Source: Cyanophora paradoxa CCMP329
Lineage: Eukaryota; Plantae; Glaucophyta
Assembly: GCA_004431415.1 (NCBI GenBank)
Contig: QPMI01000083.1
Location: forward strand, 36,495-100,494
Direction of reading: 5' to 3'
Length of the DNA: 64,000 nucleotides
The notes under the pieces were generated by a model. It had not been told where the DNA came from. It worked only from the letters and a program-made list of their open reading frames with translations, and searched no databases. Within the stretch, counting starts at the first letter, position 1; each line of letters opens with the position of its first letter. Shown piece by piece: positions 1 through 64,000 of the stretch. The position numbers and the translations under genes were made by a program.

Positions 1-578
1 AAGAAGGCGCTCCTTCTCGACTGCGGCCCCGCCTCCCGTCAGAAGGAGCTCGCCCATGCACATGAGCGCCACGGCCATGGCCACGCCGTCTTCGAGTGCA
101 AGCAGAAGCTTAAGGCGCCCGGCGACGAGAAGAACAAGAAGAAGGCGCTCCTTCTCGACTGCGGCCCCGCCTCCCGTCAGAAGGAGCTCGCCCATGCACA
201 TGAGCGCCACGGCCATGGCCACGCCGTCTTCGAGTGCAAGCAGAAGCTTAAGGCGCCCGGCGACGAGAAGAACAAGAAGAAGGCGCTCCTTCTCGACTGC
301 GGCCCCGCCTCCCGTCAGAAGGAGCTCGCCCATGCACATGAGCGCCACGGCCATGGCCACGCCGTCTTCGAGTGCAAGCAGAAGCTTAAGGCGCCCGGCG
401 ACGAGAAGAACAAGAAGAAGGCGCTCCTTCTCGACTGCGGCCCCGCCTCCCGTCAGAAGGAGCTCGCCCATGCACATGAGCGCCACGGCCATGGCCACGC
501 CGTCTTCGAGTGCAAGCAGAAGCTTAAGGCGCCCGGCGACGAGAAGAACAAGAAGAAGGCGCTCCTTCTCGACTGCGG
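1..578 (+). repeat. 138-bp tandem repeat (at least 4.2 copies, runs off the left edge) containing the exon with the start of HAD motif I
   Basis: Identical unit restarts at 1, 139, 277, 415 and 553. Frame 1 reads KKALLLDC-GPASRQKELAHAHERHGHGHAVFECKQKLKAPGDEKNK (46 codons per unit). Confidence 0.95.
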
Positions 579-2809
579 CGCGCGCCGTTCTCTCTCTCTC
601 TCTCTCTCTTCGCTCTCTCTTCCTAAAGCTGCTGCTCTCTCTTCTCTCTTCGAAGTAGCCTAAGGTGGCTTAGGTGTGGCGGTAGAGTTAAGACTCTGCC
701 CTGTCGGGCAAGACTTGCTTGCACTGGGTGTCCTCTATCAACTCTAACCGTCCCGGGCGCTCCGACCACTCCTGCGCCTAAAGCCTCCTCCTTTCTCAGA
801 CGGGGTCATCGCGGACACGGAGCCGGACGGGCACCGCGTCTCCTTCAACCGCGCCTTCAAGGCCTTCGGCATCGACACGGAGTTCGACAGGGCGCTCCAC
901 GACCGCCTCGTGCGTCTGTGATGCCGAAGCGAAGCTCGCGCATCTGAGCTGGAGCCGCGCGCCCGCGGCCCGGCCGCCTCGTCACTCTAGCTTAAACTTC
1001 GATTTCGGACCGGGCCGCGAAGTCTTTGAAGCTTAAGTGAAACCAAGCGCGCGCCCGCGGCCCCGGGCCCGGCCTTCAGCTTCAAATCTTAGCCCTGGAT
1101 AGCCGCGCGCCGGCGCGCGCGCCGTGACCGCTGAGAATGGGCGCCGCGGCCGCTCCGTGGCGCAGGTCAAGGTCGGCGGCGGGAAGGAGCTCATGAGCAA
1201 ACACTTTGACGAGGTAAAGGCAGCCGCCGCCAAAGCCGCAAACGTCTAAGTTTAAACCCGTCTATAATAATAGCCTTACAGTAAACGGCAGCCGCCGCCG
1301 ACGCCGCCCCGCGATCTCAGACCGCGCGCGCGCCTCGGCGGCGCCCTCATTCCTGACCGTCGAGTCAGATCGGCTGGCCCAAGGAGCAGCTGAAGGAGCA
1401 GTGCGATACCGATACCCCGGCCGCGCTCCCGTTCTCCGCCCGCGCTGAATCTATCACTCATTGCGAACCTCAGCGGCGGCGACAAGAAGAAGCTCATCGC
1501 CGAGCTCCACAAGGCCCGTACCCCCTGAGAAGTCCCGTACCCCTCCCTGAGATTGCGTACCCCGCCGCAGGTCAAGACGGAGTTCTTCATGGACCTGGTG
1601 AACAAGGGGGAGATCCCCGGCCGGGAGGGGTACGTCGAATCTTTCCTAGGAGAGGGGGTACTGCCCTATCTTGAAGTATCTCACCCCCGGCTGCGCAGCA
1701 TCACGCGGATCGTGGACGAGGCGATCGCGGCGGGGTACAGGATCGCGGTCTGCTCCACGGGCCACGTGGAGGCGGTATCCGGGATCATGAAGCACGTGAG
1801 CGCGTGCCCAGGGGGGGTACCGCGCGCTCGAGCCACAGACCCCTTCTGATTCGGAGCGCGAAAAACAAGGTCTTCGGCGAGAAGCGGCTCGAGAGCTTCG
1901 ACGGCCTCTTCGCGGGTGCGGTACCCCCCTTCTCCCGACCCGGACCCCTCGAGCTCACCCTACTGTACCCCCATCCCCACTCCCCCCTCCCTCGCAGGCG
2001 ATATGGTCCCGAAGAAGAAGGTGCACCCCTTACCCCCTGCCCGAGCGACGCGTACCCCTGCCGCATTTTGCACTAACGCGTACCCCCATCGCAGCCGGAC
2101 CCGGCCATCTACACGCTGGCCTCCAAGCGCCTCGACGTACCCCCCGAGAGGTGCGTCGTCCCCCCCCCCCCCCCCCCCCGGCCTGGCCAGCCCCGCCCCC
2201 CCGCCCCGCCCCGCCGCCCGCCTGCCACTCATGAGGCCTTTCTACCGAAGCTGCAGCTGCGCCAAACGCATCAAGCTTAAGAAACCGAGTCCAAAGTTTT
2301 ATAGCGCTGTAAATATTTAAAGCTGAACCGAGAGCTAGCTCTCTGAGAGCTAGTGTGCTTCAAGCTTCTGAACTTGTTCACTTCGAATCTGACTCAGTGA
2401 GTTCGCATCCACAGGTGCGTGGTGATCGAGGACAGCCGCATTGGCCTCCTGGCGGCCAAGGCCGCCGGCATGCCCTGTCTCATCACGGTCCGGCCCGACC
2501 CCGACCCTGCCCCACCCCACCCGAGCCCGTTCGATCGGGCCGCCGAGTCGCCGAGTCGGGCCGGCGATGCTGAAATGCCGGTACCCCTTCCCCCGCAGCG
2601 GTCGGGGTACACGCAGGAGGAGGACTTCCACGAGGCCGACCTCGTCGTCTTCAACCTCGACGTACCCCCCCAACTCTCCCCCCCCCCCCCCCCCCCCCCC
2701 CTCCTCCTCGAAACCGATGCCCCGGCATGCGCAGGACGGGAACGTGGGCCTGGATACGCTGGAGAGGCTTATCAAGCGGGCTGTCCACGGGCGGGGCGCG
2801 CAGGCGTAG
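1..2809 (+). CDS. CbbY-like HAD-superfamily phosphatase, multi-exon, 5' end outside the window
   Basis: Spliced exons give ALLLDC|DGVIADTEPDGHRVSFNRAF (motif I), IAVCSTG (motif II), GDMVPKKK|PDPAIY (motif III) and VVIEDSRIGLLAAKAAGMPCLIT (motif IV). Stop TAG at 2807-2809. Confidence 0.88.
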
Positions 2810-3689
2810 AATTATTATAGCGGCTGCAGGCCAAGGCCTCGCGATCGTGCTATCAAATCAGATCAAAATCTTGTTGCTCGCGCCCAAGAGGCACTTCGGA
2901 AACTGCAGTGCAGAGGGGGCGGCCGCGGGGCCGCCGCCGGCCCGCCGGGCGTGCACGTGCACGTGCCACGGTGGGCCGGGTCCGGTCGCGATTGCCATCA
3001 GTGGCGCCGCCTGCAGCTGCCGCCTGCGGCGCCGGCCGTTCGCGACCCGGGCCACGTGCACAGTGACCATACGGCGGGCGTCGGCGGCGTCCGAGGGTCC
3101 ACAGTGAGGGGCCACGTGCACTGATCATCATGGCATGATCATGAGGACACAGCGCTAGCGCTAGCCCACCCCCCACCCCCGACTAGGCCGCATATGCATG
3201 CGCGATATGCGCAGGCTGGCGCCGCCCGGCGGCGCGGCGGCGCCGGCAGGCCCGGGCCGCGGCCGCGACGGCGGCGCGACGCTCAGCGGCTAGGCACGCC
3301 GGGCCGTCGCCGGCGTGACGTCGCTACCGGTAAGCCTCGGTAGGCGGTAGCCCTGGAGGGCCAGTACTAGTGCCGGCCCAGTGGAGGCTGGCGCTGCGCT
3401 AGCCTGCATGCGGTGCCATCATGGCATGCGCAGCCTGCGCGCGAATGCGCATGCAATTTCCCATTCACATGAGATCTTTCCCGTACCCGTCCAGAGTAGT
3501 TGGCGATTCGGTGTCCGGCTCAGGTGCCGGCCTGGCCAGGCTAGCCTTCCTACAGGGCCTAGAGAAGCGAGAGTGCAGGTGGTGCAGCTGCCATCGAGCT
3601 CTTCTAGCCTGGGATACTCGTGCGAGAAGCAGTCGACTCGGGTCGAGTACTAGTCGGAGTAGGTCCAGCCGGCGCCCGCGGCGTGCGCA

Positions 3690-6600
3690 ATGATGGCGAG
3701 CCCTCTCTTCGCGAACCTGGCCATCTACGAAGGAGTCGGGCTCGGCTGCTTCAACTGCTATGTTCGTTTGCCTGATCCCCGATCCCCCGCCCTTATCCAT
3801 GCAACCTGCACCGTTAGCCATTCCGATCCTGGGAACCATTCCTACTGGGTTAAAAGCTTCCTTCTTGCGTTGTTGCCTCCGCTGATTGTTTCCCGCTTGA
3901 CGCCGTCGCAGCTGCTTGTGTCATGCGGCGGAACCGCGGGCCCCGCAGCTGAGAAGAAGTGCAGCCCGAAATCGACGCGCGGATCGCCCCCGAACGACCG
4001 CCTGATGCACGTATTCGATGCCGGTGCGCGCTCTGCCCAGCGCACTCTTCGTTCCCGCGGTCGCGGCCGACGCCCGCGCTCGCTTCTTCCCTCAGACATG
4101 TCATTCCCGCTCGACTCATCCTCGAGCGCGAGCCGACGGTCTCGCGATCGTACCCAGTCCAAGCGCCGGGAACGCCCCGCCTCGGGGGTCCCGCCCGCGC
4201 AGGAAACCGAATTCTCGATCGCCGTCGTGCGTGGATGCGGCGCCCGCCCGCCCGCCGCTCGTCTTCCGCCGTGCGCGCGCAAACGCGCGGCAATCGCAGA
4301 TCAGTCCCGTGGGAGACGAGGTTCTGGGCCGCGTCCGCATCGATTTCCGGAACCTGTTGCAGGTGGCTTCGGACCGGGGCGACACCACGCGGGATTTCTG
4401 GGTGCCGATCGAGCGCCACACCCGGGTACGCCATTGTTTCCTCTCTGGGCCGCGCTCCCGGGTCCCGCCCTGATCCGCGCCTCTGTACCCCGCAGGGCTT
4501 CTCGGGCGCCCTCCACTGCGGGGTATCCATCGCGCCGCGCGCCGAACGCGTACCCCGCGACGTGAGCGCCCCCTCCTCTTGTTCTGCGTACCCGTCGCGC
4601 TGATTCGCGCCCCTCCGATTAGACTTCGCCCCAGCCAGGCTTCGGAAACGCGGCGGGGTGGATCGAGGTACCCGTACCCCCATGCCTCCCCAAATCGCCC
4701 GTACCTCCATGGAATCGATCCGACCTCGGATCGGGTCTCAGGTCTGCCCGAAGATGCCGCAGACGAACCCGACCCCCCGCGGAGGGGGTACAGGTACCGG
4801 AACGACCGCTCAGGAGGCCGTTGCCTTCGCTCGAACCGTCGCCGCCCGACTCGCAGAGGAGGAACGGTCCTCCGGGGTTTGCGTACCCCTTTTCGCTCAC
4901 CCCCGCCCCCCCTCCCAGTCCTAATCCTTGAGGGGGCCAGACCTCTGTCCACCAAGAGCCGGGACCGCTCCCGGAGTCGGCGTACCCCCCCTTTCCGCGA
5001 CGATCGGGGCCCGGGGGTGCGTCCAACAAGATCACTCCGACGAGCTCGGCGCCCGGTACCCCCTACAAGCGGCCCGCCTCGCCAAACCGCACCGGTACCC
5101 CCGGGGCCCCGGCCGCGCCCCGCTTCTCGGGCCTTCCAAGCTGGGACGAGCCCCCCGCGTTCGAGCGGGGGTACCCCCCGCGCTCCCCTTCGTACGAGGC
5201 GAGCGGCGCACCCTGCGTCTCGTTGTTCTCGGCTTACATACATTTTCTGCGCAGGTGTACGACTCGAAGCGGCTGATAATGGCGGGCGGGGATTCGAGCC
5301 CGGGCCCGAAAGCCTTGGCCACGCGGCCCGGGGCCGCCCCCGCCTGCTTCTCATGCTGGGGCGCCCTGCCCGGCCTCCGGCAGGACTGAGCTCGCTGGTT
5401 GAGCTTCGAGGCCGGAGACCGAGCGGGGGGCCGGGGGCAGCCACGGCTAGCCGAGGCCCAGCTGGGCTTTCAGTCAGCATCGATTCTTAGAGCGCGAACG
5501 TCCCTATGCCTTGATCTAAGTGACCGAATCCCTATGCCTTTTACGGTGCCATGATGCATACTCGCATATATCGATGTTTTCCATTTGTCTCCTCGTTTCA
5601 TCAGGTCGTGATTCAAAGGCATCAATATTGATATTAATATTTCAAGTTTATACATACGCATGTGCACGTGTGCCTACAGCTGCAGCTGCACGTGCACGCT
5701 GGTTCACGCCGTGACGTGCGCATTCATCCGAATTCGTGCATGCGCATGCACAGCGCCGCGCGCGGCCGGGCGCCGGCGCCGCCGGGGGCCCTGGCGCCGG
5801 CCGCGGGCCCCGCTCCCACGTGCACGCGGGCCTGGCACACGCGCGCGTATACGTAAGAGCAGCATGCGAGGCACTACGCGACGCGCGCTGGCTATAGCTA
5901 GCCGGGGGCCCGCCGCCCTTGGGCCTTGGCACCGTGGGGGTACGCGCTTCGACAGCCAAGCGACCACAAATCCAGACGAGCCTCGGAGCCGGCGATCAGC
6001 GATCGGCCGGCATCAGCGAGGCGGCGGTATCTCTTAGGTAGCAATGACAGTGCCCGCGAAGCCCGCCAGGCCCGGCCTCCGCTCCCGTGACGGGGGAACC
6101 GCCGTGCCACTCAAAGCGCTGCTCGTCACTGCCGTCATCGATGGCTACTGCTGTGAGACCACACGTACGTGCCTTTCCGGATTCTCCGAGGAAGACGCGC
6201 CTCCTTGCAGCAGCTGCTGACTTGTAACCGCTTGCGCGGTTGAACCATTGGCGGGCAGTTCGCCACACTTTCAAGCACGAGGGCCTCTTGCCCGTGGAGG
6301 TCGTGTACGGCTTTCAAGTGCCCGAGTACGCGTCCGTGTCGGGCTTCGAGGCCCGCATCGGCCCCGCGGAGATCGCGGGGAAAGTCGGCGATGCGCACCA
6401 CGGGCCCGACGCGGGCGCCTCGGCGGGGGCGCCGCACGCGGCGGCGGGCGCGTTGCATATGGGAACGACGGAGAGCGACTGCTCCGACGGGTTCCTGACG
6501 CTGGACTCGGGCCGCCTGACCCTCGCGCCGAACGCCGAGGCGACCTTCACCGTCTCCATCGTCCACGAGCTGCCGCCGGCCGGCGACGGCGCGGCGCGCT

Positions 6601-9600
6601 TCGCGCTCCCTTCCGCGGCGCTCCTGCCGGACGAGGATCTCGAGGTGCGCGCCGGCGCGGCGCCCGCCGCGGCGCGTTCGGAGCCGCGGGGGCGCGGCCC
6701 GAATCCGATCCGCGCAGGACGCGCCGGTGGACGTGTCCGTCGACCTCTCGTTCTCCGCGCCGCTTCCGCTCTCGATCGGCGCCGTGCGCTCTCCGACGCA
6801 CGCCTCCCAGCTCGGTGCGCCGGGGCCGCCCACCGACGCCGCCCGCCCGCCCGGTCCGCCGCCTCCTGACCGCGCGCCGCGCAGCCGTGATCAGGGAGGG
6901 TGACATCACGCGCGTCACGATCGGCCCTGTGGTGCGAGCTGGCGGACGCGCCGGTCGCGCTTTGGGCCGCTGAGGCGGCGCGATGCGCGCGCGCGGGCGG
7001 CAGGCGCTGAAGCGCTGCGGGGGGGCGCTGGCGGTGGAGGCGCCGATGGACGGCCCGGCGGCGTTCCTCTGGTCGGACGCGGTGGACGGGAAGGGGCCGG
7101 CGGCGCTGGCGCTGAGCGCGGCGCCCTCGTGGCCGGCCATGGACCCCGTCGAGCTCGAGATCTTCTTCGCCCTCGACCGCGCCCTCGGCAAGCAAAGGCG
7201 CGCCCGCCCCGCCCCGCCCCCCCGCCCGCCCGGCCGCAGGCCAGCGCTGGCCATAGATAGCTCTGACGCCCCCGTCCCGCAGGCTGGAGCAGGCCAAGAG
7301 CGCCGTGCGGACCGCCGTGCGCTCGCTCCCCCACGGCGCCCACTTCGACATCCTCGGTACGCGTACCCCTTAACCATCCCCCCCGCCTTTCCCTCTCCTC
7401 TGAACCGGCCGCAGCCTTCGGGAGCGACGTCGAGCGGCTCTGCCCCGCGTCAGGCAAGCCGCAGGCCTTTTCGGAGAAGGGCATCACCCACGTGCTTTCT
7501 TTCCTTCTTTCTCTAACATCCTTAACACATTCTTCATTAAAATCTTATTAGGCCGACAAGTTTCTGGAGCAAGTGGCCCCGGCGATCAATCTGGCGGCGG
7601 GGGCCGACCTGCTGGGCGGGCTGACGGCCGCCCTGGACTGCGCGGGGGCGCCGGGCCGCGCCAAGTGAGCCGCTTTCCCGTTCTGAGCTGAGCGCTTCGG
7701 ATCTGAGCTGAGCCGCGGGAGAACTGCGCGCTCTTAGCTTCGTAGTCCGAACTTAGCTTCTCCGCCCGGCTGACCCTTAGCCTCTCCGCCCTCTCTCTCT
7801 CTCTCGCTTCTGAGCCGAGCCCGCCCGCCCACAGGCAGCGGCAGGTGATTCTCGTGACCGCCGGCCGGGTGCCCCCCCCCCCCCCTTTGAATCTCATCTG
7901 ATCTGATCTGACTCCGCCCGGCCCGCCCGCAGTTCGAGGGCTCCGAGGCGGCCTTCGACCTCGCTCACGGCCGCGTCGGCGTGGTGCGCCCCGGATCAAA
8001 TCAATCAAACAGATAGATAAACGGTCAAAATGTTAGACAGTTGGATCCGGACAGCTAAATCTAGAACAGCCAAATCTAGACAACAGTTTAATCTACCGAT
8101 AGATGAAATCCAATAAAGCTTCTGCGCGCGCCTTTAGATTAGTAACTGCCCTCGCCCCTAAGCCCACTCGAAAGATTCCTCGAGTCACATACCTATGAAG
8201 CCTAATATATGAACCCTCAATGTTTCATGCAACAGCCCCTCCGCGCGACTTCAGACTGCTGACCGCCCCCTTCTCCTCCCCAGGCGCGGGTCTTCGTCGT
8301 TGGGACGTGCGAGCCGCTCGCGGCGGCCCTCGCCCGCGCCGGCGCCGGCTTCCCCGAGTTCGTACCCGGTCCGCGCCCCCCCCCCCCCCTCTTCCTCCCC
8401 CCCCGCCCCCTCTTCTCAGGCGGCGCGGGGCAGAGGCGGCGCGGCTGGAGGGGCACGTGCTGCGGCAGCTGCGGCGCTGCGTGGCCCCGGGCCTCGGCCG
8501 CCTCGCCGCCGACTGGGGCTTGCCCCGCACCCTCCAGGCCCGCCCCCGGCCCCTCGCCACGCGTACCCCCTTCCGAGCTCACCGATCCCCCCCCCACCCC
8601 ACCTGCTTTTTTTAACAGGCCCCCCGGGAGCTCCCCCCCTTCCTTTTCGTCGGGGACCGCCTCACTGTGTACGCCTTCGGATCGGTCCGCCTTATCCTCT
8701 ACCCCCCTCCCCAAAAATAGAAATCCCGTACCCCTTTCCTCGCGAACTTCGTTCGCAGGAAACGGGCCACGAGCTGCCGGAGGGCGCCTCCCTCTCCGGC
8801 CGCTTCGCCGGCGCCGCGGCGCCGCTGACCTTCGGGGCCCCGGTTCGAATCCGCCCGGATTCCCTTTCCCGACCCCCGCTCGATTTTCTTCTTCTTCAGC
8901 TCTGGAGCTGTCCTAACATAAGCTCAAGCTTTATTTTTAACTTAGCTCCTACCTGGAAGCTGGCGGCCGACCTTAGCCTCTAGCCTTTGATCCTTTAGAT
9001 TCTAACTAGATTCTAGCTTCTAACCAAGCTCCCACCTCCCTTACTTCTCCGGGTGCTTGTCTCGAAGTTGGCGGCCGCCGGGCCGGCCTTAGCCTTAAGC
9101 TTTTGAACCTTTAGATTGTAGCTGGGTTTTCGCTTCGAAATAAGCTCCCGGCTCCTAACTTGTAAGCTTCAGACGGTGGCGGCGCGGCCGGGCGGCCCCG
9201 TCTCGAAGCTCGCGGCGCGGGCGGCGATCCGCGACGCGGGGCACACGACGGCCCAGGTCCGTGCGCGCTTAGAAGCAAGCCTACTAGGCTAAGAAGCCGA
9301 AACCAAGATCAAAAGAGAAAGCCTAGGAGCCATGAGCTTTCTCGCCCGCCTAGTGCTCTCTCTACCCTTTCTCGCCCGCCTAGTGCGCGCGCCTAGTGCG
9401 CGCGCACTTAGAAAGCAAGCCTAAGAAGCCAAAGCCAAAGCCTAGGAGCCATGAGCCTTCTCGCCCGCCTAGTGCTCTCTCTACCCTTTCTCGCCCGCCT
9501 AGTGCGCGCGCCTAGTGCGCGCGCACTTAGAAAGCAAGCCTAAGAAGCCAAAGCCAAAGCCTGGGCGCCATGATCCTTCTCGCCCGCCTAGTGCTCTCTC

Positions 9601-12129
9601 TCTCTCTCTACCCTGCCCTGCCGCTCTCGCCTTGACCTAAGAAGCCAAAGCCAAAGCCTGGGCGCCAGTGCTCTCTCTCTCTCTACCCTGCCGCTCTCGC
9701 CTTGACCTAAGAAGCCAAAGCCAAAGCCTGGGCGCCAGTGCTCTCTCTCTTCTGCCCTGCCGCTCTCGCTCTCTCTCGCCTTGACCTGCGCACGGACCAC
9801 GGCACAGACCGCCGCACGCCTCTCCGGCCTCTCCTGCCGGTGCGCGCCGTACCCCGCCCCGCCCCGCCCCGCCCCGCCCGCTCCCCGTACCCCTGCGATT
9901 CCTGCCGCCCCGCCCCGCCCCGCCCCGACAGGCCCCGACAGGCCCCGACAGGCCCCGCCCCGCCCCGCCCCGCCCCGCCCCGCCTCCTGACCCTGTATCC
10001 CCACCTTCGGACCAGGCACGGGATCGCGTCGCGGGGCACGCCGTACGCGGCGGCGGCGGCCGGCGAGGCGGCGGCGGCGGGGGTGGCGCTCCACGTCCCC
10101 TCCGCGTGCTGGGTGCGCGAGGGGCGGGGGGCGGGAGGAGGGCAGGACGGGAGGGCAGAATTTCGGAAAAGCTGGCCTTTCTACATACACACTAGAGCCT
10201 CACACTAAATGGCTTGCGGAAATTTACACTCTAGAGCCTCGCCTTTCTCCGCCGTCTTGGCGTCTCCGCCGCCTCAAGAGCCTCGACTAGGCTCTCTTTT
10301 GAGCCCCCGCGAAGAAAGCTTATGGCTCCTTAGCTTTCTTTTGAGCCCCCGCGCCCCCTAAAGCGACGTGGAGCTGAAGGGGAGGATCCCGCAGGTGCCG
10401 TCGCGCCCCAACCTGCGCCGCGGTTCCATCTTCCGCACGAGGTGCGCCCGCGTCACGCCACCCGGCGCCGCCCCCAGGGAGAGGAGGGATGGGGTTCTAG
10501 TCGGCGATCGCCGGGCTTCCCCCCCCCCCCCCCCGGATCCCCCCCCTCCCCTCCGGGCTCTCTGACTAGCTAGCTAGCGAGCTTGCGCTGAGCTTCTGTC
10601 TCCTTCTCCCTCTTCGAGGGGCCCAAGCCCAGGGCCGCCCTAGTTCTAGTCCAGGCCGATGAGGGGCCAGCTAGCGTGCACTTAGAATTAGCTTCTGTCT
10701 CCTCCTCCGTCTCCTGGAGTCGCCTTTCTTAGAAAGCTGTAGGGAGCACTCTCCTCAAGTCGCCTTCTTAGTCCATCTCTTTATTAGTCCCGGGGCTCCT
10801 CCGAGGAGCTTTCTGACGGGCCTACCCCCCCTCCCTCTCCCCCCCCCTTCAGCCTGGACGCGGTCCGCACGAGCCTCGACGGCCTCCGCGGCGGCTTCGT
10901 TAACATCGCGCGTACCCCCCTCGCTCTATTATTTTTAGATCGCGCCTCATCCATCCACTCTTGCGCAGTCCCTGGGCCCGCCGGGAGGCCGCGGCGGCCG
11001 CCGGATGACGCTGCCGGGGCCGGGCGAGTCCGGCCCGGGGGAGCGGGGCGCCGGCGTGATGCCGATTCCGGAGGCGCCGACGGCGGAGCAGCAGTCGGCG
11101 CTGTGGCGCTGCCTCTGCTGCAGCGGCCTCGGCGGGCTCATGGCGGTGCGCGTACCCCCCCCCCCGCTTCCCCCGCCCCCCTCTCTGGAGCCTTCAAATA
11201 CTTCTAGAAACCAAACGAAGTCTAAAAAAGAAATAGCCTCTCTTTTCGTCGCTTTGGTTGTCTGCGACTCCTAACAAGCCGCCCGGGGCGGGGCGGGGCG
11301 CAGAACCCGGTGCGGCCGCACCGCCTGAGCGAGTCGGAGCAGCAGCACCACCACCAGGCCGCCGAGTTCCATGACGTCCACCTCGCGGTGCGAGCGCCAA
11401 ATTTTGAGTAGCTTGGATAGCTACAATTGCAAGCTTAATGGGTTGAATAAAGAACATAGGCGTCTTAGATTGGCTTATAATTAGGCGTCTTAGCCTAAGG
11501 CCGCCGAATTCCACGACGTCCGAGGCTAGGCCTGCCAAATGGGTTGATGGCATAGGCATCTCAGAAACGCTCATAATTAAGCTTATATAAGCTGTTCTAC
11601 GCTAAGCTTAAGGCACCTCGCGGGCGCGCACCACGTCTTAGTCAATTAGAGCCGGGGCTTGAGCTCAAGCCAAGCTCAAGGCCTAACCTGCCTGCTGAAG
11701 CTTGAGCTCAAGCCCCGGCTCTAATTTACTAAGACGGCCACGGGGAGCCAAGGGAGCCAAGCTGAAGAAGCGATTAGCTCCCACCACTCCCCCACCCCTC
11801 CCACCCCCCTCCCACGCCCCTCCCCCTCCCCGCGCCCTACCCTCCACACCGCTCCCTGGTCCTCTCGCTCACACTCCCACGTTCTTGTTCTTAGGGAGCT
11901 TAAGAGCTTAAGCTTAAGATTATTATTATTGTCACTTCGGGAGCTTGAGGGGCTTAAGATTATATAATTGTTATTAGAGTTCGCGCGGCGGCCCTCTCGC
12001 TCACACTCCCACGCGCGCAGCCGGCGCCCGTGGCGGTGGCGGCGGGGCGGGGCGGCCTCCCGAAGACGCGCTCGATGCTCGAGCGCGAGTTCGCGCGGCG
12101 GCCCCTCGACGCCATCCTCCAGCTCCAGG

Positions 12130-12162
<33 letters not shown>

Positions 12163-13147
12163 TCACTGAGCTTATTCCTGAAGGATCTTAAGATTATTCC
12201 TTTAACTTGAGAAGCCCATTTTTAAGGGGCTTAAGATAAGAGTTCGCTCGGCGGCCCTTGGACGCCGTCCTCGCCCCAGGCGAACGCGCCTGCTTACTTG
12301 TTCTTAAGAAGCTAAGAAGACTGAGATTAAGATTATTATTGTTATTACTTCAGAACCTAAGATACCGTAAGATAAGATGAGGACCAGCGCGGGCCCGGCT
12401 CGCGGGCGCCCCCCCTCTGACGGGCTGACCGGGCTGGCGGGGCGGGGCGGGGCAGGGGGCCGGAGGCCTGTGGGAGCTGGACACGGAGCTCGCGGCGGCG
12501 CTGGGACGGCCCCTCCCCGCCCTCCTCTCCATGCGCCCCAAGGACGCCCCGTCCGCCCCGCCCCGCCCCGTCCCCCCGCCCGCCCCCCCCTCGAGCTTCC
12601 GCTGAGGAGGCGGGCTCCTGATCCCGGTACCCCCCTCCCCCCTCCCCCCAGGTCGGACCACTTCGCGACGGAGCAGGTCCTGGAGTACCTCGAGACCCGC
12701 TGCCCGAGTGCGCCCCCCCCCCCCTTCCCCCCCCCCCCCCCCCCCCCCCCCCCCCTTCTTGTCCGATGTGGGCCGGCGCAGGCTCCGCGACGAGTGGGGC
12801 CTCGCGGCGGCAAAGGCCGCCGCCGCCTCCGCCTCCACCGCCGCCGCCTCCGCCCCCGCAGCCCATAAGAAGGGCGCCGAAGCCGCCGGTACCCCCGGCC
12901 GGCCGCGCTCCCCGTGGCGGGCTCCCGGCCCCGAGTGGTCCGTGGCGCACATCGTCGAGGAAACGGGGGTACGTGCGCGCGCGCGCGCGTCCCTCCCATA
13001 TATATTTCAAAGAATGCGCTAGCGCTCTCGATCGAATCCGGAAGGAGCCATTTCTTGCCGCGCCAAACTATCCATCTGACCCCGCCTTCCATCGATCCGC
13101 AGGCGATGACTCGGCCCGACGGAGGAACCCGCACAGTCACAGTCTAA
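3690..13147 (+). CDS. C2 + VIT + vWA protein (VWA5A/inter-alpha-trypsin-inhibitor-like), many exons; boundaries approximate
   Basis: C2-like exons: LAIYEGVGL, DEVLGRVRIDF..DFWVPI, GALHCGVSI. VIT: VRHTFKHEGLLPVEVVYGFQVPEYASVSGFEARIG (~6260-6365). vWA-like: EIFFALDR, LEQAKSAVRTAVRSLPHGAHFDIL, QVILVT, ARVFVVG. VWA5-type C-terminus: PLDAILQLQ, FATEQVLEYLE, DEWGLAAAKA. Stop TAA at 13145-13147. Joining the C2 part to the VIT part in one gene is inferred. Confidence 0.65.
9290..9790. repeat. Intronic compound tandem repeat (CTAAGAAGCCAAAGCCAAAGCCT... units with CT tracts)
   Basis: Repeated blocks of about 60 and about 120 bp are visible directly. Confidence 0.85.
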
Positions 13148-13547
13148 TCCGATCCTCAATCTGAAACGAACGCAAGAGCCAGAGTACACGCCTTCACGCT
13201 CGGACGCAGAATAAGATTTACACTTTATAGAGTTACATATAAATACGTATAAAATACTGGCAACCAGCAGCTTCACGTAAGAGTCTTTGATTAACGTTCT
13301 TCTTCATGTGTTGTACTCTAGCATTTGGGTTCGGGATTCTTAGGTTTTACATATGTATATTTAGATAACCTGCAGTCACTGAGTTGTGGGGCCAGTGGGC
13401 CCGTGATTTTGTATTGCGAGATAGCTATAGCTTCAGGGGCCAGTATGCCCGTGATTTGAAATTAGTACTGCAAGGGCAGCTTTAGTCTGTATACGTAGGG
13501 GCAGTATGTCCGTACTCGGGTTCTGTGTTTATCGATACGATATCTAG

Positions 13548-13657
13548 TGTTGCCAGCATAGTTTAGCTGGGGACTGGTATCATTGGGGTACAGGTACAGA
13601 CTGGGGGTACAGGTCTACAGGGACTTGGAATAATGGCAGTATATGCTCACTGCAATA
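13548..13657. repeat. Left LTR (110 bp)
   Basis: Identical to 18165-18274. Confidence 0.95.
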
Positions 13658-14680
13658 TGATACGACTTCACAAGCGCACGTCCTCGTGCGCTCAAGAGAG
13701 AGAAAAATATGTATAGTGAAGGGGGGGATTGGATCGTCACAACTACGTGGACTCAAGCCGGGGTCCATGATACGACTTCACAGGATGCGAGTCCGGTGGG
13801 GTCGAGTGAACAAAAATCCTCCCGGGACGCAAGCCGGGGGTCCATGATACGACTTCACAAGACGATAGGCTAGTGGAGTCGAGGGAAAGTGAGGTCCCAA
13901 CCTCAAGTCAGAGCGCTTATCTAGCCTACGCGCTCACCGACCGGGCGGCCTCCGAGATAAATGGGCATACCAACTAGTAGATACACACTAAAATCAGCCA
14001 ACAAGCCCGAGCTGCCCAAGCCGGGTTCCAAAAGACGAATCCATGAAAAGGGAAGACGTGCGGACTGCCGCCTGCGAGTGTACGTGGGAAGGCCGCCCGG
14101 GGGCCTGACGTGTACTCGCAGGGGTCGCTAGCGGCTCGAGGAAAAACCGGGCGAAAAAAACCTCGGCCGCGCCGCCATAATAGCCTGCCCTGAGGGCTCT
14201 CCGGTCCACGCTCGCAGCGTCGCCCCGATGGCACGCCGCCGTGCCCGGAGGGCCCTCCGCGTGCGCCCGCCACGTACGCCCGTCCGCCGTACCCGCCGAG
14301 GGTCTGACGCGCGTCGCGTGTGAGTGCGCTGCACGCGTGCGCGAAAGGGGCGTCCCCCTGAAAGAAAACGGAAAGAGTTGCGGCAGCACGCATTGCGCGT
14401 TCTAAGGAAACGGTAGCGGCGCTATCGCAGCGGAGCTTCGCGCGTCGCAACGACCTAATCCTATGCCGTTCGATCGCTAGCGAGCCTTTCGAGGCGGTGC
14501 CGCTGCGTGGGACTTCGGCCCTCTTCTCGGATATCGTCCGAAACGCGTGGGCCACGTGGCACGACACGGTCGGGAAGCCCGAGATTGGAGGGGCCTTAGG
14601 CGCGCCGTTCCCAAGGGCTATCGATTGCGAGGGTCGCGTACCCATCTCGACAATAATCCTCATGTACCGTAGGGGGCGCC

Positions 14681-17163
14681 TCACGCGCTTAAGCGTCCGG
14701 CGCCACCTCCGGGGCGCCCCGGAGGTGCCGGCGGTTGCTCTGGCCGCGGCGGACGTCCCTGCCGTCGTTTCCGTGCAACGTTTGCCGGTCTGTCACGGTA
14801 AGGGATCATCAAGTCGATGTGGACGATCAGCTCTTTCGTCCTTCTGTGCCGCTCTGACTCCGTCGTCGCCTTTACGGCGTACAGGTGCCCGTCCGAGAGC
14901 TCCCGTAAGACAACGAAGGGGCCGGTCCATCCGTTGTGGATGCCGCGTTTGAGGCCCTCGAACCAGCAGAGAACCTTCTCCCCCTTCCTGAACGAGCGCC
15001 GCAGCGGCTTGCCGCCATGGGCGCGCAGCAGCCGCTTGTTGTAGCGCTTGCGGTGCTCGGCTACTGCTGCCGCTCGACTCTCAGCCGCCCGTGCGAGCCC
15101 CGCCAAGCGGTCGTTTAGTAACGTCGGGTCCGTTGGCCGTTGCCGTTCGTCGGGGTCGAAACGCAGGTCGCCGGGGAGCGTGAGGTCGCGTCCGAAGTGA
15201 AGCACCGCGGGCGGGAAGCCCGTGGCTGCGTGGATGCCCGTGCGCATCGCGAGGAGAGCCTGGTGTACAAACTCCGTCCAGTGCCGGTTCGACTTGCCAG
15301 CCGCTTTGCAGAGCCCGTACACCAGTCGCTTGAACGTCTGTCCAGGCGCTCGGCGCCGCCATTCGTGGACTGATGGAACGCCGCTGCGCGAATGATGCGC
15401 GTGCCCTTGCTCTTCCAGAAGTTGTACCACTCCGACTGGATCAGCTGTGAGCCGTTGTCGATGAGGTAGCGCTGGACGACGCCGTGGTCGGCGAGCGCCT
15501 GTTCCGCGCAGCGACGCAGCGTCGACGCCTTCATGTCCGGGATCGGCTTCCCGTCGGGGTACTTGGAGTAAGCGTCGACGCTGACGAAGGCGCCGACCAT
15601 ACCGTCCACCGACAGGTCCAAGTACATGATGTCGGCTTGGTGCAGGTCGCCTGGGAAGTACGCCTCGAAGATCTTGCAGAGAACCTTTGGCCGCCGCCGC
15701 GCCTTCGCTCGTTGGCAGTGAGGGCACGACCGCACGTAGCGGTGTACCGACGACGTCATGCCATCCCACCAGAAGCGGCTGAAGATGCGCCTCGCGACGA
15801 TGTCCGCACCGCGGTGGGCCCAGTCGTCGTGGTACGCGGAGAGGATCATCTCCCGCAGCGTTTCCGGCACCACAACCAGGGAGCGCATGTCAGCCACCTG
15901 GGCTCGGAGCGACTCCGTCACCCGCAGCATGTCGATGTTAGCGCTGTTGTCGAACCGTGCCGCCAGCCCCTCCGTCGGGCTCGGCATCCACTCTCGCGTG
16001 CCCGTCGGTGAACCAGCAGTCTCGTGTCGGGGGCGTTTGTACGGCGTCGTGTCAAGGCCGGTCAGTTCGCGATCCTGTCGGCGGTTGTCGAAGACGTCCT
16101 CCGTCTCCTCGGCATGTGTCATGCGGACGGCACGCGCCGGGCCCCCTGTCTCCACGCTCGCCGGGGTGTCGCCTGCGAGTAGGGTGACTTGTTTCGACTT
16201 GCGCCTGATCTCCGGCTTTTCCAACCAATCTTGAGCCCGCTGGATGAAGGACGTCGTCGCGAGGCCCGGGTCGTTCGGAAAGGCGTTCTCGGTCGTCCGC
16301 TGGAGTTCCCGCAGCTGGGGCATCACCTTGTCGACCAAAAGGTCGAAGTTGGAACGCCGGCGGTCGGCATCGTCCCGGTAAACCTCCCAAGTGTCGTCGT
16401 GCTCACGTGCCCGGAGGTTAATCTGAGTCTCCAGCTTCTGTACGATGAGCGTTGGCGTCATCGATACGCCTGAGACTTGGAGCGCCTCCACCGTCAAGTC
16501 GAACTGGAGCCGCGGCGGGATCCCGTAGTACATCGTGTCCGCCCACGTCGCCAGGTTCCGTTTGTCACGTTCGTCGATGCGCGAGCGTGCGTACGTGCAG
16601 AAGTCCTCGTACGAGCGGATAGTTGTCGTCGGGATCATGTCCCGCGCCTGGAGGACCGTCGCCTCGAGAGCGTTGAGCTGCGCCTGCGCGTGGTCCTTCT
16701 GCTCCTGAGACTTCCCGGGGTCGGCCTTGAAGGCCTCCACCACCGCCTCCTGCGCCGCCCGTTTCGCCTCCGCTTGCGCGATGTACTTGTCAAAGTCCGC
16801 CTGTTGGGTCAGGCGGGTGCGGTACAAGTCCGTCTCCTCTGGAGAAAACAGTTGCGCCAGCTCCCGGAGCATCAGTGAGCCGCGGACGCGTTCGTCTGGC
16901 GTGGTCGGGTTGCCCGCGAAGAAAGGTTTACGGTTGACGATGCTGTCGAGCTGATCCAGCGTCCGCTTGACGTTCGCGTGCGTCATCGGGTAGCCGAACG
17001 TGTAAACGTTGCCTTCGTTGATCTTCAACAGCACCGGCTCCTCCTTCGGCTGGATCTGGCGAGCGTACTTCTGGTGCTGGGGCATCTCCTGCGACGCCGC
17101 GACCGCCGCAATCGCCGAGAAGTCGGAGACGCGGGCCAGGGCGGGCCGCGTGTGTCGGGACAT
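14681..17163 (-). pseudogene. Gag-like protein fused to a Gypsy-type integrase, with one frameshift near 15342
   Basis: HHCC zinc finger YHDDWAHRG..CPHCQ. DDE core LHQADIMY, LIDNGSQL, STNGGAERL. Continues in another frame as TFKRL..WTEFVHQALLAMRTGIHAATGFPPAVLHFGR and the GPY/F motif WTGPFVV. The helical N-terminal half is called Gag-like by position only. Confidence 0.85.
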
Positions 17164-18164
17164 GATGAAGTCGTGTAGACGTAAAGGTAGGAAAGGAGGA
17201 GTGGTAGTGTCAGTGAGGGTGTAAGTCGCGTGTCCCGCGTGTCAGTCCGTAGCCGCAGTCGTCGATCGTTGGCGTGCTAGGGGCCTGGAATCGCTGTAAA
17301 TTTCGGCAGAGTCTCCCCCTTCAAGCGCCCGTGGTATGCGCGGCGCTGAAGCGGGCGTCGTGGCGGTCGTGGTCGAGGTCGGTTCCTCCGAGGAGTCGCG
17401 ACGGTCGGCCGTTGACTGGAGTCGCCAGAGTGTCTGTGCCGAAAATTTTGACAGAGTCTCCCCCTTCGAGGAGTCGAGACGTGCGCGGCGCTGAGGCGGG
17501 CGTCGTGGCGGGGTGTGGTCGATGTTGCCGTTATCGACCGTTACTCCGTTCTTGTCCGTGATGACGCACGCGCCGCCGGTGTCCGTATACTGTATGTAAA
17601 AACGTGTCCGGTAAGCTCCCGGTGTGCGCTAGGCACTTGCCGCGGCAAGATTCAACCTTGGCTCTTGGCGATGGTCGGCAGGCCCGAGATGCTGGCGTGC
17701 TTTGGGCGAGCCCGAGCACGCGGCTTCTCGTTGCGCTATCCGGCGACTGCTTCGGGACGAACCCTCGCAGCGAGCCAGTTGATCGCTAGGCCTGGAGCTT
17801 GCGGAACCGCGGTCGCTTCGGGGCGAACCCTAAGCGGCGCGAAGCGCGGGCTCCCACCGTGTGCGAACGGTGTCCGGTGTGCTTGCCAGCAGCTGCGTCG
17901 GCGGGACGGTTGCGCGAGCGCGACGTCCGGGCCGATGCTGCTCCTTGTCCGCCGGACCGACCGCGCGAGCGAATCGGCCAGCTCCGGAGCTGCCGTTGGG
18001 TTGCAAGCTGACGATCCAATCCCCCTCGTAGTCACTAGCCGGCAGGATGGGCGAGTTGCCCGTTGCGCTGCGATCTCCACGTAGACCACACGGCTACCAC
18101 CGACCCGGCCAGAGCAGCTAGGCTAGCTGTCCGGCACGGAGTGCGCGTGGCGTCCGGCGAGGGA

Positions 18165-18274
18165 TGTTGCCAGCATAGTTTAGCTGGGGACTGGTATCAT
18201 TGGGGTACAGGTACAGACTGGGGGTACAGGTCTACAGGGACTTGGAATAATGGCAGTATATGCTCACTGCAATA
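18165..18274. repeat. Right LTR (110 bp)
   Basis: Identical to 13548-13657. Confidence 0.95.
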
Positions 18275-18820
18275 CTAGATCTGCAGTACAGCATAGCGAA
18301 CGAATGCGTGTGTTGTAACCGTGGCTTCTAATTATAAGCTAGCGTATGTAGTTCTCGGGTCTCGGCGTTTCCTTTCCTGAGCTTCGCGATCGAGGTTCTT
18401 TTCACGAGGTTCCTTCGAGGCTCCTTTTTCCCGAGAATGCAGATGTAGACAATTCTATTCTGCCCTTGCGGGCGCCGACGGAGGCGAGAATAGTGTGTAT
18501 TAATATTTAGAGCCCATAATTAAATATGTGCGTCTACTACGAAACATTCTTCGAGGAACAATACCGTCGAATTCAAGCTCGCAATTGGTCTGAAGAAGTG
18601 CAATTCAACTGCAACGATCGGGCGAGCTTTCCCGCGGAGTTCCGACGTCGACGACGGCAGGCGAGGCACATGCGCATCCGCGATCGAAATCGAATTCATC
18701 TGCACATGCATATGCCCAGCCTAGGCCTAGGGCTCGGCCCAGCCGAGCCATGCCTGCCTCCCGGGACTTCACCGGTACCCGTGACCCCCCTCCCTCAATC
18801 GCAGCTGCCGAAATAACAAA

Positions 18821-18903
18821 TTATAAGCCTGCACATGCCGCTGCACATTTATAAGCCTGCACATGCCGCTGCAGATTTATAAGCCTGCACATGCCGCTGC
18901 ACA
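18821..18903. repeat. 28-bp tandem repeat, three copies (TTATAAGCCTGCACATGCCGCTGCA(C/G)AT)
   Basis: Copies start at 18821, 18849 and 18877. Confidence 0.9.
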
Positions 18904-20011
18904 GGAGTGATCGCGTATTTATTTCAAGCGATATATCGATACGAGGTTCCACATTCTATTCTAGATCTAATCATGAGTCATGACTCGAGGGAAACCGGGT
19001 ACGTATACGGGGCGACAGAGCCGCTAAGCCTTGGCGCGACCTGGCAGCTTTTTGAACACCAGGTGCTCCAGGGCCGGCCAGCCAAACGGATCCGCTGTGA
19101 TGTAGTACCACCCGGCTCGGCACGGCGTCTGCCGCAGTGCACGTGCGCTCGCGATAATTACTTTATAATTACGCCGCCGAAATCAAATAGCGACAGGATC
19201 GCGCACGGATCCGCCGACGAGCTCGAAGTACTGCCCGTCCGCCATCCAGAAGAACAGCCGCGGCTGCGAAAGCGCTCCCTTTAAATTCTTGAATTTTAAG
19301 TCCGCAGCCGCCTGCTCAAGAAGTTGCGTCCGCCAATTGCCATATGCATGCACTTCGTTTCCGGCAATCGTTTGAAATTGCAGAACGATCCGAACGGGCC
19401 CTGCGAACGCAGAAATTCGGTGACGGTGGGGCTGAACGTCAACGGGTGGCCTGTCAGTCAGAACTACTCAACGAGCCTGTCAGTGTGGTCAGACCGACGT
19501 AGTCTCGGCAGTCCCCAATCACGCTGACTTCCACGCGCTCGTGCTTTATGTTCATTTGCGATATCGACTGAGCGACTGATCATGACTGAGCGACAGGGTC
19601 CGATCTGACGGCCGAAAGTTTGGTCGAGAATTCGGTTTTCCAAGTTCAGTCGAGACTTCTCTTAGAGTTTCTCCTATATTCATGATTCTTCTTTTTCTCC
19701 TTTGAGTAGGATCCTGGAGGGACGAGACTGCGAGTAGAATCCGGCTAGAATACTGGGCTGCCCCCTCCGAGGCTCCCCTTCCCGACATGAATATTGCCAG
19801 TTCGAATATTCCATGATTACTAGATTAGGGTATTAGAGATCTAGATTACTTCCGAAGTTCCATGAATTACTTCCGAAGTTCCATGAATTACTTCCATGAT
19901 TACTTCTAGATCTAGATCTAGATCTTAGATTACTTCCATGAACATTACCAGTTCGAATTCCAGGCCTGAGGCCCTGATCGTGATCATGAGGCCCCTGAGG
20001 AGTTCCGCCCG

Positions 20012-20228
20012 GCCTACACCTCGCCGAGTCGATTGCGTAGGCGAGGCTTGCGTGGCTGCGGCGCCCGGCCGTCTAGATCTGCCGGGGGCGAGTGCCGTCG
20101 CGATCGGCACGGGCGCCGACCTCGACGGGGGCGGGGGGTCCGAGTCGCAAGGCGCCATGCATACGGCCATGGGCGGGGGCGGGGGCGGCCGCCGCCGAGG
20201 GCCGCGGAATTCGGAGGTCCAGGCGCCG
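20012..20228 (-). repeat. Degenerate duplicate of the 3' end of the histidine kinase gene
   Basis: Shares blocks GCCTACACCTCG, AGGCGAGGCTTGC, GTCGCGATCGGCACGGGCGCCGACCTCGAC and TCCGAGTCGC, in order, with 20705-20930. Confidence 0.8.
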
Positions 20229-20705
20229 TATAAACTCAGAGTACCGTATAAACTCAGACTCTTGAGACACATATTATGATAGAAAATTCACGAGTACAAG
20301 CTAAAGATCACTGGATCTAGATCTAGCTATGGATCATGATCACAGTATCATGGTATCAAAACTGGCAAGGACATCGACAATCACAGCCTGGCAGCAGAAA
20401 GCATGTGCATACACATGGCGTATTGGTATCAGGCGCATAGGATAACGTAGACTACATACCCGCAGACTGCAGGTGTTCCAAAGCTTAAGTTCCAGCTTGA
20501 CGTTTGGATCCTGCATATGCATGTGCGGTAAAGCGCTGGGCCATTGAAATAATAAAACGAAAATCACCCACTTCCCGGGTCCCGCTAAAAGAATGTACGC
20601 ATACAGCTAATTAAAAGACTAAATTACTAGGGTGGGCATCGAAAGAATGAAACAATTGCAATGATACTAATCAGAATTCCGGGAGTCCCGCCCGAGGGGG
20701 GGCGC

Positions 20706-23700
20706 CTACACCTCGATCACGAAGGCGAGGCTTGCCGGGCTGCGGCCGTCTGCCGGGGCGAGGGCCGCCGTCGCGATCGGCACGGGCGCCGACCTCGACC
20801 GGGGCGGGGCCGGGGGTTCCGAGTCGCGATCGCGATCGCGATCGGTTGCAAGGGCGCCATCGCCTTGGGCGGCGGCGGGGGCGACCGCTGCCGAGCTCGA
20901 AGGCCGCGAAATGCGGAGGCCCAGGCCCAGGCGCGCGTGCACTATCGCGAGGAGGGATTCGATCTGGAGCGGCTTGGCGTGGAAGTCGTCCATCCCGGCC
21001 GCCGCGCACGCCTCGCGGTCCTCCCGCGTGCAGTTCGCGGAGAGCGCAACGATGGGCAGCGGCCCCGGCGGCAGCGTGCCGTCCGCCTCCAGGCGGCGGA
21101 TCTCCTCCGCCGCCCCGAGCCCGTCCAGCACCGGCATTTGCACGTCCTGCACATAAAATTGAAGAAAGAAAGAAAGGACCGTCAGAATTAAGAAGAAGAA
21201 GAAGATGGGGAAGCTTATATAAATTAAAGGGCGGCGTGCCATGAGGCAGAGGTGGAAGGGGTCGGAGCGCTGGTCCCGTAGGAGGGCGTCGACGGCCTGG
21301 CGCCCGTCGTGGACGATGCGGAAGCGGCAGCCCGTCCTCGAGAGCAGCTTGGTGAGGACGAGGCAGTTGAACGCGTTGTCCTCCGCGCCTAACGGAGCGC
21401 GGAGGGTGTGAGAATGAGAAATCAAAGATCTAGATCTAGAAGTCAAAACCCATGGATTTCAAGCGCTCACACAAAATGTTCGCCTCCTCGATTCGCGTGG
21501 GACGCGTGTGCGTGCGCAGAGCCGACGGCGCCGCGGCCGGCGCCGGCGGGGCGCGTTCGGAATTGAGGGGCGGGGAGGGCTCGAGCTGGAGGTCCAGGGT
21601 CCGCAGGCGGGACGGCGGGGGCTGGGGCGCGGCCGCCGCCGGTGCCACAGGCGCGGGTGCGGCCGTGGGCTTGCAGTCGGCCACGGGGGGCTCGAGCTCG
21701 ACGCTGAGGCGGGCCCCGGCCCCGGCCCCGGCCCAGATCCCGGGGCCGCGGCTGGCGGGGCTGAGAGGCTCGCGATCGATATCGATGCCGGCCAAGTGCG
21801 CCACGAGTGACTCGGCCTCAGCCCCGCGGACCGGCGTCGTCAGCGGGGGCGGGCCCCCGGGCGGGCAGCGCTCCTTTGCGTCCCGTCTGCGGCCGCGGGG
21901 CCACACCACGACGAGGGGTACGGGCTCTCTCCGGTGGGGCGCGGGGGGGAGGCACCCCAGCCCCACGAGCCCGGCCCCGCGCGCCTCAGCGAGCGAGACC
22001 ACCGCGACCGTCCTGTACCCCCCCTCGAACTTGGCGTCGTCCGCGTCGCAGATCTCGCCATCGGCCGCCGCGAAGGAGGGGTACACGGCGAGGCCGGCCC
22101 GGGGCAGCCGCAACCGGGCGCAGGCGGATTCGAGCCCCTCGGAGACGGACCGAGCGAAGGCGGGGGCGCCGACCACCGCGAAGCGCAGCGCGGGCCCCGG
22201 GACAGGGACGCCGACCGTCGCCGCCTTCGACACCGCCGCCCCTCCCGCAGCGTCGCTCGCGATCGCGATCGCGACGTGCATCGGGATCGCGAAGTGAAAC
22301 CTGATCGTGAGGTGCACGTGGGTGCGGTAAGACCGGGGTGCGGCGCTCAGATTCGCGGAGAGGGGTACGGCGGACCTCGAGCCCTTGTCGGGTTCGCTTT
22401 CGACTTGGATGGAGCCGCCGAGCTCGCGGACGATCGCTGCAGAGAGCGCCAGGCCAATTCCTGCCCCGGAGACCGTCATGATCATACAAGGCTGGGCCAG
22501 GCCGAAGCTCAATGGCAGAAGAAGCTTATACAATTAAGAAGCTTAAGGCAGAAGAAGCTTAAGAAGCTCAACAAGCTTAGTTAATCATGTATCTTGACAC
22601 AGGCAGAAGCCTAAGCTGAAGCTGAAGCGCCTCCGGGCCCGGCCGCGGGGCGCCAGCGGCCGGGCCCGGATCCCCGCGGGCCGTCGGGGCCGGAGACGGC
22701 TCTCGCGATCGCAGGCTCAAAGCTTGCTCGGGCGATTCAAGGGCAGAGCTGCGGCCGCGGGGGCCGCGGGGCAGCGCTGGCGATGGCGCCGTAAGTTTGT
22801 CCTCATTCGCGATCGACGGCGGCGCCGGCGCTGCGCAGATGCCACGTGCAACCGGTCACGATCGAAATCGTATACGTAGTGCTCGGCGGCCGGGCAGCGC
22901 GAGATCCAAATTAAAGCGGGAAGGCGCAGGCGCACCGGGGGTGACCCGCGCTGCCACGTGCACGGCTGGCTCCGGCGCCCTTGCATCACGGCGACCGCTC
23001 TGGCTCGAAATGGACGTCGACGGCGGCGGCGGCGGCGGGGGCGGCGGCCCCGGCAGGCTCGCGGCGACCCGGGGGCCGGAGAGAAGGCGACCGAACGAGG
23101 GGTGGCGGATCTGGAGGGACGAGCGGCGCCCGACGGCGGGGTACCGGTTCGCCCCGGTGCCGGCACCGGCGTCGGGCTCGGCCTCGGGTTCGGGGCGGGC
23201 CGGCGCAGGGCGCCCGGTCAGGCGAATCTCGACGAGGACCGTTCCCCCGCCCTTGCTGAACTTGATCGCGTTCGAGGCGAGGTTAATCTGTTTCCCCGTC
23301 CAACGTTAACCCGCCGGCCTCGAAGGGGGGGGAGGGGGGGGGGAGGGGTGGGGGGGGGGAGGAGCGGACCAAGACCTGTCGAAGGCGCACAGGATCTCCC
23401 GCGATGCGCTCAGGCACTTCAGGTGAGGTCTGAGTGAGCAGCTCGACCCCTGCCCAGCCCAGCCCCCGCCGGTCAGTTTGGGGCGGGAGGGGAAGGGGGG
23501 AGAGGGGGGGAGGGGGGGGGGGGAAGTGGGGTGGCGGACCCTGCTGCTGGGCGGCCATGACGAGGAGGTCGGCCGAGTCCTCGAGGCAGCGCCGCAGCTC
23601 GAACTCGGTCTCCTCCAGCACCAGCTTGCCCGACTGCACCTTCTCCCAGTCCAGGATGTTGCTGATGATCTCGACGAGCGACTCGCCGGCCTTGGCGATC

Positions 23701-23851
23701 AGCTCGGCGAACTCGAGCTGCTCCGACGTGAGGCCCGTGTCCCGCAGCAGCGCCGCGCACCCGACGATTCCCTGGCGCCGGCGCCCCCACAGCAGATTCA
23801 AATACGCTCCGGATCCGCGGCCGACGGCACGGGCCGCGGGGGCGGGGCGGA

Positions 23852-23886
<35 letters not shown>

Positions 23887-26800
23887 CGGACGAACTCGGA
23901 GCGGAGGGCGTTTAGGGTACGGGCCTCATGGTAGTGGTGGGCGAGCCCGAGCACGATCGAGTCGTAAAATATCGATTCGATCTCCGCCAGCTCCTTCAGC
24001 TGCAGGGCGCGGAGGGCGCTCGAGCCCCGGAGCCACGCCCGCCGCAGCGCGCCCAGGTGACGGTGCCGCCGGGGCGACGAGGGGCCGCTGACGCCGCCGC
24101 CGCGGAACCCACCCTCCTCGTCGGTCGCGGGGGAGAGACGCCGCCGGCTCCCGCTGGGGCGGGCCCAGTCCCCAAGGCCCGAGCCCAAGTCCGCGTTCCG
24201 GAGCCGAGCCATCTGCGCCCCCGGGCGAAGTCGGATATTCAGATCAGATCAGGTCAGATCCAGATCTCGCGTGACTCACGCGGGAGGACAGGCTAGAGAG
24301 GCGGCGGGTGACGTTGTGCGAGACCGCAACGCCCGCGAAGGCCCCCACCAGCTGCGCGATCGCGATCGTCGCGATCGTCGCGATCGTCGCGATCGAGATC
24401 GCGATCGCGAGCGGCACACCGTCACGGCGATGGCGATGGCCGCCGACGCGGCGAAGGCCTCCGCGGAGCGCGGCGTGAAGGACCTCTGGGGGGTACAGCT
24501 TCGAAACGGGGGGAGGGGGGGGCGGGGGGAATGGGAGGGGGGGGGGGCGGGGGCGCACGAGGGGAACCGCCGTGCAGACGACCTGTTCAGGCAGGTGCGC
24601 GTGAGCGGCCGCGCCCCCCGGTGGGGTGGAGGGGTGGGGGGGGGAGGGGGGTACGCGTGCCCAGTCGATTCCGAGGTAGGACAGGTCCGCGGCCTGGAGA
24701 AGGAGTCCCTCGCCCAGCCAGCGCCGCGCGCTCAGGATGTTCAGCGTCGCCTGGGTGCAGCACATGTATGTGTAAGCGAAGAGGCGAAAAGGGAAGGGGG
24801 GGGGGGGCAGATGCCTGCTGGGGTACGCTGGAGAAGGAGCCGTACTCGGCGAGCAGGCGGGCGGCGGCGGCGCGGATCGTGGCGTCCACGAGGGGGTCTC
24901 CAGGCTCCAGCCGCCGGTCTGGCGTGAACCGTCCGTCCACATCGCTCAGAGCTGCGAGCGCGGGCGCCGGCGACGGCGCCGGCGTGAGGCGCCCCGACAG
25001 GCGAAGCCCTACCAGGCTATATATAGCTATAAAATAACGTACCCTGGCGATCGATGGAGGGACCGCGCGACGCCGCTACGAGGAGTCCCGTGCGCCGCTC
25101 GACGATGAACGAAACGGCGCCCATTTCGGCGTACGCCATCTGAGCGGGGGTACCGATTTAATTGAGCAAAGGCCTCCGGGGCGGTGCGGTCGCGGGGTAG
25201 CTATATTTAGACCGGGTGCAGGGGTACGCACTGATTTCAGAAAGGCTTCGAGCCCGTCCAGGAAAAAGGTGGAGGCCTGCGGGCAAAAAAGCTCTCACGC
25301 GGGCGCCGGCGGCGGCGGGCCGAGGAGCAAGAGATTGATGGATAGCCCAGCTGCTACTTAGATTCCAGCCTAGTAGGTCTGTAGGCGAAAGAAGGGCATG
25401 TGGGGGTAGGAGGGGGGGTAGGGGGATTGCGCGCCATCACGCCAACTTGCTTCCCCTCCGAGTTGACGAGGGGCTGGCTCGCCGACACGCCGAAATCGTT
25501 TGACGTCAGGAAATCTGTCGTGATCATCGGATCGCGATCAGAGGCGTCGGAGTCGGCCGGCGGGTGCGGCAGAACGCGGGGAAAAGGGAGGCGGATCGAT
25601 ATCCGGAGGGGTGCCACGGCGTGCAACTGCAAGACGCACAAAGGGTGCTCCAGCCGAAAGAGTTGACTCCGGGCCCCCACCAGGGCCTGTCCATCGGATT
25701 GTAGTCCTTGTTGATTATCAATGGATCTCCTGCGTACGCATGCCATGCCTAGGCTCGGATCCGGGCAGGAGTGCACATGGCGAGGGCCGGCATGCGCAGG
25801 CAGATCTAATTTTGTAAGATCGGATCCGAGGCGAACCGCTTCCGGGCTTGCCGTTGACGTCCACGTCGTACCTACGCGAGCGCGCGCGCCGTCGGGTTTA
25901 AATCCAGTGTGCCGTCGCTGACGGCGGCGCGCGCAGGCGCTGGTGGAGGCGCCCGGCGGAGGGGGATACGTATACCGTACCAGTAGAGGTCGGGCCCGGT
26001 CCAACTGTCCTTGATGATGAAGTTCCTGCGCAACCGCGCTCAGATCTCGAGGCAAAGACACGAAATAGGAGCTGAAGTTTTCTACATAAGGGTATGGGAA
26101 GGGGTTGGGGTGGGGCGTTATTAATTAGAAGGGGGTGGGGAAGCTTAAGGGGCCGGGAGGGTGGGGGGAAGGGGGTGGGGTGTTGCGGAGAGGGGGGGGG
26201 GGGCGGAGGGGGAAGGATGGATTCCGATGGAAGGGGCCGGGGGGGTGGGTGGGGGGGGGAGAGGGGGGGTGGTAATCGGGCATGCCACTCAGTGTTATTG
26301 AAAGCGGCGTCTTTGGCGCGTCCGCGTCGGTGAGGGCGGTTGTACCCCACAAAGCTGCGCCCGTCAAATTACAACTTCTGAGATCTAAATCTGGCGGGAA
26401 ACGCGGAGTATATATATGCGGACCGCCCGTCGTTCAGGCCGACCCAGAAGCTGGAGAGGGCCTGTGAGGGCAGAAGGGGCTCGAAGGCCCTCAGCCTCGC
26501 CCATATGAGCGCCGCCGCGTCTGCGGGCAGCCGCCGAAGGGAGAGCAGGGAGGATGCGTCGGCACGAGAGGGGTACGGGCGCGTGCGCATGCCACCCGGA
26601 GAGGAAATTACAAGCGGACCCTCTCGGAGGTCAGTGATGCCAACGTGCGGCTCTCGAAACGCAAGGTCCACGAATGCGTTCACTGCCGCCCGACCGAAAA
26701 TATGCAAATGCATTATAAATTAATTGTAATGCGTGCTTATAATGAAGGCTGTGGCCGCTGGGCCGCGGCCGGCCGCGGAGCTTTAAAGCTTGCGCACTGG

Positions 26801-27170
26801 TTTTGGCGGTGCGGAGGACGCCGGCGTTGACCTCGTCGCGGACGCGCTTCACCGCCTCGCGCTGCTGCAGGTCCAGCACGTCGTCCACGGTCCACTGCGC
26901 GAAAACCGTCCCCACCGCCCACACCGCCGCCTGCGCATGCCGCGAGCCGCTAAGCTCTAGATCTGTGCATGCATATGCGCATCTATACGTGCTCTGAGAG
27001 CGAGCAAACAGGCGCACCGTGGTGACCAAGAGGAGCACCACGAACGGCACGGTCAAGGCGACCGCGATTCGGATTTTCATCGCCGGTAAAACGATTCGCC
27101 GTATATACGTAGCTTCTTTTGCGGCCGATGGAGGTCGCAAAAGACTCGCAATTGCAGAAGCAAGCGGCAA
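20706..27170 (-). CDS. Membrane hybrid sensor histidine kinase (TM, Cache-like sensor, HisKA, HATPase_c, receiver), multi-exon; start approximate
   Basis: H-box EFVRNMSHEIRTPLN. GDPVRLRQVL|INLASNAIKF (N-box). G2 box GAGIGLALSAAIVRELGGSIQVESEPDKGS. Receiver AEDNAFN..LCLM|DVQMPVLDG..PIVALSAN..GMDDFHAKP. N-terminal TM segment IAVALTVPFVVLLLV. Cache-like DRPWW and GVSASQPLVNSEGKQVGVM. Confidence 0.9.
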
Positions 27171-27984
27171 CTAAAGCCAGCGCCGCATGGAGCGTGACAT
27201 GCCAGCCTGCATGCGCAGCTGGAGCCCGGCGGCCGGCAGGCGACTGCAACTTCAATCGCGCTAGCTATAAATCTAGAGTCTCAGGTGCGGTTCGGGTCCG
27301 ATGAGCCCGCAGCGACTCGGCGAAGCTCCCGTGCCGCCGTGCGCTGTATTAACGTTGTTCGGAGCTTCAGCCTCGCGCGCGGCGGCCGCCGGCGGGCTCG
27401 CGCGCGCTACTCGACCGTTGAACTTCGGAACCGCAGAAGTGCACGGCGCTGCACGGCGGTGCACGCCGGACTCGGCGGCTCGGCCCAGTCGACTTGGCGA
27501 CGTCAGCGGCGGTCAGCTGCAGCCTGGCAGGGAAATTGGGGGGGAATGCAATTATATTCTACCGTACCGTAGACTGTGGTCCGTAGTACTACTAGGCTAG
27601 CTGCAGGCTGCAGGCTGCATGCGCAGGCTGCACTGCCGCTGCAGCCGCTCCAAATTGCACGCCCCGGGCCGGCCCGCGGGCCGCGGTCCGAGTCCCGGAG
27701 AGTGGCCCGGCCGGATCGACCGCCGCGCCGGACTCCGGGACCGCGGACTCGGGAGCACCATATATAGTATATATTATAATATATACGCGGACCGCGTTAC
27801 CCGCGTACGCGTACCGTGAAATTCGCGACAACTTAGTAATACCGTATACGTACGCGGACTCGTCGCGGAGTCGCGGACGTCGTTTAGAACCCTGAACCGA
27901 GCTCGAGGCTGAACGTCACACGGCGTACCGCCGCGTACGCGTTCAACGCGTACCGCGGCCGTAGAAGTTGTAGTCTTGTAGAAC

Positions 27985-28265
27985 ACATAAATTCCGCGCC
28001 CACTTAATTACCGCGGTACCAAATTACCGCGCCGAGAATTTGTTAAACTTGAAAACGCGGTAATATAATTTGGTACCGCGGTAATTACCTGCTGAGACGC
28101 CGCCGCATATAGTACCCCCCCAACATTACCGCCCCATATACGTACAAGCTAGCCTCAAATTTTTAAAACGCGGTAATTTGGTACCGCGGTATATTTAAAT
28201 TTGCTCTCTGGCGGGCCGGGTTTTAAAACGCGGTATTTTATGCCGCGGTAATTTAGTACCCCGCG
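27985..28265. repeat. Cluster of direct and inverted copies of (AAAA)CGCGGTAATTTGGTACCGCGGTA; possible DNA-transposon subterminal repeats
   Basis: AATTACCGCGGTACCAAATTACCGCG at ~28006, with reverse-complement copies at ~28066, ~28169 and ~28229. Confidence 0.6.
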
Positions 28266-29035
28266 CCGGGCCCGCGGCCCGCCGAGCTGCGGACTCCCGG
28301 GCCGGGAGCCTGCCCGGCCGCATGCAGTGCGCGGCGCCGGGGCCCGGGCCCGGGCGGCGGGCGGCGGGCGCCCGGCCGGGCGCCGCCGCCGCCGCGCCGC
28401 CGGCGCCCCCCCGGGCCCCGGCGCCGCCGGCGCCGAGTCCCAGGCTCCCAGCCTGGCAGAGAGGCCCAGAGAGTGGCAGAGACTGACTCAGTGATGAGTC
28501 AGAGAGGCCCAGAGAGTGGCAGAGACTGATGAGTCGCGAGCCTCGGAGAGTCGGCGAGACTCGCCTCGGCGCGAGCCGCGCGACTAGTATATATGTACTC
28601 GCGAGTCGGCGCGAGTCTTCGCGATCGCCAGCTGCAGTCGGCGACTCGGCGACTCTTCAGGCTTCGCGAGTCGCGACTCGCGAGTCACTGACTGCAGACT
28701 CTGAGAGTCTGACTCGCGACGCGATCGCGAGATTCGCGACTCTCCGTCGAGTCTCCGAGTCTCCGACTCTCTAGCCTAGAACGTTAATTAACGTATACGT
28801 AGATCATGATCTGATCATCTCCGCGGGCCGCGGCCCGCGGCCCCACGATGCCGGTCCACCGACGTACCGGTAGTGTCGGTTCATGATCACGTCGGTCAGT
28901 GACTCCCACTGACTCGGTGAGTCAGTGCTTTGATTTTCCCCAGTTTTTTTCCCTTTCTCAAGAGTCGAGTCTGGGGTACAAATTTTCCCGCAGGAAATTC
29001 AAGGAATTGGAAAACAATCCGGCTTATTCCTCAAT

Positions 29036-30314
29036 TTTTTTTTTGAGAGACTACGGTGGGGCGAACCCCCCGTAGGTAGTGATATTAAAGACAACAAAGC
29101 AATCACAAATCAAAGATACAGTAAACTAGCACAAAATATATACAGAATCAAGAGGGATCACGAGAAGGGACACGATCAGAAGAACGCAAAAGATAAGGAG
29201 AACGAGCACGAGGAGAAGGAGTAGAAGAGCTCAAGGGCGTCGATGCAGAAGTACTAGTCACACTAGAACGACGAGGAGCACGGGGACGCAGCAAATAAGG
29301 AGAACGAGCACGAGGAACTACAGTCGAAGACGAAGATCTAGACGAAGACGACAAGACAGAGCTAACAGCAGAACTAGAAGACGTAGTCGCAGGAGGCAAA
29401 GGCGGTAGAACAGTAGGAGAGGCGAAACGTAGGACACCACTAGAGGGGAAAGTCGAAGCTGGCGGAGTGTCTAAACGGAATCGAGATTGTAGAGTTGGTA
29501 AAACAATGGACGGCTGAAGACTAATCTGAGGAACTGGGGACGACACGAGGAAAGGGGCAGAGCTCGGGTGCAGACTCGGAATCGGCAGTATAAGAGGAGG
29601 GGCGAAACGCAAGCCAGTAGTGACAGGGAAGGCAGACGATGGGGCTGAACCAGGCGGGAGAGGCAAATATAGCGAAGTAGAAGAGAGAGAAGGGTACACA
29701 CGAGGAACGTCACCATACACAAAATACTCGCTGCCAAAAACTATACGGTCTGACGGTCGCTGAAGATAAAGAGGCGGAACTGCCTGAGGGCTAACAGTGA
29801 GAGATGGAGGAGGAAGAGGCAGAGCTAACGACAAAGGGAACGGAATCAAAGGTACAGGGAAGGCATGGAATACACGAGGAACTGGAAGGTGGAGGGGGCC
29901 AGTGCTCCTAACTAACATCGATGAAGCATCTGATGGAGGTGACGGCAAAACAACTGAGGGTAAACTAAGTTGAGGTGAAGCGAAGATTGATACAAGACTA
30001 TCATGAATCAAAGGGGGCCATGCAGGAACCGGCGGGCGAGGTGGATCTGGCGGGACAGCCAGAGGGGAAGCCGAAGGTACAGGAGAGGAAAGCCGCAGGC
30101 GCCGAGACACATGGACAGGGGACGGATCGGCATCGGGAGGCAAGGTTGAATTCGACGGAGACCGGGGGCGGCGGATTCGTGAAACGGAAGGTATCAGAGA
30201 AGGACTAGGGGGGGGCAGGGAAGTACGGAGCCGCTGAGCAGGTGGCGACGGTGAGGGTGCAGGGGAGCGATGAGCTCCGATCCGAGGCCGTAAATAAATA
30301 ATCACAAACAACGA
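29036..30314 (-). mobile_element. 5'-truncated non-LTR retroposon fragment with poly(A) tail, 3' hairpin and 14-bp TSD
   Basis: T10 at 29035-29044 is poly(A) on the minus strand. Hairpin CTACGGTGGGG-CGAA-CCCCCCGTAG sits beside it. TSD GCTTATT(C/T)CTCAAT at 29022-29035 and 30315-30328. Base composition shifts abruptly. Confidence 0.7.
29148..30311 (-). CDS. Ser/Pro-rich open frame inside the retroposon fragment, function unknown
   Basis: 387 open codons ending just before a T-rich 3' UTR and the poly(A). RARSPYLLR occurs twice. No recognisable domain. Confidence 0.35.
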   Translation of the reverse strand: MFVIIYLRPRIGAHRSPAPSPSPPAQRLRTSLPPPSPSLIPSVSRIRRPRSPSNSTLPPDADPSPVHVSRRLRLSSPVPSASPLAVPPDPPRPPVPAWPPLIHDSLVSIFASPQLSLPSVVLPSPPSDASSMLVRSTGPLHLPVPRVFHAFPVPLIPFPLSLALPLPPPSLTVSPQAVPPLYLQRPSDRIVFGSEYFVYGDVPRVYPSLSSTSLYLPLPPGSAPSSAFPVTTGLRFAPPLILPIPSLHPSSAPFLVSSPVPQISLQPSIVLPTLQSRFRLDTPPASTFPSSGVLRFASPTVLPPLPPATTSSSSAVSSVLSSSSRSSSSTVVPRARSPYLLRPRAPRRSSVTSTSASTPLSSSTPSPRARSPYLLRSSDRVPSRDPS

Positions 30315-30760
30315 GCTTATTTCTCAATGAGCTCCGATCCGAGGCCGTAAATAAATAATCACAAACAACGAGCACAAATAATCACAGGACGAGGAGGCTC
30401 GGAGGCTTGGAGGCACAAATAATCATAGGACGAGCAAATGAGGAGAACTTTGACGAGCCGCTGAGCATGCACGAGAAACTACAGTTCAAATAGCATGCAT
30501 ATGCATGCGCGCGTTTCAAACTGAACGGAGTTTGCGTCACGCCCCGCCCATTGTTAACTTCTTCCGCCAATGAAATTAGCCCAGCGCAAACTTGAGCTCG
30601 AACTTGGCCTCGTACACAGTGGCGTACACACGCGGCCACAACGGTCACAGTAACGGTCAGCAGGCCGGCTTGCTAGTCAGCTTCCCTCGGCTAGGCCGGA
30701 CTAGCTAGCTTCCCGCCATCGCGCACGCCCGAGCGCGAGCATTCCTGCACGCCGCCGTGC

Positions 30761-32760
30761 ATGAAGCAGTCAAAGCGAAAGGAACCCAGCCTCTGGGATG
30801 ACGGCTTCGACGAGGCCCGACGTCGGCACCGCTGGCACGGCAAGCGACCCGACAGCAGCAGCTCGTGGGCCGGCAAGGGCAACATGAAGCGTGTCAACAA
30901 GATCACTCAGCAGGCGCGCAAGGCGAAGGAGCCCAAGCTCCCTGACCTCGACATCCTCAAGGGCGAGCACCCCGCGGCAACGGTCCGCTGCCTGGACACC
31001 AGCGGCCGCGCCTACCACGTTCGCCTTGGCGACTTCGTCATCTGTTCAGTTAGCTCAGACACCCAGCTGTGTCCAGAACTCAGCGTCGTTCGCCCGAAGC
31101 CCTTCCATTTCCCGCGCCCAGGTGAAACGATTTTGGCGCGAGTCGAGGGCGAGTTCCCAACACAGACGAAGGCGAAGCGCGGCGACTTCAACTACTCCGT
31201 CAACGGCGTCATCCTTCGGCGCTTCGTGCGCCCGGAGGACTCCGATGTGAAGGACTGCGGGCTCGGCAGCGTGATCATCAAGGCAGACGGGGAGCAGGCA
31301 GCCGTGGCCATCGCAAACCACCTCATCTACTACTCGAACGTGACGGTCCGCCCGCCGCGCCCGCGCCCCGTTCCAGCGTCCGATGCCCGTGCGCGCAGGT
31401 TCACGCACTCGCGAAGGTGGTGGCCGCGGACGAGTACAAAGCCCTCAACCACGCCGATCCCCACATCTACGTCTGTAAGCAAATCATGACGTTCCCGGGC
31501 GACGGCTCCTTCCAGTTCGACGTCGCCCTCGCCTTCAACGCGAGGCTCAAGCGAGTGGCGAAGAAGAAGATGGCGTGCTTCCTCCGGCCGCTGTCGAGGC
31601 CGGAGGAGCGCGTGGAGGCGATTGGCTACCTTCAGGACGCCGCCGCGAACGCCCTCAAGCGCCGGAAGACCGGGACGCAGCTTGTCAACGTCAAGATCCC
31701 GGTGGCCGGGCCGGCAATGTTGGTCTGCGGCTCTTATGACTCGTTCGAAGTTCTTTTTCCTATCCTCTAACGGTGCGCATCGCAGGAGAACATCGTGGCG
31801 CAGGTCGCGCACGTCGCCACGCCCATCGACCCGAAGACGGGCCAGCCGATCCCGGTTGACAAGCTGCCGGCGGCGAATCGCTTCGTTATCGAGCTTCCGG
31901 ACCGCGAGACCGCTGCTGGTGGAAGCCGCTTCCTTTTTCCCGCTCGCTGTTCTTTTTCCGACCTCTTTGCAGCTGTTCTCGGTCCCTCCGGCGTGGCGCA
32001 AGCGTCCAAGCGCGTCTGCAAGCGGGACGCGGACGGGAAGGCGATCCGGAAGCACAGCGAGATGCAGACCGTCACCGTCGAGAAGGCGTACGGCGGCTTA
32101 ATCGTGCCGCGCCACACGGGCTCCCATGACGTCGTCCAGTTCGACGAGCGTGCGCCCGGCCCGCCCTCGCCGCGCCGCTCGCTTACGAAGCTCTGCTCCT
32201 TGGGCGCGGCAGGTCCCGGTCGGATCGTGGCCACGAAGCGCTCGGGCAGGAAAGGTGGGCACGTCACGCTCGAGCTTCCGAGCTACGAGTACGGCCCCGA
32301 CGGCGAGCGCATCGCCAGCCTCGCGGGGCCCCTCGCGGCTGTCCCCGTGAAGCGCCCGCACCGGTGCCGCGCCGGCGCCAACACCGTCGCCAAGGCGCCG
32401 CCTGTCCCCGAAGCAGCCCCTTCAGAACCTGCCGCCGCCGCCCTGCCGGCCCCCGCCGCCGCCGCCCTGCCGGCCCCCGCCGTCGCCGCCCCGCCGGCCC
32501 CCGCCGCCGCCGCCCTGCCGGCCGCCGCCGCCGCCGCCCCGCCCGCCCCCGCCCCGCCGGTCGCCGCCCTGTCGGCCCCTGCTGCTGCTGCCCACCGGCC
32601 GCTGCCGCCCTACCTGCCCCCGCCGCATCCGCCTCGGTCCCAAGTGCGCCCCTCCCCCTCGCCCCCGCTCGGCTACTTGCTCGCCTAATCCTGCAGCAGG
32701 AAGGATCGCGCGGCACAGCTCGCGGCCGCGGTGGCGGCGCGCAAGAGGGCAAAGTCGTGA
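30761..32760 (+). CDS. BAH-domain protein, multi-exon, convergent with the RAG1-like gene
   Basis: BAH-like motif series YHVRLGDFV, ILARVE, RRFVRPED, LIYYSN, KVVAADEY, IYVCKQ. In-frame GT-AG introns at 31346-31398 and 31723-31785. Pro/Ala linker. Likely stop TGA at 32758-32760. Confidence 0.68.
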
Positions 32761-32801
32761 AGCTGCTACTGAGAATCGCACTATCTAGGTTACAAGGTGC
32801 G

Positions 32802-33649
32802 CTATGTCTGGTCCAAATCCATTTCGTCTATTTCCCCCTCCGCTAGATCGTCTGCTAGAACCTCTGCTAGGGCCCTATCATCGAAATCGAGCATGTTGGC
32901 GCCCTCATCCTCCGCCTCCATCTCCTCCTCCGCCTCCTCCTCTGCCTCGGCGTCGTACTCGGCGGTCTCCTCCTCCCCCTCCTCCTCGTCCCCGCTCTCC
33001 TCGGGCACCTCGTCCTCCGGCACCGGATCCCCCTCCTGCAGCTCAATATCCTCGTCGATCTCCTCCTCGTCCGCAGGCAGGGGCACCGCTGCCACCTCCT
33101 CGCCCCCCGGCGGCGCCGCCGCCGCCCCTTCGCCCTGCATAGCCGCTGACCGGTGGGGACGGGCCGCAGGTCGGGGGATGAAGGGCCCATCTGGCCAGGC
33201 CTTGGCGGCGACGGGCGCGTCGTACTCGGCGTGGGCAGCGTCCTTCCCGCCGGCGCTCGCCTCCGTCATGTTCCGCATCCACAGCGCCAGGCGCCGCCGC
33301 TGGTGCGTCATGATCTGCTTGAGCATGTCGAGGTCCTTGTTCCACCCGCCACCGAGAGACGTGACGGTGTGTCGCAGGCGCCGAAGGAGGCCCATGTAGG
33401 ACTCGATGACCTCGCAGCTCCAACGGCCGGGCGCGTTCGTGTTGTCGACGCGCGCCCAGAACGCGAGGTGCGCAAGCGTCGAGTGCATGTAGCGTGTGAA
33501 GATCTTCCATAACGGGAAGTGTGTCTCCATCAGGCCCTGGAGCTCGGCGACGGCCTCGATAACTTGCTGCCGCGCCTCCTCGTCGGGCTTCATGTTCCGC
33601 TCGTACTGGTAGATGATCTGGCGGAGCTGCCAAATCTCGTGCATGCCCC
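32802..33649 (-). pseudogene. RAG1/Transib-like transposase, C-terminal part with an acidic tail; interrupted by the viral insertion
   Basis: FTRYMHSTLAH..GRWSCEVIESYMGLLRR aligns with RAG1 ITNYFHKTLAH..GAWASEGNESGNKLFRR (Zn-binding His pair and catalytic Glu). Confidence 0.8.
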
Positions 33650-33995
33650 ACTTGACTTGTGTGCATTACACCCAAAATTTAACGCATTTTATTTACGACA
33701 TTCAGTAACAACTTTACGATTTCCGATACAACATAATATCACCATCAAACAATCGATGAAATACCCATTTAATCGATGAAATACCCAATATACCCATTTA
33801 ATCGTAAAGTATCAAAGTACGACAATCGATGAAATACCCAATATACCCATTTAATCGTAAAGTATCAAAGTACGACAATCGATGATACACATAAAACAAT
33901 CGAGGAATTCCCATATTTCTCGATTGAATCGATAAAAACAACAACACATAAACCATTCACAGTTACACCCGTTACACCCATTTCACATTACACCC
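33650..33995 (+). repeat. Left TIR (346 bp, with two copies of an internal 53-bp unit)
   Basis: Reverse complement of 45284-45576 plus one extra 53-bp unit. Confidence 0.95.
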
Positions 33996-35041
33996 TTTCT
34001 TAAATTATACTTCTTCCTCACGGTTACTTTTCGATTCGGTTTAATTCCTTCCTTTTTCATCTTCTGATTCACAGCATTTACCTTTTTCACTCGTTCTATC
34101 CGTTTTTGCGACGGTATCTTAATTACGTCTTTCACATTCACCTTCTGTAACTCTTGCTTCTTAAAGCGTCTCTTTACTTCCTTCTCGTCTCCGTCCATGT
34201 CCTCCAACACCTTAAACCTATTCCCGTCAGATCTTCCGACTTTATAGACCTTCTGACTGAATCGCGCGCCTTCCTTTTCAAATGCACTTTTTTTACCTTC
34301 TAACACTCGCACAGTATCGCCCGGTTTTACTGTATCCCTCTTTTCCTTCTCTTGAATATGCTTATTATGCACAATATCACGTAGATGTATAAAAAGCTGT
34401 TTCTGATCACTTGCAAATACCGCATTGGGTGAATCGTCTTTTAAGGAACTATGAGGTGAACCATTGTAAATTGAAAGAACTTCACCGATTAAATCTATCC
34501 ACTTCGTGGTTCCCTTTGACGTCATCGCCTTCCTCAAATATTGCTTAAAAGTCCGTGTGAATCTGTCAATAATTCCCAACTTATTACCAACTGTTACATG
34601 GTCATCTTTCGCAACATCTGTGTATAATCTTACGCCGTTAGCATCACACCAATCTTTATAAATTGCGCTGCTAAATTCATGATCTCCCGCCAATCCATTA
34701 ACCTTACCTGCCTCAACCTTAAACTTATTCAAAATTTCGCGGATTTCTTCATTTTTCTTAAACGGATACACGAAAGCCTTCCGACTTAATATATCAATAA
34801 AACTTATCATCTTGTAAATCCCATTATTCGCGGTTTGATATCCTTTAAAATTCATTATGTCCACCTGGAACGAATAAGGCATAGCAACAACTCTTAGAAA
34901 TGTCTTCGGTTTCTTTGGTTTCTTAAATATCTGATGCACTTCCGAATTTATAAAACGTTTCTTTAATTCTGCTTCATCAAATGTCACTTTATCGTTTATC
35001 AACTTCTGCCGGTATTTCTTGTAAGATAACACGTTATCCAT
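33983..35041 (-). CDS. Retroviral-like (rve) integrase of Polinton type
   Basis: FQVDIM..ISFIDILSRKAFVYP..GDHEF..IIDRFTRTFK..WIDLIGEVLSIYNGSPHSSL, plus a C-terminal SH3-like KPGDTVRV..FSQKVYKV. The first ATG overlaps the upstream stop (TAATG at 35043-35039). Confidence 0.92.
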   Translation of the reverse strand: MDNVLSYKKYRQKLINDKVTFDEAELKKRFINSEVHQIFKKPKKPKTFLRVVAMPYSFQVDIMNFKGYQTANNGIYKMISFIDILSRKAFVYPFKKNEEIREILNKFKVEAGKVNGLAGDHEFSSAIYKDWCDANGVRLYTDVAKDDHVTVGNKLGIIDRFTRTFKQYLRKAMTSKGTTKWIDLIGEVLSIYNGSPHSSLKDDSPNAVFASDQKQLFIHLRDIVHNKHIQEKEKRDTVKPGDTVRVLEGKKSAFEKEGARFSQKVYKVGRSDGNRFKVLEDMDGDEKEVKRRFKKQELQKVNVKDVIKIPSQKRIERVKKVNAVNQKMKKEGIKPNRKVTVRKKYNLRKGVM

Positions 35042-38000
35042 TACTGCGCTGCGCAATTACACCTATTATGAGACAAGAAACAGTTCGGCTTAATGTGGGC
35101 GATTGCGTTGTTATAACGGTCTACTGTCGCATCTTCCGAATCCATAATATCGCCACACCTTCCACAGCGTCCATGCTGCTTACCAAAGCGGTAACCCTTC
35201 CATTCCCAATCAACGTAATCCGCCACATCAAACTCGCGGTTACACTTCTTGTCTTCCGCCTTGTGTGATCTGATCTTAACGGCAAACTCCGCCTTCTCCA
35301 TACCAACTCTCCGTTTCTCGTCCTCATCTACGAAAATCACAGTGTCAGAAAGTCTTTCGGTTCGCGTAACTGCAACATAGAAACTCTCAGCGGTCATGTA
35401 TGGCGAGGTCGTCTGATACACAACTACCCGTTTATCTCTGATAGTGTCACCTTGAATGCTGTAACAAGTGAAACCATGCGATAATGCGAAATATTTGATG
35501 TCTTCGGGCTTCGCATTATAGATTTCTTCGCTGTCGACATCTTTTAGCGTAAGAACCTTTTCGGCTTCGTATTTGATTACTTCATATTCAAATCCGCGAT
35601 AAATGATACCCTCATTTGTTGTGATTTGATACTTTGCAATCAAACGCACACCTTCCTCATAAACCATGTCAACACCGTAAAGCATCCTATGCATCGCATT
35701 ATTCACTTCCGCGGACTTGCGGTTAGATTGAACTATGGAAATGTCGCCTTTTTCCATTTCATTCACAACTGCAAGACCTAACCGCGCCGCTGCCTCCGGA
35801 ACACGCATTTTTGTAACGAATAGATCATGTTTTAATTGATCTATTTTAACCTGATCTTCGGGGTCTTTGTGTCGCTTTCCGACTTCTAAGTAAACCTCAT
35901 TCTTAAACAACCGGTCAAAGATCTTGTTATAGTAGTCACGATGGTCAATGTCGATAAATTGAATCGGTGGAATCTGGAATGGATCACCTGTAACGATATA
36001 CAACTTATCCGGAAAATGGATAGTCATAATGTCTCTCAGCGCCTCCAATTCGCGAATGGGGAACTGGTAAACCTCATCGATAACAAAGCACTGATACCGG
36101 GATAAATCAGTAACCTGTTTTCCTACGTTGTCATTCATCTTCTCGGGGTCGATATTCAGATGTAATGACTTGTAGATGGTCTTTACATCGACCATATCAA
36201 CTTCGCACCACTCCTTTTTTAATTCCATGCGTAGTTGCTTGCATCGAATGTTAGTAGGCGCAATGAAAAGACAGTTTTTACCATACTTCCGTGTCATCGC
36301 CTTCGCTAACGTGGTCTTACCTGTTCCGGGTTTAACACCTCGAATAATCACGTTACCCTTTCCTTCCATAGCATTCACGATGGCTTCCACGTCGTATTCA
36401 TCCTTGAACTTGAACACCTTATGGTTAACCTTCTCGACCGTAATAAACCTCTCGTCGCGCTGTTTCAGTCTGTCGAATGTGATCCACCCATTAGCATTAT
36501 TCCGCTTCTTCTTCTTTGACTGCTGCGACGCGATCGGAGCAAGATTAAACGGTTTCACGTCATACTTTCCGGTGTTCTCGAAAAGGTCACGGTCAAACGG
36601 CTCAAATGGGTATGGCTTGTCTATAAGAAACTCATCGGTTCTGATGCGTAGAACTCCGACACCATCAGCTCTTAGATCCTTAGCAAGTTTATACATGATC
36701 CCACGCATGATACTGTAAATCTGACACTGGATAGGTAGGAAACCATCTATAAGCATCTTCTCTTCTCCTTCCTGGTTTACATACCATAACATCGGTGTCT
36801 CCGTCTTTGCCTCATTCCTTACAGTCGTCCGCTTCGGCTTCTTTGAATCGAAATTTAGCGATCTCAGTTTACCGTCGTTCTCTTGGACAAAGTTAAGCGC
36901 GTCGTTCTTGTTAAAGAATATCGTCGTTTGGATTTTTCGCTGGGATTTCTTACCAAACTTCCCGATAGTATGATTACTGATATCCTTCTTTTCCTTGATC
37001 GAAAGATTAGACGCGAATAACTGTTTGAAAGCCTGCAACGTGACGTTTTTAACAACCCGGTATGGTCTTACCACTGCTTCGATAATCACATCGTCGCGGA
37101 TGTCATCGTAGAACTCTTTTAACACGGCACCATACAGAAGGTTAAATTTTGAGTCTACAAGGATACGTTTGTATTGCGACATGTTGTTAATCAATTGGTC
37201 TTTGCGATTTACCGTAAAGTGTTTTGCTCTTACTTTCACCGAATAGAAGGCGTCCACTTCGATATCATCGCTACATGTTACCACAACCTTTTCGAATCGA
37301 TCGAATGAACTAAACACCAAGAAGTTTATAATGCGTTTCGCTACGATATGTGTGTATGCTTTGGAGATATCCAATTTATGCGTATCGAATGCGCCAAACA
37401 TAATGTCTTCAAATAATTCCCGCAATTCAGCGGTAGAAGTCGCGAAAAACCCATTTAATGCGCTCTGTTGTCCTTTCGTGAATGCCGCGAATGTCTCAGG
37501 GTTGTATTTGCTCTTAACATTCCTGTTAATGAGCGCGCGATTCATCATCTGCGACATTTCGTTAAAGAGTTTCCGGTGTTCTTCATCCCTAAGGTTAACG
37601 TCAACATCATCCATATTTACCATGTTGCCGGGTGGTAATATACATACATCGATGTCTTCGATCTTGTAATGGATGTAGCTAACTATACCTTCATCGGAAA
37701 TAGTCGCGTTAACTTCGTGGTTCGCTCTTCTGAAACTCCCCAACAATTCGAATAACGGCTTACTGTAAGTGATCGTAACTTTTGTGGCGTTGTTCTCCTT
37801 CTCGCGTTTAACAATCTCCACTATTTCTTCCTCAGAGTATGCCGGATGGCTGATATCGTTAAACTGTGTTTTGATCTTGTATTTTAGCGACGATGAACCC
37901 ACCGCTTTGGTTTCACGCGCCGCTGTTCCATTGAAAGATCGCACAAGTTTACTAAGGTCTTTATTCAACACATACACGTGATCGTTAGAGATCTGAACGT

Positions 38001-39141
38001 AAACGCTTGCCGGGACAAGGTGTGAATTTGTCCGGGTAGGTTTGTAACACAGAGAATGTATAACCTTGTCGTCTTTTCCGATTGCGATAAAGCGGATGCG
38101 CCACTTTTGCAAGAATGGTAGTATTTCGTTAAAGGACGTCCCCCAATCGGATGTGTCAGTAGGCGCGTGTCCTTTGATCTGCTCATAAAGCCATTCCTTC
38201 GAATAATTGACCTTCTTGTATTTGTTGATACTGTGGGCATATTCGAAAGATTTCACGATGACCTGATGTAACGCCTCTATTAAGCAATCCTTGATGATAA
38301 GTGACTCATCGGGTTTAATCTGATCCAATACAGATTTTGCGCCACCATTAAGGGTATATTTGATGAAACGCGAAACGATCTTAGGCGCCTCTCCGTCTCT
38401 AAGCGCTCTTTCATTCAGAGGGTAAACCGTGGTATTGTCACTTACTACGATTTCTTCGATAGACATAACATCGGGATACGGAATATCGGAGCCATTCACT
38501 TGTGGGTTAGCGAAAATTTTCACATAATTGTAATCCCTGTTATTTGCGTTACGATCCGCGATGTTTAGTAGGAAAGTGGCGATATTATCGATTTCCCAAA
38601 CGGCAAGGAAGTTATTAAATTCGTCTTCCACTTCGGCGAGTCTTGCAATTAATACGTCTTTCGGGCAAGTCATAATTAACGCCCTTTTTCCGCTCTTCTG
38701 TGTCTCAACGTAAGGTGTGTCATTGTGTAAGACTACATCGCGGTTCTGTGGTAGATTATCGATATCATCAGGAAGTGCGTAGAACCTAACGTGAACCGAA
38801 ACAGTTTCGCCATTTTCTGCTTCAATACGACGAATGAGACGCCTTACCTTTCCCTTGAACTTCTTCCCTTCTTGCTTCTGAATGTTCTTAATCGTTCTCT
38901 GTGCGCGCTTCTCCTTCTTCTCCTGCTTGCGCTTCTTCCGCTCTGCGCGGATTTCCTCCTTAGTCTTCTCCTTCTTCTCACTCTTCCTTGCTTCGAGTTC
39001 CTTTACGACTCTTTCGAAACGGTCATTAGCGATTCGCTTAATTGCATTACCGATAAACGGGATGCTGCGAATACCGGGTAGATTGGTAATGGACTCTACC
39101 ACAGATCCGATGATATTCTTCACTGTTGCAAATGAAAACAT
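35041..39141 (-). CDS. 1366-aa replication protein: putative vOTU-like protease + divergent family-B DNA polymerase + SF1 (RecD/Pif1-like) helicase + HNH/EndoVII-like nuclease
   Basis: PolB-like motifs LDISKAY (A), KDISNHTIGKFG (B), IRTDE (C). Helicase motifs GVKPGTGKTT, IAPTN, VIDE, TGDPFQIPPI, TCYSIQGDT, YVAVTR. C-terminal CGRC..TVDRYNNAIAH..NCFLSHNRCN. N-terminal DCLIEAL..NDHVY Cys/His pair. Confidence 0.85.
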   Translation of the reverse strand: MFSFATVKNIIGSVVESITNLPGIRSIPFIGNAIKRIANDRFERVVKELEARKSEKKEKTKEEIRAERKKRKQEKKEKRAQRTIKNIQKQEGKKFKGKVRRLIRRIEAENGETVSVHVRFYALPDDIDNLPQNRDVVLHNDTPYVETQKSGKRALIMTCPKDVLIARLAEVEDEFNNFLAVWEIDNIATFLLNIADRNANNRDYNYVKIFANPQVNGSDIPYPDVMSIEEIVVSDNTTVYPLNERALRDGEAPKIVSRFIKYTLNGGAKSVLDQIKPDESLIIKDCLIEALHQVIVKSFEYAHSINKYKKVNYSKEWLYEQIKGHAPTDTSDWGTSFNEILPFLQKWRIRFIAIGKDDKVIHSLCYKPTRTNSHLVPASVYVQISNDHVYVLNKDLSKLVRSFNGTAARETKAVGSSSLKYKIKTQFNDISHPAYSEEEIVEIVKREKENNATKVTITYSKPLFELLGSFRRANHEVNATISDEGIVSYIHYKIEDIDVCILPPGNMVNMDDVDVNLRDEEHRKLFNEMSQMMNRALINRNVKSKYNPETFAAFTKGQQSALNGFFATSTAELRELFEDIMFGAFDTHKLDISKAYTHIVAKRIINFLVFSSFDRFEKVVVTCSDDIEVDAFYSVKVRAKHFTVNRKDQLINNMSQYKRILVDSKFNLLYGAVLKEFYDDIRDDVIIEAVVRPYRVVKNVTLQAFKQLFASNLSIKEKKDISNHTIGKFGKKSQRKIQTTIFFNKNDALNFVQENDGKLRSLNFDSKKPKRTTVRNEAKTETPMLWYVNQEGEEKMLIDGFLPIQCQIYSIMRGIMYKLAKDLRADGVGVLRIRTDEFLIDKPYPFEPFDRDLFENTGKYDVKPFNLAPIASQQSKKKKRNNANGWITFDRLKQRDERFITVEKVNHKVFKFKDEYDVEAIVNAMEGKGNVIIRGVKPGTGKTTLAKAMTRKYGKNCLFIAPTNIRCKQLRMELKKEWCEVDMVDVKTIYKSLHLNIDPEKMNDNVGKQVTDLSRYQCFVIDEVYQFPIRELEALRDIMTIHFPDKLYIVTGDPFQIPPIQFIDIDHRDYYNKIFDRLFKNEVYLEVGKRHKDPEDQVKIDQLKHDLFVTKMRVPEAAARLGLAVVNEMEKGDISIVQSNRKSAEVNNAMHRMLYGVDMVYEEGVRLIAKYQITTNEGIIYRGFEYEVIKYEAEKVLTLKDVDSEEIYNAKPEDIKYFALSHGFTCYSIQGDTIRDKRVVVYQTTSPYMTAESFYVAVTRTERLSDTVIFVDEDEKRRVGMEKAEFAVKIRSHKAEDKKCNREFDVADYVDWEWKGYRFGKQHGRCGRCGDIMDSEDATVDRYNNAIAHIKPNCFLSHNRCNCAAQ

Positions 39142-39202
39142 CTTATAGGCGTTCTTATTATATACACTATATTTTATTTCTTTAAGTGATTTTCATACAT
39201 TG

Positions 39203-39214
39203 CGTCATTTTTTG
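39203..39214 (-). promoter_or_regulatory. CAAAAAATGACG motif upstream of the replication gene
   Basis: One of five perfect copies; ~60 bp upstream of the ATG. Confidence 0.75.
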
Positions 39215-39375
39215 GCGACACCGCAAAATCCACAAAATCCGCTTTTGAGGGTTTAATAAAAATAACAAAAGGGTCGACCACCATTTGATGGTCTTAAAAA
39301 TAACTCAAACACTTTAACAATGTTTAAGCGCGATTGCGCCTTATCTTCCTCAGCGATCGCGCCGGGAAAAAAGGA

Positions 39376-39630
39376 TTAACAATGAATTGATGGGCGACCC
39401 CGATTAGTTCGCGGGACGTCGAATAGATATTTAATGTATAGAATCGTGTTATTTACATATTGCGCCTTACACGAGGTCGCTATGTGTTTCTGTCTAAATG
39501 CGTCATCGTTATTATACAACTCACTCCACTTAACATTGCGTTTTTCATTGAATCGCGCAAGCGCTAACATACCCTTTTCTGTGCTGCGGTAGCGATAAAT
39601 CGCGCGTTTCTGAGATTCGCTTAGCGGCAT
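39376..39630 (-). CDS. Small basic hypothetical viral protein (84 aa)
   Basis: ATG-initiated ORF (MPLSESQKRAIYRYR) preceded by both conserved upstream motifs. Confidence 0.7.
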   Translation of the reverse strand: MPLSESQKRAIYRYRSTEKGMLALARFNEKRNVKWSELYNNDDAFRQKHIATSCKAQYVNNTILYIKYLFDVPRTNRGRPSIHC

Positions 39631-39720
39631 TCTCTTGTTCCTCTTCTGATATATAGCAAGAAATCTTTAAGTCCTTTTCTTATCGTGTATATAACATGTC
39701 GATCAGTTTTTTTAAAACAC

Positions 39721-39732
39721 CGTCATTTTTTG
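39721..39732 (-). promoter_or_regulatory. CAAAAAATGACG motif
   Basis: Perfect copy ~90 bp upstream of the ATG at 39630. Confidence 0.72.
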
Positions 39733-39955
39733 CGCATCGATAATAAGAAGATGCCGGAAAAATAAGCCGAAAGTATCGCTTTCTCGATTCTACGAATGAA
39801 CCCCGTAGAACAGGTGATTAAAAAGCGTGATCATGGATATGTCACGACTTCTCTACAACGCCACTTATAAAAATAAGTAAACGTGAGCGCAAACTTTCGG
39901 AATGGAGGGTTTAGCGCTATTCTTTGAAAAGAAATTTTTAACGTAAGAATGATCC

Positions 39956-40702
39956 TTAACGGCGATAACCTGGACGGAGACCCAATTTAGCGAATCCGGA
40001 AAGCATCGGCACCGCATTGGGAATCGAGTTAAGCGGGTCAGATTGTGATGTAGCAACCCGTAAGATAGACTTATTTAACACCGGCAAATCCGTTTTATTG
40101 GATTCTTGATAATCGATCGTCTTAGCGATTAATTCCATCGGTGTGTGTTTTTCCTCTTTGATTGGATCGGGAAGGACATCAAACGTAACATTTGGTTTCT
40201 TGTCTACCTTCTCTTTGGTTATCGGTTGCTCCGTTATCTTCTTCTCTTTCTGCGTCTCATCGGCGATTCCCTCAACGAGACTTTTAGCGTGTTTATAAGT
40301 AATCGTTTTTAGTCCACCGGTAGTTGCTCTGATAAAGTAACGGTTACGGTGGTCTTTTTCCGAAAACGTGGAATATAGACGCTCGCCACCATCGAGGAGT
40401 TTAAGAAGAGTCGACTTTTTATCGACCTTATCGATTGTCGCGCTCTTAAATTGTCCTTTCTTAATTCCACGCTTTGCACCCGGCATACGGTTTAGCGGCA
40501 CTTGCTCAACGAGGGCGTTACCATCGTTAGCGTCATATACTGGCGCCACAGCACTGGAATTAATCACGTTATTAATATTCTTATCGATATCAGCGGTTCC
40601 GTATGCTGCGGTTCCTTTCGATTTCTTGTATTGCTTCCGTTCCGGTTCCGCTTGTTCGACGGGTTTCGCTAAGAAGTTTTTCGGTTGTGTCTTGCGAGCC
40701 AT
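39956..40702 (-). CDS. Lys-rich hypothetical viral protein (possible core protein)
   Basis: Long ORF directly downstream of the penton. The first ATG (MARKTQ) is at 40702. Confidence 0.7.
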   Translation of the reverse strand: MARKTQPKNFLAKPVEQAEPERKQYKKSKGTAAYGTADIDKNINNVINSSAVAPVYDANDGNALVEQVPLNRMPGAKRGIKKGQFKSATIDKVDKKSTLLKLLDGGERLYSTFSEKDHRNRYFIRATTGGLKTITYKHAKSLVEGIADETQKEKKITEQPITKEKVDKKPNVTFDVLPDPIKEEKHTPMELIAKTIDYQESNKTDLPVLNKSILRVATSQSDPLNSIPNAVPMLSGFAKLGLRPGYRR

Positions 40703-40734
40703 TTGAATTAAAGAAACAAATTTATTATACAAAA

Positions 40735-41637
40735 TTACATATTACGACCGAACGGTAAATAGACATTTTCCAAATCCCTTATAACGTTTTTCAATGCTGC
40801 TTTTGTAAGATCCTTTTCATCTTCGGTGATCAGTTCGAGAGTCATAGACCAATCCGTGGTAATGTCCGTTTCGTTACCATTCCAATACGTCAAACGCACT
40901 TTAAGCGTCTCAACTTCCACTAATCCGTTTTGCTCATGGACGATCATAGAGTTATTGGTAGAATCATATTTTAGAAGACTACCTACCGTCTGGTCAATCT
41001 CAATTTTAGCAAGCGCTTTATCGTCGCTGGTATTCTTGCTTACGTAATTACCTTTGAGTGGATCAACATGTAGAAGGATGTAAGAATTAAACAGAAGGTC
41101 GAGCGGATTAACACTATCGAGGTAATGATTATAAGTATAAGCACCAACAGTTACCGGTGAATCGAGAGCGGTAGATGGATAACCTAAACCCGAGCCTAAA
41201 AATGACGGTTCCGGGAAACCTAAGAAATTGGCTAAAATCATGTTACCAAATCGTATAGTAAATTCAACTTCGCCGTAAATCCTTAGTTTCATCGTGATAG
41301 GATCATAAGACACACTGAAATGACGGGTGTAAGTAGTCCCGGATGCACCAAAGACTTGTGACAGCAAAATAGCATTTAGATAATTCACCAAACTATCCGC
41401 TGTGTAAGTCCCTTTCGAAATTGAATTCGTTTTAGTTTTGGTTGCCCCTTGTCCATCGAGTGTAGAGGTTACAAGCGCTCCATTTTCGCTGAGATTGTAA
41501 ATGTTATTAAACATTTCGAAATTGGTAATACGACACGCTTTAACATTTTGGATTGCATGGGGAAGTTTGTAAGAATAGTTTGTGGGGATTCCATCATCCC
41601 GATCCCGGGAATCAATATTTAGATAGTAACGCGTCAT
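40735..41637 (-). CDS. Minor capsid (penton) protein, single jelly-roll
   Basis: N-terminal YLNIDSRDR..PTNYSYKL..NVK..NNIYN, GTYT..L..LN, and C-terminal LKVRLT..G..DWSMTLE, typical of PLV/NCLDV pentons. Adjacent to the major capsid gene. Confidence 0.82.
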   Translation of the reverse strand: MTRYYLNIDSRDRDDGIPTNYSYKLPHAIQNVKACRITNFEMFNNIYNLSENGALVTSTLDGQGATKTKTNSISKGTYTADSLVNYLNAILLSQVFGASGTTYTRHFSVSYDPITMKLRIYGEVEFTIRFGNMILANFLGFPEPSFLGSGLGYPSTALDSPVTVGAYTYNHYLDSVNPLDLLFNSYILLHVDPLKGNYVSKNTSDDKALAKIEIDQTVGSLLKYDSTNNSMIVHEQNGLVEVETLKVRLTYWNGNETDITTDWSMTLELITEDEKDLTKAALKNVIRDLENVYLPFGRNM

Positions 41638-41689
41638 TCTGTTTAATAATATAATTTAAAAATTTCTTTTCGTATTTTAAACATAAGAC

Positions 41690-42916
41690 ATGGCGCTTAC
41701 TGGAACGACCCTTAAAGAACTCCTCGTTACTCCCGGATCGGATCAAATTTATCTATCTCCCGGTCTTCAAATCGGAACCAACCCCAAGTATAAGCCGTTC
41801 CTTGAACAGGTTCGCCCACGTGGTAACACTTTCGGTTTCAAAACGACCGCTTATTTTGATCTACCACGCAAGCAACTACTAAGTGGCGTTTCGCTTTACT
41901 TTAAGGTTACTACCGGTGGAGGTGTTGCTTGTGATCTTCCCAATGGTGGCGCTTCTTTCATTAAAGAGGTTCGCTTCGTCCATGGTGGGTTTAAGTATAT
42001 CATCCCTGGTGATTGGATCACTGTAAACACTCTGATTGATAATGATAATGCGACGCTAAGCACTATGTTTATGTCACTGGGTGTAGGTGAGGAAACCACC
42101 CGTGAAATTACCAACAAGTCGATTGAATACGTTATTAAGATTCCGGCGGCTTTCTGGGATGATGCGTATTTTCCACTTTGCGTTCTCGCGGACATGCCCA
42201 CTATTGAGGTAGATTTCCGCGAGGCTGCGGTAGTTAACGTTCCTGCTGGTGGATCTGTTACCATGAGTGATTGTGGGCTAATCTGTCAATTCGTTAACAT
42301 TGCATCTGCGGAAGCTGAGACTCTCCTTAAAATGGCGAATGAACAGGGAGGCATTCGTATTCCCATTACGGAAGTCATCCACAAAAAGACGCGATCACTG
42401 AAAACTGCCGATTCAGGTGAGGCGGTCGAGGTTACACTTGCTAACGTTTCCGGTCTGGTTCATTCTATCCTTATGACTGTTCGCGATGTTAACAAACTGG
42501 ATAAACACACTCACTCTGATTTCTACGGTGTGGGATCTGCTGTTAAAATCGATGAGTTCCAAATTTTCCATAACAACCGATCGCTTGAAATCTCTAATAA
42601 ACCTATTTCTGGTTTCCTTTCTGCTGCTAACCATATCCCATCGCATTACAAAGGCGCGACCGTCGGTAATACTGTGTTTGGTTTTGAAAATGCATGTGTT
42701 TATGGTGTGGTTCTTTCAAAATCTGGTAAGGATTCGCTCCATAATTCAGTCATGGGTTATCAGGATTTCTTTAATAGTTCGAGTTCTTACATGGATCTAA
42801 CCGTTTCCGGTTGCACAGATGCTGCGCCTGTCCAAGTAGACATCTATTCGTTACGACATAACATCATGATTCTTAATGGCTATAACATTTCGACACTGAA
42901 AGTTTCCAACTTTTAA
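41690..42916 (+). CDS. Major capsid protein, double jelly-roll
   Basis: 408 aa, beta-rich. Pattern FDLPRKQLLSGVSLYFKV, FIKEVRF..GG..GDWI, YVIKIP..FPLCVL..TIEVDFR. Lies between penton and packaging ATPase. Confidence 0.82.
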   Translation: MALTGTTLKELLVTPGSDQIYLSPGLQIGTNPKYKPFLEQVRPRGNTFGFKTTAYFDLPRKQLLSGVSLYFKVTTGGGVACDLPNGGASFIKEVRFVHGGFKYIIPGDWITVNTLIDNDNATLSTMFMSLGVGEETTREITNKSIEYVIKIPAAFWDDAYFPLCVLADMPTIEVDFREAAVVNVPAGGSVTMSDCGLICQFVNIASAEAETLLKMANEQGGIRIPITEVIHKKTRSLKTADSGEAVEVTLANVSGLVHSILMTVRDVNKLDKHTHSDFYGVGSAVKIDEFQIFHNNRSLEISNKPISGFLSAANHIPSHYKGATVGNTVFGFENACVYGVVLSKSGKDSLHNSVMGYQDFFNSSSSYMDLTVSGCTDAAPVQVDIYSLRHNIMILNGYNISTLKVSNF

Positions 42917-43013
42917 AGTTCTTTTCTTTCTTTAAAGTAGGAATCCTGCGAGTTGCGTATAGGTTAGCGCGTTATTTTGTTTTTTATCTTATTACTGTAA
43001 CGGACACACAGTA

Positions 43014-43766
43014 ATGGATATAGATTTAAATGATATTCCCGAATTCGACCCGGTTAAAACAGCTAAGTTACCTTCGCGTTTTTTGCATGTCGGGCGCTCC
43101 AATTCTGGTAAGACGACGTATTGTAAATATCTACTTTATGAACTGCGTGATAAGATCGATCAGATTGTAGTGTTTAGTTCCACTGCGTTTACCGGTCAAT
43201 TCAGAGATATAACGCATCCTGATAATATCTATGAGGAATGGGATGATAATGTGGTAATAAAACTCATTAGTATGCAAAAGAAACGAATCGAAAACAATGA
43301 GAAACGTAATAGTTTGGTAATTATCTTAGATGATATGATCGGTTCTAATTTGGATATGCATAATTCAGCTGTGTTATCCAAACTGGTAACGAGTGGAAGA
43401 CATTATAATATTAGCGTGATTTTCAATGTCCAACGTTTATGCTCTATTTCTACTACCATTCGTCGTAACGTAGAATTCGTGGTATTCTTTAACATCCTCG
43501 GAAATGAGAAAGAGTTTAATTGTGCATACGATGAATATAACGGTGGATTGGATAAGAAGACTTATAAAGAACTACATAGACTTTGGGGTTACAATTATCA
43601 GACCGTCATAACTGGATTGCAAGGATATGATATAAAGACCTATACCGATCGCGCAATATTGACAGATGATGACATGAAAGCATTCCGCAAGTTTGTTAAG
43701 AAACGAGCGATAAAAAAGAGAGAATCGATAAGAATTAGTAATGAACCCACGACTATTACAGTGTAA
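43014..43766 (+). CDS. A32/FtsK-HerA-type DNA packaging ATPase
   Basis: Walker A GRSNSGKT, Walker B VIILDD, and GRHYNISVIFNVQ..IRRN. Confidence 0.95.
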   Translation: MDIDLNDIPEFDPVKTAKLPSRFLHVGRSNSGKTTYCKYLLYELRDKIDQIVVFSSTAFTGQFRDITHPDNIYEEWDDNVVIKLISMQKKRIENNEKRNSLVIILDDMIGSNLDMHNSAVLSKLVTSGRHYNISVIFNVQRLCSISTTIRRNVEFVVFFNILGNEKEFNCAYDEYNGGLDKKTYKELHRLWGYNYQTVITGLQGYDIKTYTDRAILTDDDMKAFRKFVKKRAIKKRESIRISNEPTTITV

Positions 43767-44061
43767 GTTTCTTTTTGCGCTCTGCTAATTTCTTTTGCAA
43801 TCTACCACGAACAGGCTCGATATATCCATATTGTCCATCTTCCCAACATGTGATGATATGAATAAATTCACCGCGCATGTGTTCTTTAACAGAAGGGTTT
43901 AACTTCTTACCGTTAGTTCCTCCGATATGCTGAATATATCCCGTAAAGAATTCATCGAATTTCTCCAATTTTCTATTTTCCTCATTACATAGGAAAGTTT
44001 CCATAAACTTATGCGATTTCGCAACACCACAGCCAATACCTTTGGTATATTTCCCATTCAT
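43756..44061 (-). CDS. Hypothetical viral protein (101 aa)
   Basis: ATG ORF in AT-rich DNA with the conserved motif ~30 bp upstream. Confidence 0.7.
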   Translation of the reverse strand: MNGKYTKGIGCGVAKSHKFMETFLCNEENRKLEKFDEFFTGYIQHIGGTNGKKLNPSVKEHMRGEFIHIITCWEDGQYGYIEPVRGRLQKKLAERKKKLTL

Positions 44062-44092
44062 CTTGTAAGGTTACAAAAACTTCTAAAAAGGA

Positions 44093-44104
44093 CGTCATTT
44101 TTTG
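44093..44104 (-). promoter_or_regulatory. CAAAAAATGACG motif
   Basis: Perfect copy ~30 bp upstream of the ATG at 44061. Confidence 0.75.
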
Positions 44105-44123
44105 CCCGTGCTTAATGTTACGT

Positions 44124-44411
44124 TTATTGGTTCTTTCGAGCTTCGAGTTTCTTTTTTAATTTCAATTTGATTAAATTCCGATCATGTCGGGCTTCTGCTA
44201 AATTGATAGTTTCATTATACGATGGTTGTATGTAGGTTTCGTTTGCTTTTCTAATTGCTTTTCTTGCTGAACTTGAAACCTTCGAAAGATTACACCCGGT
44301 TGTATCGGTAAACACCTTATCGGTTATTGCTTTTATGCGCTCTTCTTCCGATAAATCAGGATTAACGTAAAATCCCAAATGATTCGCGAAATACTCTTTT
44401 GTAATCGCCAT
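44124..44411 (-). CDS. Hypothetical viral protein (95 aa)
   Basis: ATG ORF with the conserved motif ~30 bp upstream. Confidence 0.7.
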   Translation of the reverse strand: MAITKEYFANHLGFYVNPDLSEEERIKAITDKVFTDTTGCNLSKVSSSARKAIRKANETYIQPSYNETINLAEARHDRNLIKLKLKKKLEARKNQ

Positions 44412-44413
44412 GG

Positions 44414-44806
44414 TTACAGGTTGTGGTTTTGTTGTGGTGGCGCGTCATTTTTTGTCCCGACATCGATAGACTTAATATATTCTTGCAAAGTTGCATTTTG
44501 TGGAATCCACGGAATATACTTTTTATACTCTTCCACTTCGAGTGAGTAATTATAGAAATCATACGGTGTTAGGAGTTCTAAGAATTCAATATTTTTATTG
44601 CATTTTCCACAGATTAGGACGCCATTAAGTATGTTACATTCACAATTCCCAAGTATTGCAAAGTTACATATCTTACAGCGTCGTTTTACAGTAAAAGGTA
44701 AGTCTATATCATCTCTTTTAAGGCAATCGCTACATATACTTCTGAGTCTCCAATGTTTTAGGCGAGAATACGTAATACCACAGTATCTGCACTTATCCGC
44801 TTCCAT
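44414..44806 (-). CDS. Cys-rich (multiple CxxC) putative zinc-binding viral protein (130 aa)
   Basis: CRYC, CSDC, CKIC, CEC and CGKC; conserved motif upstream. Confidence 0.7.
   Translation of the reverse strand: MEADKCRYCGITYSRLKHWRLRSICSDCLKRDDIDLPFTVKRRCKICNFAILGNCECNILNGVLICGKCNKNIEFLELLTPYDFYNYSLEVEEYKKYIPWIPQNATLQEYIKSIDVGTKNDAPPQQNHNL
44443..44454 (-). promoter_or_regulatory. CAAAAAATGACG motif, embedded in the upstream ORF
   Basis: Perfect copy ~30 bp upstream of the ATG at 44411. Confidence 0.72.
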
Positions 44807-44833
44807 TTTGTTGCAATGGTTATTTTAAGAAAT

Positions 44834-44845
44834 CGTCATTTTTTG
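44834..44845 (-). promoter_or_regulatory. CAAAAAATGACG motif
   Basis: Perfect copy ~27 bp upstream of the ATG at 44806. Confidence 0.75.
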
Positions 44846-44898
44846 CATCGGGCAAAATTTGACAGAGTTTAAAAGGAATCCGAGAAGTTGTAATAACG

Positions 44899-45282
44899 AT
44901 GGGGTGGGAAACAATCGGAAGTGAAGATAAAGAAAAATGTGGATGCCACACAGTGCGGGAAGTCCATGACTTTTTCAGTTATGAAACGACTTCTGAGGTG
45001 TTATGTGATAAACACCAAAAGGAAAGGGACGAAAAATATGAAGAAAACAAGAGAAAGCGTGAAGAGTTAGAAGAGGAATTTAAAAATCGTTCGAGTGGTT
45101 TAACTGTTACTCTGGTTCCGCGAAAGTATTTAACATGGGATGAGAAGAATTTCATATGGAATAAGACGTGGAAGGATTTGTTGAAATATATAAAAAAGGA
45201 AAATGGAAGATATTATGTGTGTCAAACGCGTGTCGATCTTTTACGTGAAATGGAAATAGTAGAAACTTACAATAAGAAGTGA
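44899..45282 (+). CDS. Hypothetical viral protein (127 aa; CGC..C..H, then a coiled coil)
   Basis: ATG ORF ending immediately before the right TIR. A variant motif CAAAATTTGAC lies upstream at ~44853. Confidence 0.68.
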   Translation: MGWETIGSEDKEKCGCHTVREVHDFFSYETTSEVLCDKHQKERDEKYEENKRKREELEEEFKNRSSGLTVTLVPRKYLTWDEKNFIWNKTWKDLLKYIKKENGRYYVCQTRVDLLREMEIVETYNKK

Positions 45283-45283
45283 T

Positions 45284-45576
45284 GGGTGTAATGTGAAATG
45301 GGTGTAACGGGTGTAACTGTGAATGGTTTATGTGTTGTTGTTTTTATCGATTCAATCGAGAAATATGGGAATTCCTCGATTGTTTTATGTGTATCATCGA
45401 TTGTCGTACTTTGATACTTTACGATTAAATGGGTATATTGGGTATTTCATCGATTAAATGGGTATTTCATCGATTGTTTGATGGTGATATTATGTTGTAT
45501 CGGAAATCGTAAAGTTGTTACTGAATGTCGTAAATAAAATGCGTTAAATTTTGGGTGTAATGCACACAAGTCAAGT
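45284..45576 (-). repeat. Right TIR (293 bp)
   Basis: Reverse complement of the left terminus. Confidence 0.95.
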
Positions 45577-46345
45577 TGCCCCTCGTCTTCTCGCTCCAGC
45601 TCTCCTTACTGTCGCCGAAGCAGATGCTGAAGAGGGTGTCGGGCGCCTCGGGGTCCTCCAGGATCTTCTTGGCGGTGTTGGCGGAGATCTTCTGGAAGAA
45701 CTTGTAGGTGGCCCCGTTCTCGGTCTTCTCGAACTTGATGTTCCGCGCGTATTTATCGCGAAGATGACGCTGCAGGTCTTCGATGCGCTTCTGCTGGTCC
45801 TCGGAGGCACCACAGGCGAGGGCGAGGAAGAAGTAGACGAAGAACCCGGCCACCCAGCTCTTGATGCCGTGCAGGGCGTCGTCGAGCCGGACCTGAGGTG
45901 CGCGTTGGCGTCCGCTGAGGCGAGGTGTCGCGGGCTTCTCACCTCGACGGCAGCGACGGGCAGCATGCTGTTCGGGAGCGGCTGCAGGAGGGCGTTGGCG
46001 TCGTGCTCGGGGGTGCGCGCGGATTCTCTGTTCGCTGGCTGGAGGGAGGCCGTCCCGATCCCGCGGCCCTGCTGCGCGCACGACTTCGACCGCCGAGCAC
46101 TCGGACCTGCAGTAACGTGAGCCCCATGCCGAATCTCAGCGCGTGTGACTCGGCGAACTGACCCGCGTCGGTGGACAGAATCGCAGTGCGGGCACAGGTC
46201 GAAGCCGAGGAGGACGCGGAGGAACTTGTAGTCGCCCGTCACCAAGAATTCGACCTCGACGGGCTTGTCGTGCTCGTACCCGGGGATCAGGGTGAGCGGG
46301 TTCTCGTTCAGGTACTCGACCATGTCTGGCGGCCGGACGATGTCT
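45577..46345 (-). pseudogene. RAG1/Transib-like transposase, central part; N-terminus not found
   Basis: EFLVTGDYKFLRVLLG..LCPHCD resembles RAG1 GYDEKLVR..ICTLCD. Phase-0 intron at 45893-45942. LDDALHG resembles IDALHC; LQRHLRDK resembles LDKHLRKK; ISANTAKKIL resembles MNGNFARKLM. Confidence 0.78.
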
Positions 46346-48644
46346 GCAGCTAGAGTCACCAGCTGCAGTCTGCACCTGGCTTGAATACGACAGATTTACT
46401 AGTTATTCTGCTATCGTGCGCGCACCGTGGCACCGTGGCACCGTGGCACTCAGTGACTACCGAGAGTGGCGGGCGGGCTGGCGGGGCGGGCTGACAGGGC
46501 GGGGCGCCTGGCGGGACAGTCGGGGGCCTCCGGGACACTCTGGCAGTCCGGGGGCCTCGGGAGCCTATTTTCGCGCCATACAAGGCCTCCCCGACCCTGC
46601 AGCTGCATAGGAGGCCTTATATAGTGCTTTAAAAAGGTTCTCTAAGCTTTTTTCGATGTCTCCCAGCTCCTGGGGCGATGGGCCCAATTTGGAAGGGCCA
46701 AAAGTCAGCAGAAGACTAGCTGTAACGTAGTGTATAGGCGTATGATGAGTCATATGGTATGACGGGTTAAATGGGCCCATCGCGGGGCTTTGTGCAGGGC
46801 ACTAAATAACGCCGTGTGACGCCTCTACATCTTGAATAAAAAGTTCTAATCAAGATACGAGGCTGCCGTGCTTCAATCGCAAGCCTCGGAGTGCAGATTC
46901 CCTGGCAGATCAAAAATTGCGAACGCGATACCGGGGGTCGCCGCGCGCTCGCAGCCTTGCGAAACCTTGAGAGCGGATAAGATTGCCGCCGACAGCGAGC
47001 CCAGCTCCCCGCTCGCAGTGCAGCCGCGCGCTTAAGGCGCCGGCCAGCCACTTGGCCCCGGCTGCAGCTGCTCCGGCACGGGCGGCCTCAGCCAGCCGGC
47101 ACCATGCTATCGCAGCTTCAGCCATGAGCCTCGGAGAGGGCGGAAGTCTCCGAGGCTCGGTCCGCGATCCAGGGCAGGCGTGCGTATGTTCCAAGTTCGC
47201 GGGCGAGGGCGTGCGCCTCGCCGAATCGTTGTCGCGGCGTGCGCCTCGCCAGGTGTACTACAGTGCCACAGTGCCACGTTGTCGAAAGCGCGAGCCGCTC
47301 AGTCAGCCGAGTTTCCTCCGCTGGCCAACCGGGTACGCATACGCCCGGCCGGCCCGGCATGCCACGAGAGCGCCCGCGGCGCTTCACGCGGTCTTCCTTC
47401 ATCTCCGTGACCCGCTTCTGCGAGACGAGGTCGGTGGGGGCAGCGGCTGCTTGCCGCAGTGCATGGATTGCCAGCCCCAGGTGCGAGGCCTTGACTCATC
47501 CCGAGCTTCCCGAGCAGATTACCAGGCGCGCCGGCGTAGCTCAGCGCCGATTGGGTCTGGCACGGTCCGCCTTTGCGGCCGACCCCGGTTCCGTGCCCAA
47601 GCCGTTCCGACCTTCCCGAGCAGATTACCAGGCGCGCCGGGCGCACCTAGCTCAGTGTCGCCGAGCTTATAGGCTAGGCTTGCTCGGAGGCTCCGGATGC
47701 ACGCACAGTTAGCCAACCCAGCCGCGCCCCGCGTCCCCGCCCGGCTGTCGTGTGGGCGACGCATGCGCAAAAGGAATGTCGCGTGCCGCGATTCCCTCGG
47801 ATTAGGCTAGCCGGCAGTCTATGCGTAGCCGCTAGCCCTAGTCTAGTGCTATCGAGCAGCTAGCTCTAGCACTCTCTGTATTCTGACTTAGCGCCGGGCG
47901 CGACTCCGTTTGGGGGTACGCGATCCCTGGACGGGTACACTTGTGAATAGACCACTTGTGCTCCCAGCTACAGCCCCAGCCCGTGCGTGACCGCACGGAC
48001 GCTGCACCGGGTGGGAATCCTCTCATCCGACAGGCGCCATCTGCTCACGGAGCCAGAACCCCGATCATCAGCGACCCGTCATCAGCAACCGACCCAGCTC
48101 GGCGACCGCGGCTCAGCCGGCGCGCAGGTAGACCTCAGCAGAGGTCGTGGGTCGCTTCTCGCGCCCCGCCTGCGCCGCTCCGGGCTGATCCGCAGTTGGC
48201 GACCGAACATTCTGGAAAGAACCAGAACTTAGTCCTGCGGATCCAGGAACGCGCGCGAATACCGAGGGATCCCCGTCCCGATCGGATCGTCGCCGTTTCC
48301 TGAGCGAGCTGCGTGCGAGCCCGTGGGATCATTCCTGATCGGTCGCTAGTCACTCGCCGCGACGCCAGCCTTCTCCGGCTGTTGCGATCGTGCTGGACAA
48401 GACGAAGAGCGATCGGATCGACGGCTGAGGCGTGCGCGCCCGAGCTGTCTCCGGAATCGCCGCAGCCGAGCTAGTGAGCTTGCTCGCCGCTGCTGTGGAC
48501 CACGACGGCCTCGGATCTCGAGCGAGGCACATTCTCTCACGGAAAAGCGTGGCATTACGTCGCCGCTTGACCTGAGAATGTCCTCGGGACCGGAGCCTCC
48601 GCGAGTTCGTCGTCCGGGCCGCGCACGCGCGTGGCGCCGCCGAC

Positions 48645-50300
48645 ATGGACTCTATGAGCGGATCAAATGTTTTGCAATGGATCCAGAGCCTGCCGAAGCT
48701 GCCGCCGGGCAGCGATCAGCGCACGGTTCAGGACCACCTCCGCCAGTTCGAGAGCTGCGCGAGCATGAGCAAGGACTTGCTCAGTGTCTCGCCGACTGCA
48801 CACATTGAAGTGCAGAAGCGAACTGGGTGGGCTCTTCTCGGCACGCTAGATCACGGGCACCCCGTGCGCCAGAACATCTCGCTGTTCCAGAGCGCCGAGC
48901 AGATCGACACTCGCGAGCTCGAGAAGCTAAAGGCGTACCGGGCCGAGCGTGCGCGCACGAGCACGGCGGACCCGCGAGACGTCGCGATCCTCGAGACGCT
49001 CGACGAGAAGATCGCGCAAGCCGAGGAGGGCTTGCAGCGGACCGCCCTCACGGTCACGTACACCGCGATCAGGCGCCGTCTCGAAGATGACGCCGAGATG
49101 CGGAACCCTGACCGGTACAAGGCGCTCCTCGACCTGCCGCACGTGGCGAGGCGCCGGAGGCGTTCTATCGCCGCGTCCTCGACTTGAGCATCATCCCGGA
49201 GTGCCGCGAGGCGCACGAGACACCGCTTATGGCACTCATGCGCCACGCGGGCCAGATGCTCAAGCGCCGCACTCGCAATCAGTGCCGCGACTTCGAAGAC
49301 TCCGAGATTTCGGACACCGATCGCCGCACATGATGACGAACTTCTCCACGGCTCGGAAGATCTATGACGAGCTGTCGCAGAAGATCGCGGACCGCGAGAT
49401 CACGGGACCTCTGCGGTCATCGACCTGGTAACCAAGCGCACCAATGAACTGGGCGCCTGGGACGTCGATATCTCCAAAGTCCCCGCTCGCCCTAGTGCTG
49501 GGCTCGCGCGGGACGCCGCTGCAGGCGCCCACGGCTGCCTCGCGCACGCCGCAGAGCGCGCCGCCGATCACGCACACGCCAGCTGTCCCGTCGTCCCCTC
49601 GCGCTCGAACGCGGGCGCCGGCGCGGGCACGCGCATCATGCTCGCGACGACGGTGTCGGAAGCCGAGATCGCAGAGCTTGAGGCAAACGCGTACGGGTGG
49701 GACGCGGACGACGCCGAGGATCAGAACGCCGAGGTCATCTCGTTCCTGCAGCTCATTGCTCGGGACGAGCCCCTCGTCGTAGTCCGCGCGCTCTACCCGT
49801 CGGCGTCCGCACCGCCGCCCCGCCTTGACGACCCGGTCTATCAGCAGAAGATCAAAGACTTCCTGAAGGCCCGGGGTCTCCCCGAGAAGCCCGGCGGCCG
49901 TGCCACTGCGGCGAGTCGCACTACTCGTTTGAGTGCCGGACCAACCCGCGGCCTCTGCCCGAGTGGTCGGCAATCAACCCGGCCAAGCGCCGCGGGCCAA
50001 CGGGCGCAGGCACCGGTGACCCGAAGCGCCGGTTCTACCCCGCGCCGCAGGGTGGGAACGGCCGCTCGAGCCCCCCGCCCCAGCAAGCTGCAGGCCCCGG
50101 GCGTGCTACAACTGCGGCAAAACCGGCCACCTGGCCGCGTCCTGCCCGGCCCAGGCGCAGACGCTCGAGGCCGCGGTCCGCCGCGCGCTTGCAGAACACG
50201 CCGCCGCCGCTGCAGCCCCGCCCGTGCCGCCCGCGACGCCGGCGCCCTGGGCTGACCCCAACGCCTTCACGATCGCGCGCGCCATGCTCGAGCAGGCTGC
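48645..50300 (+). pseudogene. Gag-like region with a CCHC zinc knuckle (frameshifted)
   Basis: CYNCGKTGHLAASC encoded at 50104-50145; upstream helical ORF pieces from the ATG at 48645. Confidence 0.72.
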
Positions 50301-53300
50301 CCGAAGCGGCGCCGCCGGCCCGTCCGCGACTGCACTGCTTCCCGCGCCGACCGGCGGCCACGGGTCGGGGCCCACGGCGGCCCCGGCGCCCGCCGAGCTT
50401 GGCAAGGAAAAGCACGTGTACCGTGTGCGCATCGTGCGCAGCGACGAGGCGTTGGTCGACGATACCTTCCGAGCCTTCACCGCAGCGGCCGCGGCGCACG
50501 CCGCCGCGCTGCAGGACCCCGGGACGGCCCCGCTCTCAACGCGGTCGCCGCAGCCGCCACCGCTTTCGCGATCGCAGTAGTGCAGCTGTCCGGGGAAAGC
50601 CGCCCAGACCTGTGCCCCACGGGAGCCGAGAGGCCGGCCCCCTGCGAGGCGCAGGACCTGTTGCCGACCGCCCGGAGTCGGGCCTGGACGAGGGGGAGAA
50701 GAAGGTCGCGTTCGACGCAGTGGACGCCGCCCTCGAGGAAATCGCACTCCTCTTGGCGGCCGCCCGGACCCAACGGAGGTCGAGGGCGCTGACGCAGCAG
50801 CGAAGGGTCCCGCGCCGACGCCCGTGCCGACTTCTTTCCCCGCCGAGCTCGCCGCCGGCATCGTGGACGCCGCCCTTGAGGAGGTCGCACTCCTCTTGGC
50901 GGCCGCCCCGGACCCAACGGAGGTCGAGGGCGCTGACGCAGAAGCGAAGGGTCCCGAGCCCGCGACGGAGCTCGCTCCACCAAGTCGGTCCCCGAGACCG
51001 CCGCCGCCGAGGCTCCGGCGGACCCCGCCGCCGGCGTGGGCTGCTGCCTGGGGTACTCCTCGGGGCCGAGACGGTAGCGAGCCTCGAGGTGACCGACGAC
51101 GGCGCCTCCCTCGCCGACGAGGACGCGACCGTAGCGTCTAAGGAGACCCTGCGCCTCAACCGCGCTCGCCTCCTCAGCGCTAGCCCCGGCCTAGACCTCA
51201 CTCACTTCGGAGCCGTTGAGTTAGAGCCGGTGAAGGGCCGCGAGCACGAGCTGGGGCCCGTTCCTCTCTGGAACGTGGACGCGCACAAGCTGAAGGGCGC
51301 CGCGTCGGTCCCGCTCGACGCGCGGCGTTCCTGTACCCAGCGCCGTGCGAGACTCACTGCGGCTGCACTGTGAGCGAGGGCTGATCGAGGTCCGGGACGA
51401 GCAGTGGTATGCCACTGCGTTCCGCTGCCCGGCCCGCACCCGCCAGACGCTCTCCTTCTTGCTTGCGGCGTTCTCTCAGCCGCTCGCCACCGAGAGCACG
51501 TACCTCGGCTCGCGGACCCTCCCACTGCGTTCCTGCAGATGCTGGGCATGACCCGCTGTCCCAGGACACGCTGGCTCACGCCTGGCCGACGCACTATTAT
51601 GAAATCATGAGCCTCACGCACCAGGCCTCTCGCGTCGCCGCGAAGTGGGCCGGGGGCCACGCGTGGCCGCACGCCGAGGGCCTCACGCCCGAGGGTCGCC
51701 CCGCAGTCGAGCCCGACGCCCACAAGCTTACGAAGCTTGGGACGAGTGCGTCGCTACCGCCGGCTGGCTGGAGCCATACCGCCGCCACTGGAGCATTGGC
51801 CAGCACTCGCCCGTGGCGGCCTCTCTCGAGCCGCACGAGATGACAGTGTCGGGCCGCCGCCAGCTAATCGAGCTGAGCGAGCTGTTGCCGGCACAGGACC
51901 GCCTCCGCCTTGCGTGCGCCTCGACTGTTGCGGGCTATTTCCTGCACCGCGTCGACTACGGTGCCCCGGGCACCGCCGGCGCCGTCGAGAAGATCCTCGG
52001 CCGCTTCTTTAAGTTCGCCGAGCCGCTCATGGTGGACGCGCGGGTCGACGCCTATGGCTTCGCCCTGCTGGCCCTCGAGCACGCGATCCAGTGGAAGACC
52101 GTGGCTTGCATCGGCGGCCGCGCCGGTCCCCACGACGCCCACAAGAGCGCCGTTGCCTGGCCGACGGGAACCCTCTTGTCCCCTCGGACTCGGAGTTCAC
52201 GGAAGCCGTTCACTCGCTTGCCGTCCTGGCTGCCTCCGTTGAGGTTCCGATCCCGGGGCGGGCACGTCTCCGCTCGGATCGGGACGCCGAGGGATGGCTG
52301 CGGGCAGCGCTCGCGGAGCGTCTGACTGCGTACCGCGACGGCCGTGCCCCCGCCTTCCCGGTCGTGAGCGAGGGCGAGTCCCGCACGGTTGAACGCGTTC
52401 CGGTGGAGCCCCGCGTCGCCGCCGCCCGCGTTCTGCACCTCCGGACCTGCACTTGTGCGACACCTGGCTGCACTGGCCGCGCCTGCACGGGGCAGAGCCT
52501 GGCACGTGGAGGGTCGGCCGCGTGCGCCCGATCACGCGCACCACGCAGTTGCCCCTGCACGGCACGACGCGAGGCGGGCAGCTGCCCACGATCGTGCCTG
52601 AGGAGCTCTACGTGCTGAGCCAGCTCGGCCCGCGCCCGCCGCTCACCGCCCTGTGCGATGCAGCCTGGGCCCGCACGGTTCCCGGATCCGCCGGGCCGCG
52701 GAGCTGCTCCGGTACATCGAGGGGCCAAGGCGGGCGACCGGGCCACCTCGTCATTCTATTCCGTAGGCTGCTGAAGAAGCGGGCCGGTTTCAATGACGAG
52801 GCTGTCAAGGACATGATCGCGCTCGTGGAGAAGTGGCGCACGGATGCGGGCAGCCGCACCCCCACTCCTCTCCACGACCTGCCCACCACGCCGAAGCCGG
52901 CGTCGGACACGACGGGCGCCTACACGGCGAAGGCCGTCAGCGCGACGATCAAGGAGGCTAAGGCCTGCCTGCCGCCGCGCCCGCCTGTGAAGGCGCTCTC
53001 GCCGAGGGACCCGCCAGCGCCGGCGCGGCCGGCGCCCGTTCCTGTCCCGCCGCCTGCACCGACGGCGAAGCTCGTGACCTTGCACGCCGCGGCAACATGG
53101 CCGCCGCTTGCGAGCCCGATGGCGCCGCGGCCCACCGCCGCTCCGACGCCGCCCGCCACTGAGCCGCGCCTGTCGAGCCTCGCCTGAGCGAGCCGCTACT
53201 CGACGTCGCGCGCGCGACCGCGCCGGCTCCCCGGCAGGCCGCCCGTCGCGGCGAGCGTGGCCGCGGGGACGGGTCGTGCGCGTCAGCACCCGTGGGCGCG

Positions 53301-56300
53301 GCTCGCAGGGGCCACGAACCCGCAGCGCCCGCCGTGGGCAGGCTGAGGGGAAGACGCCGAGATGGGCGAGCGGGGCGACGGCGATGAGGCGCCCGAGAAG
53401 CGCCGCCGCCGCCGCCGCCGTCGGCTATCGATGAGAACCTGAGCCAGCGGGCCCTGTACGAGGCTATGGGCGTGATGAGCGGCGTCCTCGCAGTGCCGGG
53501 GTGCCCGCCTCGGCTCTGTGAGGGGAAACAGATCACCGAGTGGCCCATGACGGCCCGGTCTGATCTCGCCCACCGCTGGAGCATCCCTTCGACGCACTGA
53601 AGGGCACGTTCGAGGACCTGCGGGTCCCGCACCTCAAGGCGTTTCTCGCCAGCGAGAGGAGCACGCCAATCCAGAACCGCCTGGATGGGCCGCCCGTGCC
53701 GCACGAGGAGCCGCCGGAGGGCCGCGTCGCGCTCAGAGCCGATCGCACCGTTCGCCTCGCGCGGCTCAACGCGGCCGCGTTCGAGCTCTTCATGATCGCG
53801 CTGGGGCTCCGTGGCCCCGTCACGCCCCACTCCCACGATCTCCCGTTCCACCTGCATGAGTGGACGGAGCAGCAGTTGGAGCACTTCCTGACTCTGCGTT
53901 GGACGATCCCTGCCACGCGCCTGCCGCGGTGGACGCACGGGGGCCGCTTCAACCCGAGCGCGGCCGTCATCCCGCCGCAGTGGGCCAGTACCTCTTGCGT
54001 GCTCACACCATGTTCCGCGCCGAGGCGGTTGGGACCACCGTTCCCTCCGCGGAACGCGCCGGCCTGGAGTTCCCGTACGGGGTTCGCTGGCTGCGCCGCC
54101 ACCTGCAGCTAGGGACGCGCGCGCAGGAGGAAGCCGCCGAGAGCGACCCGCACAGGGGCTTGGCCCTGACCGCCCAGCGCGCGGCCTTCCAGGAGAAGGT
54201 CTTGCATGCCCTCGAGCGTCACGCTGCACGGCAGTCGTTCACGTTCGACGATGCGCTTGTGGGCACCTACATCGCCGATGAGCCTGAGCCCCGCCTCGAG
54301 CCGCTCGACATTGACCATGTCGAGAGCGAAGAGGAAGAGGGCGAGAAGGAAGAGGCGCCGGCTGCCATCCCTGCGGCGGCGCACAGGCCGTTCGAGCCGC
54401 ACAAGGACTGGCAGCCGCGGCCGCTGTTCTCGTTGGCGGACCCGACGTACGCCAACGATCACAAGCTCTTGCGCGAGTACATGGACCGGAAACACGCGTT
54501 TTTCCGGCCCTGGAATGCTATGAGCCAGGGTTCACTGAATGGGCAACGCTGCCCGCGATCAGCTACCCCTTGCGCTGGCAGCACGCCGGCGACGTTGACG
54601 AGTACAACGTCGACGTGCTCACGCTGCAGGACCAGCACATGGGCGAGCTGTGCTCAACTATGCTCAAGCGCGTCGGCCCGCCGCGCGCGGCATAGTGAAC
54701 TGGTTCTCGCTCGTAGGCCCGCCTCAGCGGCCGTTCGACGAGGATCCGGAGCTCTTCGACCTGCAGGGGCTTGCATTCCCGCACGCCGCCTGCGGCGTCA
54801 GCTTGGATATCGTGCAGTACCTCGCGGTCGGGACCCGTACCGCACAGTCTGCCGTCCGACGTACACGGGCGCCTGGGATCTCACGCACGAGGGCACAGCC
54901 ACGCACCCGTGTGTTCGACCCTGGGCCAGGTCTCGCGGGTGCTGTATACCGCCTTCTTCCACGAGGCGGCGGCGCGCGGAACGCCCCGCCGCCGTACATG
55001 CCGCACCCCGAGCGCCCCACCCTGCACACCTCAGTCTTGGCGGTAACATCGCCGACCCGAACGAGGAGGACGCCAGGACGCCGTTCGCGACCCGCTTCGC
55101 GCGCGACGTCGCCGTGCTGGCCCTGCTGCGCCCGCTCGCCGACAAGCGCGTCGAGAACGTTGAGGGTCGCCTGCAGACGCGGCGCATCTACGCGCCCCGC
55201 CTCGTGGCAGGCACGGCCACGCCCGCGCCGAACGCTGCCTGCGACAAGGACGTCGCAGGGGGCGCGCCGCACCAGCGCGAGAACAAGAAGCTGTGGCTCG
55301 CAGTGACGGTCGCCCAGCTTGCGAGCCAGCCCAAGAAGAGCCACGCGAACCCGCGGCTCGTCACCGCGTTCGGTTACGAGCTGCCGCCTTTCCCGAACTC
55401 ACCTCCGGGACGTGCCTGGGCGCCGATCCGGCGGAAGAGGAAATCCTCGCGACGGCCATCGGTTTTACGCTGGCCTGGCACGCGCGCTTCTTCCAGCGTC
55501 ACGCGCCGGGCAAGCACCTCCGCAGCCAGCACTGGGCTGATGACTTTCTGTCGGCTGCGGCCATGGACGTCGAGTCGGAACGCCCGGCTGACTACGTCCC
55601 CGAGATCGCTCGGGCGGTCGCCGATCACATGGATGACTTCAACAAGGTGTTGAACTCGTTCCGCTGCGTGGTGCCGGACGGTCTGATGGTGTTCATTCAC
55701 GAGCCTTCCTGACTAAGCCGACGGCCAAGCCGGACCGCGGGTCCGACGTCTTGCCTCAGGGCAAGAAGGTCTTCGACGCGGACGCGAGGCCGACGTACCC
55801 GGACGGTCATCCCACGCTTGCGTGGAAGTTTGCCCGAACAATGCGGTCGTGCCGGACCACGAGGGTCGTGCGGCGATCTGTGGGCGGATCCTGCTCGCGA
55901 TGCTGCAGGGCTTCCAGTATCCCCGCATCCCGCTGCTCGCGCAGCGGGTGGACAACTGTGCGCCCTGAACGCCGCCATGCCCCAGAACGTGGCCGAGGTC
56001 TTCAGGGCCCTCTTGCGCACTATGACGAGGGATGAGTGCGCCGACTCGGATGCCCGCGCGCTGGCGGACGGCATCCGCGCGTACCTCACAAACATGCGCA
56101 CGGTTCGGGTACCAGCGTCTTGAGCTCGGCTCGCCCCCGATGGCCGGCGCGAGGACGCGTGCCGCCGGCGATGACCTTGGCGCCGGGGGCAAGAGTGGGA
56201 TACAGCGCCACCTTGAGGCCGCCCGCGCCGCCGAGGAGCTGGAGAACTGTCCGGGAACTTCCCGCTGGGGCTCATCTTACCGATGAGGCTATACCCCTGC

Positions 56301-59300
56301 GGCCTCAGTTCGAGACGATGCTCCGTTCGCTCTACGCCGATCTGAATGTCGCGATCCGCCTCGCGCGCCCGATCGACTGGGAGACGGACGACCCCGTGCT
56401 CCCCGACTGGGACGTTGAGGCTCTGCGCCCGGCGCTGATGTGGGACGCGGTCCAGAACAAGGGCGCCGCGCCTCGGCCGGCGCAGCCTGACTGCGACGGC
56501 GGCTGTCGATAAGGAGGCCGAAAGCCTTCTGGTTCGCACGCCGTACCAGCCGATCTACGAAGGAGCGGTCCGCGCGACGTGGCGGGCGTGCGGTTCCAGC
56601 CGCCCTCAACCATCGTCGGCGGGCTCGCGGACGACCCCGCCGAGGCGGCGCATCCGCCACCCCGTCGGCGCCCGCGCCGGCGCAGGCCGCTGCGCAGACC
56701 GCCGCGCCGCCGACGGCGCCGCAGCAGGCGCGGCCCCGGCGCAACGCGGGCCAGGCCGTTGGCCGAGGCGGCCGCGGGCAGGGTCACCAGCGGGGCGGCC
56801 GGCACCGCGGTCGCGACGGCCGAGGCCACCGTGACCGTGGCGGCGACGCCGGCGGTGGCAGGCGCACCCGCACAACCCGCTGTCGACCCGAACGACCCGT
56901 TCGGGCTGGATGCGTTCTCGCGCGGCAGCAGGGTATGACCCAAGACCATGCGCGTAACCGTCTCGGACGGGAAGGTGAAGGTCGAGCGGATCGCGAGAGC
57001 GCTCGCCAGACCAAGCCCCGCCGGCTGAGACTCCCTCCCGGACCTTGATGCCGCCGCCCAGCTCGAGCCGCCAGGCCGAGGCAAGCTCGAGCCGCAGGGA
57101 CGACACGGCAGTCGCGCGTCGCAGGCCGCCGACCCCTGAGCGGCCTCGTCTCAGCGCCGCTCGCGCACACCGAGCCGCGCCGAGCCCCGTCCAGTCGCCG
57201 CTCTCGCACCCCAGACAGGCGCGAGACGCGGGGCCCTCACGCGCCGCGAGCGCTCCCCGGAGCCCACCGGCAATCCGGCGCCGCCGCCGTCCCGCCGTTC
57301 GTTGGAACGCCGCGATCGCGAGGGCTCCCGACGCCCTTCGCCGGACCGCCGGGACCGCGAGGCCTCCCGCCGCGCTCCCGGACCGCCGTGATCGCTCGCC
57401 GCCGCGCCGCGACCGCAGCCCGCCGAGCCGACGGTCACGGCTCGCGACACTCGCGACAGGCGGAGCCCTCGCCGAGGCTCGCGGAACGCCGCCGGAGCCG
57501 AAACACCGTCCCGCTCTAGCTCCCGCTCGCGCTCGCGCGATCGGAGCCCGAGCCGGAGCCCCCGCCATGACGATAAGCGGCGCAAAAGCTCGAAGAAGGC
57601 TCGCGCGACCGCGCCTCGCCGCGAGACCGCCGCAGCCCTGCAGCAGCCAGTCCTCTCGCCGCCGCCGACCCGCCGCGCGGCGCCGTAGACGCTGCGTACA
57701 AGCGGCACGAGAACGACGCCCGCCTGCGAGGCTGCCCGCCCACATTGCGCGAGCTCTCGACATGGTCTGGAAGGCGCAGTACGCTGAGATGCCAGACTCG
57801 CTCTCGGCGTCCGCGCGAGCTGAGCAGGCCACCGCGCTGGTCCTGAATCAAAGCTCCAGAACCAGATGGACGCTCAGTCCGCGTCGTCCTCGGCCCGCGC
57901 GCCGCGCCACCATCGGTGGGCAGCCGCGACGGGCGGACGCAACGAGCGCCAGCAGCCCTTTCTAGAGGGGCCTGAGGGGCAGAGCGAGGCCGGTCCGCAG
58001 TCGGCGGCGCCGTCCAAGCCTGCGGAGGTCGCGCCTCCATCTCTCAGCCCAGGAGCGGTCATCGCGTGCGAGCCAGGCCGAGCCGCCGCGCGCAGACCAG
58101 TCGACGCCGGAGCAGCCGCGCGCCTCAGTGGCCGGCGCGCGCCTCCGCCGCCACGACTTTCAACCCCAGGCTGACGTCCCAGCAGGGGCCTCCTGCAGTT
58201 TGTGCGCGAGTGCTCGAGCTGCCGCGACGTGAAGATCGGGGCCAGGGGTCACGGAATTGGGGCTTTGGCTTCAAACAGTCGAGCGCCAGATCCGCACCGC
58301 CGCTAGCCACGCCGAGACGCGCGCCAAGCCCGGCGGCGCTCAGAAGGTCTCAGACGAAGCCTTCGCCCAGGCAAAGCAGGCGCTCGGCGGCCCTGGAAGA
58401 CGTCTGCCGCGCCCTCCGGGCGGCATCGATATGCAGATCAGCCTCTCCGCTGGGGAGACGGGCAGATGATCTCGCTCCTCCCAGACGGGCCCGTGCCGAT
58501 CTCGAGGCTCTGCGGGCCACGCTCGATCGCACCAAAGACTGGCGAGCCTTGCTTGAGCGCGAGCGCCAGCACGAGGCTCGCGTGGCAATGCAGGCCGCGG
58601 CAAAAGCCAACCCAAAGCCCTTCTTCGCGGTATACACCGTCGCAGAAGCGTCGTCACCCGCGGGCACGAGGCCCGCGCGCCCTGTGACCTTCCGCCCACT
58701 TGCATACGCCGGCGTCGGTCCGGGCCGCTGTGCCGGTGCCGCGGACGAGAAGTACATCTCGATCCGCCGCGTCCAGACGGTCGTCCACGAGCCGCTCGCT
58801 CAAACAGTCGCGGCCGCCGGCGCCAGCCGCGCCGCCCGCCCCGGCCCACCAAAGAGCCGCAGCTGCGCCGGCCTGGGCCCGCCGCTGCTGCACAAGCTCG
58901 GGCCGCGCTCGACCGTGCTGGTCTCAACTGGCTGTCGAACCCCGCGCAAATGCTGCAGGTCGATCAAAGACCTGAGCCGCCTTACGCGCGGTGCATCAGG
59001 CGTCATGGACCGCTACGGCATCGATGCGCAAAACGGGCTACAAGGCCCGCACGGCCGACTCGCGCGTGGTTCTCGGGTTCAGCGCCGACAGCGGTTCGCC
59101 CGCAGAACGCGCTCGAGGCCGCCGATCATTACCCGAGGGCCTGACTCCGACAGGAAGCTCTCATGCCCGCGGGCCACGCCTGGGTCCAAAAACCGCCCGT
59201 CCTCGCTGCCCCGCCCGCAGAGGAGACGCGCTGGGAACGCGCGCCGGCTATGACCGCCAGCGACGAGTTGCTCTACGCAACCGCCACGGCCGGGCCGCGC

Positions 59301-59479
59301 AAGCGGACAAGCCTCGCCGTTGGCGACCAGGCAAGCAGCGCCGAGTCGCCGAGCGAGCCGCGGCTCGCAGTCCCGGCCCCCATCCCAACCGCAAGCGCAA
59401 CGGACCTGTCGGGTTCACCCGCGCCGCCGAACCAGAATTCCACGTCCGCCGCGCCCGACCTAGCTTCCGCGCGACGGGC

Positions 59480-59880
59480 CCTGGAATTCTTCCGGCAAAG
59501 ACACTGCACATTCACGGCAGCATTGCTATGCGCCTGCCGAACGGCCGCTCGGCCGCTGAACGGCCCCGTCGCATTGTTGTCGACACGGGCGCCCAGGGAA
59601 CTGTAGTTCCCCAGAAGTCCTCGACCGCCTGCCGCCGACGAAGTCAATTACGTCGAGGGCCACACGATAGTCCGCGGTTTCATGGACCGGGACAAATTCG
59701 TTGTCGCCGCGCCGACGTAGTCTTCGTTCTGGGCTCGCTCCGCTTCTGCCGCGCGTCTTCGTCGTCCCGCGCGGCGCCATGGGCGTTGAGCCGACATTCT
59801 GCTCGGCCTGGACGCGATCCAGGCCGTCCACGCCAGATCGACACGACGCTGTCCGGGTGGTGCTCCGGCCCGTGACCACC
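59480..59880 (+). pseudogene. Retropepsin-type aspartic protease (frameshifted)
   Basis: RIVVDTGAQGTVV at ~59570-59610; ILLGLD-like sequence near 59797. Confidence 0.75.
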
Positions 59881-60989
59881 TGCACGCGAAGTCGTCGTCC
59901 TTTCGGCTCCGGACAGCTTGGGATCCTGGTCGAGTCTGGACCAGTAAAGCTCCCCGTCGGAGAGGCCCTCGTCCCATGCACGCTCAATGGGCAGGCCCGC
60001 AACGCGTGAGTTGCCGCACCTCTACGTCGAGCCGTCGCCGGAGTCCCGCAAGCCTTGGGCGTACTCTGCCCTTACCAGCTGCATAATCACCCGGGAGACA
60101 AAATGTTTCACGTGCGGTTGTGCAATCCTGGCCGGCAGCCGGTAACCCTGCCGCTAGATCGGTAGTAGCGGTCGCTTCGGCGGTCGCCCTACCGCCTGGT
60201 GATTTTGAGTACGAACCTGAGCAAATGCCTTGTAGTGCGAGTGCATTGACAGACCTCTTGATTCGCCGCTGCGAATCGTGCCTGCAAACGCCGCACTGGA
60301 CTCCGCCACTTTAATAGAAAAGCACGCATGCTTGGCGCGGCATATGAGCCCGCCAAAGACGTTGAGAAAATAATCTCCACCCTACGTTCTGTCGTAGATG
60401 AGGCGGAAAAGCAGCGCGCTCTGTCTAGCGCAGCGCTGCTGAGCCCGCCGACCCACCCCGCGCACCGCCCTACGACGTCGACGATATAGCGTCACGTTTG
60501 CGAGCTGCCTTCGACACAGCCGACCGGCGTTGCAGGACCTTGATGCTATGAGCATCATTAGCCTCGACGACGATGCTATGAGCACGTCGTCACGAAGCGC
60601 GTCCCAACGCCGGCCCCGATCACAGGCCCCTCGGTCGACGAGTTCGTCGCCGCAGTCGAGGCAGTGTCCGTCCCAGAGACGCCACCCTGCGCTCGACCTT
60701 CCGGTCTTCCGAAAAAGCGGAGCGCGACTGCTCGATGCAGTCCGCGCCATGCGCGGCGACGTTACGGTCCGCAAGGCGCACCGGTCGCCGACGCCGAGGC
60801 GCCACCCAGAGTGTGGTCACAGCCTCGCTTTCGGCCCGGCCCGATGCCCACCCCTACGACTGCAGCACCCGACGCGAAGCCCGCTGAGGCACGCGGCCGG
60901 TGCCTAATGCAGAGGAGGAGTGGCAAGAGCTGCTGAAGAAGATTCCTGAGCTCGGCTCTCACCGTCAATCACGACGGCGCAGAAAGCGA

Positions 60990-62345
60990 ACTTCACGCGC
61001 TCCTGCGGCGCTACAAGGATGTCTTCGCAGACAAGGTCGAGGCCAAAGAGGCACCAGCAACCTGCTCTATTACGAGCACGTGATCAAACTCACGACTCGC
61101 CTTCCGGGTTCACGCCTCCGCGGCGTATGAACCCGCACGCCGAGGAACACGCCCGCAAGGAAATTCAGAAACTCTTGAGCTTGGGCTGATCGAGCCCTCC
61201 CAAGCGGCATATGGCTCGCGGTAGTGCTGGCCCCAAAAAGGACGGCACTTGCGTTTCTGTGTCGACTATCGGAGGCTGAATCAGATCACCGAGCGGACGT
61301 GTTTCCCCTACCCCGATAGACGACCAGCTCGAGCGCCTCCGCGGCTCGATGGTCTTCTCGACTGCTGACGCGACTGCCGGCTTCTGCAGCTGCCTCTGCA
61401 CCCGGCTCCCGAGCCTACACTGCATTTGTGTCCCTGGGGTCACTTTCAGTGGAAGGTTACGCCGTTTGGGGTCACGAACGGGCCCGCGCATTCTCCCGCG
61501 CGATCACTGCGATCCTGGGCCCTTGCTGACCACCTGCGTCGTCGCGTACATCGACGATATCACGGTCTTCTCACCGTCCATCGATCAGCACCTTCTAGAC
61601 TTGAAGGCGCTCTCGAGACGATCTCTAAGGCGAACCTGCGCCTGAAGCCGTCGAAGTGCCGCTTCTGCGTGCCTGAAATCGACCTTCTCGCCACCGCATC
61701 TCCGCCGAAGGATCCGCCAGGACCCTGCGAAGACCAAGGTGATCACGGACTGGCAGGACGCCGAAGAACGCGGACGAGCTCCGCTCGTTCCTCGGCCTCG
61801 CCGGCTACTACCGCCGCTTTGTCGAGAACTTCTCCAAAGTGGTGCACGCCATGCAGCGCCTTCTATTGAAGGACGCCGTCTGGAGTTGGCCAGAGGACGG
61901 CCCCGCGACCGCGCCTTTAAGGAGCTGAAAGAACTCCTGGGCCGCGATATTATATTGCGGTTCCGGACTTCTCGAAGCCCTTCATTCTCCAGACGGACGC
62001 CAGCACCTACGCTATCGGCGCAATTCTGAGCCAGGCCGACGACAAAGGCGTCGAGCGGCCGCTCGCGTTCATCAGGCCGCACGCTGCTGCCGGCCGAGAT
62101 GAACTACTCCGCTACGGAGCTGGAGTGCCTCGCAGTAGTCTGGCCATTAAGTATTGCGCCACTATCTGCTGGGCGGCCCCCAGTTCCTGGTGCGGACCGA
62201 CCACCACGCCCTCCAGTGGCTGAAGACGCTGGACCCGACGACGGCCGCCTCGGTCGCTGGTCCCTGCTCTTGCAGGCCTACGACTTTGAGATCGTCTACC
62301 GCCCTGGCAAGCAGAACGGGGTCCCGACGCGTGCTCTGCGTCTCC
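60990..62345 (+). pseudogene. Gypsy reverse transcriptase + RNase H (frameshifted)
   Basis: RT: LRFCVDYRRLN, FSTADATAGF, PFGVTNGPA, AYIDDITVFS, LKPSKC. RNase H: LQTDASTYAIGAILSQ, NYSATELECLAVVW, VRTDHHALQWL, RWSLLLQAYDFEIVYRPGKQN. Confidence 0.93.
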
Positions 62346-64000
62346 CTAAGGACCACCCGTCTGCAGCCAGGCGGTGCAGACGGTTCCTCGTCCAAGCCCG
62401 CGCTACAAGGGCGCCGAAGGCTTCGGCATCCGCAACATGCTGTAGGGGCTGAGCCTGAGGATCCGACGTCCCGCTGGGCATCTTTAGGATGCAGCTGGGC
62501 CCGACCGAGCGGGCCCTGCGCCAGCTCGCAACTCCGCCGGCTTCCGCGCGGAAGCCCCAGCCGAGGGTGGCCGAGCCGCTAGACGCGAGGCGCCCGCGCG
62601 CGCCTGCGCGCCCCTCTTCCCCGCCGGGCCGCTCCTCTTATGCAGAGGAGGAGTCGCGGCCCCCTGTGCCAGCCAGTGTCCTGAGGCCGAGCCGACGCCG
62701 GCGCCCTGAAGCGCCCGCGCCGAGCCTGAGGGTGAGGCTGCGGTGCTGCGGAAACCGATTCCGACGCCGAGCCCCCGCCGCCAGAGCGCGCGCCGCGACG
62801 CCTGCCCGCGAGCTCGCCAAGCTTGCTGCGTCGCTGGGTTCGCTGAGGCCAAGGCCTCCGCCTCGGCTACTGAGCCGCCACGCGCAAGCGAGCGCGGGCC
62901 GCCCCAGAGCGCTTCGCGCCTCCCGCGCCAGAGTCGGTCTCGCCGCCCCGAAACGACGAGAGCCGGGCCCGGCGCCCGCTGTCGAGGAGCGCGAGGCTCC
63001 CTCGGACGCGGAGATGCCCGACGCCCTGAGGGCGACCTGGGCGCCCCGGCCGCGCTGCTAGAGGACGCTCACGCAGAGGCCGGAGGCCTCGGCGAGATCG
63101 ATGACGAGTCGCTGCCGGAAGGGCCTGTCCCTCCGACGCCTGCGACGCTGACGGCTTCCCCCTCGCTCTTGCGGAGCGAGTCCCGAAGCGTCGAAACCGG
63201 GCCCCGTCGGTGGGGCGCCAAGGATTTGCCGAGCCGCGCCCCTGCATCCGACGCGCTCTTCCTCGCGGCCCCGCCTTGAGGCGGCAGCCTCGAGATGAGT
63301 ACAACCGCGCCACTGGCGCTCCGGGTCGAACCCTCGGATCGGCCGGTGCCGATTGCATATTGAGTGGGAGCCGGAGGACCCTGAGGCGAGCCGCGCTCCC
63401 GGCCTCCGCGCCGACGCTCGCTCTCCCCGGAGACTGCTCGCCACCAGATCCGCGTTCGGCCGGTCCCCCCGGACCCCAAGCCAGCGCCGCGGGCTCGAGG
63501 TCGCCCCTCTGCCCGCGGGCAGGCTTCCGACGACGCCGCCCGCTCGAGCCTGAGACGGTCGCCGCCGAGGCCGCTGCCCCGCAGCGGTGGGTAGAACTCG
63601 ACCCTAGAGGCCGGGACGTTCGCCCGCCGTGCAAGCCGGTCTTCGTGGATACCGTCCTCGACGCGTGGGCCTGCGGACCCTCGCCAGCCGTCGATGGGGC
63701 GCTCCCCGACGCGCTGCGCCGTATGTTCCGCCCGAGAAGCGCAAGCGTCTGCTCGCCGCTCAGAAGGAGGATTCCTTCTGCAAGAAGCTTCTCGCCTTCC
63801 ACGCAGAGGGCGAGAATCCAACTGTCTGTACCCGCGGCTCGAGGCGCGACGCAGATCCCTGCTCGCCCAGCTGCGCTCACTGCCTGCGGGCCAAGGAGCG
63901 CTTTGCACGCCTGGCCGGCGAGTTCAGCCTGGCCGACGACGGCGTCATCGAGCGCAACCCTTGGTCCTGCCGGCCGTTCCTACCCGTCTTGCCGGACGCT

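Follow-up and report, generated by a model that had tools for sequence, protein, structure and literature searches.

The window analysed here is a stretch of 64,000 nucleotides from Cyanophora paradoxa. It holds two genes that lie tail to tail, a partner gene on the plus strand and the remaining part of a transposase gene on the minus strand, the latter split by a viral insertion. The features, in window coordinates, are as follows.

30761..32760, plus strand: partner gene, ~585 aa, copy apparently complete; mapped by exact match to paralog models P0021/P0024, plus alignment
~30761-31348, 31399-31722, 31786-32149, 32213-32637 and 32701-32760, plus strand: exons of the partner gene
32761..32801: spacer of 41 bp separating the two convergent stop codons
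32802..33649, minus strand: transposase 3′ part, from MHEIWQ... to the stop, with TRYMHSTLAH (two His), GRWSCEVIES (catalytic Glu) and an acidic tail
33644-33649 and 45577-45582: the two 6-bp TSD copies of the virus, TGCCCC on the plus strand
33650..45576: polinton-like virus of 11,927 bp, splitting the transposase gene
33983-35056, minus strand: virus integrase-like ORF (rve at E 0.17 only)
35041-39141, minus strand: virus 1366-aa protein with an SF1 helicase domain
40735-41637 (minus strand) and 41690-42916 (plus strand): virus capsid-like ORFs, judged by position
43014-43766, plus strand: virus A32-type packaging ATPase (Pox_A32, E 1e-16)
45578..45892, minus strand: transposase exon VRLDDALHG...SWSEKTRG, with DALH (third conserved His), LQRHLRDK and SANTAKKIL
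45893..45942, minus strand: transposase intron of 50 nt, GTGAGA...CAG, phase 0; paralog models join AAVE to VRLDDALH
45943..46326, minus strand: transposase exon(s) DMVEYLNEN...GDYKFL (second Asp)...CPHC...PEHDANALLQPLPNSMLPVAAVE
46327..46450, minus strand: breakpoint zone, with an acceptor-like ...CCGCCAG just before the DMVEYL exon

A split and truncated transposase gene

Across its two blocks (46326-45578 and 33649-32802), the transposase gene encodes every motif that the earlier note had read from this DNA, in the order claimed: GDYKFL, CPHC, DALH, LQRHLRDK, SANTAKKIL, TRYMHSTLAH and GRWSCEVIES..LLRR. The long acidic tail is likewise present. The single intron proposed in that note is a GT..AG intron of 50 nt that joins frame A with frame B, and frame and intron assignment are uncertain for the segment at ~46158-46015, between CPHC and PEHDANALL, where models differ among copies. 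The transposase stop codon occupies 32802-32804 and that of the partner 32758-32760, after a short final exon; the partner C-terminus, KDRAAQLAAAVAARKRAKS, is found in models P0024, P0022, P0011 and P0014. The resulting tail-to-tail gap of 41 bp agrees with the estimate made previously. Alone, this spacing carries little weight because Cyanophora genes are densely packed, often end-to-end and with overlapping UTRs (PMC6704402).

Interruption of the transposase by a virus, also proposed earlier, was confirmed. The insertion has a GC content of ~40%, versus ~65% in its surroundings, and is bounded by perfect TIRs of 183 bp (33650-33832 and 45394-45576) and by the 6-bp TSD. Excising the virus plus one TSD copy keeps the reading frame (...SWSEKTRG/MHEIWQLRQ...), and the intact paralog models P0005 and P0017 run continuously over the junction, where they hold exactly EKTRGMHEIWQLRQ. 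Judged by its TIRs, TSD, packaging ATPase, integrase-like ORF and capsid-like ORFs, the insertion is a polinton-like virus. Pfam did not recognize its capsid genes, and the capsid-like ORF had no relative in IMG/VR. A second related virus had been suspected in the tig00021758 copy from the odd C-terminus of P0007; this candidate was dropped, as its alignment score was only 26.

The window copy is also truncated. Residues 1-514 of P0017 gave no tblastn match anywhere in the 64-kb window, none of these residues is encoded upstream of the DMVEYL exon, and only the second Asp and the Glu of the D-D-E triad are kept. Neither the first catalytic Asp nor the ends of the element can be seen here, as had been remarked previously, and the cause is the loss from this copy of everything upstream of that exon. 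Missing its first ~514 residues, with the first catalytic Asp among them, and carrying a virus, the window copy is dead.

Around the gene pair in this truncated copy, a TIR-plus-TSD scan of the window, self-BLAST and BLAST for short inverted repeats revealed no element TIRs or TSDs above chance, and no RSS-like (heptamer/nonamer) TIRs or 5-bp TSDs were seen there. CACAGTG at 30615 was rejected as an element end, being unpaired in a window whose CACAGTG count is at chance level. The breakpoint zone includes three repeats of the 8-mer GTGCCACG at ~46420-46446, and the three CACGGTG at 46423-46445 were also rejected, as they are not paired ends.

The transposase and its relatives

Intact copies encode an enzyme of ~970 aa with a long N-terminal region, in a gene with several introns. 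In paralog P0017, the catalytic triad falls in GDGT (D442), GDYKFL (D546) and SCEVIES (E792), a motif-level match to the D, D and E of the CMCT clade, and the zinc-site motifs CPHC (559-562; C559/C562), DALH (H617) and HSTLAH (H768/H773) make up the Cys2/His3 set of that clade. We take the RAG1 counterparts of D442, D546 and E792 to be D600, D708 and E962.

The CMCT clade comprises EnSpm/CACTA, Mirage, Chapaev, Transib, RAG1, Plavaka, ESTA and Lanisha, all of which have the D-D-E plus C2/H3 motifs, with 5′-CA..TG-3′ termini and a TSD of 2-5 bp (PMC12730594). The Cyanophora protein resembles its members in the C(2)C, further His and H(4)H between second Asp and Glu and in the long helical insert that spans this interval, and the clade also includes families with accessory genes (PMC12730594). 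It differs in that its sequence matches no member significantly, its host is a glaucophyte and its partner protein is without a known relative. These motifs argue that the transposase is a DDE enzyme of the CMCT clade, within which we can only infer its exact branch.

Direct comparisons point consistently, though weakly, to RAG1. Whole transposase ORFs and proteins had no Pfam match. Short C-terminal pieces matched a single Pfam family, RAG1 (PF12940), at E 0.022-0.046 over profile positions 556-628 of 653; the window piece 33198-33644 scored E 0.032, and the best score, 13.3 bits (E 0.022), is below the 25-bit cut-off. A phmmer search of the PDB reached zebrafish RAG1 (3jbw_A) over the His-His-Glu stretch at E 1.4, and no RAG1 with either the D1-D2-CxxC piece or the DALH piece. 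The AlphaFold2 model is unusable (pLDDT 36.5; its alignment held near-identical copies only), and a Foldseek search with it placed RAG1 at the top at E 0.13 and TM ~0.16, with RAG1 chains at ranks 1, 2, 6, 11 and 16 and probabilities of 0.91 and 0.89 for the best two; the equally poor partner model gave Foldseek noise only. These Pfam, PDB and Foldseek signals are not independent, since all derive from the same sequence, chiefly its C-terminal part. Since structures have been solved, to our knowledge, for no CMCT member other than RAG1, structural matches cannot separate the branches of the clade.

In wider searches, a phmmer comparison of the best-conserved piece with 1.84 billion proteins retrieved neither RAG1 nor Transib. 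No homologues were found outside Cyanophora, and a metagenome scan also yielded no relative; one ENA contig (L001) was discarded because its protein is 54 aa, unrelated and mis-clustered. Plant CACTA Pfam families (Transposase_21, DUF4218 and others) gave no match at E up to 10. The description of the transposase as RAG1-like thus stands for motif order and spacing and for RAG1 being the sole Pfam and PDB family returned, whereas every similarity is below significance.

On balance, we somewhat favour an EnSpm/CACTA-like, Chapaev-like, other non-Transib or new CMCT lineage, in which the second gene would be a TnpA-like DNA-binding or regulatory factor. Elements of this clade often have a second or third gene. 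Such a lineage would fit the C2/H3 motifs common to CMCT enzymes and the additional genes, e.g. TET/JBP, of fungal CMCT families (PMC12730594). It would also fit a divergence from RAG1 and Transib too great for a phmmer link and an enzyme of ~970 aa with several introns, versus ~700 aa and 3-4 kb for Transib (PMC1131882). Against it stand the H(4)H and overall spacing, which fit RAG1, and the Pfam result, in which RAG1 was matched and the CACTA families were not. CACTA genes usually lie on the same strand, unlike the convergent order seen here.

The partner gene and the RAG comparison

The earlier note went further and suggested that the locus may be an element of the RAG/Transib branch whose RAG2-like partner, a chromatin reader of the BAH type, was recruited independently. 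The N-terminus of the partner product is basic and its tail Pro/Ala-rich; between them lie a beta-rich stretch that appears BAH-like by eye (GDFV..., ILARVE..., ILRRFVRPEDS, NHLIYYSN) and a middle without assignment. Pfam, PDB and Foldseek give no backing to its identification as a BAH-domain gene. The BAH profile (PF01426) did not match P0021, its residues 60-260 or six other models at E up to 10, although such tests are low-powered for an orphan sequence. No Pfam domain of any kind was found in the partner models at that threshold, the PDB returned 0 matches, and the AlphaFold2 model is unusable (pLDDT 29). Most likely, the partner is an accessory transposition factor that would act in DNA or chromatin targeting or in regulation.

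RAG1 and RAG1-like genes (ProtoRAG, RAGL) share with the Cyanophora pair their motif order and spacing and a convergent layout with RAG2 or RAG2-like genes (the Cyanophora orientation comes from the window alone), and linkage, by gene numbers, extends to 8-9 of 10 Cyanophora loci. In contrast to RAG1/RAG2, the Cyanophora transposase has an acidic tail and many introns, and its partner has no kelch or PHD domain detected by Pfam and so does not qualify as RAG2-like. Transib, like the Cyanophora enzyme, is a RAG1-core-related DDE transposase with a best-conserved C-terminal domain, where the weak matches fall, but it is an element of 3-4 kb with one ~700 aa transposase, 38-bp TIRs starting CACAATG and 5-bp TSDs (PMC1131882); Cyanophora has two genes and a larger enzyme, and Transib-type terminal features were not found in the window. 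AanRAGL of Aureococcus anophagefferens is also a recently active two-gene RAG1-type element of a unicellular alga (PMC9435367). Its recognisable RAG1L and RAG2L are single-exon genes in the same orientation, within asymmetric TIRs and 5-bp TSDs (PMC9435367), unlike the convergent multi-exon Cyanophora pair.

A RAG/Transib element with a BAH partner is, in our judgement, unlikely. The D-D-E, CxxC, DALH and HxxxxH spacing tracks RAG1 closely (by the RAG1 numbering of the earlier note), RAG1 was the one family returned where CACTA families were silent, and the convergent arrangement recalls ProtoRAG (PMC9435367, PMC7204232). However, all CMCT lineages share this motif set (PMC12730594), the large phmmer search retrieved no RAG1 or Transib, the BAH-like pattern seen by eye was matched by none of the three methods, and RSS-like ends and 5-bp TSDs were not found, with CACAGTG at its chance rate. 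We consider it quite improbable that a very recently active glaucophyte lineage of the RAG1/Transib branch independently gained a BAH-like, chromatin-reading, non-RAG2 partner, convergent like RAG1-RAG2. If true, it would mean that the RAG-type design of a nuclease plus a chromatin-reading partner arose more than once.

A repeated two-gene unit

Among the EukProt Cyanophora paradoxa models, the transposase is found at at least 10 loci (models on 10 contigs) and the partner at ~20 loci (models on ~20 contigs). In eight of the 10 transposase loci, the partner is no more than two gene numbers away; the pairs are given as transposase/partner.

tig00000944: g5968/g5967
tig00000137: g8141/g8140
tig00021244: g19564/g19565
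tig00000829: g4677/g4676
tig00021374: g21139/g21138
tig00021137: g19027/g19028
tig00021168: g19134/g19135
tig00020531: g10066/g10064

At a ninth locus, tig00021758, the two are on the same contig five gene numbers apart (g23402/g23407), and this copy is the most diverged for both genes. Adjacency at these loci is taken from the gene numbers of the published annotation rather than from DNA, and convergent orientation was seen in the window alone. The partner precedes the transposase at some loci and follows it at others, as insertion in either orientation would produce. Twelve partner loci have no listed transposase, in lists limited by protein length; the window (probably tig00000331), where the transposase is broken, is one of them.

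The proposal that both genes belong to a single repeated unit is therefore supported by their proximity at eight of 10 loci, where other transposase copies have the partner as well, and ~20 partner loci exclude a single-copy syntenic host gene. In well-aligned blocks, most copies show zero amino-acid substitutions, which supports a recently amplified two-gene unit. Copy number and identity together suggest cut-and-paste mobility. Flanking sequence varies by locus; the partner model of tig00000944, for example, is a fusion with a host ketoacyl-synthase gene of which the window has no copy. Some 30 gene models of Cyanophora belong to transposons, and many of these are mis-spliced near small indels.

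A non-transposon reading, in which the pair was domesticated or is a cluster of host genes multiplied by segmental duplication, would suit the lack of termini and TSDs in the window and the dense end-to-end packing normal in Cyanophora (PMC6704402), but is very improbable given at least 10 to 20 dispersed, mostly substitution-free copies on different contigs, neighbours that differ between loci, broken and truncated copies (the window, P0015 and partial tandem copies in P0020) and the DDE transposase motif set.

We conclude that Cyanophora paradoxa probably has a young, multi-copy DNA transposon made up of two genes, a CMCT transposase and a linked partner, and that the window contains a dead copy of it. 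Gene 1 would be a CMCT DDE transposase with an RNase-H-type D-D-E triad, Cys2/His3 zinc-site motifs and RAG1-like spacing, and gene 2, tail to tail with it in the window, accompanies it in almost all copies. The window copy has lost the 5′ half of the transposase gene, including the first Asp, and a polinton-like virus then integrated into the remaining part, producing the 6-bp TSD. From the earlier interpretation, the linked repeated pair and the RAG1-like motifs are retained, whereas neither the BAH identity nor the RAG1/Transib placement was supported.

Because ordinary homology searches do not see this family, surveys of RAG/Transib origins probably missed it and may miss similar ones. If its termini and the role of the partner were established, the family would represent a CMCT/RAG1-like transposon that occurs outside animals, fungi and plants, has diverged very strongly and is probably still active, with an obligately linked second gene unrelated to RAG2 or TnpA. 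It would be a natural system in which to ask why enzymes of the RAG1 type recruit partners.

The window copy and its viral insertion

The transposase gene and its convergent neighbour, here called the partner, lie in the window among the following features.

Features in the window
1-579: tandem array of 4.2 copies of a 138-bp unit (100% identity), at the extreme start of the window
13548-13657 and 18165-18274: 110-bp perfect direct repeats
15115-17163, minus strand: 682-aa ORF with Integrase_H2C2 and rve domains
29148-30311, minus strand: ORF of 387 aa, rich in Pro and Ser and without a Pfam match, just upstream of the partner gene; it may be a host gene, a component of the element or an artefact of GC-rich sequence
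30761-32760, plus strand: partner gene
46326-45578 and 33649-32802, minus strand: transposase gene
33650-45576: low-GC block
33644-33649 and 45577-45582: 6-bp direct repeat TGCCCC (plus strand), on both sides of the block
45893-45942: 50-nt GT..AG intron of the transposase gene

GC content is about 62-74% across the window, with the exception of the block at 33650-45576 (about 40%). This block is 11,927 bp long and has 183-bp perfect inverted repeats as both of its termini. It encodes a Pox_A32-type packaging ATPase (Pfam E 1e-16), a superfamily-1 helicase domain within a protein of 1366 aa, an integrase-like ORF with a weak rve match (E 0.17) and capsid-like ORFs that are unrecognised by Pfam. 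The block is a protist polinton-like virus. Most of the viral ORFs go unmatched in Pfam, and one capsid-like ORF of 408 aa has no relative in IMG/VR. The virus sits within a transposon gene.

Read on the minus strand, the host frame ends at the insertion with ...SWSEKTRG and picks up beyond it with MHEIWQLRQ.... The frame is kept once the insertion and one copy of its 6-bp TSD (the direct repeat) are taken out. The intron links ...PVAAVE to VRLDDALH, and every transposase motif listed in the earlier note was found, in the order given there. In intact transposase models, such as the 970-aa C. paradoxa EukProt model P0017, about 514 residues precede DMVEYLNEN, including RVRLAGDGT with the first catalytic Asp. 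No coding trace of these residues was found anywhere in the 64-kb window, which bears out the earlier remark that the first catalytic Asp is not visible here; hence this copy is cut short at about 46327-46450. It is also interrupted by the viral insertion. The partner gene appears intact.

Gene models of the transposase differ in how they handle 46158-46015. Also, apparent differences of 4-5 nt among copies occur in CGCGCGC and CCCCC runs (46012-46019 in the window versus the paralogs P0005, P0016 and P0017). Such differences could reflect either true indels or errors in the long-read assembly. They shift the frame and probably explain the odd published models with out-of-frame stretches.

Ends of the element were sought around the transposase-partner pair in the window by self-BLAST, by BLAST for short inverted repeats and by a scan for TIRs with TSDs that included shuffled controls, and nothing rose above chance. 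Elsewhere, the 110-bp direct repeats bracket the 682-aa ORF, and the segment 13548-18274 resembles an LTR retroelement or what is left of one.

Family placement of the transposase

For the searches, the exons in the window were used separately, and intact paralog models took the place of a rejoined protein. The motif residues of P0017 are D442, D546, C559/C562, H617, H768/H773 and E792. With RAG1 positions as given in the earlier note, and with D600 as the first catalytic Asp of RAG1, the first and second Asp are separated by 104 residues (108 in RAG1), the second Asp and the His of DALH by 71 (83 in P0005, 87 in RAG1), and the His pair lies at -24/-19 relative to the Glu (-25/-20 in RAG1). 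This motif set is common to the CMCT clade of DDE transposons, which comprises EnSpm/CACTA, Mirage, Chapaev, Transib and RAG1 (PMC12730594), and therefore places the transposase in CMCT and not specifically beside RAG1. Membership of this clade holds at the motif level.

Among Pfam families, RAG1 (PF12940) was the only one matched by C-terminal transposase pieces (E 0.022-0.046), with scores of 12-13 bits where the cut-off is 25, over profile positions 556-628 of 653. A phmmer search of the PDB aligned zebrafish RAG1 over TNYLHKTLAH...GAWASEGNESGNKLFRR (E 1.4). Foldseek, given a poor transposase model (pLDDT 36.5), ranked RAG1 chains at the top (E 0.13, probability 0.91); as a rough control, an equally poor partner model returned only noise. 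These three signals are not independent of each other, and outside RAG no CMCT protein is known to have a structure that could compete for matches. The weak RAG1 matches fall in the C-terminal domain, the best-conserved part between RAG1 and Transib (Kapitonov and Jurka, PMC1131882). Direct similarity to RAG1 is weak, but it points in one direction throughout.

With the conserved C-terminal piece as query, phmmer was run over the full set of 1.84 billion representative proteins. It returned only three related proteins, all EukProt models of Cyanophora paradoxa, and one unrelated repeat protein; no RAG1 or Transib sequence was reached. For the RAG-type transposase first proposed, the RAG1-like order and spacing of motifs stand; placement on the RAG1/Transib branch is not established, the matches being sub-threshold. 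Residues 487-521 of P0017, SCYALLPLMLFGGSDSEENLRPRIKPLADMVEYLN, a stretch absent from the window, gave a weak Pfam match to DUF1280 (E 0.26-0.3) at the profile end. It may also resemble the part of RAG1 around LMLADESDHETL.

The partner protein

As to the proposal of a BAH chromatin reader as a non-RAG2 partner, a BAH-like pattern can be seen by eye (GDFVIC, ILARVEGEF, ILRRFVRPEDS, NHLIYYSN). Seven models of the partner and two shorter pieces of it were run against Pfam with an E limit of 10 and matched no family, one noise match aside; a PDB search gave no match, and the AlphaFold2 model was unusable. The BAH resemblance is a by-eye reading and not a result, and the partner is not established as a BAH-domain protein.

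Linkage of the two genes across the genome

Word-seeded searches and cluster listings placed transposase models on ten contigs, with listings restricted by protein length, and partner models on about twenty. At eight transposase loci, the partner is at most two gene numbers away in the published annotation (transposase/partner g5968/g5967, g8141/g8140, g19564/g19565, g4677/g4676, g21139/g21138, g19027/g19028, g19134/g19135 and g10066/g10064). At a ninth, on contig tig00021758, transposase g23402 (P0007) and partner g23407 (P0022) are five gene numbers apart. The partner precedes the transposase at some loci and follows it at others. On tig00000944 a ketoacyl-synthase gene, which the window lacks, is fused to the partner model; flanks therefore differ between loci. 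Most copies carry zero amino-acid substitutions in well-aligned blocks, and the window partner and P0021 of tig00000331 are identical. The most diverged copy of both genes is that on tig00021758, where P0007 continues after AKAWPD with unrelated sequence to the model's end, which suggests another insertion; a link between this end and the virus TIR was unsupported (alignment score 26).

Twelve partner loci have no listed transposase, a status that is uninterpretable because the transposase listing was length-restricted; the window itself, where the transposase is broken, is one such locus. The 803-aa model P0020 (tig00020848_g14527) contains a complete partner copy and, after it, part of another, and the partner sequences at this locus are tandem or nested. 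Two partner genes (g21133 and g21138) occur on tig00021374.

The close convergence described earlier was confirmed in the window, with stops at 32802-32804 (transposase) and 32758-32760 (partner) and a gap of 41 bp. Genes of C. paradoxa are dense and often end-to-end, with overlapping UTRs (PMC6704402), so this convergence alone is not special. The special feature is the repeated linkage of transposase and partner. Pairs of RAG1-like and RAG2-like genes are already known in the unicellular alga Aureococcus (PMC9435367), and our literature search found no paper naming both Cyanophora and Transib.

Two alternatives had been raised, that the partner is a single-copy host gene and that other transposase copies lack it. 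The copies show the pattern expected of a mobile unit that holds both genes and was amplified recently. This pattern removes both alternatives, and the two-gene unit is supported.
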